Shown here: in pieces, positions 1-64,000 of the stretch
Position numbering within the stretch: the first letter of the stretch is position 1
How the letters are laid out: every line of letters starts with the position of its first letter
Source of the DNA: Geosiphon pyriformis uo1
Taxonomy: Eukaryota; Fungi; Glomeromycota
Assembly: GCA_016748015.1 (NCBI GenBank)
Contig: JAAOMT010000597.1
Location: forward strand, 372,001 to 436,000
Reading direction: 5' to 3'
Length of the DNA stretch: 64,000 nucleotides
The notes under the pieces: generated by a model
The model's input: only the letters and a program-made list of their open reading frames with translations
Told to the model about the DNA's origin: nothing
Databases searched by the model: none
Made by a program: the position numbers and the translations under genes

Positions 1-495
1 CAATTGCAAGTTAGTATCCCGTCAATAGCCATAATCAAGAGCTATTGTTTCAGTGTGGTTAAGTATCAATTACTATCAACATTTCATGTTGATAGTAGAG
101 AGTTGATTGAGATAGTAAATAATTATTTATTAATATTTGTGAATTAAAAGATTGCTTAGATAAAATCTAAACTGAAAGGTCTGTCTTTTCTACTTCTAAT
201 GCTACCACTATATATACATAATTTAAGTTCTATGAAATCACTTATATTCTCGAGCAATGTGCTATAATTTTTCAAACAATGCTCACATTGCTAAGCAATG
301 TGCTATATTTTCTTGACATTGCTTTATCTTGCTGAGCAATGTACTATGATTTTTGACATTGCTCCACATTGTTAAGCAATGTGCTGTAATTTCTGACATT
401 GCTTCATATTGCTGAGCAATGTGCTCACATGCTAACTACTACTCTCTTATTGGTCTGCTATTTTTCTATATCTGTTTTCTTTTTTCTAAGTAACA
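1..495 (-). repeat. 3' LTR of A (partial)
   Basis: Matches ~9193-9688; ends GTAACA at 495 next to the PPT. Confidence 0.95.
252..424. repeat. U3 ~40-bp tandem array with ACATTGCT-N-AGCAATGT palindromes (A type)
   Basis: About 5 AGCAATGT units; same array at 9445-9617. Confidence 0.9.
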
Positions 496-510
496 TTATC
501 TCCTCTTTTT
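496..510 (-). promoter_or_regulatory. Polypurine tract of A
   Basis: AAAAAGAGGAGATAA immediately before the 3' LTR on the minus strand. Confidence 0.85.
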
Positions 511-1145
511 TAATATTGAGCTTCATCAAAATTTTTGTTTTGAATTAATTCTAATACTTCTTTTTCAAGTATTGTTTGTTCAACTCTGTTTCTCATGTCT
601 TCTACTTGTGTATTGTTCATTCTTTCTTATTGGTTAATGGTTATAGTTTCCATGTCAGAATGTAACAGTATTTCTGGATAGTTCCGAAATATGTTGTATA
701 GTTGGTATATTGTTTTAACATGTAGTGTTGAATTCATTTTCTTTTCAATAAATTTTTCAATTTGTTGTATTATGTCTTGGTTGAATATTCTCTTGGATTT
801 GTTAATATACAACTCCTGAATATTCAACTTTTGACCTAATTAGTAGTAGTAATATGATATTAGAAGTTGTTCTGTTCATTGCTTCCAATTTTCTTTTGTA
901 AGCTCTTCTGTTGGTGCCATAATAGGTATTTTCCCAAAAGTGTTCTTCACTTTTTCTATTAAGTTATCTGTCCAGTTTTTATCATTTTTTGGTGGCCATT
1001 AATATGGTGTATTTTTTGTCTTTCTTTGGGTGTTTTAATAGCAAATTATTTGGTTGTTAATAATAATTTCCATGTCTAACTGTTGTTGACTTAAGGCTTA
1101 GAACAATTGTTGAGCTATAGTGTGAATATGATCTGATATTTCCAT
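510..1145 (-). pseudogene. ORF3 of A, ~211 aa protein of unknown function, with internal stops
   Basis: ATG at 1145 (MEISDHIHTIAQQLF...) to TAA at 510-512 (...NFDEAQY); includes track ORF 627-827; homologous to 47669-48307. Confidence 0.8.
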
Positions 1146-1200
1146 TTTTCTTGGTTGCTTTTGTCATGTATACTGTGTCTTTATATATTCTTTTGGTTGT

Positions 1201-2583
1201 TCAATTTAACGTGTTTGGTTTGATAACTATGATTGGTTCTAGATCTCATGGAATCTTATCTGATTGAACTAGTATTCTTTATATTCCTAGTTGTGAAATA
1301 TTATTGGTGGATGATAATGCTATCTGGTGATATGGTTTTAGTTGATCATTATGTGCTGCTTTGGCTAAGATTTTGTTGTCTCATCTTAATTTATAAGCTC
1401 TATTTCTTAGAATTTCTTCTATGTGAAATGGTCCATTTTATTTGGGATCAAATTTTCTACTCCATTGTTTTTCTACTTTGGTATAATATAATAATACTTT
1501 GTTTTTAATCTTGAATTCAACTGGTTTATCTGGTAGTTGGTTATCATGTCATTTTTTTTGCTTTTCTTGTGACTTTTGGATATTATCAGCTGTTTTTTGT
1601 CATCTGTTTTCTAGTGTTTCCATTAAGTCATATGTTCTTCTCAACAATGTTTTTTGAAAATTATTTTCTATTATTGGCTCAGTTGGATATGTATTAACCT
1701 CTATCTCAACTGATAATGTTGCTGTTCTATTGTATACCAATTCAAATAGTGTTGCTTGTGTGGTATCTTGCTTCATTGTCTAATAAGTAAATAATACTGA
1801 TGGTATAAACAAATTTTATTTGTCTTGGTTTTCTTGACTGATTTTGGCGATGGCTTCACACAATGTTTTGTTAAACCTTTCGACTAGTCTATTTGTTTGT
1901 GGATAATATAGTGATGATAATAATCTTTTTATCCCAAATCTTTGACTTAATTCTGTCAATGTTCTATTTACAAAGTGAGTTCTTTGATCTAATAATAGTT
2001 CTTTTGGACATCTATATTAACATATCAAATCTTGATAAATGAATTTGGCAATGGATTTTGTATCTACTCTTTGAATGGCTTTTGCTTCTGGCCATTTTGT
2101 GAGATAGTATATAGCTACTGCAATATATCTGTTGTCTTTGCTGGTTATTGTTAATGGTCTGACCAAGTCAATTTCAATGTAATCGAATGGTTGTCCCACT
2201 CTGATCAGTTTCAATGGTTTACTGGGTTTTGTTCCACCTTTTCTTTAACAAGCATCACAATTTTGAACATAATAGATAATGTTTGAATACATTAATAGCC
2301 AATAGTATCTTTTTCTAGTTCTTTCCATGATTGCTTCTTTATAAAAATGTCCTGCTGTTGGATCTGAGTGCATGTTGAACAATATTGTCTCTTTTTCTGG
2401 TTTTGTAATTACTCTTGTTGGTTGGTCTGAAGTTTTTCTGTTTTTCCAGTAAAGTATATTTTGATAATTGATAAAATATTTTGATTGTTGTTTTATGTTG
2501 TTTTGTTTCTTTTGAGATAATTTCTCTTTGAACAATTGGGTATTTATATAATGTTAAAGTTGTTGGTATTTTTGTATATTTAT
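1201..2583 (-). pseudogene. Integrase of A (HHCC, DDE, GPF module; no chromodomain)
   Basis: HSDPTAGHF..CDAC, PFDYIEIDLV..YLTKWPEA; 461 codons, the same span as in F. Confidence 0.9.
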
Positions 2584-2613
2584 CTTTTGTTATATTTTTG
2601 GGTTGAAATGTTT

Positions 2614-5600
2614 TTAGATTTGTCTTATTCACGACAGTCCATTAGCATTTCTATTGTCTTTTCTCTTTTTATAATGTACTGTATAATTAAATGATGAAAG
2701 TTCTATTTTCTATCTGGCATGACAATTGTCTCCAAATTCTTGTTTCTGAATTGAAGTCAATTCTTTGTGATCAGTATATACATTAAACTTTTGACTTAAG
2801 TATTTTTTTTATTTGATAATAGCCCAATAGATAGCTAAGTGTTCTAGTGCTGGAGTTCTATAGTTTTTTTCCGCTGAACTTAAGCTTTAGCTGGCATATG
2901 CTACTGGATGTTCTCTTCTATCTGGTCTTTTTTGTAATAGTACTGCTCCCAATGCTTGACTAGATGCATCAGTTGTAATTATGAATGACTTGCTGTGATC
3001 TGAATAGATTAGTACTGGGGCTTAAATAAGTTTTCTTCTCAATGTATCAAAAGCTTTTTGTTGAGTTTCAGTCCATTCATATTTGGTGTTCTTTGTTTGA
3101 AGTTGGTGTAATGGTTGAGCTATTTTGGAAAAGTCTTTGATAAAGCAGCAGTAGTATCCAGCAAATCCTAAGAATGCTCTCAATTCTGTGAGATTATTTG
3201 GTACTAGAAAGTTCTTAACAATCTCAATTTTGTCTGGATTTGTTTTGATTCTATTTTTGCTTACCACATGTCCCAAAACTTGAGTTCAGTTTTTCTAAAG
3301 AAACATTTGGTTGCATTTAGTTTCAATCCAGCTCTTCTTAATCTTTTGAACACTTGTTGAAGATGATGCAGATGATCATCAAATGTTTTTGAGAACACAT
3401 TGGTGTTATCCAAGTATACAACTACTGATTTTTATAGTAATCCAATATAGACAATTTCCATGAACCATTGAAATGTTGCTGGAGCATTCATCAAGCCAAA
3501 TGGCATAACTTCAAACTCAAAATTTTCCTCTCTTGTAGTAAATGCTGTTTTCTCCTTGTTGTCTGAGTTTATGGCTACTTGTCAGTAACTACTATCTAAA
3601 TCCAGTGTCAAGAACCATTTATTTCTTCCAAAAGCATTGAATAGTTCTTGGATTTTTGGAGTTAGATAACTATCACCTTTAATCATTCCATTCAGTTTTC
3701 AATAGTCAACACAAAAACAGATTTTTCCATTCTTCTTATGGACCAGTACCACTGGTAATGACCATGGGCTTATTGATAGTTAAATTAGCCTATTGTCAAG
3801 CATCTGATTGATTTCTTGATAAATGATTTCATGGCTAGCTGGTGGTATTCTGTATGCTTTTTGTTTAATTGACATTGCATCTCTAGTCTTGATTTGATGC
3901 TAGATGATGTTGGTGTGGCCAAATTTATTTTCACTAGCAAAGATGTCATTGAAATTGCTAAGTAACATCTTTAATTGCATCTGTTGGAGTGGATTTAGAT
4001 TTCCTATGTTTATTTGTTCTAATTGTTCTGGTTGAAGCAGATAACATTCACTTCATTTATAGATGGTTTGTGATGTAATGTCCACATATTCACAAAGCTG
4101 TGGAAAATCTGGAATGTGGTTTGGTGGTTGATCCTCAACTTTGGTGGTTAAATATCCAATAATGGTTCCCTTTGGTATTTTAATAACATTTCTGGTTGTG
4201 TTGTAGATGAGAATTTTAATGTTTTTGGGGCTTTTGGCTGATATGTAAAGATTAGTGAGTTCAATCTCTCTTGATTTGCAAATGGTAGCTTCTGCTTCAA
4301 ACAACTGAGCTTGATTCTTTACTTCTCTTTTTATGGCTAATATATACTAATCATATGGTAGAATGGAAATGGATTGACAAGTTGAGATAATTTTTCCTTT
4401 GTCATATTAACTGGTACAGCTATTCTACTTATTGATCCAAAACCCTGTATTTCTCTAGCTGTAATCCCTAATTCTTTTCTGTTTTTCACTAATACTAATT
4501 GAGCTACTTTTACCAGAGGCAGGAATATTGCTTGTGCTATTTTTTTACTTGGCTTTATGATATAGGCCTTTTCCGAATCATTTTGTAGCATAGCAATAAT
4601 ATTTTCTACATATCCTGCATTAATTATTTCTCTTCTGATGTTAACTTCCTTTCTGGCTAAGCTACTCCTAGATGCTAACTAAACCATTGTTGTTGCTGGA
4701 ATTTCTAGTGCTATTTTAAGATCAATGCAAGTGCACAAATGGGGTTTTAATTTGATGGAATTTTTTCTCAGATATCTCAGATTAAACCTTGTATCTGTAT
4801 CATGCACACATTCTGGCATAATGCCTTCATTGTTGTCACTATACTATTTGAGTTTTTGTTCCTTGAAAAGATCAGAAAGTATGATGTATGTTTTGGGGTT
4901 TGAATCAGAGTTCAAATTGCTATTATTTTCTTTGCTATATTGAGTAGAACTGGAACTGTTGTTTTTATCATCATTATTGTTGGTGTTTGAATTGGGATTG
5001 TAAATTGATTCTGATTCCAATGTGCAGCTGCCAATTGGTTTTTCCTCTTCTGAAATTGTGTAGGTCATACATAATGGTGAATTGTAAATAAGTTTATACT
5101 CATTACAATATTAGAAGTCACATAGTCTTGTGTTTATTTCTTCTAACCATTGCTCTTATTTCTTTCTAGTAGATGCTAATTCCTGGTAGTGTTCATGGAA
5201 TTGCTCTGGATCCAGGAGGTTTATGACTGGTTCTGGGTCCCAGTCAAGTTTTATGAGTTCTGGTGGGTTGTTTTTAATTGTCCTTATTTTTTCTGGTAAC
5301 ACTCCTTCAATTTTGGCAATTGTCATTCTTTATATCTCATTATCATTGTATGGACAACTGTCTAATTGCTGTATGGCTCTTTTCCATGTGGCTTCTATTG
5401 GTGTTTCTTTCTTAATCCAGTCACTGATAAGAATCATGTATTAACACGAAGTGTCACACATTTTTTCTTGACCAGGAATGTCGTTCCACATTCCTTCATC
5501 AAGTAATGTTTCTCCACAAGCTAAACAAGGTTTGTTGTCCCATTTTTCTTGCTGTTTTGGACGTCCAAAGCATTTTATGATGCATGCATGGCAGTAGAAT

Positions 5601-8600
5601 TTGGTCACTGTTAAGTATTCCTTATTGTTGCCACAGCATATGCCCATTGACAACAATTTCTTGCCACAATCAATGCATATGAGTTTTAATTGATAATAGG
5701 TGAATTGTTGTAGGGTAGTGTAGATGTAGTCATTATAAGTAGTGGTTGGTGTTGGATCTTTTTTCTCCTCTTTCCCTTTTTCTTTATTGTTAGCTTTTTT
5801 CCATTTCCACATTGTTATTTTGTCTTGATTGTTGTTGGTTTTTCAGGCTCAGTCGGAATTCTAAGTAGGTTCTTCTTTCTGCTTTCCTTTGTTGTTATTG
5901 TCCCAAAAGAATATTGGTGGCAACTCATTGTGGTTTTTGTCAGCCCAAGACACTTGATAGGCTTTCCAGATAGGTTTTTTTTCTTCTTCCTCAAACCCAA
6001 TAAGAGGTGCTAACATATTGGTTAGCTTGAAGTGGTCACACATAGCTGGTACATGTGTGTGGCAACTGTTTTGGCTAAGTTAGAGCTCTTGCATCATCCA
6101 GTCCAGTATGGCATTGGTTTTAGACAACCAGTTATTTCCTACTAATGCCTAATATTGAGTTGCTTCCATTACTAGGACTTTAATGGGAGTGATAATACTA
6201 TTAACTTCAAAAGAAAGTCATCAATTTCACTAATAAGAGTTTTGGTTGCTTTATCAGCAGTGATTATGTGACCACTAGCAGTGTAATCAACTCAGCAACC
6301 TAATTGGTCCATGAATTGTCATGTAATGATCCTGCCAGCTGATCCACTGTCTAGTATCAGTTTAATGGTGTGACCATCAACTTTTGTGTCAGTGTACATG
6401 GTGGTAATCAGTTTGGTGTTAAGAGTGGCTCCACTGAATAATAAAACTGGTGTGGTTTCCTCTAATTCAAATGGAAAAATTGTGGCTAGCAATTTGTCAT
6501 TGGTTACAGTGGCTGGAGGTATATTGTTAGTAAGTAGTTTGTATTGGTTGGGTTTCTGGTTGTTGGGTAAGGTGTTTTCTGAGATAACCAGAAGACTTAA
6601 ATAGTGTTGGACATTCAGGTTTTGGGAGTTTCCAGTGCCCGAATTCCATTGTCGATATCTTGATGGTTGTGTTGTAAAATTGGAGATTGGTTAATGGACC
6701 ATCATCAATGATATCCAGCTTTGTTGTGCCAGTTTTGGTCTTTGTGTTCTATTTTAAAGTAAGTTTTGTGGCAGTGTTTGAATTTGTAGGGGCTGATAAA
6801 TTACCTGGGGCTGTGGCTGATAAATGGGTTGGGATTGCAGGTGATAAATGACAGGTGCTGTTGGCTGATAAATTGGTAGTTAATAAATTTGCAGCTGCAT
6901 TATAAGTATGTAATTTGGTTGATATATTTCTGTATTTGACTGATAACTTGGAGTTAAAAACCTGCGATTGGAGTTTTGATATTGATTTTCTGATCATTGA
7001 TTTTCTATTCTTGACTGACAATTGATTTTCAAATGTCTTTGTTTATCACAGTAGTGGCAGATATGCGTCTTTTGCTGCCATAGTTGATTAGATAATGATG
7101 AGGAACACCACTGATTTTGTGAATGATTTGTGATTCCTAAATTATTGCATTATTGGGATAATTGATAAATTGTGTGATTGTTAGCTAAGTACCCTTCAAG
7201 CTTCTGGTTAATAGAATCACTGAATTGTTTCAATTTAGAATCCAATTCAGATGATCTATTCATTACTAGATTTACAGTTTGGGCATGATTAGCTTTGAGT
7301 TTGGCTGCTTTAAAATCTCTGGTGTTAATAACTGCAGCTTAAAGGTCTGTTGGATATATTGGGTGTACACGTTAGAAGATACTACTGTGCAGTCCTTTGA
7401 TGAATTGATTTAAGATTTGTGGTGCTGTAAAATAATCTGCTTGGATTGCTTGTATTTGGCACAGATTTCTATAAAAGCATCCTAAGTACATAGTGACTGC
7501 TTCATTTTCTCTTTGCTTAATGATGATGAAAGTATTTGCCAATTGGTTGATGCTATTATTATTACTAAAATATTGTAGGAATGCAAGCTTGAATGTATTA
7601 AAATCCTAGGGTTTGTTGGCTAGGCTTTGATACCATAAGTTGGCGGTATTCTGAAGAAAATAAGGGATGGCTTGGAGGGCTCTTACATCATTTTATCTGT
7701 TGGTTATGATGGCCTTTTTAATATCATTGAGCCATATTTGGGCATCGTTTTCTTTACCTGTAAACTTTTCTAGTTTCACTATTGGAGCATAGATCATTGG
7801 ATCTAAGTTCAGTTGTTGTTGTGGCTGTTAAAACAGCTGTTGAGATTGTTGAAGCAGTGATTGAATAGGTTGCTGAAGAGGTGGCTGGGGGATTGGTTCA
7901 AGTATCAGTTCAATTGGTGGCTGGTCAATGACAATTATTAGAAGTAAGTTTTGCTAATTAATTGCTTCAGAGTTTGGATTGTTTTGCATTTGCTGGGTTT
8001 TAATGTTTGGAGTTTCAACTTCTGGATTTTCTAAGATCGAGTTCTGGTAAGTAAATTCTTGATCTTCGGCTTCTTCTTCTTCTTCCTTTTCTAATTCTGT
8101 TATCTTCCAGGGACTTGCATTTCCGAAATCTGGTTGGAGTGGCAGTGATCAGAATCTTGATGGTGTTAGAAATTGTGATTTAAATCCTTCAAAGTAGTTG
8201 CTGTAAATTTCTAGTAACTCTGCTTTTTTTTGTTTACTTTAAATGAGTGTTGACCAAATATTAATGTCACGTGTGATGTGAACACGCTTGTTAATGAGAT
8301 GTTGATGGTGTTTTCTGAGATGTAATAGTATGATGAGTTTGTTGAGAATTCAACTCTGGTTTTTTTCCAAGTATGTGGTTGTATTTGTTTTAGTGTCTCT
8401 GTTGGTATTTGTAGTTTTCCTTTTTTTTTGTTTATGTAGGTAATTGGGAATTGTTGTTGTGTGTATCTTTTAATAATTTGATTGATTTCCCTGATGATTG
8501 GTGCAAAACTGTAGTTTCTTGGTAAGCTAGTATGTTGAAATAGTTCTGTATAGAAATTTTCTCTTGCAGATTCAATGTTAACTGCTCCTCCTAAGCAGTC

Positions 8601-8744
8601 TGTGATTTTATCATTGATGTAGAAATTAAAAGCAGATTCTGCTAGAAAGTGGTTATTGTTTAGTCCTAATTGTTGGCTGTATTGTTGAAACAAGATTTTG
8701 GCGAATCCTAAATGGTTTGCTTCTATGTTTTCTGATTCTGCCAC
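2614..8744 (-). pseudogene. gag-protease-Cys-rich-dUTPase-RT-RNaseH polyprotein of A (decayed)
   Basis: Gag KLEKFTG/WLND and a CCHC knuckle; LDSGSAG near 6340; YLDN near 3410; RH TTDAS near 2970. Confidence 0.9.
4430..4815 (-). pseudogene. dUTPase domain of A
   Basis: SRSS, IINAGYV, KIAQAIF and REIQGFGS motifs. Confidence 0.9.
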
Positions 8745-8787
8745 TTTTGGATAATTGCTGTTGGTGCTGGTTTTCTGTAGGATTATA

Positions 8788-8804
8788 TCTCACAGGAAGC
8801 ACCA
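8788..8804 (-). promoter_or_regulatory. Primer-binding site of A (consensus TGGTGCTCCCTGTGAGG)
   Basis: Starts TGG 2 nt after the LTR end; same motif in B, F, E and G. Confidence 0.9.
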
Positions 8805-8806
8805 AA

Positions 8807-9688
8807 TGTTACAGATAATTATTTGGGGTCTCAAATCAAATAACAAATCCATAACTTGGTGCTTGGTTGTTGATATCTAAAGGGTTTATGGATCTGAAAG
8901 TCTTTGTTGTAAAGTCTTTTGTATAATAAACAGAGATTTAATTGATGGTTTTATCTGTAGCTTTTCAAAACTGCAGTTTTGTCAAATTTTTTTCTTAGTA
9001 TGGTGGCCAGTAATCCTTCTGGTAAGCTATTCTCAAATCTATGAGTGTTCTATTCTTGTTTCACAGATCTTTTACCAGTCCCTATGACGTCTGTATTTCA
9101 GCACTTAATTTTTAATCAATTTAGTAAAACCAAAGAAATAACAAAAAAAGAAAACAAAAGAAAACAAAAAAAAATACAAAAACAAGTAAAAGCAATTGCA
9201 AGTTAGTATCCCATCAATAGCTATGATCAAAAACTATTGTTCCAGTGTGGTTAAGTATCAATTACTATCAACATTTTATGTTGATAGTGAAGAGTCGATT
9301 GAAATAGTGAATAATTATTTATTAATATTTGTGAGTTAGAAGATTGCTTAGATAAAATCTAAACTGAAAAATCTGTCTTTTTTTACTTCTAATGCTACCA
9401 CTATATATACATAATTTGGGTTCTATGAGATTGCTTACATTCTCGAGCAATGTGCTATAATTTCTCAAACAATGCTTACATTGCTGAGCAATATGCCATA
9501 TTTTCTTGACATTGCTCTATCTTGCTAAATAATGTGCCATGATTTTTGACATTGTTCCACATTGCTAAGCAATGTGCTGTGATTTCTGATATTGCTCCAC
9601 ATTGTTGAGCAATGTGCTTATGTGCTAACTACTACTCTCTTATTAGTCTGCTATTTTTCTATATCTGTTCTCTTTTTTCTGAGTAACA
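8807..9688 (-). repeat. 5' LTR of A (882 bp)
   Basis: TGTTAC..GTAACA ends, TATA box near 9405, U3 array 9445-9617. Confidence 0.95.
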
Positions 9689-12600
9689 TTGCCTAGGAAT
9701 GTTATTCCATATTCCTTTATTTAAAAAAGTTTTTCCACAAGCCAAGCATGGTTTATTATCCCATTTTCCCATTTGTTTTAGTCTTCCAAAGTGTTCAATA
9801 ATGTATGGACAGCAATAAAACTTAGTTGCCATCTGGTATTTCTTGTTGTTGCTACAGCATGTGCTCATTGATGACAATTTCTTGCCACAATCAATACATA
9901 TGAGCTTTGATTAGTAATAAGTAGATTGTTGTAGTGTAGTGTAGGTATAGGAATTATAAGTGATGGTACTGGTGGGTGTTGTTTCTTTTTCTTTTTTTTT
10001 TCTCTTTCCCTTGTCAGTTTTTTCTTACTCCCAAGTTAATGATTTGTTTATGTTATTATCAGTTCTCCAGACTTGGTTGACATTTCAGATAAGTTTTTTT
10101 TTTTGTTTTTCTTTTCTGTTGTTACTCTAGGAAGGTATTGACAGTAACTCATTGTGGTTATCTTCAGTTCATAACATTTAATAAGCTTTTCAGGTAGGTT
10201 TCTTCTCTTTTTCCTCAAACTTAATAAGTGGTGCTAGTGTGTTGGTAGTCTTGAAATGGCCACACATGACTGAGATGCATGTGTGTTGATTATTCTGGCT
10301 AAGTTGAAGCTTTTGTATGTTCCAATCAAGCGTTGTGTTGGTTTTGAACAGCCAGTTATTGCCAATGAGTGCTTGGTATTGAGTGGCTTTTATAATTAAT
10401 ACTTTAATTGATATGATGATGCTATTGACTTCAATGGGTAGGTCATCTATTTCACCAATTAGAGTCTTGGTGGCTCCATTAGTTGTAATTATCTTTGCAC
10501 TGGCAGTTCAATCAACTTGGCAACCTAATTGGTTCATAAGCTGTCTTGTAATAATGCTGCCAGCTAATCCACTATCTAGGATTAGTTTGATAGAATGGCC
10601 ATTAATTTTGGCATCAGTATATATCACAGTGATGGGTTTTTCCTTGAGGGCAGCTCTATTAAACAAAGAAACTTCTGATGGTTCTTTGATTTCAAAGAGA
10701 AATATAGCTACAAGTGACTTGTCTTCTATAATGGTAGCTGGTAAAATGTTACTAGTAAGTATTAATTGTTGGTTGATTTCTGGGTTATTGGATTGGGCAT
10801 TTTCTGGAGTAACCAGGAGACTTAAATAGTATTGGAAATTCAGGTTTTGTGCATACCCAGTTCCCGAATTCTAAGACTGTAATCTTAATTGTTGTGTAGA
10901 GAAGCTGGGGATTAGTTGGTAAATAACTATTGCCAATCTCCAATTTTAAGTGACTTTTTATCTAGGGTTTTTTAATGTCATCTGAGCTGAGTTTGATGAT
11001 AGTGTTTGAATTGTAAGTGTCTAATAAATTATTTATGGCTGCAGTGGTTGATATATTACTTGTGGCTATGGTTGATAGATTAGAGTTTGATATATGGTTG
11101 GTTGATAAACAGACTGTTGTGTCATTAGCAAGTAAGTAAATTAGTATTAATCTTAATTTGCATAATAATTTGGCATTTGAAGTCTGTAATCAGAGTTTTT
11201 ATATTGATTTCCCGATCATATGTTACTATAAAAATAGCAGTTAGCTCAGATATGGTCTTGTTTACCACAGTTGTGGCAGACACATGTCTCTGGTTGTCAT
11301 GACTGATTGGATGATGATGATAAACATGACTGATTTTGGAAATGATTCACATTTTCTGAATTATTGTGTCATTGTAGTGGTTGATAAATTGCACAATTGT
11401 CAATTAAGTATCCCTTAATTTTCTGATTGATCAAATTACTAAATTGCTTTAATTTGGAATTCAAGTCAGATAATCTATTTATTACTAGATTTACGGCTTA
11501 AGTGTAATTAGCTTTTAATTCAGCTGATTTAAAATTCCTGGCACATGTGATTGCATCTTGTAGGTTGACTGGATGTAGTGACTGTATGCATTGCAGGATG
11601 CTACTGCATAATTCACAAATAAACTGATTCAGGATCTGGGCTGTAATAAAATAATCGGCATCAATGGCTTGTATTTGGTGCAGATTTTAATAAAAACATT
11701 CTAAGTAAGTGGTGATTGCTTCAGTATCTCCCTGTTTGATGGTAGTGAAGATGTTGGCCAAGCAATTAATACTGTTGTTGTTACTAAAATATCTTAAAAA
11801 TTCCAATTTAAATGCATCAAATGTTTGGGGTTTCTGAGTTAAGCTATAATATCACAAGTCAGTAGCATTCTAAAGAAAATAAAGAATTGCTTAAAGAGCT
11901 CTGGCATCATCCCAGTTATTGGCAGTGATGGCTTTGGTAATGTCATTGATCCATGTTTGGGCATTGTTCTCTTCACCAGAAAATTTTTCTAGCTTTGTGA
12001 TGGGTGCGTATGTCATTTGTGTGATCAGTTGTTAAATAGGTTGCTAAAGTGGCTGCTGTTGAATCAGTTCAATAATCAGTTCAATTGGTGGCTGATTGAT
12101 AATGATTACTGAAGGTAAGTTTTGTTGATTAATTGTTTTGGGGTTTGGATTGTTTTGAGTTTACTGGGTTTGAATGTTCAGAGTTTCAACTTCCAGATTT
12201 TTTAGGATTGGGTTTTGGTAAGTAAATTTCTGATCCTCACTTTTTTCTTCTTCTGATTCTATTACTTTCTATAAACTCACAGTTTCGAAATCTGGTTGAG
12301 GTGGTGGTAATCAAAATCCTGATGGCATTGGTGATTATAATTTAAATTCTTCAAAATATTTGCCATATGATCCTAATAACTCTGCTCTTTTTTGTTTACT
12401 TTGAAATGGGAATTGTCCAAAGATTGGTGTTGCATTTGATGTAAATATGTCTGTTAAAGAAATATTAATAGCACTTTTTAGTGTATAATGATATAATAAA
12501 TTAGTTGGTGATTCAACTCTGGTCTTTTTCTAAGTGGATGGTTGTATCTTTTTGGGTGTTACTGCTGGTGTTTACAATCTTCCTTTGCCTTTGTCTGCAT

Positions 12601-13772
12601 AAGTAATGGGGAATTGTTATTGGGTGTACCTTTTAATAGTTTGATTGATTTCCCTGATGATTGGTGCAAAACTGTAATTTCTTGGTAATCTGGTATATTG
12701 AAACAATTCTGTATAAAAATTTTCTCTTGCAGATTTAATGTTAACTGTTCCTCCTAAGCAGTCTGTGATTTTATCATTAACATAAAAGTTGAAGACTGAT
12801 TTTGCTGAAAAATGGTTATTGTTTAATCTTAACTGTTAGCTGTACTGTTAAAACAAGAATTTGGCGAATCCTAAATGGTTTGCTCTTATAATTTCTAATT
12901 CTGCCACTTTTGGATGATTGTTGTTGATGCTGGTTCTCTGTAGGATTATACCTCATAGGGAGCACCAAATATTACAAGTGATTATTTGGAGTCAAAGCAA
13001 ATAACAAACTCATAACTTGGTGCTCAATTGATATAATGGTGTTGATCGGAAGGTATTGTTATCTGAAGGTTTTTGATTAAGTCTTTTGTATAATAAACAA
13101 AAATTCAATAGTTGTTTATCCATAGCTTTCCAGAATTGCAATTCTGTCAATTTTTTTCTTCAGCTTAATGGCTGGTACTTTTCTGATAAGTAATTTGTAA
13201 TTCTTTTACATGCTCTATCCACTTGCAGAGGTCTTTTATTAGGCAATCTTTGATGTTAATAACTCAGTGCTTTAATTTTTTAATTGATTAGTACACAACA
13301 AAAAAAATAACAAGAAAATAAAAAAAATAAAAAAAATAAAAAAAATTAAAGAAATAAGCCAAGATGATAAAAGTTAGTATTCCATCAATAGCCATGATCA
13401 AAAGCTATTGTTTCAGTGTGGTCAAGTATTAATTACTATTAACATGAAGTGTTGATAGTAAAAAGTAGATTTGAAATAGTAAATAATTATTTATTTTGAT
13501 ATTTGTAATGTGAAAGGTTGCTTAGATTAAATCTAAACTAGAAGGTCTGTCTTTTTCTACTTCTAATGCTACCAATATATATACATAATTGAGATTCCTT
13601 AATTTCTTGGTTTTTTACACCAGGAATCCTGCGATTTTTTATATGAGAATCCTGAAATTCTTGGAATCCTGAAATTTTTTTTGAGAGAAATTCTGGAATT
13701 CCACATTTACTATGGCTACTTCTGATTGGCTAATTTATATGCTAATATACTTCTTATGTTCTATGAGTAACA
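9689..13772 (-). mobile_element. Element B (family alpha), 5' part: LTR, PBS, gag, protease, start of Cys-rich insert; inserted in gag of C
   Basis: Colinear with A 5470-9688; LDSGLAG near 10565; right flank is beta gag. Confidence 0.9.
12970..13772 (-). repeat. 5' LTR of B with GGAATCC/GGAATTCC-type U3 array (13590-13703)
   Basis: TATTAC(=TGTTAC)...GTAACA; PBS at 12951-12967. Confidence 0.9.
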
Positions 13773-16437
13773 ACAGTTACTTCTAAACCAATAGCTAATG
13801 ACTCTATACAACAAAACATTCTGATTGCTCTCCAAGATATACAAACTGCTTTAGAATGAAGAAACAATAACCCATTACTATTATTTAAAGATAATACATA
13901 AGATTCTATTAAATAGTTAGATGACTTTGAAAGAACTGCCACAGCCAACCAATATAATAATGAATACAAGTTCCAAATCATTGGTGGCTATCTTCAAAAC
14001 TCTCCTGCTACTTGGTTCTTACAAAAAACCAATATCAATGCTTAGCAAAAAATCATTAGATGGACACTAACAAATGTTAGAGAAAATAACACTTCTTTTA
14101 CTATCTAGTTTGAAATGAAATTTAGAATTTCTATCTTAATATTTAAATGGCATATGGAATTAGAAAGAAGAACTCAAGGCCCTGGTAAAGTTGTAAATAA
14201 ATATGCCAAAGTTATTAGAAAACTAATCAAACAAATAGACTTTGAAAGAAACTAAACAGAAGAACAGAAAATTTACTCCTTTATAAAAAAATTGAGAACT
14301 GATCTTTTATATGCTCTTTGGTTCTAAAAAACTATTCCATAATAAATATGGCCATTAACTTGTCTAATGAATTAAAAACAACCAAAAAATATACTTGAGA
14401 TTCACACTACTAGTTTTTGCTCCTGCTTTTTAAATGGCTGTTACTTTTTTTACTGTTCAAATTCCAGATTCCAATGAACAATTAATAGATAAACTTATAG
14501 CTAATTTTGTCCAGTTACTAGAACCCTTAGTCTAAGCAGTCAAAGATAATCAACAACCACAAAGATCCAGATTTGAACTTCATTTTAATCAGCCCTAGCA
14601 ATTCTCTTATTAAAGGCAGCAAAATTATGGCCCACCTGTATGCTATCACTGTGGATTAACTGGACACTTTTCTAAAGATTGCAACAATTTTTTATTGCTT
14701 TCTTCAGTTCCTAGAAACAATAACAATTAAACCAACAGAACTATTAACAACAATGCCCCTAATCAAAGACTCAATTATGTTAACATCAATTTTTTTGGAG
14801 AGAATCCTCTAGTTAAAGCCACTGTTTATCAGCCTTTAAACTAATAAGCACACTTCCAAAGATTAAGAGTGCAAGCCAACCAGAAAAAAACCTTTTTTAT
14901 GCTTTTAACCTAATTAATAATGATTATGATATAGATGAATTAGCAATTAACACCTCTGAATCAATAAAAAAGAAAAAAAAAGCCAAGATTGATTTCATTT
15001 TGGACCCAAACAAAGCATCCAAATCAATTGTTGATAACAATAAGCCATCAAAGACTAAAATTTTTAAAAATTTTCCAAAGTTAGAACTCCCAGAAATAGT
15101 ACAAAAATCTGGCTTCTATTTTGTTGTTAAAAATCTCATAAAAATTTCAGCACAAATTATATTTGGCCAACTAATAATTCATCTACAGTTCAGAAAAGAT
15201 CTTTACAAATCATTGATACCAAAAAAAAAAACACCAAAGACCAACAAATGCTCCTGTCAAGCTGGACTTGCTGATAATAACAATATTACTTCTTTAATTT
15301 GTAAAGTCCAAGTGGCTGGTTATTTTATTAGTCTAATTCTAAACAGTAGATCATTTGTTAATGTAATTGCCAAACATTTTCTTGAAGCAATTGGCAGAAA
15401 GATTAATGAGCCTTCTACTTGACCAATGACCAATGTATATGATAACAAGAAGAAAGGTCTGGGTATAGCCAAAGCTGTTTCTGTTCATATCAATGATATT
15501 AGCATTAAAACTGACATAAAGATATCTGAAGTCAAGGAATACACAATAATTATTGACAATAAATGGCTCAAAAGTTTTTCTTGATTATAAACTTTGTAAA
15601 CTAACCATTAGATGTGATAAAAAGCTCATTGTGATTAAGTGCTGTTATTAGACAACCTCTCCAGTATTCAAACAAAACCAAGAAAAAGAACAATTAGATG
15701 AATCAAATAATAATGAAAGTGATAAAAAGAAAAATCAAGAAGAACAAAAAGAAACTGTTAAACTCATTTATACTATTTTCACTAGCAATGGCAAGCCACT
15801 GGACAATGTTAAAGCTAACAAAAAAGAAATTATAGTAAATGGCAAGCTGATCTGCTGGTTTTATTATAATATTCTTAAAAGAACCTTTGATAAAAAAGCT
15901 AATAAGAAAGCAAAATACAGTTATTGGTGACATGGTTCTTGTGTCAAATGCTGGTGTAATAAACCTTTGTATTCCTTTAGTAATGAATGCAAGTCCTGTC
16001 TGATCTATTACAAAGATTGGGAGCCAATTAGTTTAATACCCAAAGAAGAGCTAAAAGAAGTACAGAATTCCTTTGAAAGTGAACCATTTGAAATCCAATT
16101 ACTAGTTGTAGAACAAAAAAAACCTTTTTCTGGAAAAAAAAAAAGACATTGAAAATCTGTTAGCTAGAAATAATCCAGTTATCTCAAAAAAAGACGATAC
16201 TTCTAAATGAACCCATGTGATACAACACACTATTACTACAAAAAAAACTTGTCCCATCTATTTGAAGTCTTATCAATCCAATTGACACAATAATGAATTC
16301 ATCAAAAATGAGATAAACTGAATAAAAAATCTTGGATTTATACAAAAAACCAAGAATAAATAAGCTTTTCCAGTTATAGTGGTATCCAAAAAAAGTGGAA
16401 CTCTATGTTTCTGTGTTAATTACTATTAATTAAATGC
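13773..16437 (+). pseudogene. C gag (CCHC near 14640), protease, Cys insert, start of RT
   Basis: Homologous to G 38925-41628; CYHCGLTGHFSKDC. Confidence 0.88.
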
Positions 16438-17396
16438 TGTTACTGGAGGTTTTTGGTCTCTTTTTTGTAATGTTGTTGATACTTATTTGCTGTGAATTTA
16501 CATTTTCTGGATGTGGTTGAACTTCCAGTAACTGAATTTATCTTCAAATTATCTCCTATAATTTGAACTTGCTGGGCTTATAAGTGGAATGGCCAATTCC
16601 ATGCCAGTTGCTTTATGTAGTTATGTTGTAGTAAACATCAACTCTTTCCCAGGAATTGCTTGTCTGGAAGCTCACTAAAAATGTGTAGTTACTTTGCTGT
16701 GAAAGTCAACTCTTCTACAGGAATCTCGTCTGTAGGCTACCCTAATGATTGTAATAAGAAAAAAAAAGAAAAATAAAAGAAGTGTAAAAGAAATAGGATT
16801 TTTATCAAGGGAAACGTTTTCTATCCAGGCCTGGAATCACTAACAGTTTACTGAAATTGGTAGCTAATCAATTTCGAAATGTTAATTGGGTTTTGGGGAT
16901 TTTCCAAGTGCAATAATTAAAGAATTTGGTTTTTCGAATTATTTGATATTTATTTTTTTTTGTGTGTATAGGAACAGTTTTTAAGAAATAAATCTAAAGT
17001 AAGATACATTTTCTCGAAGAGAGAAGCTCTTCTTTTATACAACTTGTTGTAACACTATTCTATGAACTTGAACTTTGCTATTTTCTACAATTTCGCTGAA
17101 CTAAAGATACATTTCGGCAAACTACAAGTTATTTCGGCGAACTATTAGATATTTTCGATGAACTATCAATTATTTCGGTGAATTTCTACAAATTTTGGCG
17201 AACTTCTGAATGTTACATAGTTCGGGGTATTGCATGATTGATCATCGCAATTAGATTACATTTGTGTTGTGTACAATTTGAGTTATTAATTAAATGATAA
17301 TTTCGGACATTTTTGTTAATGTAATAAGTGATCATTTGGAACAATAATATATGCTAATTAATAATAGGAATTATAAGATAATTTCATCTGGTAACA
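16438..17396 (-). repeat. 3' LTR of D (959 bp), with PPT GAGGAGGAGGTTA at 17397-17409
   Basis: TGTTAC..GTAACA; matches 24713-25273. Confidence 0.95.
17090..17205. repeat. U3 ~21-bp-period array of TTCG-G-CGAA palindromes (D type)
   Basis: About 6 units; same array at 24943-25058. Confidence 0.88.
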
Positions 17397-18093
17397 TAAC
17401 CTCCTCCTCAAAACTGAGCTCCGTTGAAGTCCAAGTACTGTCTGTTATTTCCAGATAATAATCCAAAATTATTGAAGAAATTTGGTCTGAAAATTGTTAA
17501 AATTTCAGTTCTGTGAGCCTTCCAATGTATTGAATCTTCAAAGATTGAAAAATTGGGTTTTGTAGTACGTGTTTACAGGTGTGGAATAGATCATAAAGTC
17601 TAAGGGCAGCTCTAAGCCTGTAGCAACTGTTTGTTGATCCAGCTGTTGTCTTGAATTCATTGTAGAGTTGTTTCTGAATAGCTTCTTTTGTGAGATTTGC
17701 TGTTGTAAGTTCCAGTTTCTATTCATAAAGTGTTTTTCCAATGTGAAAATATCTATAGATTGGAGGATATTCAGTGTTTTCCTCATTGAGACACAGTTGA
17801 AGTTTTTGTTGAATTGTAGCATTTGGTGGAATATTAATTGGAGTGAGCATTAGGTTTTCTCTTAAAGCAAGCTTTAAAAGTTCTGACAGGTAAATTCCAG
17901 TATAACTTCTTGTGTTCTTTTTATACAGGTGATATTTTCGTGAATTTGGGGCTAAATTTGTAACTACTTCTGTTTGGGTATAATTTATGTGGTTTCCAGT
18001 AACAGTAATGGATAATTCGGGTATTGTTTTTAAAACTAACATTAGTTTTTGGGATAATTGTTGAATGTTTTGAGGAATAGTTATTATAAGCAA
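17371..18093 (-). pseudogene. ORF3 of D (~240 aa), runs through the PPT into the LTR
   Basis: One frame with two internal stops: IPQNIQQLSQKL..YRYFHIGKTL..AALRLYDLF..ELSFEEEVMLPDE. Confidence 0.8.
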
Positions 18094-18201
18094 TTGAAAA
18101 TAAAATAAAAATTATTTTGGTGTATGGGTTTTTATGTTATTTTTGTTTTTGTTTTTGTGAGATTGTTTCTAAATTATAAGAGAATAACTAGTAAAATTAA
18201 A

Positions 18202-19587
18202 TTAAGTGTTCAGGTTGGAAGGTTGTTCAATGACAACTATTGGTTCTAAGTTGCAGAGAATATCTTTGGGACTGACCAAAGGGGAATGTATACCAACTTG
18301 TGGAATTAATGGTTCAGGATTGTTTCTGGAATAATAGTGTTTCAAACGATCTCCATGTGCAACTTTTGCTAGGATTTTGTTATCAAGTCTTAGCTTGTAT
18401 GATCCATTGCCTAGGACTTCATGAATAAAGAATGGTCCATTCCATTTATTTTCAAATTTTCCACTCCATTGTTTTTCAGCTTTAGTTCTGTGTAAGAGAA
18501 CTTTGTTTCCAATTTTAAATTCATTGGTGACTGAAGACAATTTGTCATCATGCCGTTCTTTTTGTTGAGCTTGGGAGTGTTCAATATGGGTGGCTGCTAT
18601 TTGTTGTTTTCCTTCCAATGTGCTAAGTAGAGTGTAGGCTCTTCGCTAAAGCATTTCTTGGAAATTGTTTTCATTGATTGGTTGTGCTGGGTATGTTTCC
18701 ACTGTGAAACTAATTGGTAACATTGCCATCCTTCCATAAGTTAAATCAAATGGTGTGTGTTTCGTGGTGTCTTGTTTTAATGTCCTATATGCTAGTAACA
18801 CTGATGGAATAAAGAGATCCCATTCTTGATCAAAATCGGTTGAGACTTTGGCTAATGACTCACACAATGTTCTGTTAAAACATTCCACAAGTCCGTTTGT
18901 TTGTGAATGGTAGGACAAAGACAGAGGTCTTTTGACATTAAATCGTTCACAAATTTCTTGTATCAGGTTGTTCACAAAGTGTGTTCCCTGATCAGATAAA
19001 AGTTCAATTGGACATCCATGTCTACAAATGATGTCTTCGTAGATGAAATTTGCTACTGATTTTGCATCTGCTCATTGAATGGCTCTGGCTTCAGGCCATT
19101 TAGTAAGATAGTCTACAGCTACTGCAATATAACGGTTTCCTTGAGTGGTGATAGATAGTGGTCCGACTAAATTGATACCAACTCTGTCAAAAGGCTGTCC
19201 AACTTTGATTGGATTTAAAGGTTCTGTAGGGCGAGTTCCTCCTCTTCTTTGACAACTATCACAAGATTCGACATATTCGTGAATGTTTTTTCTTATTCAA
19301 GACCAGAAGTAGTATTCTAGTGTTCTTTGAGTGGTGCTATTTTTTTTGAAGTGTGCTGATGAAGGATTCGAGTACATGTTGTATAAAATGGTCTTTTTTT
19401 CTGGTTCTTGTATTAATCTGAGTGGTTTGGTTGGGTTTTTGAAATTTTGATAATAGATAATGTTGTTGTGTAGAAAATATTGTTTGGCTTGTTGTTGTAA
19501 CCGATGTTTTTCATCTGGGGATCAATCAGTTGGGATTGTTAATGTCTCCAAATATTGTTTGAGATTGTTGTAGTTTTTGGGGTTCAT
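18202..19587 (-). pseudogene. Integrase of D, own ATG (MNPKNYNNLKQYL)
   Basis: HHCC-like region, LSDQGTHF, QTNGLVE, KWNGPF; 462 codons. Confidence 0.92.
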
Positions 19588-19636
19588 TGTTTGTTGTTTT
19601 GATGCTGTTAATTCAGATGGGTGTTGGTTTTGTTTT

Positions 19637-22600
19637 CTAATCTTGTCTCATTCTTGAGAGACAATCAACGTTGGTGTGGAGTTTTCCTGGTTTGTGGTGT
19701 ACAATGTATTGGTAATTAGCTAAAAATTCTGTCCATTGGGTTTGTTTTGTGTTCAGCTGGGTGTTTTTGTTTTGAAGCCATTTAAGTCCAATATTATCAG
19801 TGATAATATTGAATTCTTTGGGTCTGAGGTAAAGGTTGAAGTGATGTAGGGCCCAGATTACTGCTGCAGTTTCTAATTCTGTTGTGGGGTAGTTTTTTTT
19901 GGCTGGCTTTAATGTTCTACTAGCATAAGCAATTACTCGCTCATTTCCATTGTCATCTAACTGTGATAGGATAGCACCAAAGACAGTATAAGAGGCGTCA
20001 GTTGCTAACTGGAATCGGTTGCTAAAATCTGGGTAGGCGAGGATTGGAGCTGTTGTGAGTTTTTCCTTAAGTATTTCAAAGGCATTTTGGTGTTCTTCTG
20101 TCCATTTGTATTCGATATTTTTAGTAGTGAACTGGTTGAGAGGTTTTGCAATTTCTGAGAATCCTTTGATGAATTTTTGGTAATAGGATGCTAATCCAAT
20201 AAATCCTCTTAATTCTGTGGTATTTCGTGAAGTCTTAAAGTTTTTGACAGTACTGATTTTTCCGGAGTCTGGTTTAATTCCATCTTTACTAACAATGTGA
20301 CCAAGAAAAGCTAAACTTGTTTTTTCAAAGTAGCATTTTTCAATGTTTAGTTTCAATCCTGCTTTCTGTAATCATTGAAAAACTTCTCGCAGGTGACTTA
20401 AATGTAGCTCGAAAGATGGTGAATAAACATCAGTGTCATCAAGATAAACTACTACTAATTTCCAAAGGAGTCTTTTGTAAACAACATCCATGAGTCTTTG
20501 GAATGTTGCTGGTGCATTGCATAATCCAAAAGGCATTACATTGAATTCATAATTTCCTTCTTGAGTGGTGAATGCTGTTTTGGGGCGGTCTTTGGGATCC
20601 ATAGCAACTTGCTAGTATCCACTCTCTAAATCTAATGTTGAAAAGTATTTGGACTTTCCAAGAGCATCCAACATGTCATCAATTCGGGGAAGAGGGTAGG
20701 CATCCCCAATGGTGACACTGTTGAGTTGTCAGTAATCAACACAAAATTGTATCTTTCCATTTTTCTTTTTAACTAGAACCACAGGTGAGGATCATGGACT
20801 CATTGATGATTGAATAAGCCCATTGTTAAGCATCCATTGTACTTCTTCTCGAATAAATTGGTGACTTTCTGGAGCAACTCGGTAGGCTTGTTGTTGCCTG
20901 GGTTTGGCATCTCCTGTATAGATTTGGTGTTGAACCAAATCAGTTCTTCCTAAGTCATTGTTGTTTTCGGCGAAAATATTAGCAAATTCTGCAATTAGTT
21001 CTTTGAACTGGGTCTGTTGTTGTAGTTCAAGTTGTCCCATGTTGATTCGAGATAGTTTTTCTATGACAACATAGTAGTTTTCAGAGCTAAGGTTTGGGTT
21101 GATTTTCAGTAGTAAATGTCCAATAATTTCAGGGAAATCGGGGACTGTTTGGGGTAATTCTTGTTGAAATATATTATTGTGAATAACTCCAATTTCTAAA
21201 TTATTTAACAAAATTATGGGGTAATTATTGGGGTTGTAAAAAGTAACTCGGACTTTCTTTGTTCCTTCTGGAATATAAATGTTTGGGATCAAAATATTAT
21301 GTTCCAAGCAGATTTGTTCATTGGATTCAAAAATTTGTTGTGTAGTTGTTGGCTTTGTGCAAGTATAGATTTCCGGATGTTCTCCAAAAGGTGAGATGGT
21401 AATCAGTTGTGGAAGTCTGAGAATCTGGTGGGATTTGTTCTGTGTGTTAAAAGCTATATTAACTGGAACTGTGAATCGTCCAGTTGAACCAAAACCTTGG
21501 GTTCCTCTATCGCTTTTTCCTAATTGTTCTCTTTAATTGACTAGTTGCAACCCCGAAATGTTGATTAAGGGTAGGTAAATAGCTTGGGCAATTTTTTCAG
21601 CATGTTCGATCTTGAATGGTTTGTCAGTTTCATTTTGAAGCATCACTGTTATGTCTCCAGTATATCCAGCATCAATAATTCCTTCTCTGCCATTGATTTC
21701 TTTGCTTGTCAGAGAGGACCGAGAGGTAATTTGAACCATTGCTCCTGGCAGGATTTCGAGTGCAATTTTGAGGTTGATTTTTGTGAGAGATTTGGGTTTG
21801 AGAACAAGAGTATCCTTGCCTGGATATTTTAGGTCATATCCAGCATCAATTTTGTGTGCCTTTTTGGGTTTTATTCCTTGTCCATTGTTGTTGAAGTATT
21901 TAAGTTGTAAAGCAGGCTGATTTTCAATAAGGTAGCTGGATGTTGTTTCAATTTCTTTTGTTTCTTCAGATTCTTCAAATTCAATTTCATTCTCATCATT
22001 CTCACTGGGCAAGGGAATACTAAGAGCATAGCATTCAGAACACCACTGTTCATCGCAAGGCATAATGCATTCTTCACATAGCCTAATGTTCATTTGCTCT
22101 AATCATTGAATTTGAGCTTCTTGGGTCGAGTAGGTGTGACTTGCAATTTGGTAGTAGACTTCTACTTTATCTTCATAATCGAATCCAGCTAATTCCATAG
22201 TGTATTCAATGTATTCTGCTTCCTTCATTTGACGAACATTTTCTTTGGTAGCTCCATTAATTAATGCCATTGCTAAGTCAAAAATCATCTCGGCATCATG
22301 AGGGTAGTGATAAAGTTTGTTGAGAGCACTATTGTATGCTGCATTAAAGGGTGTTCTTCTTTTTACTTTTTCTGAAATTGATAAAGCATATTGGCAGGTC
22401 TGATCGCAGACACCTCCTCTCATTGCTACATCAATTCAATTGCATTCTTCTGGTAGCATATCTCCACAAGTCAAACAAAGGGTGTTGTCCCATTTTCTGC
22501 TCCTTTTTATTAGATGGTCCCATCACTCTCTGTGACAAGCCTTGCAGTAATAACAAGTATGATTCTCATATTCTTCTTCAGGTGAAATGCAGGCTCCCAT

Positions 22601-24692
22601 TGACAATAGTTTTTTGTGGCAGTCCTTACATTTAAGGGGAATATAGGGGCGTTGTTTTTTTGGTTCGGGTTTTGAGTAAGGTATATTCTATCCAGAGGTT
22701 TCGGGTTTAGTGTGTGGGTTAAAATGTTGTTGTTCTGTTTCATCAGCCCAGTTGAACGTTGATCCAAGAGCCATGAATGTTTCGATTATTGGTTTTTCTT
22801 CTTCTGGTTCAAATTCAAAAGCTGGGGCTTTTTTAGAATGTTTGTTGAATGTACTACAAATGGCAGGTACTCAGGCATGTTGTCCTTGGTAGGAGATTGT
22901 TAACTCTTGTGTTTCCCAATTCAGATTAGCATTGGCTTTTTGAAGCCAATCATTTCTGACGAGAGCTTGGTACTGGGATGCGTTCATTACAAGAACTTTG
23001 ACTGGAATGGTGATTCTGTCAAGAGTGAATGGAAAATTGTTAATTTCTCCTACTGGTGTCTTTTTCATACCATCAGCAGTGACAATTACTGTTTGAGCTG
23101 GTCAGTCGACATTTCTTTTCAACTGTTGCATTAACTGATAGGTAATAATGCTTCTGGCGGATCCCCTGTCTAGGATCAAGCGAATGGGCTTTCCTTCTAC
23201 TTCAGCTTCTGTGTACATTACAGTGATGGCTTTTTGCTCATTAGCCGCTGCATTGCTAAGCAAGAATGGTGATTCATTTGCTTTAAATTCAAAAGGAAAG
23301 ATATCAGAGAGATTGGTGTTTTCAGCAATTCAGGCTGGTGGAATAGTAGTGTGGTTATGAGAAGGGTTTCGTTGTTGTTGTGCTGCAGCTCTACCTTCCG
23401 AGGGTGCAGTATGGTGAAAATTCTGTTCTTCCGGCATTGTTAAATAACTGGGTTGAGTGTGGTAATGGTTGGGTCTTGGTTGAGTGGTATTTCGGGGAAC
23501 CAATTGGTCGTTCGAACTGATTCTACTGTTGTTTACTTGGTATCAGTTTTGTGGTGTGAATTGATTTTGTGTAATCAGTCTTCGAGCAGGTACTTGATAA
23601 TGTTGTGTGAATGGTTGTTGGTATTGCTGTTAGATTGGTTGTGGGGCAGGCTGATAATAGTTATTTTGGTATTGGGGTCTTGGTGGATAGTAAGCTGGTG
23701 GTGATAATTGATAATAAGATTGCTGTGGTTAAGAGTAACGTTGATTACCCCTATTTTGTTGGTCTCGTTGTAGCTTTCTGCAATCTCTTTTCCAGTGGCC
23801 AGAGATTCTACAGTAATGGCAATTCTGGGGCTGGTTATTAGAAAGTGGTGCAAAGTTATTTTGATTTCGTCTTTGGGGTGGTTGATATCTTTGGGGTTGT
23901 TGTTGTTGTTAATTGGTAAAATAGTTTTCGACCTTCTTTGTGAGTTGGTCAATTTTTTCCTCAGCTGCTGAGCTGAGTTCTCCAATTGCCAAATTTACAA
24001 GTTTTGTACAATTGGCTTCTTTTATGGCCATTTCGTATCTTTTTGCATGCTGTATGGCAGAGTTTAAATCTTCTGGTGTGTGTGGGCGAACCTTTTTAAT
24101 TAGTTTATCTTTTAGACCAGCAATAAATTGATCCAAGATTTGAGCATCGGAATAATAATTGTTTGTCTCGAGTTGGTGAATCCATCTGAGAAGTTTGTTG
24201 AATTTCCCAATATAAGTCATAACAGATTTGGAGGGTTCTTGTTTGATATTTCGAAAATGATTGCGAAGAGTGATAGAGGTATTATTGTCAGTGAACTGTT
24301 CAAGGAAGGCTGCTTTGAAAGCATTCCAATCATTGAATGGGGTGGCAAGGTTTTCAAACCATTCTTCTGCTGTTCCTTTGAGAAAGTAGAGAATTGTTCT
24401 TAACATTCTGGCAGTGTTCCATCCATTTGCATCTTCAGCTTTAGTAACTTGGTCGAGCCATTCTTGGGGACTGGTCTCAATATCTTCTCCATTGAATTCA
24501 GGGATTTTTGCGATGTATGTTGTCATTTTGTTTTCTTCATTTTCACTGTCTATTGATTTTTCTTCAGTTATTTCAGAGTTGTTTTCTTCATTTGCTACTG
24601 TCTCAGAGTGTTCACTTAGATTTTCAGCTAGAAAATCAAGGAGATTGGAACTAGTTTGAAGGGGTTCTTGTTGTCTGGTGGGACTTCTGAGT
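19637..24692 (-). pseudogene. gag-PR-Cys-rich-dUTPase-RT-RNaseH of D
   Basis: Gag KIPEFNGED; CHYCRIPGHWKRDC; LDRGSA; MPFGLCNAPATFQ; YLDD; ATDAS..ELE..TDN. Confidence 0.94.
21478..21870 (-). pseudogene. dUTPase domain of D
   Basis: All five motifs: AGYDL, SRSS, GIIDAGYTGDI, EKIAQ, RGTQGFGSTG. Confidence 0.95.
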
Positions 24693-24712
24693 NNNNNNNN
24701 NNNNNNNNNNNN
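24693..24712. other. Assembly gap (20 N) hiding D's gag start, PBS and U5
   Basis: N run; ~420 bp of LTR seen in the 3' copy is missing here. Confidence 0.97.
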
Positions 24713-25273
24713 GTAGCTAATCAATTTCGAAATGTTAATTGGGTTTTGGGGATTTTCCAAGTGCAATAATTAAAGAATTTGGTTTTTCGAATTATTTGAT
24801 ATTTATTTCTTTTTGTGTGTATAAGAACAGTTTTTAAGAGATAAATCTAAAGTAAGATACATTTTCTCGAAGAGAGAAGCTCTTCTTTTATACAACTTGT
24901 TGTAACACTATTCTATGAACTTGAACTTTGCTATTTTCTACAATTTCGCTGAACTAAAGATACATTTTGGCGAACTACAAGTTATTTTGGCAAACTATTA
25001 GATATTTTCGGTGAACTATCAATTATTTCAGCGAATTTCTACAAATTTTGGCAAACTTCTGAATGTTACATAGTTCGGGGTATTGCATGATTGATCATCG
25101 CAATTAGGTTACATTTGTGTTGTGTACAATTTGAGTTATTAATTAAATGATAATTTCAGACATTTTTGCTAATATAATAAGTGATCATTTGGAATGATAA
25201 TATATGCTAATTAATGATAGGAATTATAAAATAATTTCATGCTAAATAATATCTCTAATTTCGTCTGGTAACA
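24713..25273 (-). repeat. 5' LTR of D (partial)
   Basis: Near-identical to 16860-17396. Confidence 0.95.
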
Positions 25274-27283
25274 ATGCCATCACTATAAGAGACATGTATC
25301 TATTCCCCAAAATTAGTGCAATACTAAATAAATTCAATGGTACTGCTTTCTTCTCAACCATTGACTTAATTGCTAAATTCTGGCAAGTAGAGATAGATCT
25401 AAAAAGCAGAAAAAAAACTGCTTTTATTACCAAGTATAGCATCTATGAATTTACAGCTATGTCTTTTGGTTTTACTAATGCCCCTTTCATCTTTCAATAC
25501 CTAATGAACAAAGTGTTTGAATTAGTAAAAAAAACTTTGTTCTAGTCTACTTAGACGATATAATAGTATATTCAAAAACCTGGGATAAATATTTTAAACA
25601 CTTGCAAAAAGTTTTTGATCTGTTTAAAAATGCTGGTCTCAAGATAAACTTAATTAAATCTTTCTTTGGATGTTAATCCACCCAGTTTCTTGGTCATCTT
25701 ATTATAAAAAATAAAATTTTCTCTGATCCAACTAAGGTTGAAAAAGTCCAGAACATTAGACAATCAATAAATGTTTTTGAATTATGCTTTTTTCTTGGTT
25801 TGGCTTCTTACTATCACAAATTTATCAAAAATTTCTCCAAAATTGTCTTTCCTCTCAATCAGCTACTTAGAAAAAATGTCAATTATCACTAAAGCACTCA
25901 TCAACAAAAAGCTTTTGAAATTCTGAAAAAAAAACTTGTTACTAAACCAATTCTTAAGCAACCTGATCTAAACCAACTTTTTATCTTTTATACTGATATA
26001 TCTGGTTATAGACTTAGTACTGTTCTCTCACAAAAAGATGAAGATGGCAGAGAACATGCTATAGCATATGTTAGTAGATTCTTTATACCAGCAGAGAAGA
26101 ACTATTTAGTAACTGAACAAGAATACTTAGCAGTAGTTTAGACTACTAGTTACTGAGATCAATATCTTCTTGGTGTGAAATTCTTAGTAATAACAAATCA
26201 TCAAGTCTTGGTTTGGCTGTACAATAAAAAAAAGCTAAAACACAAATAAATAACCTACTAGATACTTCATTTGGATGAATTCGACTATGATATTCAATAC
26301 TACAAAAAAGCAAATCATCAAAACGCTGATATTTTTTCTAGACTTACTATCTAGTAACAGTACAAGCTTCTTAAACCAATCTATCTTAATTATTAGTAAC
26401 TCCTCTTTTAACAAACACAATAATAGACTTGAACAACTACTCTGCCTTAATAGAATTTTTGGATAAAGAACAATACCCACCAGAATACACTTAACAGCAA
26501 AATGAACATTTGCACAAACAATTAAATTTCTATTTGATCTGTTAAAACCAATTATATAAAAGAAACAGAAAAAATCTTGACCACCTCTAGAAAGTCATAA
26601 GATTTAAAAAAAGAGAAATTGTGATCTACAACATGCATACTAATCCATTAGCTAGACACTTTGGAAAAACAAAAACAATTCAGAAAACTTTACTATTATT
26701 GGCCTATCTTGGGAAAGAATATTATTGAATATATTAAAACCTGTGACATTTGCCAAAGAAGAAGCAAACCCAATTGCAAAGAAAATATCTATTCAATTTC
26801 TGTGGATCAACTATTTGACAGAATTGATATAGATGTTGTTAAATCTTTAACAATAACTTCTGATGACAACAAATATATTATTACATATTGACTATCTTAC
26901 AAAGTGAGTAAAAGCAAGAATCACTCCAGACCAAACAGCAGTTTTAATAGCCAATTTCATTTATAAAGATATTATTTGTTATCATGGCTACTCCAAAGAA
27001 CTTTTATCTAATAAAGAAAAAGCTTTTCTCAGTACACTGATTAAAGAACTTTGCAGAAAAATGGGAATATATTATAAACTTTCTTCTTCTTACTACCCTC
27101 AAACAAATGGCCTAGTAAAACGTTTTAATAGAACACTATGTAAAATCTTAGCCAAAACCAATAAAGAAACAAACTTATAGGACAAAATACTGCCTTCAAC
27201 TTTGTTTGCTTATAGAACTGTAAATTATAATATAACAAGTTATAAATCTTTTTATTTGCTTTATGGACATATGGCAATACTAC
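25274..27283 (+). pseudogene. C RT-RNaseH (stop 26355-26357) and integrase N-part (from 26423)
   Basis: YLDD near 25550; HTNPLARHF..CDIC; homologous to G. Confidence 0.88.
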
Positions 27284-27947
27284 TGTTACAGGTTGGAGTA
27301 ACAAGCTAATGGATAACAAGGGAGAACAGAATTGTAGGGTGATAGAAATAATCAAAGATGAATTCAACTTTAAAGAGTGAATTGAATGAGTATGGATTCA
27401 ATGTGTGAGATCAGTTTCATAAAATATCTCAGTCACTATTCTTTTCAAAGGTAACTGGAGAATTTGAAGGTAGAGGAATAGTCTGTACTGTCAACAATTA
27501 ATCATCACTAGTATAATTCTATGCCTCACATCAGCACTCTTAGAATTTAATATCAGGTATCAACTTGTGCTTTTCAGTTACGTTTATTCAAATAATCTTT
27601 AAATACTTCATTTAATCATTTCAGAAAAAGGCAGATAAACACCAACAAGAAATCTTTTATCCAAAAGATGTTCAGATACTTGAAGGTAAGGAAAGAAAAA
27701 TTAGTGATAAAAGAATGTTTGAGATAAAAGTTGTTTTATTATATTTCTTTAATTATTGGAACATACATTTTTATAGCTAAGAGACTTATTGCTTATATAG
27801 CTATGAAAAGTGGTCAACAATCAGATCAATGATCAAGTCAATGATCAGGTCAATGATTACTATCTAAAAATAAGTTGGCTAATTATATGACATCAGTAGC
27901 TAATACATGTTGTTAACTAATAAAAACTATGAGTTTCAACCATAACA
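27284..27947 (-). repeat. 3' LTR of E (664 bp; 4 x 12-bp units at 27813-27860)
   Basis: TGTTAC..ATAACA; matches 34279-35002. Confidence 0.95.
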
Positions 27948-28573
27948 TCATTTTCTTCAAAAAAATTGAGCTCCGGCAAAATCAAACTATTTATGGGATA
28001 TTCTAATTAAAGGGTTTTATCTAACTCAAAACTAACTAGTTTGTTAAAGTCTTTTGTGGATAAAATGTATAGTACTTAAGGCGAAATGAGCTTTGTATCC
28101 AAGAGACCAAACTTTTGTATAAGAGTTTTGGCTCTTCTGGCAATAGTCAAAACTCTTAGAACATCCAACCATATAATGCCCAAAATTTCCACTTGTATCT
28201 CAGAAGTTGTTTTCTTCATGAGCTTTATGTCTTCTATGATTTTACCAAGATGACCATAGAGCTCTAGTTGTCTTCCATATAACAAGTTTTTGTCTATGGG
28301 CAAGATTTTTTTAATCATTTTTCCAATTGTGGTGGAAGATACAAGTATTGCTGCTATTATGCTTTCCAACAGATACTTATCTATTTTGCTACCAATTCTT
28401 TCTCTTCTGGTAGTTGTTTTCTTTGGTCTGATAACAGTATGAGTTCTACTGTTGTCAGTTATTGTGGTCTGTTTTCCAATAGTCAGGGTAGCATTTGAAT
28501 AGTTTTTGATCCAATACTCATAGAAAATATAGAAAGCATTTTGAATGTTTTGATCCAGAAAATAATTGTTCAT
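27917..28573 (-). pseudogene. ORF3 of E (219 codons), ends inside the LTR
   Basis: MNNYFLDQNIQNAFY...; same 657-bp span in C (36364-37020) and G (44118-44774). Confidence 0.85.
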
Positions 28574-28614
28574 GTCAATTGAAAATACCTCTGTTTTGGG
28601 AATGGTGCATTTAT

Positions 28615-29927
28615 TTATACTTGGTTTTTGCTGATCATTTGGATCAGTATTACCACAACTGGTAACCAATTAGATCATTTGTAATATTTCTTAAGTCATA
28701 TGCTATAAACAAGATGATCATTAAAGATTGTTTTGGATTGATCTTGAAGAATATAAGAATCATTGTTCAAACTTTGTTGACTATAAAGGAACCTTTCTAT
28801 CAGCTAGAGAATTTATTACTATAGACATTGTCTTTGTCTAAGCGGTATTCCAAAATTAAGTCTCCAACACTTAAAAAAAGTGTTTTATAAGTTTTCTTCT
28901 TTTTAAGCTTTTCTTGGAACTGTTTTATTTTTTCAAAGGCAATTATTTGTGCTTCTACAAGTGAGTCAAAAATGGTACCAAGTTTCCTTTGCAAAATGTT
29001 TTTGTAATTCCCTATTGTAATCTCTTCAAAAAGTATTGTCTCAATATTAGTTTTTATTGGTAGTGTTGTTATTCATCCATAGAGCAAATAAAAAAGTTCA
29101 TAACTTGTTATGTCATAATTCACAGTTCTATAAGCAAACAAAGCTGAAGACAGTACTTTGTCTCATAAATTTGTTTCTTCACTTGTTTTGGCTAGGGTTT
29201 CACACAGTGTTCTATTGAAACGTTCCACTAGGCCATTTGTTTGGGGATAATAAGGGGAAAAAAGTTTGTGACATATTTATATTTTTCTACAAAGTTCTTT
29301 AATCAGTGTACTGAGAAAAGCTCTTCCTCTATCAGATAATAGTTCTTTGGGGCAGCCATGACAACAAATAATATCTTTATAAATGAAATTGGCTATTAAG
29401 ACTGCTGTTTGATCTGGGATGGCTCTTGTTTCTACTCACTTTGTAAGATAGTTGGTAGCTGTGATGATGTATCTGTTGCCATCAGGAGTTACTGTTAAAG
29501 ATCTAACAACATCTATACCAATTCTGTCAAATGATTGACCAACAGAAATTGGATGGATATCTTCTTTGCGATTGGGTTTTTTTCTTCTTTGGCAGGTATT
29601 ACAGATTTTAATGTATTTAGCAATGTCTTTTCCCAAGGTAGGCCAATAATAGCGAGCTAAGATTTTCTGAATTGTTTTTGTTTTTCCAAAGTGTCCAGCT
29701 AATGGATCAGTGTGCGTATTGTAGATTACAATTTCTCTTTCTTCAAATCTTATGACTCTTTGGAAACAGTCAGGATCTTTTTTATTTCTTTTGTATAACT
29801 GGTTCTGGTAAATCAAATAGAATTTTGATTGTTTGCACAAATGTTCTCTTTGCTGTTGATTGTATTTCAGTGGGTATTGTCCTTTACCCAAAAATTTCAT
29901 TAAAACAGAGTAGTTGTCCAAGTCCAT
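28615..29927 (-). pseudogene. Integrase of E, own ATG (MDLDNYSVLMKFL)
   Basis: HTDPLAGHF..CNTC, FDRIGIDVV, LLSDRG, QTNGLVERF. Confidence 0.9.
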
Positions 29928-29992
29928 TATTGTGTTTGTTTGTAGGAGAGTTACTAATAATTAGTTTGGTTTGGTTTGAGATGATTGTACTG

Positions 29993-32686
29993 TCACTTGG
30001 TGGTAAGTCTGAAGAAAGCATTGGCATTTTAATGATTAGCTTCTTTGCGATGTTGAATATCATAGTTGAATTTGTCCAAGTAGAGTATCTAGTAAGTTAA
30101 TCTTTTGTGTTCTAGCTTCTTTTTGTTGTGCAGCCAAACCAAAGCTTGGTGATCTGTTATTACCAGGAATTTGGCACCAAGAAAATATTTGTTCTAATAA
30201 CTAGTAGCCTATACTACTGTCAGACATTTTTGTTCAGTCATTAAGTAGTTCTGCTCTGCTGGTGAAAGAGTTCTATTGGTATATGCTATAGCATGTTCTT
30301 TGCCATCTTCATCTTTCTGGAATAGAACAGCTCCAAGTCCATAGCCAGATGCATCAGTATGGAGGATGAAAGGTTGATCTAGATCAAGTTGCTTCAGAAT
30401 TGGTTCAGTAACTAGTTTTTCCTTTAGAGTTTCAAAAGTTTTTTGTTGGTGTGTGCCCCAATGGTAGTTGACGTTCTTCCTAAGTAGCTGATTAAGTGGA
30501 GCAGCTATTTTGGAGAAATTCTTGACAAATTTGTGATAATAGAAAGCCAAACCAAAGAAAGAGCATAGTTCATGAATATTCATTGGTTGTTTAATGTTCT
30601 AGACTTTTTCAACCTTAGCTGGGTCAGAAAAAATTCCATCTTTTGTGATAAGATGACCAAGGAATTGGGTGGATTGTCTTTTAAAGAAAGATTTAATTGG
30701 GTTGATCTTGAGACCTGCATTTCTGAGAAGATCAAAAACCTTTTGCAAATGTACAAGATGTTCATCCCAGGTTTTTGAGTACACTATTATATTGTCCAGA
30801 TAGACCAAAACAAAGTTTTCTTTCACTAATTCAAATACTTTATCCATTAAGTGTTGAAAGATGAGAGGGGCATTGGTGAGACCAAAAAACATGACTGTGA
30901 ATTCATAGGTGCCATACTTGGTGATGAAGGTGGTTTTTTTCCAGCTTTCTGAATCCATCTCTACTTGCCAGAATCCAGCAGTTAGATCAATGGTTGAAAA
31001 GAAAGCAGCATCTTTAAATTGGTCCAGCATTGCATCAATCTTGGGAAGTGGGTATATGTCTCTTTCAGTAATGGCATTTAATTGGTGGTAGTCAACACAG
31101 AAGCATAGGGTTCTACCTTTCTTAGATACTACTACAACTGGAAAAGCCCATTCACTCTTGGTTTTTTGTATGAATCCAAGTTCTTTTATCCGGTTTATCT
31201 TTTTCTTGATGAACTCATTATTGTGCCGATTGGATTGATATGGCTTCAAATAGATGGGGCAAGTTTCTCTGATGGTAATAGTGTGTTGTATCACATAGGT
31301 TCATCCAGGAGTATCACTTTTTTTTGAGATAACTGGGCTATTTCTTGCCAACAGATTTTCAATGTTTATCTTTCTTTCTTCTTGGGAGGATTCTCTTTGT
31401 TCTACAACTAGTGATTAGATTTCAGGTGGTTCATTTTCAAAGGACTTCTGTACTTCTTTTAATTCTTCTCTTGGTATCAAACTGATTGATTTCCAATCTT
31501 TGTAATAGATCAGGCAGGATTTGTATTTGTCACTTGGAGAATACAAGAGTTGATTGCACCAGCACCAGGCACAAGAACCATGCCACCAATAATGGTACTT
31601 GGCTTTCTTGCTAGGCTTCTGGTCAAAAGTTTTTCTTAGGATATTATAGTAGGGCCAACAGATTAGCTTGCCAATTACAATGATTCCTTCTCTGTCAGCT
31701 TTGAGATTGTCCAGTGGCTTGCCATTGCTGATGAAGGTGGTATAGGCAAGTTCAACAGTTTCTTCTTGTTCCTCTTGTTCTTCTTCTTCATCACTTTCTT
31801 TATCATCTGATTCCTCTGATTGTTCTTCTTTTTGATTCTGTTTTGGTGTTAGAGGGGTTGTCCAGTGGCGACACTTAACCACAATGAATTTTTCACCACA
31901 TCTGATGGTTAGCTTACAAAGTTTATAGTTAAGTAATGCTTTGGCTTTCTTGAGCCATTCATTTCCAACAATAATAATGTATTCCTTGGCTTCAAAAACT
32001 TCCATGTCAGTTTTAATGCTGATGCCATTGATATGGACAGGAACAGCTTTGGTTATGCCCAGATCTTTCTTCTTGTCACCATGTATATTGGTTATTGGTC
32101 AGGTGAAAGATTCATCAATCTTTCTTCCAATTGCTTCCAAAAAGTGTTTGGCAATGACACTAACAGATGATCTACTGTCCAAAATCAAGTCAATAAAATA
32201 GCCAGCCACTTGGACTTTGCAAATTAATGGGGTGACATTGCTGTTGTCAGCAAGTTCAGCTTGACAAGGGCATTTATTGATTTTTGGTGTTTTCTTCTTG
32301 GGAATTAGAGATTTGTGGAGATTTTTTCTGAATTGTGGATGAGTCATTAGTTGGCCAAAGGTAATGTGTGTAGAAGTTTCCACAAGATTTTTGACAACAG
32401 AATAAGGACCAAATTTTTGTACTATTTCTGGAGATTCTAACTTTGGAGAATTCTTAAAGACTTTAGCCTTTGGTGGCTCATTATTATTAACAGTTAATGT
32501 GAATGGTTTATTTGGATCTAAAACGAAATCAACCTTGGCTTTCTTCTTTTTCCTTGTTAATTCTGAGGTGTTAATTGCTAGTTCATCTATGTTATGGTCA
32601 TTATCAGTTAAGTTAAAAACATAAAAAGGGTTTTTTTCTGGTTGGCTTGCACTTTTACCCTTTGGAGGTGTGCCTACCAGTTTAAA
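29993..32686 (-). pseudogene. pol of E (PR, acidic+Cys insert, RT, RNaseH; no dUTPase)
   Basis: LILDSRSS, YLDN, HTDASGYGLGAVL. Confidence 0.92.
32638..32686 (-). promoter_or_regulatory. Putative -1 ribosomal frameshift signal (T TTA AAC plus stem-loop)
   Basis: Heptamer in the gag frame; the -1 frame opens into pol; also at 14835-14841 and 40016-40022. Confidence 0.75.
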
Positions 32687-34226
32687 GGCTGGTAAACTGT
32701 GGCTTCAACTAGGGGATTCTCTCCAAAGAAATTAATGTTGGCATGATTGGGTCTTTGATTGGGGACATTGTTGTTATTGATTCTGTTGTTCTGATTGTCA
32801 TTGTTTCTAAGAACTGGAGGAGGCAAAGGAGGATTGTTGCAATCTCTGAAGAAATGTCCAGTTAATCCACATCTATAACACACAGGAGGGCCACAATTTT
32901 GCTGTCTTTGATAAAGAGGTTGCTGGGGCTGATTAAAACGGTTTTCAAATCTGGGTTTTTGTGGTTGCTAGTTATTTCTGACTGCTTGGGCTAATGGTTC
33001 TAATAGTTGAGCAAAATTTGCTGTAAGTCTATCTATTAATTGTTTATTTGAATCTTGTGTCTGGGCAGCAAAAGAAGTAGCAGCCATTTAAGGAATAGGA
33101 GCCATAACAAAAGCAGAAGCAAAAACTGGAAGTGTGGATCCCAAATGCATTCTTTGATTGTCTTCAATTCTTTGGGCGAGTTCAATGGCCATATCCATGG
33201 TGGGATTATTTTTTAAAGCCAAGAAAGGCCAAAGAGCATATAATAAATCAGTTCTCAATCTTTTTGTGAAGGAGTGGATCTTTTGCTCTTCAGTACAGTT
33301 TCTATCAGAGTCTACACACTTGATAAGTTTTCTGATTGCTTTGGCATATTTGGTCACAACTTCACCAGAACTTTGGGTTCTTTTTTCTAATTCTATACGC
33401 CATTTGGATATTAAGATGGAGGTTCTGAATTTGTTTTCAAACTGGGTAGTGAAAGAGGTGTTGTTTTCTTCAATATTTGCTGGGATCCATCTAAAAATTC
33501 TTTGTTGAGCACCAGCATTGGTTTTTTGTGAAAACCAGGTAGCAGAGGAGCCTTGGAAATAGCCACCAATGATTTGGAACTTGTATTCATCATCATACTG
33601 GTTTGCAGTGACTGTTTTTTCAAAATTGTCCAACCATTTAATTGGATCTTGGGCATTACTTCTGAATAAGAGTAGTGGTGTGTTGTTTCTTTGCCCCAAA
33701 GCAGTTTGTATGCCTTGGAGATGGCCAGAATGTTTGCTTGCATGGGATCTTGGGCCATTGGTTCAGAAGTTACTGTTTGAGTGGAATGTTCTGATTCACT
33801 TAAAAAGAAATCAAAAATAGGAGCAGTTTGATAACTTTCTTCTTCTGTTTCAAGAGAAGTTATAGTTGATTGGTGAACAGCAACCCAAATGTGTATTTGG
33901 TGATTTAGATATTCGAAATCAGGGAGCTGTTGTGTGAAAGTTGTGGAGTATAAAAGCTGATTGATGCTATTATTTCTTTCTTTAAAGTTGTCTTCAAAAT
34001 AAGCTTGGTTAAAGTAATAAGTTGTATATGCTGTATAAGTTTTAGCTGAGTGCTCATTTAAGAACCAGTTCCAAAAGTCTTGGAATTGTCTACTAGATTG
34101 TTTTTCAAAGGAAAAGCTGATCAAGCAGAAGGGCAAGGGATTGAGTTCAATAAAGTCTAGATTGTTTCTGTTGTGTGTTGCAAAGTGTTCTTCTGATTGC
34201 TGTAGCAGGTATAAATAATCACCCAT
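32674..34226 (-). pseudogene. gag of E
   Basis: QDPIKWLDNFE capsid motif; CYRCGLTGHFFRDC; ends QPLNW*. Confidence 0.9.
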
Positions 34227-34278
34227 ATAATGAGAAAATAAGTGAATTTTGACAACCTTACAGGGAGCACCACTTTTA

Positions 34279-35002
34279 TGTTATGGGTTGGAGTAACAAG
34301 TTAACGGATAGCAAGGGAGAACAGGATTGTAGGGTAATGAAAATAATCAAAGGTGAATTCAACTTTAAAGAGCAAATTGAATGAGTATGGATTTAATGTA
34401 CAAGATCAGTCTCATAAAATATCTTAGTTGCTATTCTTTTCAAAGGTAACTTGAGAATTTGAAGGTAGAGGGATAGTCTATACTGTCAACAATTGATCAC
34501 CACAGGTATAATTCTATGCCTCACATCAGCACTCTTAGAATTCAATATCAGGTATCAACTTGTGCTTTTCAGTCACATTTATTCAAATAATCTTCAAATA
34601 CTTCATTTAATCGTTTTAGGAAAAGGCAGATAAACACCAACAAGAGATTTTTTATTCAAAAAATGTTTAGATACTTGAAGGTAGGGAAAGGGAAATTAGT
34701 GATAAGAGAATGTTTGAGATAAAAGTTGTTTTATTATATTTCTTTAATTATTGGAACATACATTTTTACAGCTAAGAGACTCATTGCTTATATAGCTATA
34801 AAAAGTAGTCAACAACCAGGTCAATGATTAGGTTAATGGTCAGGTCATTGATCAGGTCAATAATCAAGTCAATGATCAGGTTAACAGTCAGGTTATTGAT
34901 CAGGTCAATAATTACTATCTAAAAAAAAGTTGGATAATTATATAACATCAGTGGCTAATACATGTTGTTAACTAATAAAAACTATGAGTTTCAACCATAA
35001 CA
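34279..35002 (-). repeat. 5' LTR of E (724 bp; 9 x 12-bp GGTCAATGATCA units at 34807-34914)
   Basis: 60 bp longer than the 3' LTR, equal to 5 extra units. Confidence 0.95.
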
Positions 35003-35371
35003 CTACCAATAGAAATTGACATTGAAACAATACTCTTTAAAAAAATCACAATAAGAAATTACAAAGACATTTTGCAAAAAAGACTTGGTACCATTCTTGA
35101 CTCCTTGATAGAAACACAAATAATTGCTTTTGAAAAGATAAAACAGTTTTAAGAAAAGCTTAAGAAAAAAAAAACTTATAAAACACTTTCTTTAAGTGTT
35201 GGTGACTTGGTATTGAAATACTGTTCAGACAGAAACAATGTTTATGGTAATAAATTTTCTAGCTGGTGAAAAGAACCCTTTATAGTCAACAATGTTTTAA
35301 ACAATGGTTCTTATATTCTTTAAGATTAATCTAGAACAATCTTCAATAATTGTTTTGTTTATGGTACATGA

Positions 35372-36237
35372 TGTTACAGGTGATTATTTGGGATCTGGAA
35401 ACAAATAACAAACCTGTAACTTGGTGCTCAATAGCTGATTAAGTTGGTACTGTCTAAAGATTTTTGTGATCTGAAGGTCTTGGATTGAAGTTCTTTGTAT
35501 AATAGACAGAAATTCAATGGTTGTTTTATCAGTAGTCTCCCAGAATTGCAATTCCATCAAATTTTTTTTTTAGCTTGATGGCCAGTTTATTCTGGTAGTC
35601 ATGCTTTTCTAGTAAGTTATCCTCAATTTTTAAGTGTTCTACCCTTGTTTTATGGGTCTTTTACCAGGCTATTTTTAATATTAATAACTCAGTGCTTTAA
35701 TTCTTAATCAATTAATATACAACAATAAAAAAAAAATAAAAAAATAAAAAAAAATAAAGAAAATAAAAGAAAATGAAAAGAAAATAAGAAATTAGTATCT
35801 TGTCAATAGTTATAATCAAGAGCTATTGTTTCAGTATAGTTAAGTATTGGATTTTATTAACATAAAATGTTAATAAATGGAAGAGTGATTAGATTCTCAA
35901 ACAAACAACAATAACATGGATTTGAAGAATTGAAAAGATATTTTATTGATATAATTTCATTTCAGTTGATAGCAACTATCTTTGAAGGGAGAAGTATTTA
36001 ATAATTATGATTTGCAAGTCTAATTGATTTCTGAAAGTCTAATTTTCTTTTTTTTAGTTTTTAATACTACTGTTATATATATATAATTGATGTTTTACGA
36101 GATTTTATGCATTTATAAACAATGTATCATAATTTTTTGAACAATGTGCTCATATGCTAAATTTTATTCTCTTATTAGTTTATTTTTTCTATCTGTTTTT
36201 CCTATTATTTTTTTTGTATTTTTTTTTATGAGTAACA
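35372..36237 (-). mobile_element. Solo LTR of family alpha in integrase of C
   Basis: TGTTAC..GTAACA; flanks ATGA/ACAA derive from ACGA, the uninterrupted site in G near 43992. Confidence 0.93.
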
Positions 36238-36363
36238 ACAACTCAAGAAATATCATAAATGACCTGATTGGTTGCCTGTTGTAATAATACTGACACAAAT
36301 AATCAACAAAAATCAAGTATAAATAAATGCATTATTCTCAAAACAGAAGTATCTTTAATTGAC

Positions 36364-37020
36364 ATGAACAATTATTTTCTGAATCAAAACATTCAAAATG
36401 CTTTCTATACTCTCCATAAGTATTGGATCAAAAACTATCCAAATACTACTCTGACCATTGGAAAACAAACCATCATAACTAATAACAGTAAAACACATGC
36501 TGTTATTAAACCAAAAAAAACCACTACCAGAAGAGAAAAAATTGGTAGCAAAATAGATAAATATCTGTTAGAAAGTATAACAGCAGCTATACTCTTATCT
36601 TTTAGCACAATTGGAAAAACAATCTAAAAAATCTTGTCTATAGACAAAAATTTGTCATATATTAAGCAATTAAAACTCTATAGTTGCTTTAGAAAAATCA
36701 TAAAGGATATGAAACTTATAAAGAAAACAACTTCAGAAATACAGGCAGAAATTTTGGGCATTATATGATTAAATGTTCTAAGAGTTTTAATTATTGCTAA
36801 AAGAGCCAAAACTCTAATACAAAGATTTGGTTTTTTGAATACAAAACTCATTTTGTTTCAAGTATTATATATTCTATTCACAAAAGACTTCAACAAACTA
36901 GTTAGCTTTGAGTTAAATAAAACTTTTCAAATAGATTACATCATGAATAGCTTGATTTTGCTGGAGCTTAATCTCTTTGGAGAGAATAATATTATAGTTG
37001 AAACCTATACTTCTTATTAA
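36364..37020 (+). pseudogene. ORF3 of C
   Basis: Homologous to ORF3 of E and G; track ORFs 36268-36627 and 36835-37020. Confidence 0.82.
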
Positions 37021-37655
37021 TTATCACATGTATTAATCACTAATGTCATATAATTAGCCACTCTATTTTTAGATGATGATCATTGATCTGATCATTAATT
37101 TAGTTATTGACTTGATTATTGATTATTTTTAATAGTTATATAAGTAATAAATCTCTTAGCTATAGAAAAGCATATAAAAATTAAAGAAAAAAAATAAATA
37201 AAATAACAATTTTTATCTCAATTATTTTCTTATTGCTAATTTTTCTTTCCTTACCTTCAAATATCTAAATATCTTGGAATAAAAAATTATTTGTTGGTTA
37301 TTTTCTACCTTTTCTTAAAACGTGTAATTGTAGCATTTGAAGATTATTAAATAAAATGTAACTGAAGAGTATATCTAATACTTGATATTAAATTCTAAGA
37401 GCACTGATGTAAGACATAGAATTATACTAGTGTGTAATTATTTGTTGACAGTATGGATTATCTCTCTACTTTCAAATTCTCTGATTATCTTTTAAAAAGT
37501 ATAGTAACTGAGATATTTTATGAGACTAATTTTGCATATTGAATCCATACTCATTTAATTTGCTCTTTGAAGTTGAATTCTCTTTGATTCCTTTCATTAT
37601 CTTACAATTTTGTTCTCTCTTACTATCTGTTAGCTTGTTATTTCAACCCATAACA
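36990..37655 (+). repeat. 3' LTR of C
   Basis: Follows PPT GGAGAGAATAA; ends CCCATAACA. Confidence 0.9.
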
Positions 37656-37673
37656 ACATAATAGCAAACATAT

Positions 37674-38422
37674 TGTTATGGTTAAAACTTATACTTTTTA
37701 TTAATTATCACATATATTAGCCACTGATATCATATAAATTAGCCATTCTATTTTTAGAAAGTAATTATTGACCTGATCAATGACCTGACTATTGACTTGA
37801 TCATTGACTTAATCATTGATCTGATCAATAACCTGATCATCGACCTAATCATTGACCTGATTATTGACTTAGTCATTGAACTAATCATTGACTACTTTTG
37901 ATAGCTATATAAGTGATGAATCTTTTAGCTATAGAAAAGCATGTTCAAAATAATCAAGAATAAATAAAATAACAACTTTCATCTCAATTATTTTTTTATT
38001 GCTAATTTCTCTTTCCCTACCTTCAAGTATCTAAACATTTTGAGATAAAAAATTACTTGTTGGTTATTCTTTACCTTTTTCCTGAAACATGTAATTGCAG
38101 CATTTGAAGATTATTAAATAAAATGTAACTAAAAAGTACATCTGATACCTGATATTAAATTCTAAGAGTGCTAACATGAGACATAAAATTATACCAGACA
38201 TAATTATTTGTTGACAATACAGACTATCTCTCTACCTTTAGATTCTCTGGTTATCTTTTGAAAAGTATAGTGACTGAGATATTTTATAAGACTGATCTCA
38301 CATATTGAATCCATACTTATTCAATTCACTCTTTGAAGTTGAATTCCTTTTTGATTCTTTTTATCACTCTACAAACTTGTTTTTCCTTGCTATCTATTAG
38401 CTTGTTACTCCAACTCATAACA
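37674..38422 (+). repeat. 5' LTR of G (11 x 12-bp units at ~37762-37893; TATA near 37907)
   Basis: TGTTATG..ATAACA. Confidence 0.93.
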
Positions 38423-38474
38423 TAAAAGTGGTGCTTTCTGTAAAGTTGTCAAAATCTTTTTTGTTTCCTATTGT

Positions 38475-41400
38475 ATAGTTAATTATTCATACCTGTCATA
38501 ACAATTAGAAGAACACTTTGAAGCACATAACAAAAATGATCTAGACTTTATTGAACTCAATTCTTTGCCCTTCTGCTTGATTTGCTTCTCCATTAAAAAA
38601 CAATCCAGCAAACAATTCCAAGACTTTTGAAACTGGTTCCTGAATGAGCATTCAGCTGAAACCTATACAGCCTACACAACCTATTACTTTGACCAAGCTT
38701 ATTTTGAAGACAATTTTAAAGAAAGAAACAACAGTATCAATTAGCTTTTACACTCCACAACTTTTGAACAACAGCCCTCTGATTTCGAATATCTGAATCA
38801 TCAAATCCACATTTGGATTGCTGCTTATCAAGCAACTAAAACTCTCTTTGAAACTGAAAAAAAAAGCTATCAAACTGCTCCTGTTTTTGACTTTTTATCA
38901 AGTAAATCAGATTTATTCACACAAACAGTTACTCTTAAACCAATGGCTAATGATCCCATACAACAAAACATTCTAATTGCTTTCCAAAGCATACAAACTG
39001 CTCTAAGGCAAAGAAACAATACTCTACTACCATTATTCAAAGGTAATGCACAAGATCCAATTGAATGGTTAGATGACTTTGAAAGAGCTGCCACAGCCAA
39101 CCAATATGATAATGAATACAAGTTTCAAATTGTTGGTGACTATCTTCAAAGCTCTTCTGCCACTTGGTTCTCACAAAAAACTGATGTTGGTGCTCACCAA
39201 AGAATCATTAGATGGGCACCAACAAATGCTAGAGAAGAAAACACTTCTTTCACAACCCAGTTTGAAACTAAATTTAGAACTCTTATCTTAATATCTAAAT
39301 GACACATGGAATTAGAGAAAAAAACTTAAGGTCCTGGTGAAGTTGTAACTGAGTATGTTAAAGTAATCAGAAAATTAATCAAGCAAGTAAATTTTAGAAA
39401 AAACTGGACAGAAGAGCAAAAGATTCATTTCTTTACAAAAAGATTAAGAACTGATCTTTTTTATGCTCTTTGGCCCTTCCTGGCACTGAAAGACAATCTC
39501 ACAATAGATATGGCTATTGAACTTGTTCAGAGAATAGAAGACAATCAAAGAATGTACTTAGGATTCACACTTCTAGTTTTTGTTTCTGCTTCTGTTATGG
39601 CTCCTGCTTCCCAAATAGTTGCTATCTCTTTTGCTGCCCAAACTCAAGACCCAAATGAACAGTTAATAGATAGACTCACAGCTAATCTTGCCTGATTACT
39701 AGAACTCTTAACTTAAGCAGTCAGAAAAAATCAACAAACTTAAAAACCCAGATTTGAACCCCGTTTTAATCAATCATAGCAACTCTCTTATCAAAGACAA
39801 CAAAATTGTGGCCCACTTGTGTGTTATCACTGTGGATTAACTGGACATTTCTCCAGAGATTGTAACAAATTTCTCCTGTCTTCTTTAGCTCTCAGAAACC
39901 ATGACAATCAAAACAACAGAACCATCAACAACAATGTTTTCAATTAAAGATCCAATTATGCTAACATCAATTTTTTTGAAGAGGATCTCTTAGTTGAAGC
40001 CATTATTTATTAGCCTTTAAACTAATAAGCACACCTCCAAAGAGTGAGAGTGCAAGCCAATCAGAAGAAAACTCCTTTTTTGCCTTTAATTTTACTAATG
40101 ATGACTATGATATAAATAAACTAGTAATCAATACTTCTGATTTGACAAGAAAAAAGAAAAAAGCCAAGATTGATTTTGTTCTAGATCTTAACAAAGCTTC
40201 AATCTTTACTGCTGATAACAATAAGCCATTAAAGACCAAAGTTTTTAAGAATCCTCCAAAGTTAGAACTCCCAGAAATTGTACAAAAATCTGGACCCTAT
40301 TCTGTTGTAAAAAATCTTATAAAAACTTCAGCACATATCACTTTTGGCCAGTTAATGACTCATCCACAGTTTAGAAAAGATCTTTACAAGTCATTAATTT
40401 CAAAGAAAAAGACACCAAAGACTAACAAATGCTTACACCAAGTTGAACTTGCTGACAGCAGTAATGTTATCTTTTTCATTTGTAAAGTTCAAGTGGCTGG
40501 TTATTTCATTGATCTGATCCTGGATAGTGAATTATCTGTTAGTATCATTGCCAAACACTTTTTAGAAGCAATTGACAGAAAGATTGATAAACCATCCACC
40601 AGACCAATGGCCAATATACATAGTAACAAGAAGAAAGATCTGAGCATAGCCAAAGCTGTTCCTGTTTAAATTAATGGCATTAGCATTGAAACTGATATGG
40701 AAGTATTTAAAGCAAAAAAGTACACCATAATTGTTGGCAACAAGTGGCTTAAGAAAGCTAAAGCACTACTTGATTATAAACTTTGTAAGCTAATTATCAG
40801 ATGTGGTGAAAAACCCATTATAGTTAAATGTTGCCATTGGACAACTTCTTTAGTACCCAAGCAGAATCAAGAAGAAGAACAATCAGATAAATCAGATAAT
40901 AATAAGAGCAATAAAAAAGAAGACCAAGAAGAACAAGAAGAAACTGCTGAACTCATCTATACTATCTTCATCAACAATGGCAAGCCACTAGACAATGTTA
41001 AAGCTAACAAAGAAAAAATTATGGTAAATGGCAAGCTAATCTGCTGGTCCTACTATGATATTCTCAGAAGAATCTTTGATAGAAAACCTGACAAGAAAGC
41101 AAAATACAGTTATTGGTGGCATAATCTTTGTGCCAAGTACTAGTGCAATAAACTTTTGTATTCCTCTAGTGATAAATACAAGTTCTGCCTAATTTATTAC
41201 AAAGATTGGGAGCCAATTAGTTTGATACCCAGAGAAAAACTAAAAGAAGTACAAAAGTCCTTTGAGAGTAAACTACCTAAAATTCAATTATTAGTTGTAG
41301 AACAAAAAGAACCTTCTCCTAAAGAAAAAAAAGTGGACATTGAAAATCTGTTGGCTAAAAATAGCCTAGTTATTTCAAAAGAAAATGATACCCCTGAATA

Positions 41401-42709
41401 AACTCATGTGATACAACATATCATCACCACAAAAGAAACTCACTCCATCTATTTAAAGTCTTATCAATCCAATTGATACAATAATGAGTTCATCAAGAAA
41501 GAGATAAACCAGATGAAAAATCTTGGATTCATACAAGAAACCAAGAGTGAATGGGCTTTTCCAGTTGTAATAGTATCCAAGAAAGATGGAACCCTATGCT
41601 GTTGTGTTGACTACTATCAATTAAATGCCATCACTATAAGAAACATGTACTTACTCCCCAAAATTGATGCAATGCTAAATAAATTCAATGGTGCTGCTTT
41701 CTTCTTAACCATTAACTTAACTGCTGAATTCTGGCAAATAGAGATGGATCCAGAAAGCAGAAAGAAAACTGCTTTCATTACCAAGTATGGTACCTATGAA
41801 TTTACAGTCATGTCTTTTAGTTTTATTAATAACTTTTCTACCTTTTAATGCCTAATAAACAAAGTATTTAAATTAGTAAAAAAAAACTTTGTTCTGGTCT
41901 ACTTAGATAACATAATGGTCTATTCAAAAACCTGAGATGAACACCTTAAACATTTACAGAAAATTTTTGATCTGCTCAAAAATGCTGGCCTTAAGATCAA
42001 CCCAATTAAATCTTTCTTTGGATGCCAATCCACCCAATTCTTTGGTCATCTTATTACAAAAGATAGAATCTTCTTTAATCTAGCTAAAGTTGAAAAAGTT
42101 CAGAACATTAGACAACCAATGAATGTTCTTGAACTACACTTTTTTCTTGGTTTGGTCTGTTACTACCACAAATTTATCAAGGATTTCTCCAAAATCGCCT
42201 TTTTTTTCAATCAGCTACTCAAAAAAAATGTCAATTATTACTAAAGAACTCATCAACAAAAAGCTTTTGAAATTCTGAAGGAAAAACTTGTTATTAAACC
42301 AATTCTCAAGCAATCTGATCTGGACCAACCTTTTATCCTCCATACTAATACATTTGGCTATGGACTTGGTGCTGTTCTTTCACAAAAAAATGAAAATAGC
42401 AGAGAATATGCCATAGTATATGCTAGTAGATTCCTTACACCAGCAGAAAAGAACTACTTAGTAACTAAACAAGAATGTTTAGCAGTAGTTTGGACTACTA
42501 GTTACTAAGATCAATATCTTCTTGGTGCAAAATTCTTAGTGGTAACAGATCATCAAGTTTTGGTTTGGCTGCACAATAAAAAAAAGCTGAAACACAAACA
42601 AATAACTTGCTGGATACTCCATTTGGATGAATTTGACTATGATATTTAACACCACAAAGGAGCAAATCATCAAAATGCAAACACTCTCTTTAGATTTACC
42701 ATCCAGTAA
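38475..42709 (+). pseudogene. gag (to 40028) and pol (PR-Cys insert-RT-RH, 40016-42709) of G
   Basis: QDPIEWLDDFE, CYHCGLTGHFSRDC, LILDSE, YLDN. Confidence 0.9.
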
Positions 42710-42773
42710 TAGTACAACCTCTTAAACCAAACCAACTTAATTATTAGTAACTCCTTTACAAACAAACATGATA

Positions 42774-44076
42774 ATGGACTTGAACAACTACTCTGTCTTA
42801 ATGAAATTTTTGAGTAAAAAACAATATTCACCAGAATACACTTGACAACAAAGAGAACATTTGTGCAAACAATCAAATTTCTATTTGATCCACCAGAACC
42901 AGTTATATAAAAGAAACAGAAAAGATTTTAACCACTCTCAAAGAGTCATCAGATTTGAAGAAAGAGAAATTGTAATATACAACATGCATACTGATCTATT
43001 AGCTAGACACTTTGAAAAAACAAAAACAATTCAGAAAACCTTAGCTCATTATTATTGGCCTACTTTGGAAAAAAACATTGTTGAATACATCAAAACCTGT
43101 GACATCTGTCAAAAAAAAAACAAATCCAATCACAAAGAAGATATTCATCTAATCTCTGTTGGTCAATCATTTGACAGAATTGGTATAGATGTTGTTGGAT
43201 CTTTAATAATAATTCCTGATAGCAACAAATATATTATCACAGCTACCAACTATCTTACAAAGTAAGAACCACTTCTAACCAAACAGCAGTCTCAATAGCC
43301 AATTTTATTTATGAAGATATCATTTGTCATTATGGCTGTTCCAAAAACTTTTATCTAATAAAAAAAGAGCTTTTCTCAGTATACTGGTTGAAAAACTTTG
43401 TAGAAAAATGGGAATATGTTATAAACTTTCTTTTTCTTATCACCTTCAAACAAATGGTCTAGTAAAATATTTCAATAGAACACTATGTAAAATCCTAGCC
43501 AAAACCAGTGAAAAAACAAACTTATGAGACAAAATACTGCTTTCAGCTTTGTTTGTTTATAAAACTGTAAATTATGACATAACAATTTATGAATCTTTTT
43601 ATCTGCTCTATAAACACATAGCAATACTACTAATAGAAACTAACATTAAGACAATACCCTTTAAAGAAATCACAATAAGAAATTACAAAGACATTTTGTA
43701 AAGAAGACTTGGTATCATTCTTGACTCCTTGATAAAAGCACGAATAATTGTTTTTAAAAAAATAAAACAGTTCCAAGAAAAGCTTAAGAAAAAAAAAACC
43801 TATAAAACACTCTCTTTAAGTGTTAGTGACTTGATATTGAAATACTATTTAGACAGAGACAATGTTTATGATAATAAATTCTCTAGTTGGTGGGAAAAAC
43901 CCTTTATAGTCAACAAAGTTTTGAACAATAGTTCTTATATTCTTTAAGATCAATCTGGAACAATCTTCAATGATTATCTTGTTTATGGTACACGACTTAA
44001 AAAATATCATAAATGACCTAATTAGTTGCTTGTTGTGGTAATACCAACTCAAATGATTAACAAAAATCAAGTATAA
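42774..44076 (+). pseudogene. Integrase of G, own ATG
   Basis: HTDLLARHF..CDIC, FDRIGIDVVG, QTNGLV. Confidence 0.88.
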
Positions 44077-44117
44077 ATAAATGCACTATTCCCAAAACAG
44101 AGGTATCTTCAATTGAC

Positions 44118-44774
44118 ATGAACAATTATTTTCTGGATTAAAACATTCAAAATGCCTTCTATACTCTTTATGAGTATTGGATCAAAAACTATCCAAATAC
44201 TACTTTGATCATTGGAAAACAAACCATTATAACTGATAACAGTGGAACACATACTGCTATTAGACCAAAAAAAACTACTACCAGAAGAGAAAAAATTGGT
44301 AGTAAAATAGATAAATATCTGTTGGAAAGTATAACAACAGCTATACTCTCACCTTTCAGTACAATTGGAAAAACACTTTAAAAAATCTTACCCATAGACA
44401 AAAACTTGTTATATGGAAGGCAATTAGAACTTTATGATTACCTTAGTAAAATCATAGAGGATATGAAACTTATGAAAAAAACAATTTCAAAAATACAGGC
44501 AGAAATTTTGGGCATTATATGGTTAGATGTCCTAAGAGTTTTAATTATTGCTAAAAGAACCAAAACTCTAATACAAAGATTTAGTTTTTTGAATACAAAA
44601 CTCATTTCACCTCAAGTATTATATATCCTATCCATGAAAGACTTCAACAAACTAGTTAGTTTTAAGTTAGATAAAACTTTTCAAATAGATTACACCATAA
44701 ATAGCTTGATTTTATCAGAGCTTAATCTCTTTGAAGAAGATGATATTATAGTTGAAACTTATACTTCTTATTAA
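44118..44774 (+). pseudogene. ORF3 of G
   Basis: 657 bp, homologous to ORF3 of C and E. Confidence 0.83.
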
Positions 44775-45449
44775 TTATTACATGTATTAGCCACTCTATT
44801 TTTAGAAAGTAATCATTGATCTGATTAATAACTTAACCATTGATCTAATTATTGACCTGATCATTGACCTGATTATTGACTTAATCATTGACCTAGTTAT
44901 TGACTTGATTATTGACCATTTTTGATAGCTATATAAGCAATAAATTTCTTAGCTATAGAAAAGCATGTAAAAATCAAGAAAATCAAATAAATAAAATAAC
45001 AACTTTTATCTTAATTATTCTTTTATTGCTAATTTTTCTTTCTCTACTTTTAAGTATCTAAACATCTTGGGATAAAAGATTACTTGTTGGTTATTTCTTA
45101 CCTTTTTTCTGAAACATGTAATTGCAGCATTTAAAGATTATTGAATAAAATGTGACTAAAGAATACATCTGATATCTGATATTGAATTCTAAGAGTGCCA
45201 ACATGAGGCATAGAATTATACCAGGCATGATCATTTGTTAACAGTATGGACTATCCTTTTACTTTCAGATTTTTTGGTTATCTTTTGAAAAGTATAGTGA
45301 CTGGGATATTTTATGAGATTGATTTTGTATATTGAATTCATACTTATTCAATTCACTCTTTGAAGTTGAATTCCTTTTTGATTTTTTTTATCACTCTACA
45401 AATCTGTTCTCTCTTGCTATCTGTTAGCTTGTTACTTCAACCTATAACA
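44744..45449 (+). repeat. 3' LTR of G (9 x 12-bp units)
   Basis: Matches 37674-38422. Confidence 0.93.
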
Positions 45450-46789
45450 ATATTATTATTTTCTAATACACTTAAAAAAACAGTTAAAAAAATCTTGCCT
45501 ATAGATAAAAATCTGTTATATAAAAGACAATTAGAGCTTTATGGTTAACTTAGTAAAATTATAGACATAAAGCTCATAAAAAAAACAACTTTTAAGATAC
45601 AAGTAAAAATTTTAGGCATTATATAGCTAAATATTTTCAGAGTTTTGATTATTACAAAAAAGCCAAAACTTTTATATAAAAATTTAATCTCTTAAATATA
45701 AAGCTTATTTTGCTTTAGATACTATATATTCTATTTACAAAAGACTTTACCAAACTAGTTATTTTAAGTTAAATATAACTTTTCAAATAGAATATTTTAT
45801 AAATAATTTGATTTTACTAAAGCTTAATCTCTTTAGAAAGAATAATATTATTGTTAAAATCCATAATTTTTTTTAGTTATTATATGTATTAGTTATTAAT
45901 ATTATATAATTAGCCACTTTATTTTTAGATAATAATTATTAATTTAATCATTAACTTAATTATTGACCTAATTATTAACTATTTTCAATAACTATATAAG
46001 CAATAAATCTCTTAGTTATAGAAAAATATATAAGAATATATGTAAAAAATTAAAAAAATAAAACAATATTTATTAATTCAATCTTTTTTTTATTGCTTGT
46101 TTTTTTTTCTTTATTCTTTATCTTTAAGTATTTGAATATCTTAGAATAAAAGATTCGAATTTAGTTGGCATTTTGGGTTGTCTGTTTGCACATAGATTAC
46201 ATGATCTGCAAGTGCTTAGCTGAAATTTTCATTATTTTTTGCTTTTTCCATCTTGTGTTAATATTGATCTGTTAAATAATTTTTTAACTGGTGTAGTCCA
46301 TATTTTTTTGAAATGTAATCTGTCTCTGGGTGGTTTTGTAACTAATGCTTTTCGTTTCCAGAGTGGTACCTCTTTGTCTCTTGTTCTTGGTAGTTCTAAG
46401 TTTTTCAAATGTGTTTTTTCACTTCAATAGTATGAGATTGCTTTTGCTAAACAGCTTTACAATTGTGTTGATGCAGTTTTTGATTGAAAAACATTTAAGT
46501 GGTGAAAAAAATTGGATCTGTATTGCCCAATTCCAAACTGGTTTGGGCTTTCTGTTTATTTTTTTAATGGTGCTCTTTTTTTTTTCATTTGTTCTTTTCT
46601 TTCAGTGGGCATTGATTCATTGAACATTCTTGAGTCTCATAAATTTAGAGTTATTTGTGACTGTTTGTTGGGTGTTGATGCTGGTTGCCTTTTTGTTTAT
46701 ACAGATGAATCTCTTAGCAGTTTGAGAACTCTTGACATGAAGGCTGGTACAGCAGTTTTTTTTGAGAATATTGATTTGGATTTGGGTGT

Positions 46790-47654
46790 TGTTACAGATG
46801 ATTATTTGAGATCTCAAAGCAAATAACAAATCTGTAACTTGGTGCTTGATTAGTATTCTGGTGTCGATATCTGAAGGTTTGGTTGATCTGAAAGTTTGTT
46901 GTAAAGTTCTTTGTATAATAAACAAAGATTTAATAGTTGTTTCAGTAGTCTCCCGGAATTGCAATTCTGTTAAATTTTTTTCTTAGTGTGGTGGCTGGTA
47001 ATCTTCCTGGTAAGCTATCCTCAAATCTATGAGTGTTCTACCCTTGTTTCATGGGTCTTTTACCAGTTCCTATGATGTTTGTATCTTAGTGCTTAATCCT
47101 GAATCAATTTAGTAAAACCAAAGAAATAACAAAAAGAAATAAAAGAAAATAAAAGAAGATAAAAAAATAAACAAAAGCAATTGCAAATTAGTATTCCATC
47201 AATAGCCATGATCAAGAGCTATTGTTTTAGTGCAGTTAAGTATCAGTTACTATCAACATAAAGTGTTGATAGTGGAGAGTAGATTGAAATAGTGAATAAT
47301 TATTTATTAATATTTGTGGATGGAAGGTTGTTTAGATTAGATTTAAACTGAGAGGTTTTTAACTAAAGGATTCTGTCTTTTCTACCTCTAGCACTACTGC
47401 TATATATACATAATTGAGATTTCTCAATTTCTCAATTCTTTACACCAGAAATCCTAGAATTCCTGAAATCTTGTAATTCCTTTTGAAAGGAATCCTGGAA
47501 TTCTGGAATCCTGTAATTTCTTGTACAAGAATTCTGAAATTCCTGGAATCTTGCAATTCCTCTTAAGAGGAATTTTGGAATTCCATATTTACTATGACTA
47601 CTTCTGATTGGCTAATTTATATGCTAATATACTCTCTATGTTTTATAAGTAACA
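46790..47654 (-). repeat. 3' LTR of F (865 bp; GGAATCC/GGAATTCC array at 47416-47585)
   Basis: TGTTAC..GTAACA. Confidence 0.95.
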
Positions 47655-47668
47655 TTATTCTCTCCTTT

Positions 47669-48307
47669 TTAATATTGAGCTCCATTGATATCTTCCAAGT
47701 CTTCTAACTCTACTTCTCTGTCTTTGAGTATTTTTTGAACTTCTTTTTCAAGAATTACTTGAGTTATTTTGTTTTGTAATTCTTCAAATTGGATGTTGGT
47801 TATTTTTTCCATTTGATTAACTGTAATAAAGTCCATTTCTGAATTCAGTAAGATTTCTGGTCTGTCTTGAAATCTAGTATGTAGCCAATAAATAGCTCTT
47901 GCTTGTGTAGTTAAATTGTTTTTTTTCACAAATTGTTCTAGTTGTTGCAGTATAGCTGTATCAAATAATTATTTTGTTTTATCCGTGTATAAGTTCTGAA
48001 TATTTAAGTATTATCCCAAGTGGAAATAACAAAAATTTCTTGGAAATTTGTGTATCCACTATTTTCATGTTTTTTTGGTCAACTTTTGATATGTGGTGAC
48101 ACTTGTTGATTTTTCTATTGCTAATTTTATTTTCAGAACTATTTTGTTGATAGTGTTTTCTGTTTTCCTTTAACTTTTGTATTTGGGTATCTTTTTGGTA
48201 TCTTGGTATCGAATGGTTTGTTGATTGATAGTAATTTCCATATTCTGTTGTTGAATTAATTGGAATAGTTGTTGTGCTAGTGAGTGAATATTGTCAGTAA
48301 TTTCTAT
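47669..48307 (-). pseudogene. ORF3 of F (213 codons)
   Basis: (M)EITDNIHSLAQQLF..YFHLGxYLNIQNLY..INGAQY*. Confidence 0.82.
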
Positions 48308-48361
48308 TTTTTTGAAGTCTTTTGTTACATTTACTATGTCTTTATATACTTTTTTTATTGT

Positions 48362-49744
48362 TCAATTTTATGTGTTTGGTTTAATAATTATAATTGGTTC
48401 TTAATCTCGTGGAATCTCATCTGGTTGAACTAGTATTCTTTGTATTTCCACTTGTGGAATATTACTGGTAGATGGTAACACTATATGGTGATATGGTTTC
48501 AGTTGATCACCATGTGCTGTTTTGGCTAAAATTTTATTGTCCCATCTTAATTTATAAGCTCTATTTCAAAAAATTTCTTCTATGTGAAATGGTCTGTCCC
48601 ATTTGGGGTCAAATTTTTCACTCCATTGTTTTTCCACTTTAGTACAATGTAAAAGTACTTTGTTCTCAATCTTGAATTCTACTGGTTTATCTGGTAGTTG
48701 GTTATTATATCATTTTTTTTGCTTTTCTTGTGACTTTTGGATATTATCAGCTGCTTTTTGTCATCTGTTTTCTAGTGTTTCCATTAAGTCATATGTTCTT
48801 TTCAACAATGTTTCTTGAAAATTATCTTTTGTTATTGGCTTAGTTGGATATGTATTAACCTCTATCTCAACTGATAATATTGCTGTTCTACTATATACTA
48901 ATTTAAATAGTGTTGTTTGTATAGTGTCTTGCTTCATTGTTCAATAAGCAAATAATATTAATGGTATAAACAAATCCCATTCATCCTGGTTTTTTTGACT
49001 GATCTTGGTGATTGCTTTACACAATGTTTTATTAAATCTTTCAACTAACCTATTTGTTTGTGGATGGTATAGTGATGATAATAGTCTTTTTATCCCAAAT
49101 CTTTGACTTAATTCTGTCAGTATTCTATTCATAAAGTGAGTTTTTTGATCTGATATTAGTTCTTTTGGACATCCATATTGACATATTAAATCTTGATAAA
49201 CAAATTTGGCAACAAATTTTGCATCTGTTCTTTGAATGGTTTTTGCTTCTGGCCATTTTGTGAGATAATTCATGGCTACTACAATATATTTGTTGCTTCT
49301 ACTGGTGATTGTTAATGGTTTGACTAAGTTAATCCCAATACGATCAAATGGTTGTTCCACTTTAATTGGTCTTAATAGTTCACTAGGTCTTGTTTTTCCT
49401 CTTCTTTGGCAAGCATTACAATTTTGAACATATTAGATGATATCTGAATACATTGATGGCCAATAATATCTTTTTCTGATTATTTTTATGGTTGCTTCTT
49501 TATGAAAATATCCTGCTGTTGAATCTGAATGCATGTTGAATAATATTGTCTCTTTCTCTGGTTCTGTAATTACTTTGGTTGGTTGATCTGAATTTCTTTT
49601 ATTCTTTTAGTAAAGTATATTTTGATGGTTGATAAAATATTTTGATTGTTGTTTTATGTTCTTTTGTTCCTTCTAAGATAATTTCTCCTTGAACAATTGG
49701 GTATTTATATAATGTTGTAGTTGTTGGTATTTTTGTATATTCAT
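48362..49744 (-). pseudogene. Integrase of F (MNIQKYQQLQHYI...)
   Basis: PFDRIGINLV, YLTKWPEA, LISDQ, YHPQTNRLVERF. Confidence 0.9.
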
Positions 49745-49774
49745 CTTTTGTTCTATTTTTGGGTTGAAATGTTT

Positions 49775-52700
49775 TCAGATTTGTCTTATTCACAACAAAC
49801 CATTGGCATTTTCATTTTTTTTTCCTTTTTTGTAATGTACTGTATAATTAAATAGTGAAAGTTCTATTTTCTATCTGGTATGGCAGTCATCTCCAAATTC
49901 CTGCTTCTGGATTAAAGTCAATTCTTTGTAATTAGTGTATATATCAAATTTTTGACTCAAGTATTTTTTCCACTTGATAACAGCCCAATAGATAGCTAAG
50001 TGTTCCAATACTGGAGTTCCCTAGTTTTTTTCAACTGGACTTAAGCTTTTACTGGCATAAGTTACTGGATGCTTTCTTTCATCTAGTTTTTTTTGCAATA
50101 GTACTGCTCTCAATGCTTGACTAGATGCATTGGTTGTTATTATGAATGGCTTGCTATAATCTGAATAGATCAATACTAGAGCTTAAATAAGCTTTCTTCT
50201 TAATGTATCAAATGCTTTTTGCTGAATTTCTGTTCATTCATATTTGGTGTTCTTTGTTTGGAATTGGTATAGTGGTTGAGCTATTTTGGAAAAGTTCTTA
50301 ATAAAGTGGAATAATATTCCACGAATCCCAAGAATGCTTTTAATTCTGTAAGATTATTTGGTACTGAAAAGTTCTTGACAGTTTCAATCTTATCTGGATC
50401 TGTTTTGATTCCGTTTTTGCTCACAACATGTGCCAAAAACTTGAGTTCCATTTTTCTAAAGAAACATTTGGTCGCATTTAGTTTTAGTCCAGCTCTTCTT
50501 AATCTCTCAAACACTTGTTGGAAATAATGTAGATGATTATTAAATGTTTTTGAAAACACATTGGTGTTGTCTAAGTATATGACTACTGATTTCTATAGTA
50601 GCCCAGTATATACTATTTCCATTAGCCATTGGAATATTGTTGGTGTATTCATCAAGTCAAATGGTATTACTTCAAATTCAAAGTTTCCTTCCCAAGTTGT
50701 AAAAGCCATTTTTTTTTTGTCTTTTGGTTTCATGGCTACTTGTCAGTAACTGCTGTCTAAGTCTAAAGTTGAGAACCATTTCTTCCCTCCAAAAGCATCA
50801 AACAGCTTTTAAATTTTTAGAGTTGGGTAGCTATCATCTTTGGTTACTCTATTCAATTTCTGGTAATCCACACAAAAGCAAATTTTTCCATTCTTTTTAT
50901 GGACTAGTACCACTGGTAACGACCATGGACTCATTGATGATTGAATTAATCCATTGTCAAGCATCCAATTGATTTCTTAACAAATAATCTCATGGCTGGC
51001 TAGTGGTACTCTGTATGCTCTTTGTTTGATTGACATTGTATCTCCAGTTTTAATCTGGTGTTGAATGATGTTAGTTTTGCCAAATTTATTTTTGCTGGCA
51101 AAGATGTCATTAAAGTTGTTGAGCAACATCTTGAGCTGCATACATTAAAGTGGATTCAAGTTTCTCATGTTCATCTGTTCCAATTGTTCTGGTTGAAGCA
51201 GATAACATTTTTCTTATTTATATATTGTTTGTAATGTAATGTCTACATATCTGCACAGTTGTGGAAAGTCTGGAATGATGTTTGGGAGTTAGTCTTCAAT
51301 TTCTATGGTCAAGTATCTAATGGTGGTTCCTGCCAGTATCTCGATGATATCTCCTGTATTATTGTAAATGGGAATTTTGATGTGACTGTGATTCTTTGCT
51401 GGTATGTGTAAGTTGACCAAGCCAATTTCTCTTGATTCACAAAGTGTTGCTTTTGCCTCAAAAATCTGAACCTGATCCTTCACTTTTCTCTTTATAACTA
51501 CTATGTACTGGTTATATGGTGAAATAGAAATTAGTTGATGGGTGGAAATAATTTTTTCCTTGTCAATAATTTTTTCCTCTGCCATATTAACTGATACATT
51601 TATTTTACCTGTTGATTTGAATTCTTGTATCTCTCTAGCCATAATCTTTAACTCTTCCCTGTTTTCTACTAATACTAATTAAGCTATTTTCACCAGAGGC
51701 AGGAATATTGTCTGTGCTATTTTTTTGTTTGATTCTATGATATAGGTCTTTTCTGAATCATTTTGTAGCATTGCAATGATATTTCCTACATATCCTGCAT
51801 CAATTATTCTTCCTCTGATATTAATTCCTCTTTTTACTAAACTACTTCTAGATACTAGTTGAACCATTGTTGTTGCTGGGATTTTTAATGCTATTTTGAG
51901 ATCAATACATGTATGCAAGTGTGGTTCCAATTTGATGATGTTTTTCCTTGGATATCTCAGATCAAACCTGGCATTAGTATCATGTACACATTCTGGCATA
52001 ATACCTTTATTATTATCATTAAACCATTTAATTTCTTGTTCCTTGGTAAGATCAGAAAGTACAATATATGTTTCAGGGTTTGAATTGGAATTCGAATTGC
52101 TATATTTTCTATTGCTACATTGAGCAGAACTGGAACTATTGTTTTTATTGTCGTTGTTGTCAGAGTTTGAATCAGGATTGAAAGTTGATTCCACTTCTGA
52201 TGTGCAGCTGCTAATTGGTTCCTCCTTTTCTGGAATTGTATAGATTATGCAGATTGGTAGATTGTAAATAAGATTACACTCATTACAATATTGAAAGTCA
52301 CATAGTTTTGTATTTATTTCTTCCAACTGCTGCTTTTGTTCCTCTCTAGTGAGTGCTAATTCCTGGTAGTGTTCATAGAATTGTTTTGGATTCAGAAGGT
52401 TTATAACTGGTTCTGGATCCCAGTCAAGTTTTATGGGTTCTGGAGGGTTATTTTTGATCATCTTTATTTCTTCTGGTGATGTTCTTTCAATTTTGGCAAG
52501 AGCCATTCGCCAAATTTTGTCATTGTCATGTGGACATCTATCTAAGCATTTGACTGCTTATTTCCAGGCAGCATCTATGGACATTTTTTTTCTAATCCAG
52601 TTGTTTATGAAAATTGTGTACTGACACAATTTGTTACACATTTCTCTTCATCCAAGAATGTTGTTCTACATTCCTTTGTCTAAAAGAGTTTCTTCACTAG

Positions 52701-55700
52701 CCAAGCAGGATTTGTTATTCTATTTTTTTATTTGTTTTGGCCTTCCAAAACGTTCTATGACACATAGGCAACAGTAGAACTTGGTTGTCATTTGGTATTC
52801 CTTATTATTGCCACAGCATATGCCTATTGACAACAATTTTTTGCCACAATTGTTGTATATAAGCTTTGGCTGATAATAGTTTGGTTGTGGTGTTGTGTAA
52901 GTATATATAGGATGAGTTGAGTTTAGTAATGAATTTTCTTCTTTCTCTTTTCCTTTCCCTTTAATATTCTCTTTTTCTCATTCCTAGGTTGTTGATAATT
53001 TGTCCTGATCATTGTTGGTTCCCCAATTTTAATCATTATTCTATGTAGGTTTCTCTTTTTGCTTTCCCTTTTCTTGGTAATTCCATAAAAGCACTGGTGG
53101 TAATTTATTGTGCTTATTGTTGGCCCATGAAATTTGATATGCTTCCCAGGTAGGTTTTTTCTTTTCTTCTTCAAATTTGATCAGTGATGATGGCAAGGTG
53201 TTAGTTTTGAAGTGGCCACACATGGCTGGTACACATGTGTGTCAACCGTTCTGACTAAGTTGTAGTTCCTGCGTGATCTAGTCAAGTATGGTATTGGTTT
53301 TAGATGACCAGTCATTTCCTACTAATGTCTAATATTGTATTGCTTCTATTACTAGGACTTTGATGGGAATAATGATGCTACTGATTTCAATAGGTAAGTT
53401 ATCTATCTTACTGATCAGAGTTTTGGTCACTCCATCAGCTGTTATAATTCTGGTGCTGGCAGCTCAATCAACTTGGTAATCTAATTGGTCCATGAGTTGT
53501 CTTGTGATAATGCTGCTAGCTGATCCATTGTCTAGGATCAGTTTGATTGAATGGTTATTAACTTTGGCATTAGTGTACATGACAGTGATGGGTTTTTTTT
53601 CAAGAGCAGTTCTACTAAACAATGACATGTTTGATGGTTCCTCGGGTTCAAATGGGAAGATAGCATTCAGTAATTTGTTTTTCATAATGATTGCTGGCAG
53701 GATATTGTTGATAAGTGGCTTTTGGTTGGCTTCTGGGTTGTCAGATGTAATGTCTTCTGGGGTGACCAGAAGATTTAAATAGTTCTGAGAATTTGGATTT
53801 TGGGTGTACCCAGTGCTTGAATTCTGTTGTCAAAATCCTAATGGTTGTGTTAAGGAACTGAAGATCAGTTGATGGACTACCATTGATGATTTCCAGCTTT
53901 GTTGTGTCAGTCTTGGCCTTTGGATTCCATTTTGAGATAAGTTTTGTGGTGGTGTTGGAATTTGTTGAGACTGATAAATTACCTGAAACTGCGGTTGATA
54001 AATAGGTTGGGACTGTGGTTGATAAATGATGAGTGTTGCTAGCTGATAAAGTGGTTGTTAATAAATTTGCAGCTGTATCATAAGTATGTAATTTGGTTGA
54101 TATATTGCTAAGTTTGATTAATAACTTAGAATTGGAAACCTGTGATCGGAGTTTTAATATTGATTTTTCAATCATTGATTTTTTATTTTTAACTGACAAT
54201 TGATTCTCAAATATCTTTGTTTACCACAGTAATGGCAAATATGCATTTTCTGTTGCCACTGTTGATTGGTGGAGAATGATAGATACAACTGATTCTGGAA
54301 ATGATTTGCATTTCCTTAATTATTGTATTATTGTGGAGGTTGATAAATTGCTTGGTTGTTAGCTAAGTATCTTTCTAATTTTTGGTTGATGGAATTACTG
54401 AATTGTTTTAACTTAGAATCCAATTCAAATGATCTGTTCATCACTAGATTGATGGCTTGAGTGTGGTTAGTTTTGAGTTCTGCTGTTTCAAAATTTCTGG
54501 CATTCATAACAGTGGCTTGAAAATTGGCCAGGTGTATTGGACATATGTATTAGAGAATGCTACTGCACAGGCCTCAAATAAATTGATTTAAGATTTGTGG
54601 CACTGTAAAATAATCAGCCTGTATGGCCTGGATTTGGTGCAGATTTCTGTGGAAGCATTCTAAGTAAGTAGTGACTGCTTCATTTTCTCTTTGCTTAATG
54701 GTAGTAAAAGTGTTTGCCAATCGATTGATGCTATTATTATTACTAAAGTATTGTAGAAATGCAAGCTTGAATGCATTGAAATTTTAGGGTTTGTTGGCTA
54801 AGCTTTGATATCATGAATTGGCAGTATTCTGAAGAAAATAAAAAATGGCTTGGAGGGCTTTCATGTCATTCTATTCATTTGTTATGATGGCTTTTTTAAC
54901 ATTGTTGAGTCATATTTGGGCATTGTTTTCTTCACCAGTAAATTTTTCAAGTTTTGCTATTAGAACATAGGCCATTGGATCCAAGTTCAGTTGTTGTTGT
55001 TGTGGTTGTTATAATAGCTGTTGGGGTTGTTGGAGCAGTGGTTGAATAAGTTGCTGAAGTGGCTACAGTGGAATTGGTTCCAGTATTGGTACAATTGATG
55101 GCTGATCGATGATAATTACTGAAGGTAAGTTTCTCTGATTAATTAACTTGGGGTTTAGATTATTTGGAGTTTGCTGGGTTTGAAAATTCAGAGTTCTGAT
55201 TTCTGAATTTTTCAAGTTTAGATTTTCTGAGTTTGAAAGTTTGGGGTTTCAACTTCTGGGTTTTCAAGGATTGGGTTCTGATAAGTAAATTCTTGATCTT
55301 CAGATTTTTCTTCCTCTTCTTCCTGTTTTCCTTCTGATTCTGTTATTTTCCAAAGACTCGCAGTTTTGAAATTTGGTTGGAGTGGTGGAGATCAAAGTTC
55401 TGATGACATTGGTAATCATGACTTAAATCCTTCAAAATACGTGCTGTATGATTCTAGAAAAATTTTTTTTTTTTGTTTATTCTGAAATGGGAATCGTCCA
55501 AATGTTGATGTCATGGTTGATGTGGATGTGCCTATTGCTGAGATGTTGATGGCACTTCCTGATATATAGTGATATGATGGATTTGTTGGTAATTCTATTC
55601 TTGTTTTCTTCCAAGTTAGTAGCTGTATTTCTTTAGGCATTACTGCTGGTGTTTGTAATCTTCCTTTGCTTTTGTCTGTGTAAGTAATGGGAAATTGTTG

Positions 55701-55987
55701 TTGATGTATCTTTCAATAATTTGGTTGATTTCCTTAATGATTGGTGTGAAGCTGTGGTTTCTTGGTAAGCTGGTATGTTAAAATAATTCTGTATAAAAGT
55801 TTTCTTTTGCTGATTCGATGTTAACTGTTCCTCCTAAACAGTCTGTGATTTTATTGTTGACATAGAAGTTGAAAGCTGATTCTGCTGGGAAATGGTTATT
55901 GTTTAATCCTAATTGTTGGCTGTACTGTTGAAACAAGAATTTGGTAAATTTTAAATGGTTTGCTCCTATGTTTTCTGGTTTTGCCAC
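49775..55987 (-). pseudogene. gag-PR-Cys-rich-dUTPase-RT-RNaseH of F (dUTPase ~51610-51990)
   Basis: LDNGSAS, ARFDLRYP, SRSS, IIDAGYVGNI, KIAQ, YLDN. Confidence 0.92.
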
Positions 55988-56049
55988 TTTTGGATAATTG
56001 CTGTTGGTGCTGGTTCTCTATAGAATTATACCTCACAGGGAGCACCAAA

Positions 56050-56794
56050 TGTTACAAATAATTATTTGGAGTCTCAAAGCAAATAACAAATCCATAACTT
56101 GGTGCTTGATTGGTATTTTGGTGTTGATATCTGAAAGTTTGATTGATCTAAAGGTTTGTTGCAAAGTTTTTTGTATAATGAACAGAGATTTAATAGTTGT
56201 TTTAGTAGCCTTCTGGAATTACAATTCCATCAAATTTTTTTCTCAGTGTGGTGGCTGGTAATTTTCCTGGTAATCTATCCTCAAATCTATGAGTGTTCTA
56301 CCCTTGTTTCATGGGTCTTTTACCAGTTCCTATGATGTTTGTATCTTAGCACTTAATCCTGAATTAATTTAGTAAAACCAAAGAAATAACAAAAAGAAAT
56401 AAAAGAAAATAAAAGAAAATAAAGAAATAAACACAAACAATTACAAATTAGTATCCCGTCAATAGTCATAATCAAGAGCTATTGTTCTAGTGCAGTTAAG
56501 TATCAGTTACTATCAAGATAAAGTATTGATAGTGGAGAGTAGATTGAGATAGTAAATAATTATTTATTGATATTTGTAAATGAAAAGTTGTTTAGATTAG
56601 ATCTAAACTGAGAAGTTTCTAACTAAAGAATTCTGTCTTTTCTACCTTTAGCACTACTGCTATATATAAATAATTGAAATTTCTGGAATCTTGCAATTTC
56701 TCTTGAGAGGAATCTTGGAATTCCATATTTATTACAGCTACTTCTGATTGGCTAATTTATATGTTAATATACTCCTTATGTTCTATGAGTAACA
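56050..56794 (-). repeat. 5' LTR of F (745 bp; array collapsed to 56676-56725)
   Basis: 120 bp shorter than the 3' LTR, with the loss inside the array. Confidence 0.94.
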
Positions 56795-58714
56795 ATATTC
56801 TTTATTATAACCAAGTTATAAGCTATTGCTTTAGTACTTGAGTGCATTTTTTCTTCTAGTTTGGTTCAAATTTTCTCAAACAGTCAGTCTGCTCTAGATG
56901 CTTGTAAATCAGAGTTGGGCTTGTTGTGTCCTGACTTCCAGAATTGGTATTGAATTGAGCATCATCATATCATGAGTGTTATTTATAAAAAAAGTTTAAA
57001 GGTCAGTTGGCATAAAATTAAAGATTATTTGAATGTCTTGGACAATGAATGTGCTAATACTTTTACAAAGACTGCTTGCTCCTCTAATTGGTATCTCTCT
57101 CATTGTATTGCTAAGTGTTATATTAAGGCTGGTGGTGACATTGTTTTTACTAATTCTAGACATTTTGTTTGTGATGTATTTTGGTCTGTCTATTGGACAT
57201 ACTAGGAGATTGGTTCTGGTTCTCAAATTGTAGTGAACTTTTTGCATGCAGACATTGATTGGTTTAGATCATCTTTGGTGTAGTATTCTAATTCACATTT
57301 GGTTTCTGGCTTCACTAATAGAAGTACTGCTGATACTTATACTTATTTTATGAAGACTTTGTATTACCAGCTTCTTGTTGCTGTTTGTAAGTGTTTGTAT
57401 ACTAAGAGTTATCCAAGTATAGTATGTTTGTTTTGTGACAATATTAAGGTCTCAGATCATGCTTTCTCCTATTCATTTGATTCTGATGTTCATGTTCAAT
57501 TGCTGAACAACTATGCAGCTAAATGGAGAGTAATTTCTGGTCTGTTTTACTTAGTTTTGTGTGTATCATAATGTTTAAGTTCCTGTTTTTCTAATGTTGC
57601 CATGTGTATGGCTTTGAACAAGAGTTTTATCTTCAATAATTAGTATTGGGAATCCTTTTTTATTTTTAAAGATTCTAAAATTGCAGATTGAACGGTTGTG
57701 AACTTTGTGTACAGATTTGGTCTTGCATTCAGAAAGAAGATTTGGTTGGCTCATATTAAACACCAGACATTTATGAAGAAAAATGGACTAATTTCACATG
57801 ATGAGTCTGTTCCAGTTTCAGTGTCTGGGCTTTCTTCAATGTTTTTTGCTGGTGTAGTTAAATTGTTGGGTATTGCTAATGCTTTTAGTGTTAGTTTTGG
57901 TTTTCATAATTATTGTCAGTTTTTTTTAGGTTTAGATAATGTGATTTCAGTTCATATAGACACATAGTGTTGTTTTAATTAGCCTGAATGACTGGTCATG
58001 TGTAGAAAATGCATAATTTACACCTAGTTTAGATTACTTAGTTAATATATTATATTAGATAGTGTTTAGAGCTTACTTATTAAATAATAATAATAAATAA
58101 AAAATAAAAGATTACTTATTGGCATTTATCTATTTTTTTTAATTTGTATAATTGTAGTATTTAAAAATTATTAAATAAAAATATAACTAAAAAACACATC
58201 TAATATCTGATATTAAATTTTAAAAATATTAATGTAAGGCATAGAATTATATTAATATATTATCATTTGTTAATAGTATAAATTATTTTTCTATTTTCAG
58301 ATTTTTTAGTTATCTTTTGGAAAAATTAATAACTAAGATATTTTATGAAATTAATCTTATATATTTATACTTATTTAATTTGTTTTTTAAAGTTGAATTC
58401 TCTTTAATTAATTATATTATTCTATAATTTTGTTCTTTTTTGCTATTTATTAGTTTGTTATTCTAACCCATAACAATAATATAACAATATAGTTAAATTG
58501 TTAATATATTAAATTTTAATTAATTTTTGTTAATTTTAAAAATAAAACAAATTATATCTTTGTATATAATTTTGTTTATTTTTTTTTATTATGCTTTATG
58601 AATGAGATCCAAACACTACTTAAAACTATACATCAAAAAAATAATCTAAACTAGGTGTAAATCATGCATTTTCTATATGTAACCAACTACTTAAATCAAT
58701 TAGAACAATATTAC

Positions 58715-61700
58715 TCAGCTATATGAACTGAAACAGAATTACTAATTCCTAAAAAAAATAAACAAAACTTACAAAAGCCAAAATAAATACCAAATGTCTC
58801 AGTGATGCCAAGCAACTTGATCACACCAGCCAATAACCTTAAAGCCAAACCAGAAATCAAAACGAAAGCTGATTTATCTAGCAGGATCAAGCCATTCTTT
58901 TCTATATAAGCACAATATTTAGCACAAACTAATTAGACATTGTCTCTAAAAGCAAGACAGAGAGAATACACAAACTCAAAAATCTTCAAACTAGCAATCT
59001 TGGGATCATGGAAAACAGAGATAGTCTCATAAAACCAACTATCAAAAACAAAATCCTTAAAGAGAGCCATAATGACAGAGACATCAGAAACACTGGAAAA
59101 CAATAGCTGTAACACACATAACAAAGAATAAGAAAAGCCAAAAAGAGTCTTCCAAGAAGCTATAAAGGTATCCAATATCTGAAGATAAGTAGAATCATTA
59201 ATGTCACAAGAGAAAGCATGATCCAACACCTTTACAACATCACAATACAAACACAACACACTAGGGTAATATCAGTTATAAAGTCGCTTCTAAATGGCAA
59301 CAGGCAGCCAATGATGCAAAGCTTTCATAAAATAAGTGCATGTAAAAGCCATAGGCCTGCCAGTAAAACCAGTGACCATGTGCAAATCAAAGTGCTATAC
59401 CAATGAAAAGCTAAACCAATCAATGTTAAAAATCAGATTACTATCTAAAAACATAGAACCAGAACCAACCTCCTAATGAGCATGACAAATGGAACAAAAA
59501 ACATTGTAAACAAAGTATCTAGAATTGCCAGAAACCATACAACTATCAGCTACCAAAAAACATTCATTTAAATAGGAAGAAAAGTACCAATTAGAGAGAG
59601 AAGTGGCATCAGCATGCTTATTTTCCAAAACACTGAAGTGGCTTTTTATTTTAAGCCAAAAAACTATTAAATTTTTATTGTGAACTATATTAACAATATG
59701 TTGACATTCAATCCAACAATGATTGTAAAACTTTAGAGACACCAAACCAAGTTCCGACTTATAAGCATCCAAAGCAGATTGACTATCTGAAAACAAATAA
59801 ACAAAGCTAAATGGAGAAACACACTTTAGAGCCAATGCAATAGCTTGCATCTCTGCCAAAGTGAATAACATCAAATCCAAAACACCTATATCTAAACTCA
59901 AATCAATGTTTTCAAAAAAAACTGCAGCACCAGCCCTTTTGTTAACCCTGCCCAGATTTTTCAGAGATCTATTTATATATACCAAAAAACTGCCAGAAAA
60001 AACCCAAGAAAGCTGATCACAAACAGAGCCAAAGTCACAAGACTTAAAAATATTTAGAAAACTAACACTATTCAAAACAGTAGAATGTGTAGAAGAAGAG
60101 ATTACACCATCGAGAAATGCAATAGAAATCTTAAACCATTTAGAAGTTGGGCTGTAGAAGTTCAATATCTTTTATCACTTAAAAGTATACCAATCATAAA
60201 TAGCACCATGATAATTGTGAAGTTAATCTACAAAGACAATGCCATATCTTCAGAGAAAAGGAAGATACTTGAAAAATCTCAATTCACCAAGAACAGCAGA
60301 CATGAACACCCCACCACAGAAATAAAAAAGACTGTCAAACAAGCCATTCAGGAACAAATTGTACTCTAGAAAAATACAAACCATGCTTATCAGAAAGTTA
60401 TCAGAAGAACTAATCTGAATATGAGCAGGAAAACTCAAAAGATGAACAAAATGTCAATACAGAATTTGCAAGTCATGAAATCTGTAAGCAAACAAATGAC
60501 TTATAATCTCACCAGAATTCACAAAGCTAATAAGGGAAGTCACTTTACTCTCTAACTGAATTTGAACAAAAGATTTCAAATCATAAAATAAAAGATAGTA
60601 GATTGTATTGCCAGAAAAATTAATAGGGAGATTTAACTTGAATTTCAGGCCTTTATGAATTAAAACATCTCACTTGTTATATATACCAACTGGAACAAAA
60701 CTAAACTATGTCCTATAGCTAACAATAGAATAAAGAACAGCTAACACCAAATACAAGAACTGCTTATCCAAGACAGCCTTTTTCAGAACCAGATTGACAA
60801 AAAAGTGAACATCTAAATATGTTTTAGCCAAGCCAGACTTTAAAAAACCATCCATTGAAAGAAAGATATCCAAATATCAATGAAATTCTTCTTTTTTGGT
60901 AATAAAAATGGGCAATTCACTAATAAACAAAGAAGATTTATCAACTTTGCAATTGATAAGAATGGTCATTATTTTGTTGTTATTAATAGAGATGTTATTG
61001 ATTTGAAAAAATTCACTAGCAATATTGAAAATATGTTGAGTAGCAATCTGACTGCTACCAACTCAAATTGTTTCATCAACGAAGGCATCAGCAGTGAAAA
61101 AAGAGGAAAGCCCAGCCTGAAACTTGGCATGACCATTCCTGGAAATAAAATGAGAACTTAATCTATATTCACACATACTTTCCTGTCTTTTAATTTTGTA
61201 TAAAAAAGGATCATAAAATATATGCCATAAGAGAAGAGAAAAAATCTTTCTCTGATCTAAACTATCATGGACATGATAACCATTCATCAAACCAAAATCA
61301 GTTATAATCCTGTTGGTACAACTCCTATGAACACTACCAAAAAATTGAATAAATTTACTATACATTTTGATCAAAACCAAACTCTTCTCAAGATGTCTTC
61401 AGCCAACCAAATCATACACCTTCTGCATATTCTACAAAACCAGCCAGGGCTTCTGGTTTTTTTTCAGAGCATCTTTAACCACCAAACCAATTGCAAAAAT
61501 GAGAAAATGGGTTGTTGTACTTTTTAAAACCAAAAAATTATTTTCACAAAGAATGTTAAAAGTACTGCAAGCCAATAAAATCCTATCAGAGAAAATTTTA
61601 GATAAAATCTTGCAAGCTGTTTCAATCAAAACAATAGGCCAAGTGTTTGTTAGAACACCCTCCCACTTATACAGTTTGGGAATTATCAAGACCCAAGCCT

Positions 61701-63387
61701 CCTTCCAAAAACTGGGCACTAACTCACCATAAAGACAAGAATTCAAGAGCACCAAAAGCATATCTAAAATTGATTTGTTACAATGTTTCCAAAGCTTATT
61801 TAAGATATTTGAGAGACCAGCAGCTTTGCCATCAAGCAGATCACAAATCACACCAAAAAGTTTATCAAACTTAATCAAACACATTACACCAAAAAAAGCT
61901 TCATCAAAAACATACTTCAAAGGCTAATATTGACAAGACTATACATTAGGAATATTAGTAACTACATCATGTTTCCTAGTCCAACTCTCCATAATTACAT
62001 CTACCTTAGATTTAACCACATCAGGCTTTATAATTAGTTCATTATCAACAACCAGATAGTCCAGCACCATTTTACAGAAAGAACACTCCAGTATACTCCT
62101 AATAGTATAATCTTTATTTATCACAAAGCTTTCTATTCTCTTATTTATAGCAGACCTAATATTTGCTTTATTAGCCCTCAGAGATTCAGCAAGCTTGGAT
62201 GCATAATAAAACTTTTTAACAATATAAGGAGCAGAATGAACATAATCAAAGCTTGCACCAAAGTCTATGAAATCCTGAATAATCAAAGATTTAATATCAT
62301 TTAAAGAGCTCCATTGCTTTATAAGAGAGACAAAACTAACAATATTTTTCTCATAAAAAGCCTTAACAATTTTTGAAACCAAAAGCTTTAGCTTATGAAA
62401 CCTCGAAGAATTCTTGGTGAAAACACCATCAAAATCTTTGAACCACTTTCTTTTAAATATTTTACTAGCCAAAAAAGTCATTATTTTGCAAATAATATCT
62501 CACATTACATCCAGATCTGAGAATTTTATAGCAGCAGCAAACTCAACAGAGAACATTACAGTATTGGCTGATGTGGCTTCATTAAAATAGTTCCACTTAT
62601 TCTCATCAGCACTCTTGAAATCAAACTTCCAATAATCTTTGTTTGCTTGTCTACAAATAGAGTTCAATTGCATATTCAAAAGTCTACTCAAACTTATGGA
62701 TACAGAAACAACTTGGTAATCTGTATTAAAATGCTTACTGATTTCCAAAATATTGTGATGTATTATCACATTAACCAAATTTGAAGAAACAAATATGTAA
62801 TCAATTATTTTTATAATGCTTCTTGAATTTTCCCAAGTAGGTTTTTTTACAGCCAAGCTACCTACCAAAAAATTAACCAGCCCCAAATCAAGGCATTTTT
62901 GAAAACTTGCACACTTATAAAAACCATCCTTATTGAAATCACCACCAAGGATGATAAAAAAAGACTTGTTAATAGTCTTTGCAATAAGAGAGTTTATATC
63001 ACTAGCCTAAAAAAACTGAACCACTGAGGAAGCACCAGCATAAAGCCCCAAAATTGACACAGAAAGTTTATTTTTGAAAAGTAATTTAATAGACAGAAAC
63101 CAATCAGACATCTCAAAAACTTTGTACACATGTCTTGCCAAAGAAGAGTTCATAATAATCACAACACTAGCACCCAGATATTCAGATTCCAAACCAAAAA
63201 TAAACACCTAAACACCATCAAATTTGTTGACAATTCAAGGGCAAATCTTTCTTTTCAGTTTCAATTCTGTAAAAATAAAGACCAAATTGTCTATGTCTTT
63301 GTGCCAACAAATAATATTATTCTGTTTTACAGAATTGTTTATATCTCTGATAATGCACATAGCAATTTTCCAGATAGGACTGCTTAT
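58715..63387 (-). pseudogene. LINE ORF2: APE endonuclease, RT, RNaseH, zinc knuckle (decayed)
   Basis: LGGDFN, PTWENS..IDYIF..TDY; LIIPKLYKWEG..WPIVLIE; AFVDET; LFSDSQSAL..KIKSHFSVLENKHAD; CLYCDVVKVLDHAFSC. Confidence 0.9.
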
Positions 63388-64000
63388 TGAGAAAAGAGTT
63401 GAAAAGACACATTACTAGCCAGAACTAAACTATTAAATCAAGCAGACAAGCTCAAAATAGAAGCAAAGAGGCTTTTTAACAAATTTTTCAGTTTAACCAC
63501 ATAAGAAAAGACAAGAGGATTCAAAACAGCAGCAGTTTCACTACTAGTAGTCTTATTTAAACCCATTTCCATTATTATATTACCCTCCAGATTCTATAAC
63601 AGGGGGGTTATTAGCAGCTGACATCTAGGACTAGGCTGGAAAACTGCTGACATGAGTGATTTAAATCTCTTAGCCAACTCACCAATCTGTCCCACAAAGC
63701 TAGTAAGACTGCTTTCAATGTTGACCAACTGTAATTTTAATTTATTCATAACAAAAGGAAGAGATTCACTATTATTAACAGAACTAAAATGAGGTTTATC
63801 ATCACAAAACACATTTGTTAAATGAATTCTAACTATCAAAGCCCAAGTTTTGCCACTAAAAAACAGAAGATAGAAGATAGACACAGATTTTTTTTCATAT
63901 ATCTTAGCCAGCCTAAACTGAAAGAAAAGCTTTTTTGCTCCTGGAAGCTAACAAACTATTCAATGTCTTACAAAAGAGAGATGTATAACCTGAAGCCTTA
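63384..64000 (-). pseudogene. LINE ORF1 C-terminal part (coiled-coil-like)
   Basis: Track ORF 63594-63884 (LELQ/LVNIESSLTSFVGQIGELAKR-type heptads), directly upstream of the APE start. Confidence 0.6.

Follow-up and report, generated by a model that had tools for sequence, protein, structure and literature searches.

An orphan third gene and the adjoining U3 repeats of Geosiphon pyriformis gypsy-type retrotransposons as a probable 3' cassette

Introduction

Two related retrotransposons in the genome of the fungus Geosiphon pyriformis, here called A and F, are alike across integrase and across the R and U5 parts of their long terminal repeats (LTRs), and differ in what lies between: a small gene that follows integrase (ORF3), the polypurine tract (PPT), and a U3 region with a tandem array of short motifs. 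Why should a gene and a neighbouring stretch of non-coding repeats change together? A preliminary description of the locus answered that ORF3 and the array form one swappable module, in which ORF3 would be a sequence-specific DNA-binding protein co-evolving with its own target sites. Here, we ask what the history of this block is, what kind of protein ORF3 encodes, and whether their joint inheritance says anything about function.

Results

A nest of gypsy-type elements

The window, by which we mean the whole 64,000-nucleotide stretch analysed (positions 372,001 to 436,000 of contig JAAOMT010000597.1), is a nest of Ty3/gypsy-type LTR retrotransposons comprising elements A, C, D and F and two beta copies (Table 1). 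The G. pyriformis assembly that contains it amounts to 128 Mb. The G+C content of the window is 32% and its CpG observed/expected ratio is 0.13; TpG and CpA are in excess, a pattern that points to the decay of methylated CpG and not to RIP.

Paired LTRs, a PPT abutting the 3' LTR and a gag-protease-RT-RNase H-integrase order place the elements in Ty3/gypsy (Metaviridae). Pfam identified dUTPase, RT_RNaseH, Integrase_H2C2, rve and SH3_Tf2-1 domains in the window D element and in locus L033, and the order Ty3_capsid, protease, dUTPase, RVT_1, RNase H and rve in a homologous element on metagenome contig L055; the translation of element A has the same domain order as the latter. The element is tri-cistronic, with integrase and ORF3 in separate frames. 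In the overall account of the locus that we hold to be probable, element A is an extinct Ty3/gypsy-type LTR retrotransposon that has a dUTPase and encodes integrase and ORF3 each on its own. The A family is dead as far as it was sampled (30 copies), and the element population is generally mosaic and mostly dead.

Table 1. Coordinates of the elements in the window and of the features at their 3' ends.
Feature	Position	Strand	Remarks
Element A	1-9690	minus	LTR pair 90.4% identical
A 3' LTR, U3-R-U5	1..495	minus	U5 end at window edge; 90.4% identical to 5' LTR; starts with TGTTAC at 495-490
A R/U5 and TATA region	1..223	minus	Similar in A and F (79%); TATATA at 211-216 by reading the sequence
A/F divergent block: U3 upstream of TATA, PPT, ORF3	224..1171	minus	Delimited by maximum chi-square breakpoints and silent divergence
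A U3 array	253..425	minus	TRF 40-bp unit, x4.3; palindrome ACATTGCT-N-AGCAATGT and a third half-site per unit
A polypurine tract	496..509	minus	Adjoins ORF3 stop codon (510-512)
A ORF3	513..1145	minus	211 codons, then stop; 7 internal stops in window copy; accessory gene of orphan family
A integrase-ORF3 spacer	1146..1200	minus	Contains upstream breakpoint, about 1171
A integrase/RNase H block	1201..3100	minus	Recently common to F: 86% identity, silent divergence 0.17
A 5' LTR	9193..9690	minus	Same array type at 9421-9618, x4.9
Element C	9697-13773		5' half only
Element D	16860-25240		LTR pair 96.4% identical
D U3 array	17090..17182	minus	TTCGNCGAA units, period 20/41
D ORF3	17386..18084	minus	2 stops in window copy; intact at 239 aa in L033, L035, L039 and L041
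Beta copies (two)	27284-35002 and 37671-45457		
Beta1 U3 array	27812..27857	minus	12-bp TGATCATTGACC units
Beta1 ORF	27920..28573	minus	218 codons; in the ORF3 position; no detectable homology to A/F/D family
Element F	~47178-56900		LTR pair 90.9% identical
F U3 array	47450..47561	minus	GGAATTCC/GGATTCC motifs; 40-bp period, x2.8; unrelated to A array
F ORF3	47672..48307	minus	212 codons, then stop; 5 internal stops; ATA replaces ATG

ORF3, the PPT and U3 have a different history from their flanks

Maximum chi-square analysis of A against F placed breakpoints at window positions 224, on the side of the TATA box, and 1171, at the end of integrase. These borders, and the identities of the segments they separate, bear out the earlier observation that similarity collapses through ORF3, the PPT and U3 and resumes at the TATA box: A and F are 79% identical in R/U5 (1-210), 36% in the U3 array (251-430), 62% in the PPT and LTR start, 58% in ORF3 and 86% in integrase (1201-3100). 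Silent differences, counted only at codons that specify the same amino acid in both elements, number 36 of 80 in ORF3 (0.45), 75 of 451 in integrase at 1301-3100 (0.17) and 85 of 204 in an RT block at 3401-4300 (0.42), all three being estimates from single decayed copies whose own LTR pairs differ by about 9-10%. The value for ORF3 is 2.7-fold higher than that for integrase (Fisher p=1.2e-7) and does not differ from that for the RT block (p=0.69); along the element as a whole, pS between A and F ranges from 0.22 to 0.65.

Because the LTR pairs are themselves 9-10% apart, part of the integrase value is decay after insertion, and the integrases of the source elements differed by less. Judged from these copies, the source elements appear to have been deeply different in ORF3, U3 and RT, unlike in integrase. 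By the silent excess in ORF3, the ORF3-PPT-U3 block is of older ancestry than the younger blocks on either side of it, and not just the product of fast drift. Since silent divergence in the RT block is just as deep, A and F are general mosaics, and the collapse of similarity is not unique to ORF3 and U3. Element C has an F-like U3, an R/U5 nearest to that of A (86.8%), and a gag-PR region 71% identical both to A and to F; three topologies in adjoining segments indicate that recombination is pervasive. In the sequence flanking loci L018 and L005, no ORF3 precedes the LTRs of F/C type. The comparison of A with F documents one clean event of cassette recombination and is in itself no test of covariation. 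It is equally possible that the exchanged parts were the integrase and R/U5 blocks, passed between two old lineages.

ORF3 defines a lineage-restricted gene family

ORF3 begins about 50 nt past the integrase stop codon. In both A and F its own stop codon lies directly against the PPT; the frames of D and of the metagenome lineage M1 read through the PPT and terminate within U3. The A and F frames are near-equal in length, as first described, at 211 and 212 codons. Their proteins had been judged about half identical by eye; the measured figure is lower, at 41-43%. None of the 30 A-family copies reads intact, each being broken at different places, and the ancestral 211-codon frame is evident across them; broken copies were read with X at stop codons or as separate open pieces. 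Intact relatives of the A/F type are present in Geosiphon lineages G (P0148/P0154) and E (P0159/P0156). The ORF3s of A and F are each other's closest known relatives, with 29-36% identity to lineages E and G, so that part of their protein divergence may reflect accelerated evolution in place.

The ORF3 of D is a true but distant homologue of that of A and F (hhalign E=7e-5, 23% identity, colinear over 187 columns), and the gap between them is bridged by Geosiphon lineages E and G together with metagenome lineages M1 and M2. In family D, many copies retain an intact frame of 239 aa. Identity across lineages falls to between 16 and 43%, with length and the positions of motifs kept. P0146 and P0147, which represent the metagenome lineages, come from contigs L055 and L056, where the architecture is gag-PR-dUTPase-RT-RH-IN-ORF3. 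In G. pyriformis, 188 annotated proteins match ORF3, homologues being annotated as hypothetical, and only 34 proteins were returned when 1.84 billion cluster representatives were searched with a profile. Among the databases searched, the family is therefore confined to Geosiphon and the two metagenome contigs. Lineages D2, E and G are not represented in the 54 extracted loci or in the window.

Compared in frame, A and F ORF3 give a pS of 0.76 and a pN of 0.31, against 0.55/0.36 and 0.34/0.41 in the two out-of-frame controls, a contrast that shows selection on the protein. At equal silent depth the ORF3 protein has changed two to three times faster than RT (pN 0.31 vs 0.08-0.19). The dN/dS check that had been suggested for ORF3 is informative in this frame-controlled form and uninformative within families: NG86 estimates in the A family give omega of about 0.3-0.4 even in wrong frames, probably as a result of a biased mutation spectrum. 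Low omega in a wrong frame means that within-family omega is not evidence, and only frame-controlled comparisons were used. The D and beta loci were picked by similarity of their ORF3 proteins and are a biased sample for dN/dS. The intact copies, the frame-controlled pattern, the conserved length and the narrow range indicate that ORF3 is a genuine, selected, lineage-restricted and fast-evolving gene family of about 210-245 aa, which appears to be previously undescribed.

The beta elements carry an ORF without detectable homology in the ORF3 position

The preliminary description had paired D and beta with further ORF3 variants and further arrays. Both arrays are present and the ORF3 of D belongs to the family, as above; the beta ORF gives hhalign E values of only 0.3-0.6 against the family, to which it has no detectable homology. 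The beta protein has one strongly hydrophobic segment, which is absent from the ORF3 family members tested. In the beta1/beta2 comparison, an unbiased pair taken from the window, omega is 0.16 in frame vs 0.54 and 0.95 out of frame, which indicates that the beta ORF is under constraint. From its sequence we judge it to be a positional analogue of ORF3 only.

ORF3 is predicted to be a soluble helical protein

Pfam searches with ORF3 at E<=10 gave nothing beyond two rows at noise level, which fell below their cut-offs, and detected no RNA-binding domain, DNA-binding domain or homology to VANC; the best match in a PDB profile search had an E value of 0.26. A usable AlphaFold model of the G-type protein was obtained from a 29-row alignment (pLDDT 74, pTM 0.63), while the D protein, with a shallow alignment, gave an unusable one (pLDDT 44). 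The G-type model predicts a helix and hairpin at the N-terminus, then a disordered linker (41-57), then a helical bundle (58-214). Structure prediction and comparison had been put forward as a check, and the model matches no known fold, whether DNA-binding or of another kind: Foldseek found nothing at E<=0.001 in the PDB or BFVD, an exhaustive VIA search reached a best Z of 6.1, within the noise expected of helical bundles, and the ESM Atlas structure search gave TM values of at most 0.27. A feature search of the ESM Atlas showed low recognition, with weak and unrelated matches. Homodimer prediction scored 0.00 in a run made without controls, a value that weighs neither way on binding.

No transmembrane segment or signal peptide was detected in six family members, in which the maximum 19-aa Kyte-Doolittle mean was 0.4-1.3 and the N-termini were not hydrophobic. 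These absences, together with the soluble helical-bundle model, rule out an Env identity for ORF3. The basic linker contains the motif [RKH]-x2-3-P-Y in A, E (P0159), G, M1 and M2, which, short as it is, suggests a resemblance to PY-type nuclear import signals. Isoelectric points lie between 5.4 and 9.7 depending on the lineage; the family is thus not basic throughout. Overall, ORF3 is predicted to be a soluble, all-alpha protein.

Each lineage has its own U3 array

The U3 arrays of A and F share a 40-bp period and are unrelated in sequence, as the preliminary description had stated (Table 1). Allowing up to 2 mismatches, ACATTGCTNAGCAATGT occurs 8 times in the window against a chance expectation of 0.07, and all 8 occurrences lie in or at the edge of the two LTRs of A. 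In A, F and D the motif is plainly palindromic. The metagenome lineage M1 has a 28-bp array (x3.5) in which a palindrome is not evident, and M2 has a dispersed repeat of the TTGCCCTAG type upstream of the TATA box. Every lineage examined thus differs from the others in its repeated U3 motif, which is palindromic in several of them.

Within families the array type is constant and the copy number varies. Of 30 A-family loci, 24 were found to have the A-type array where it is expected, with between 1.9 and 4.8 units, and TRF output contained the family-type array in 10 of 11 D loci (none from L036) and 10 of 11 beta loci (none from L051). No non-cognate array was seen among the sampled A, D and beta loci. 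Lineage-specific repeats in U3 are usual in LTR elements and retroviruses, where they serve as enhancers read by host factors, and to our knowledge LTR elements without an accessory protein have them as a rule. By analogy, the arrays described here are most simply read as U3 enhancer or UAS repeats recognised by host factors, which is the default interpretation; a cognate regulator would also predict a repeated motif in each lineage.

Discussion

We consider it probable that window positions 224-1171 represent a 3' cassette, consisting of ORF3, the PPT and U3 with its array, that moves as a unit through recombination during reverse transcription. In replication of the retroviral type, the template for U3 is the 3' end of the RNA that receives minus-strand strong-stop DNA at R. 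If that DNA jumped at R onto the 3' end of a co-packaged heterologous RNA, synthesis would then copy the heterologous U3, PPT and ORF3, and a single template switch at the conserved end of integrase would return it to the first RNA. Between diverged lineages there would be no homology for a switch inside the block, except for some 45 nt in the region of the PPT and the start of the LTR. Such a route predicts borders at the U3/R junction and in the integrase-ORF3 spacer, and the observed borders match these exactly. Retroviruses offer a parallel, as copy-choice recombinants exchange a 3' region containing env and U3, for example in the polytropic murine leukaemia viruses. There too, the exchanged block has one end at a crossover that lies upstream of the 3' gene and the other at the U3/R border, as strand transfer at R followed by a single template switch would produce; the Geosiphon event differs in that the gene in the block is not env, and in that it is ancient and visible only in decayed genomic copies.

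Given contiguity and the mechanics of reverse transcription, co-inheritance of ORF3 and U3 is expected, and it is therefore not evidence of functional coupling. Of the idea that the two form one module, the historical part stands, as silent divergence of the block differs from that of its flank (0.45 vs 0.17), and the functional part does not follow from linkage. We suggest that ORF3 most likely acts in the nucleus on behalf of its own element. Binding of ORF3 to the array is possible, yet it is not needed to explain the data.

The proposal that ORF3 is a dimeric, sequence-specific regulator or anti-silencer of its own palindromic array, the two co-evolving as a cognate pair by analogy with VANC or Tas, seems to us unlikely. 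It is favoured by seven lineages, counting beta (A, F, D, beta, M1 and M2 among them), each having a different motif together with a different ORF, and by the palindromes of A, F and D, the A motif lying far above chance. The rapid change of the protein relative to RT at equal silent depth (2-3x) is likewise in its favour, as are the [RKH]-x2-3-P-Y motif of the basic linker, suggestive of nuclear import, and the heavy CpG depletion, which is consistent with methylation pressure on transposons. However, sequence searches of Pfam and the PDB revealed no DNA-binding domain, the AlphaFold model is unmatched in the PDB, BFVD and ESM Atlas, and the spread of isoelectric points is not that of a uniformly basic family. 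The pairing itself is weakened at two of its members, since the M1 array lacks an evident palindrome and homology of the beta ORF to the family is not detectable. Contiguity alone explains the linkage, and U3 repeats occur as a rule in LTR elements with no accessory protein to read them.

It is improbable, in our estimation, that ORF3 instead has a post-transcriptional or import role (RNA export, translation re-initiation, or nuclear import or targeting of the integration complex), with the arrays being unrelated enhancers for host factors. A tri-cistronic element with integrase and ORF3 in separate frames needs a special route of expression, the PY-type import motif is present in most lineages, and the predicted helical bundle has no recognisable DNA-binding fold, all of which such a role would accommodate; against it, Pfam found no RNA-binding domain. 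Divergence in place, with ORF3 and U3 the least constrained parts and integrase and R/U5 held by selection, is very unlikely, for although the A and F ORF3s are each other's closest known relatives and nucleotide identity is as low as 66-75% in other coding stretches under weak constraint, silent sites in ORF3 stand at 2.7 times those of integrase (p=1e-7) and equal those of a highly constrained RT block, the boundaries are abrupt, and a non-coding R/U5 that is 79% identical lies beside an unalignable U3.

The position of ORF3 invites comparison with the complex retroviruses, in which foamy virus Tas/Bel1 and HTLV Tax are transactivators that act on U3. Like these, ORF3 lies between pol and the 3' LTR, beside a U3 with repeated elements, and is not an Env protein. 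Unlike them, it belongs to a fungal Ty3/gypsy element and has no similarity in sequence or fold to viral proteins in BFVD or the PDB.

Modular capture and sharing of ORF3s has been described in LTR elements of bdelloid rotifers (PMC5408684), which resemble those of Geosiphon in bearing a dUTPase and in having non-Env ORF3s downstream of pol as exchangeable modules. In the rotifers, the ORF3 products can be recognised as enzymes or as Env-like proteins (PMC5408684), whereas the Geosiphon ORF3 is an orphan helical protein of one fungal lineage and two metagenome contigs. Gypsy elements containing a dUTPase, placed between protease and RT as here, are reported from Basidiomycota and Ascomycota, with 'additional ORFs', to which no function is assigned, mentioned only in passing (PMC2864245); that report describes neither an ORF3 family nor comparable U3 arrays. 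An expansion of LTR elements has been noted for the Geosiphonaceae in a paper whose text makes no reference to an ORF3 (PMC11952901). What is new here is the orphan ORF3 gene family, extra genes in LTR elements and 3' copy-choice exchange being already known.

A further likeness is to the VANC proteins of Arabidopsis VANDAL elements, which are DNA transposons, and for which binding and hypomethylation were demonstrated by ChIP, EMSA and bisulfite sequencing (PMC5735166). Both systems combine a fast-evolving accessory protein with non-coding tandem repeats that are wholly different between related elements (PMC5735166), and the CpG ratio of the Geosiphon window, a sign of heavy cytosine methylation, suggests a similar host setting. 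The A motifs differ in being confined to U3 and not spread across non-coding regions, and Pfam detects no homology, so the likeness is one of analogy.

In the elements examined, ORF3 always abuts a U3 with lineage-specific repeats, and the gene has so far been found only in dUTPase-bearing gypsy elements of Geosiphon and in the two metagenome lineages. Natural intact copies of the D, beta, E and G types exist, and the idea that ORF3 reads these repeats can thus be tested at the bench without rebuilding a decayed gene. If it were true, plant VANC and the retroviral transactivators would have a counterpart in a fungal retroelement, and the lineages would provide a natural set of protein/DNA-site pairs. 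A cognate system of the VANC/Tas kind would then be without precedent among fungal LTR retrotransposons; its protein would have a new fold, and protein and array would diversify jointly and pass between lineages as a cassette.

Mosaic structure of the A, F and C elements

Comparison of A and F, two of the Ty3/gypsy-type LTR retrotransposons in the window, gave silent-site divergences of 0.42 in the RT block and 0.45 in ORF3, the accessory gene between integrase and the polypurine tract (PPT); in the integrase/RNase H block the value is 0.17. Maximum chi-square analysis placed a breakpoint between the two elements near window position 3440. Element C (9697-13773) is the 5' half only of a third family, and its adjacent segments show three different relationships: the U3 array is F-like, the R/U5 is closest to that of A (86.8%), and the gag-PR region has 71% identity to A and to F alike. 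The A and F elements are mosaics of several blocks. We found no ORF3 for element C, of which the window holds the 5' half. Naive dN/dS on these retrotransposon repeats would yield a false signal of selection. The window-wide CpG observed/expected ratio is 0.13, with TpG and CpA in excess, and Nei-Gojobori omega in this genome is still 0.3-0.4 when A-family sequences are read out of frame.

Conserved and variable features of ORF3

In all lineages the last ORF3 codons are overlapped by a conserved nucleotide stretch, GGAGCTCA..T.TT.A, followed by a purine tract. In A, F and the Geosiphon lineage E this stretch is read as ...GAQY/F-stop; in element D and the metagenome lineages M1 and M2 it is read as ...ELSLEEE.MLP..., with ORF3 terminating within U3. 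Because the reading frame through the stretch varies by lineage, the apparent conservation of the ORF3 C-terminus is conservation of the PPT region and not of the protein. In A, E (P0159), the further Geosiphon lineage G, M1 and M2, the disordered basic linker of ORF3 carries a short [RKH]-x2-3-P-Y motif, and D has YH(P/L/S)Y; the motif resembles a PY-type nuclear import signal. The ORF at the ORF3 position of the beta1 element contains a 19-residue hydrophobic segment (residues 126-144; Kyte-Doolittle mean 2.3) of a type absent from the A/F/D family, and the protein encoded at this position in beta may be of another kind.

Element D also has a 20-N run (assembly gap) at the inner edge of its 5' LTR, and its stretch upstream of RT weakly matches the Pfam family of spumavirus aspartic proteases (E=1.6e-6).

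Coordinates of features in the window and compared loci
Feature	Position	Details
A/F RT block	window 3401-4300	
A/F integrase/RNase H block	window 1301-3100	
Element C U3 array	13623-13701	F-like
ORF3-end/PPT-region stretch	window 496-540, 17386-17420, 47655-47700; L055:10640-10705	
Linker with [RKH]-x2-3-P-Y	window 990-1010 in A	ORF3 residues about 41-57 of G-type model
Beta1 hydrophobic segment	window 28142-28198	
Element D assembly gap	window 24693-24712	
Element D 5' LTR	24713-25240	
Element D protease match	window 20795-21307	
L055 U3 array	10838-10937	28-bp unit x3.5
Fused ORF3 gene models		P0148, P0149, P0157, P0161-P0166, P0171

ORF3 in metagenomes and public gene models

An ORF3 gene also lies downstream of integrase on two metagenome contigs from other organisms, L055 (ENA ERZ25039530, contig_55115) and L056 (JGI 3300032897). 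The order on L055 is complete (gag-PR-dUTPase-RT-RH-IN-ORF3), and its LTR pair has 91% identity. Among the public Geosiphon gene models, those listed in the table join ORF3 either to the C-terminal end of integrase or to unrelated sequence lying downstream, and one of them reaches 1034 aa. Many Geosiphon 'hypothetical proteins' are retrotransposon ORF3 fragments.

Follow-up and report, generated by a model that had tools for sequence, protein, structure and literature searches.

The Ty3/Gypsy elements of Geosiphon pyriformis carry a sense gene of 210-240 amino acids, ORF3, between the integrase and the 3' LTR. Profile comparisons indicate that the ORF3s of two divergent families, alpha and gamma, are homologous and that the ORF3 of a third family, beta, is probably a remote relative, and comparisons between alpha elements indicate that ORF3 and the U3 enhancer have been exchanged as one block at least once. 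We propose, with a probability of roughly 45%, that ORF3 works in the nucleus on the LTR of its own family, which it would activate or protect from silencing in the manner of foamy-virus Tas or of VANC. The basis of this reading is the position of the gene, its conservation, the repeat arrays upstream of the TATA box and the block exchange.

The stretch of DNA analyzed here (64 kb, hereafter the window) consists of decayed LTR elements inserted into one another; its GC content is 22-40% and its CpG observed/expected ratio 0.13. The gamma ORF3 is present once, that of alpha twice and that of beta four times (Table 1). Like the sense accessory ORFs (aORFs or ORF3s) of other elements, ORF3 is in sense orientation, lies between pol and the 3' LTR, and is kept across copies and lineages. 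The gamma element has the domain order PR-RT-RH-IN and a Ty3-type capsid, as expected of Ty3/Gypsy. Its ORF3 begins with ATA, where intact copies have ATG, and is interrupted at 17719-21 and 17497-99; the intact gamma relatives are 239 amino acids long. Every ORF3 peptide quoted in the initial annotation of this DNA was found in the sequence at its proper place. The annotation had also noted that ORF3 reads through the polypurine tract (PPT) into U3 in gamma and beta, and this is the case over 26 nt in gamma and about nine codons in beta; the alpha ORF3 stops immediately ahead of the PPT. Since the gamma and beta ORFs are read across the PPT, it is the purine tract that sets their acidic tail, at least in part, and for this reason the PPT-coded tail was removed from the decisive alignment test of beta (see below).

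Table 1. Positions of ORF3 copies, U3 arrays and parts of the gamma element in the window
Feature	Position	Strand	Remarks
gamma element, Ty3/Gypsy	16438-25273	minus	LTRs with TG...CA ends; ATGC target duplication
gamma target duplication ATGC	16434-16437 and 25274-25277
gamma 3' LTR	16438..17396	minus	TGTTAC...GTAACA
gamma 5' LTR	24713..25273	minus	interrupted by N gap; 96.4% identical to 3' LTR over 528 bp
gamma gag-protease-dUTPase-RT-RNase H	19637..24670	minus	single frame; has stops
gamma integrase	18202..19587	minus	stand-alone ORF; H2C2, rve, weak SH3-like match; has stops
gamma ORF3	17371..18084	minus	decayed; no ATG, 2 in-frame stops; final 26 nt inside U3
gamma polypurine tract	17397..17409	minus	translated as acidic C-terminal codons of ORF3
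gamma U3 tandem array	17090..17204	minus	20-21 bp period, AGTTCGCCGAAAT-like units, CpG retained
gamma TATA-like box	17032-17039	minus	downstream of U3 array
alpha1 ORF3	510..1145	minus	211 codons, 6 stops; stop just before PPT
alpha1 U3 array	244..425 (also 9421-9618)	minus	40 bp period, palindromic CACATTGCTnAGCAATGTG-like units
alpha2 ORF3	47669..48307	minus	41-43% identical to alpha1 ORF3 (integrases 79% identical)
alpha2 U3 array	47450..47561	minus	CAGGAATTC-like units; array of the same type in the alphaX LTR (13623-13701)
beta1 ORF3	27917..28573	minus	218 codons, 2 stops; probable remote member
beta2 ORF3	36364..37020	plus	2 stops
beta3 ORF3	44118..44774	plus	2 stops
beta ORF3 remnant no. 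4	45444..45873	plus	frameshifted
beta U3 array	44810..44917	plus	12 bp ATCATTGACCTG-like units
further beta U3 arrays	27812-27857, 34808-34912, 37767-37892		ATCATTGACCTG-like units

The ORF3 family and its protein

Pairwise BLASTP comparison of the alpha, gamma and beta ORF3s gives no match in any of the three pairs. Profile-profile comparison, in contrast, aligns 170 columns of alpha and gamma (E 6e-4), and both the alpha ORF3 (HHalign 98.65%, E 4.8e-16) and the gamma ORF3 (99.58%, E 6.7e-24) are matched by A5, a metagenome profile. From these profile alignments we conclude that the alpha and gamma ORF3s are homologous, bridged by two metagenome relatives. A search of 1.84 billion representatives with the gamma profile yielded 35 matches; the 10 that were looked up comprise two unnamed metagenome proteins and eight Geosiphon models, among which are two further Geosiphon ORF3 subfamilies. 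On the metagenome contigs, L001 and L002, the order is the same, namely integrase end, spacer and ORF3, and the ORF3 of L001 is intact and crosses the same PPT into an LTR. The spacer is about 700 nt long in L002 (135-850, very AT-rich), compared with about 120 nt in gamma and 320 nt in L001.

Across at least six lineages, ORF3 keeps its length of 210-240 amino acids at a global identity of approximately 20-37%. The distances among ORF3s broadly track those among pol sequences, although ORF3 diverges about twice as fast; for example, gamma and L001 are 29% identical in ORF3 and 58% identical in RT and integrase. For three pairs of beta ORF3s, dN/dS is 0.18, 0.26 and 0.48, values that include neutral decay after insertion, and the integrase controls are similar (0.36 and 0.44). 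The stable length, the same slot in L001 and L002, and the beta dN/dS values suggest that ORF3 is kept as a protein.

Matching relatives of ORF3 number at least 194 for gamma (among 543 candidates), at least 126 for beta (among 362) and 6 for alpha (among 145). The gamma and beta relatives listed (120 each, 240 rows in total) are all Geosiphon pyriformis gene models, up to 90% identical. Even without the regulatory mechanism proposed below, the family gives a name to the many 'hypothetical' gene models in these at least 194 gamma and at least 126 beta clusters. No confirmed relatives were found in viral contigs, prokaryote genome contigs or phages, and a search of bacterial genomes produced a match in one of 301 (E 0.049). 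The ESM Atlas gave weak, mostly unnamed leads with the gamma ORF3 and, with P0277, an unnamed Mucoromycota cluster (0.94, 176 shared features, 98 members) that serves as a lead only. ORF3 may also resemble a Rhizophagus protein family.

The initial annotation had placed all three families together. This holds for alpha and gamma, whereas the membership of beta is probable and not significant by HHalign, although significant profile-profile similarity was the criterion that the annotation had set. The E-values for beta are 0.29 against gamma, 0.66 against alpha and 0.51 against A5, with a probability that never exceeds 2.2%; against a 14-sequence family profile, the E-value of 0.022 refers to the N-terminal 30 columns only, and the score obtained with the -glob option lies within those of shuffles. 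However, a semi-global profile alignment with the PPT-coded tail removed shows the full-length beta ORF3 to be collinear with the family at z 5.6 (0 of 200 block shuffles), and all eight single beta proteins (z 4.4-7.1) exceed all 18 unrelated gag/pol stretches (maximum 3.3). The same test gives z 2.5 for the beta core alone (6 of 200 shuffles), and a test of this kind with the alpha profile alone gives z -1.0. These two values, the HHalign results and the absence of the PY motif described below would fit an unrelated gene in the same slot, so that the family would comprise alpha- and gamma-type elements only. We regard this as unlikely: in addition to its collinearity, the beta ORF3 has the length and slot of the others and the same PPT-flanking DNA motif, and beta pol is likewise the most distant (integrase 32-46% identical to gamma). 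Beta ORF3 probably belongs to the alpha/gamma family as a remote member.

The protein had been described from the outset as something other than Env and as having no recognizable named domain, and both statements are borne out. A Kyte-Doolittle scan of nine ORF3 proteins detects no hydrophobic segment resembling a signal peptide or a transmembrane anchor: the mean over 19 residues peaks at 0.44-1.61, and the segment with the value of 1.61, in a beta ORF3, has charged residues. No Env profile or fusion-protein fold is among the matches listed in the Pfam and structure searches. Searches against Pfam, PHROGs, NCBIfam and PDB sequence profiles give nothing over the curated cut-off or at E <= 0.001, and there is no Foldseek match at E <= 0.001 and no significant match in BFVD. 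Pfam and Foldseek, which the initial annotation had named as checks, give no confident match to Env or to any named domain.

A first AlphaFold model, built from 33 close gamma sequences, was set aside (pLDDT 45.8; fold search Z <= 6.8, a three-helix piece). The second model (pLDDT 66.8, core about 90) consists of a low-confidence N-terminus with a helix and a beta-hairpin, a disordered linker, and a confident all-helical core (residues 81-200), in which the conserved motif pattern is kept. Four fold searches with this model give no significant match (best Z 5.5, in 48,161 chains), and the N-terminal part is barely covered. Note that the lack of a listed fold match does not demonstrate a new fold.

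The core has a possible likeness to the ParB-type helix-turn-helix (HTH) families, for which the expected register was set before testing. HHalign comparisons with HTH_ParB (PF17762), DUF3102 (PF11300) and DUF1016_N (PF17761) give E 0.017-0.51. The weak ParB-type matches that fall in the expected register have E 0.017-0.032, whereas known relatives reach 0.003-0.005 or better in the same test. Rows for Spo0J and Raf1 cover the core at Z 3.8-4.0, but TetR-family rows are as high (Z 4.0-4.3), and the shuffle test for the ParB HTH is negative, yet it also misses two of the three known pairs. The helix order of ParB/Spo0J-type HTH domains is similar to that of the ORF3 core, but none of the matches is significant, and the likeness serves as a lead.

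The linker (pLDDT < 50, net charge +1 to +8) contains, in 8 of 10 ORF3 proteins, the pattern R/K/H-X2-5-PY, which is given as the core of PY-type nuclear localization signals (PMC2408616). The motif is missing in beta and in the window copies of alpha2 and gamma, the last of which has LY. The site is matched by 98 gamma models, of which 62 read PY and 33 LY or SY, a pattern expected from C-to-T decay. The two metagenome ORF3 proteins are acidic (pI 5.4 and 5.9).

U3 arrays and their exchange together with ORF3

In each of the five ORF3 types with a visible U3 (gamma, alpha1, alpha2, beta and L001), a TATA-like box is preceded by an array of short repeats. The plan of the array is common to all types, whereas the repeat unit is different in each. 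The gamma LTR contains 12 CpG where 9 are expected (16900-17396) and 9 where 9 are expected (24760-25273); the alpha and beta LTRs contain 0-2, and their arrays do not retain CpG. The retention in gamma may reflect either youth or protection from methylation. The gamma units also contain CGG, which is typical of fungal Zn2Cys6 sites.

Motifs of the U3 type also occur inside some elements. In L001, three of the four best internal matches lie in the spacer before ORF3, with scores below those of true units; in beta, the motifs upstream of ORF3 rank only fifth and sixth, and in gamma, alpha1 and alpha2 there is none upstream of ORF3 among the best internal sites. TATA-like words 42-56 nt upstream of the ORF3 start (alpha, beta and L002) were discarded as too common in AT-rich DNA to count.

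The relationship between ORF3 and U3 is clearest in the two alpha elements of the window, which are approximately 85% identical at the DNA level in integrase and R-U5 and in which ORF3 and the pre-TATA part of U3 differ as one block. The integrase and spacer (77-95%) and the segment from the TATA box through R-U5 (79-92%) contain differences that are almost only transitions. Between these segments, over ORF3 and the pre-TATA part of U3, the identity is 43-67% with many transversions. One boundary of the block is a sharp one at the TATA box, and the other lies close to the beginning of ORF3. Synonymous sites are saturated in ORF3 (pS 0.77) but not in integrase (pS 0.25).

A third element, alphaX, was compared through its U3 and gag; its ORF3 lies outside the window. 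Upstream of the TATA box, the U3s of alpha1 and alpha2 are 46% identical, as are controls (44-47%), whereas those of alpha2 and alphaX are 84% identical. By contrast, gag groups alpha1 with alpha2 (79%) against alphaX (72-74%). Because the alpha2 U3 matches the gag-distant alphaX and not alpha1, we conclude from these alignments that at least one exchange moved ORF3 and the U3 enhancer together.

A similar but weaker pattern is seen between beta1 and beta3. In the segments 27700-28000 and 44740-45050, transversions rise to 13-15 per 150 nt, compared with mostly 1-3 elsewhere, and the rise spans the ORF3 end through U3.

Possible functions of ORF3

Fungal LTR retrotransposons are treated as gag-pol elements relying on host transcription factors. 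The movement of a conserved accessory gene together with the U3 enhancer suggests that some fungal elements carry a regulator of their own, and this could account for their spread in a genome that is strongly depleted of CpG and probably methylated. In the mechanism that we propose, ORF3 would be made from its own mRNA, via an internal promoter or a splice, and imported into the nucleus through the PY-type signal; it would then bind the tandem array in the U3 of its own family and either switch on the LTR promoter or keep it unsilenced. Also in line with this reading are the PY pattern in the linker of 8 of 10 proteins and the CpG kept in the gamma U3. The block exchange and the family-specific arrays suggest a testable function for ORF3, for which the initial annotation had offered none, and if the reading is true, the pairs of ORF3 and array would form a set of orthogonal protein-DNA switches.

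Two known systems are close to this mechanism. Foamy-virus Tas, like ORF3, is encoded by a gene of about 250 amino acids that lies 3' of the structural genes beside the 3' LTR, and it binds the LTR and an internal promoter (PMC4929722), which the candidate U3-type sites before ORF3 in L001 recall. However, no sequence or fold link between Tas and ORF3 was found, and here the host is a fungus, env is absent and the binding is putative. VANC of the Arabidopsis VANDAL elements is, as ORF3, a fast-evolving accessory protein paired with element-variable tandem repeats, its targets being tandem repeats that vary between related elements (PMC5735166). Family-specific tandem repeats in regulatory DNA, which this comparison leads one to expect, are found in 5 of 5 types. 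VANC differs in its origin, Mutator-type DNA transposons, and in its structural relationship to MAIN (PMC13547354); ORF3 has no such match.

Several observations count against a regulatory role for ORF3. Structure searches identify no DNA-binding fold; both metagenome proteins are acidic; beta and the window copy of alpha2 are without the PY motif; a copy of the U3 motif as an internal promoter is supported in only one of five families (L001); the arrays of alpha and beta do not retain CpG; and the beta dN/dS values are blurred by post-insertion decay, with similar integrase controls. Moreover, ORF3 adjoins U3, so that any crossover pair moves both, and the block represents a single exchange event. 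The arrays may also serve host factors, and subfamily-specific U3 arrays are commonly host-factor enhancers, which the CGG in the gamma units would fit.

These last points lead to a different reading, in which ORF3 would counteract host defence in general, whether RNAi or chromatin silencing, via protein contacts, and the arrays are host-factor enhancers that travel with it through adjacency, which would suffice to explain the block. The faster evolution of ORF3 than of pol (29% against 58% between gamma and L001) fits such an antagonist, as does the targeting of Rhizophagus Gypsy elements by methylation and small RNA reported in 10.1101/2021.03.30.436303. Nevertheless, the exchanged block covers just ORF3 and the array, from the ORF3 start to the TATA box, and the helical core keeps its conserved motif pattern; we consider an antagonist of this type rather unlikely.

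Somewhat less likely still is that ORF3 acts on the element RNA, either in nuclear export, like Rev or CERV, or as a chaperone in the particle. The basic linker with its PY-type signal would suit this role, and Cer1 of C. elegans provides a precedent in a Gypsy-type element: its novel accessory protein CERV is nuclear, is translated from a spliced mRNA and is needed for export of the genomic RNA (PMC10309623). The likeness of CERV to ORF3 is one of description only, and the nuclear location of ORF3 is putative. Pfam and fold searches found neither an RNA-binding fold nor a zinc knuckle in ORF3. Packaging and export signals are usually in R-U5 and gag, and it was the U3 enhancer that moved with ORF3 whereas R-U5 and gag stayed with the backbone. 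Finally, an Env-like or membrane protein moving particles between cells has nothing but the env-slot position in its favor and is highly improbable, given a protein with no hydrophobic signal or anchor, only 0-3 cysteines, a soluble helical model and no viral fold match.

If ORF3 is a regulator of its own LTR, a broader and more tentative reading would be that the activator or anti-silencer encoded by the elements is sequence-specific and has a fold that the PDB does not yet contain, and that ORF3 and its U3 operator array form a swappable lock-and-key cassette, which may be exchanged on a shared gag-pol backbone to change regulatory identity.

Extra sense ORFs after pol are already known. The aORF-3S described by Vicient and Casacuberta (2020, PMC7264820) agree with ORF3 in position, in orientation and in their presence in most copies of a family, but most of those described are env-like, have transmembrane segments and belong to insects or plants; ORF3 is soluble and fungal, follows a stand-alone integrase ORF and, in gamma and beta, extends across the PPT into U3. 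Bdelloid rotifer LTR elements (PMC5408684) also have a non-Env third ORF in Gypsy-type elements, some with a dUTPase, as here. The rotifer ORF3s are a GDSL lipase, a DEDDy exonuclease or Env-like, and the present ORF3 has no such Pfam match. The family described here is unnamed in the libraries searched. A literature search, whose scope left aside the Geosiphon genome paper, Repbase and supplements, found no description of it, and the term 'ORF3' is absent from the accessible portion of a paper on LTR retrotransposons in fungi (PMC3248453). A repeat-library entry may exist. What appears to be new here, judged from sequence, is that ORF3 and the pre-TATA U3 differ as one block and that each family has its own U3 array.

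Other features of the gamma element and the window

The ATGC target duplication of the gamma element is compatible with a decayed CpG-centred site. Owing to a gap of 20 Ns at 24693-24712, the primer-binding site and the inner portion of the 5' LTR are missing. The integrase is an ORF of its own, with the pol stop directly after RNase H, both in gamma (19587-19637, minus) and on the metagenome contig L001 (774-802). Between protease and dUTPase, the gamma frame contains a Cys-rich stretch with several CxxC pairs (approximately 22000-22650, minus) that has no match in Pfam and is possibly an unnamed zinc-binding domain. Elsewhere in the window (58900-64000, minus, and 56820-58189), a frame for a reverse transcriptase of non-LTR type was recognized by eye, with an RNase H-like region after it, and a 64% identical remnant lies close to the alpha2 5' LTR.
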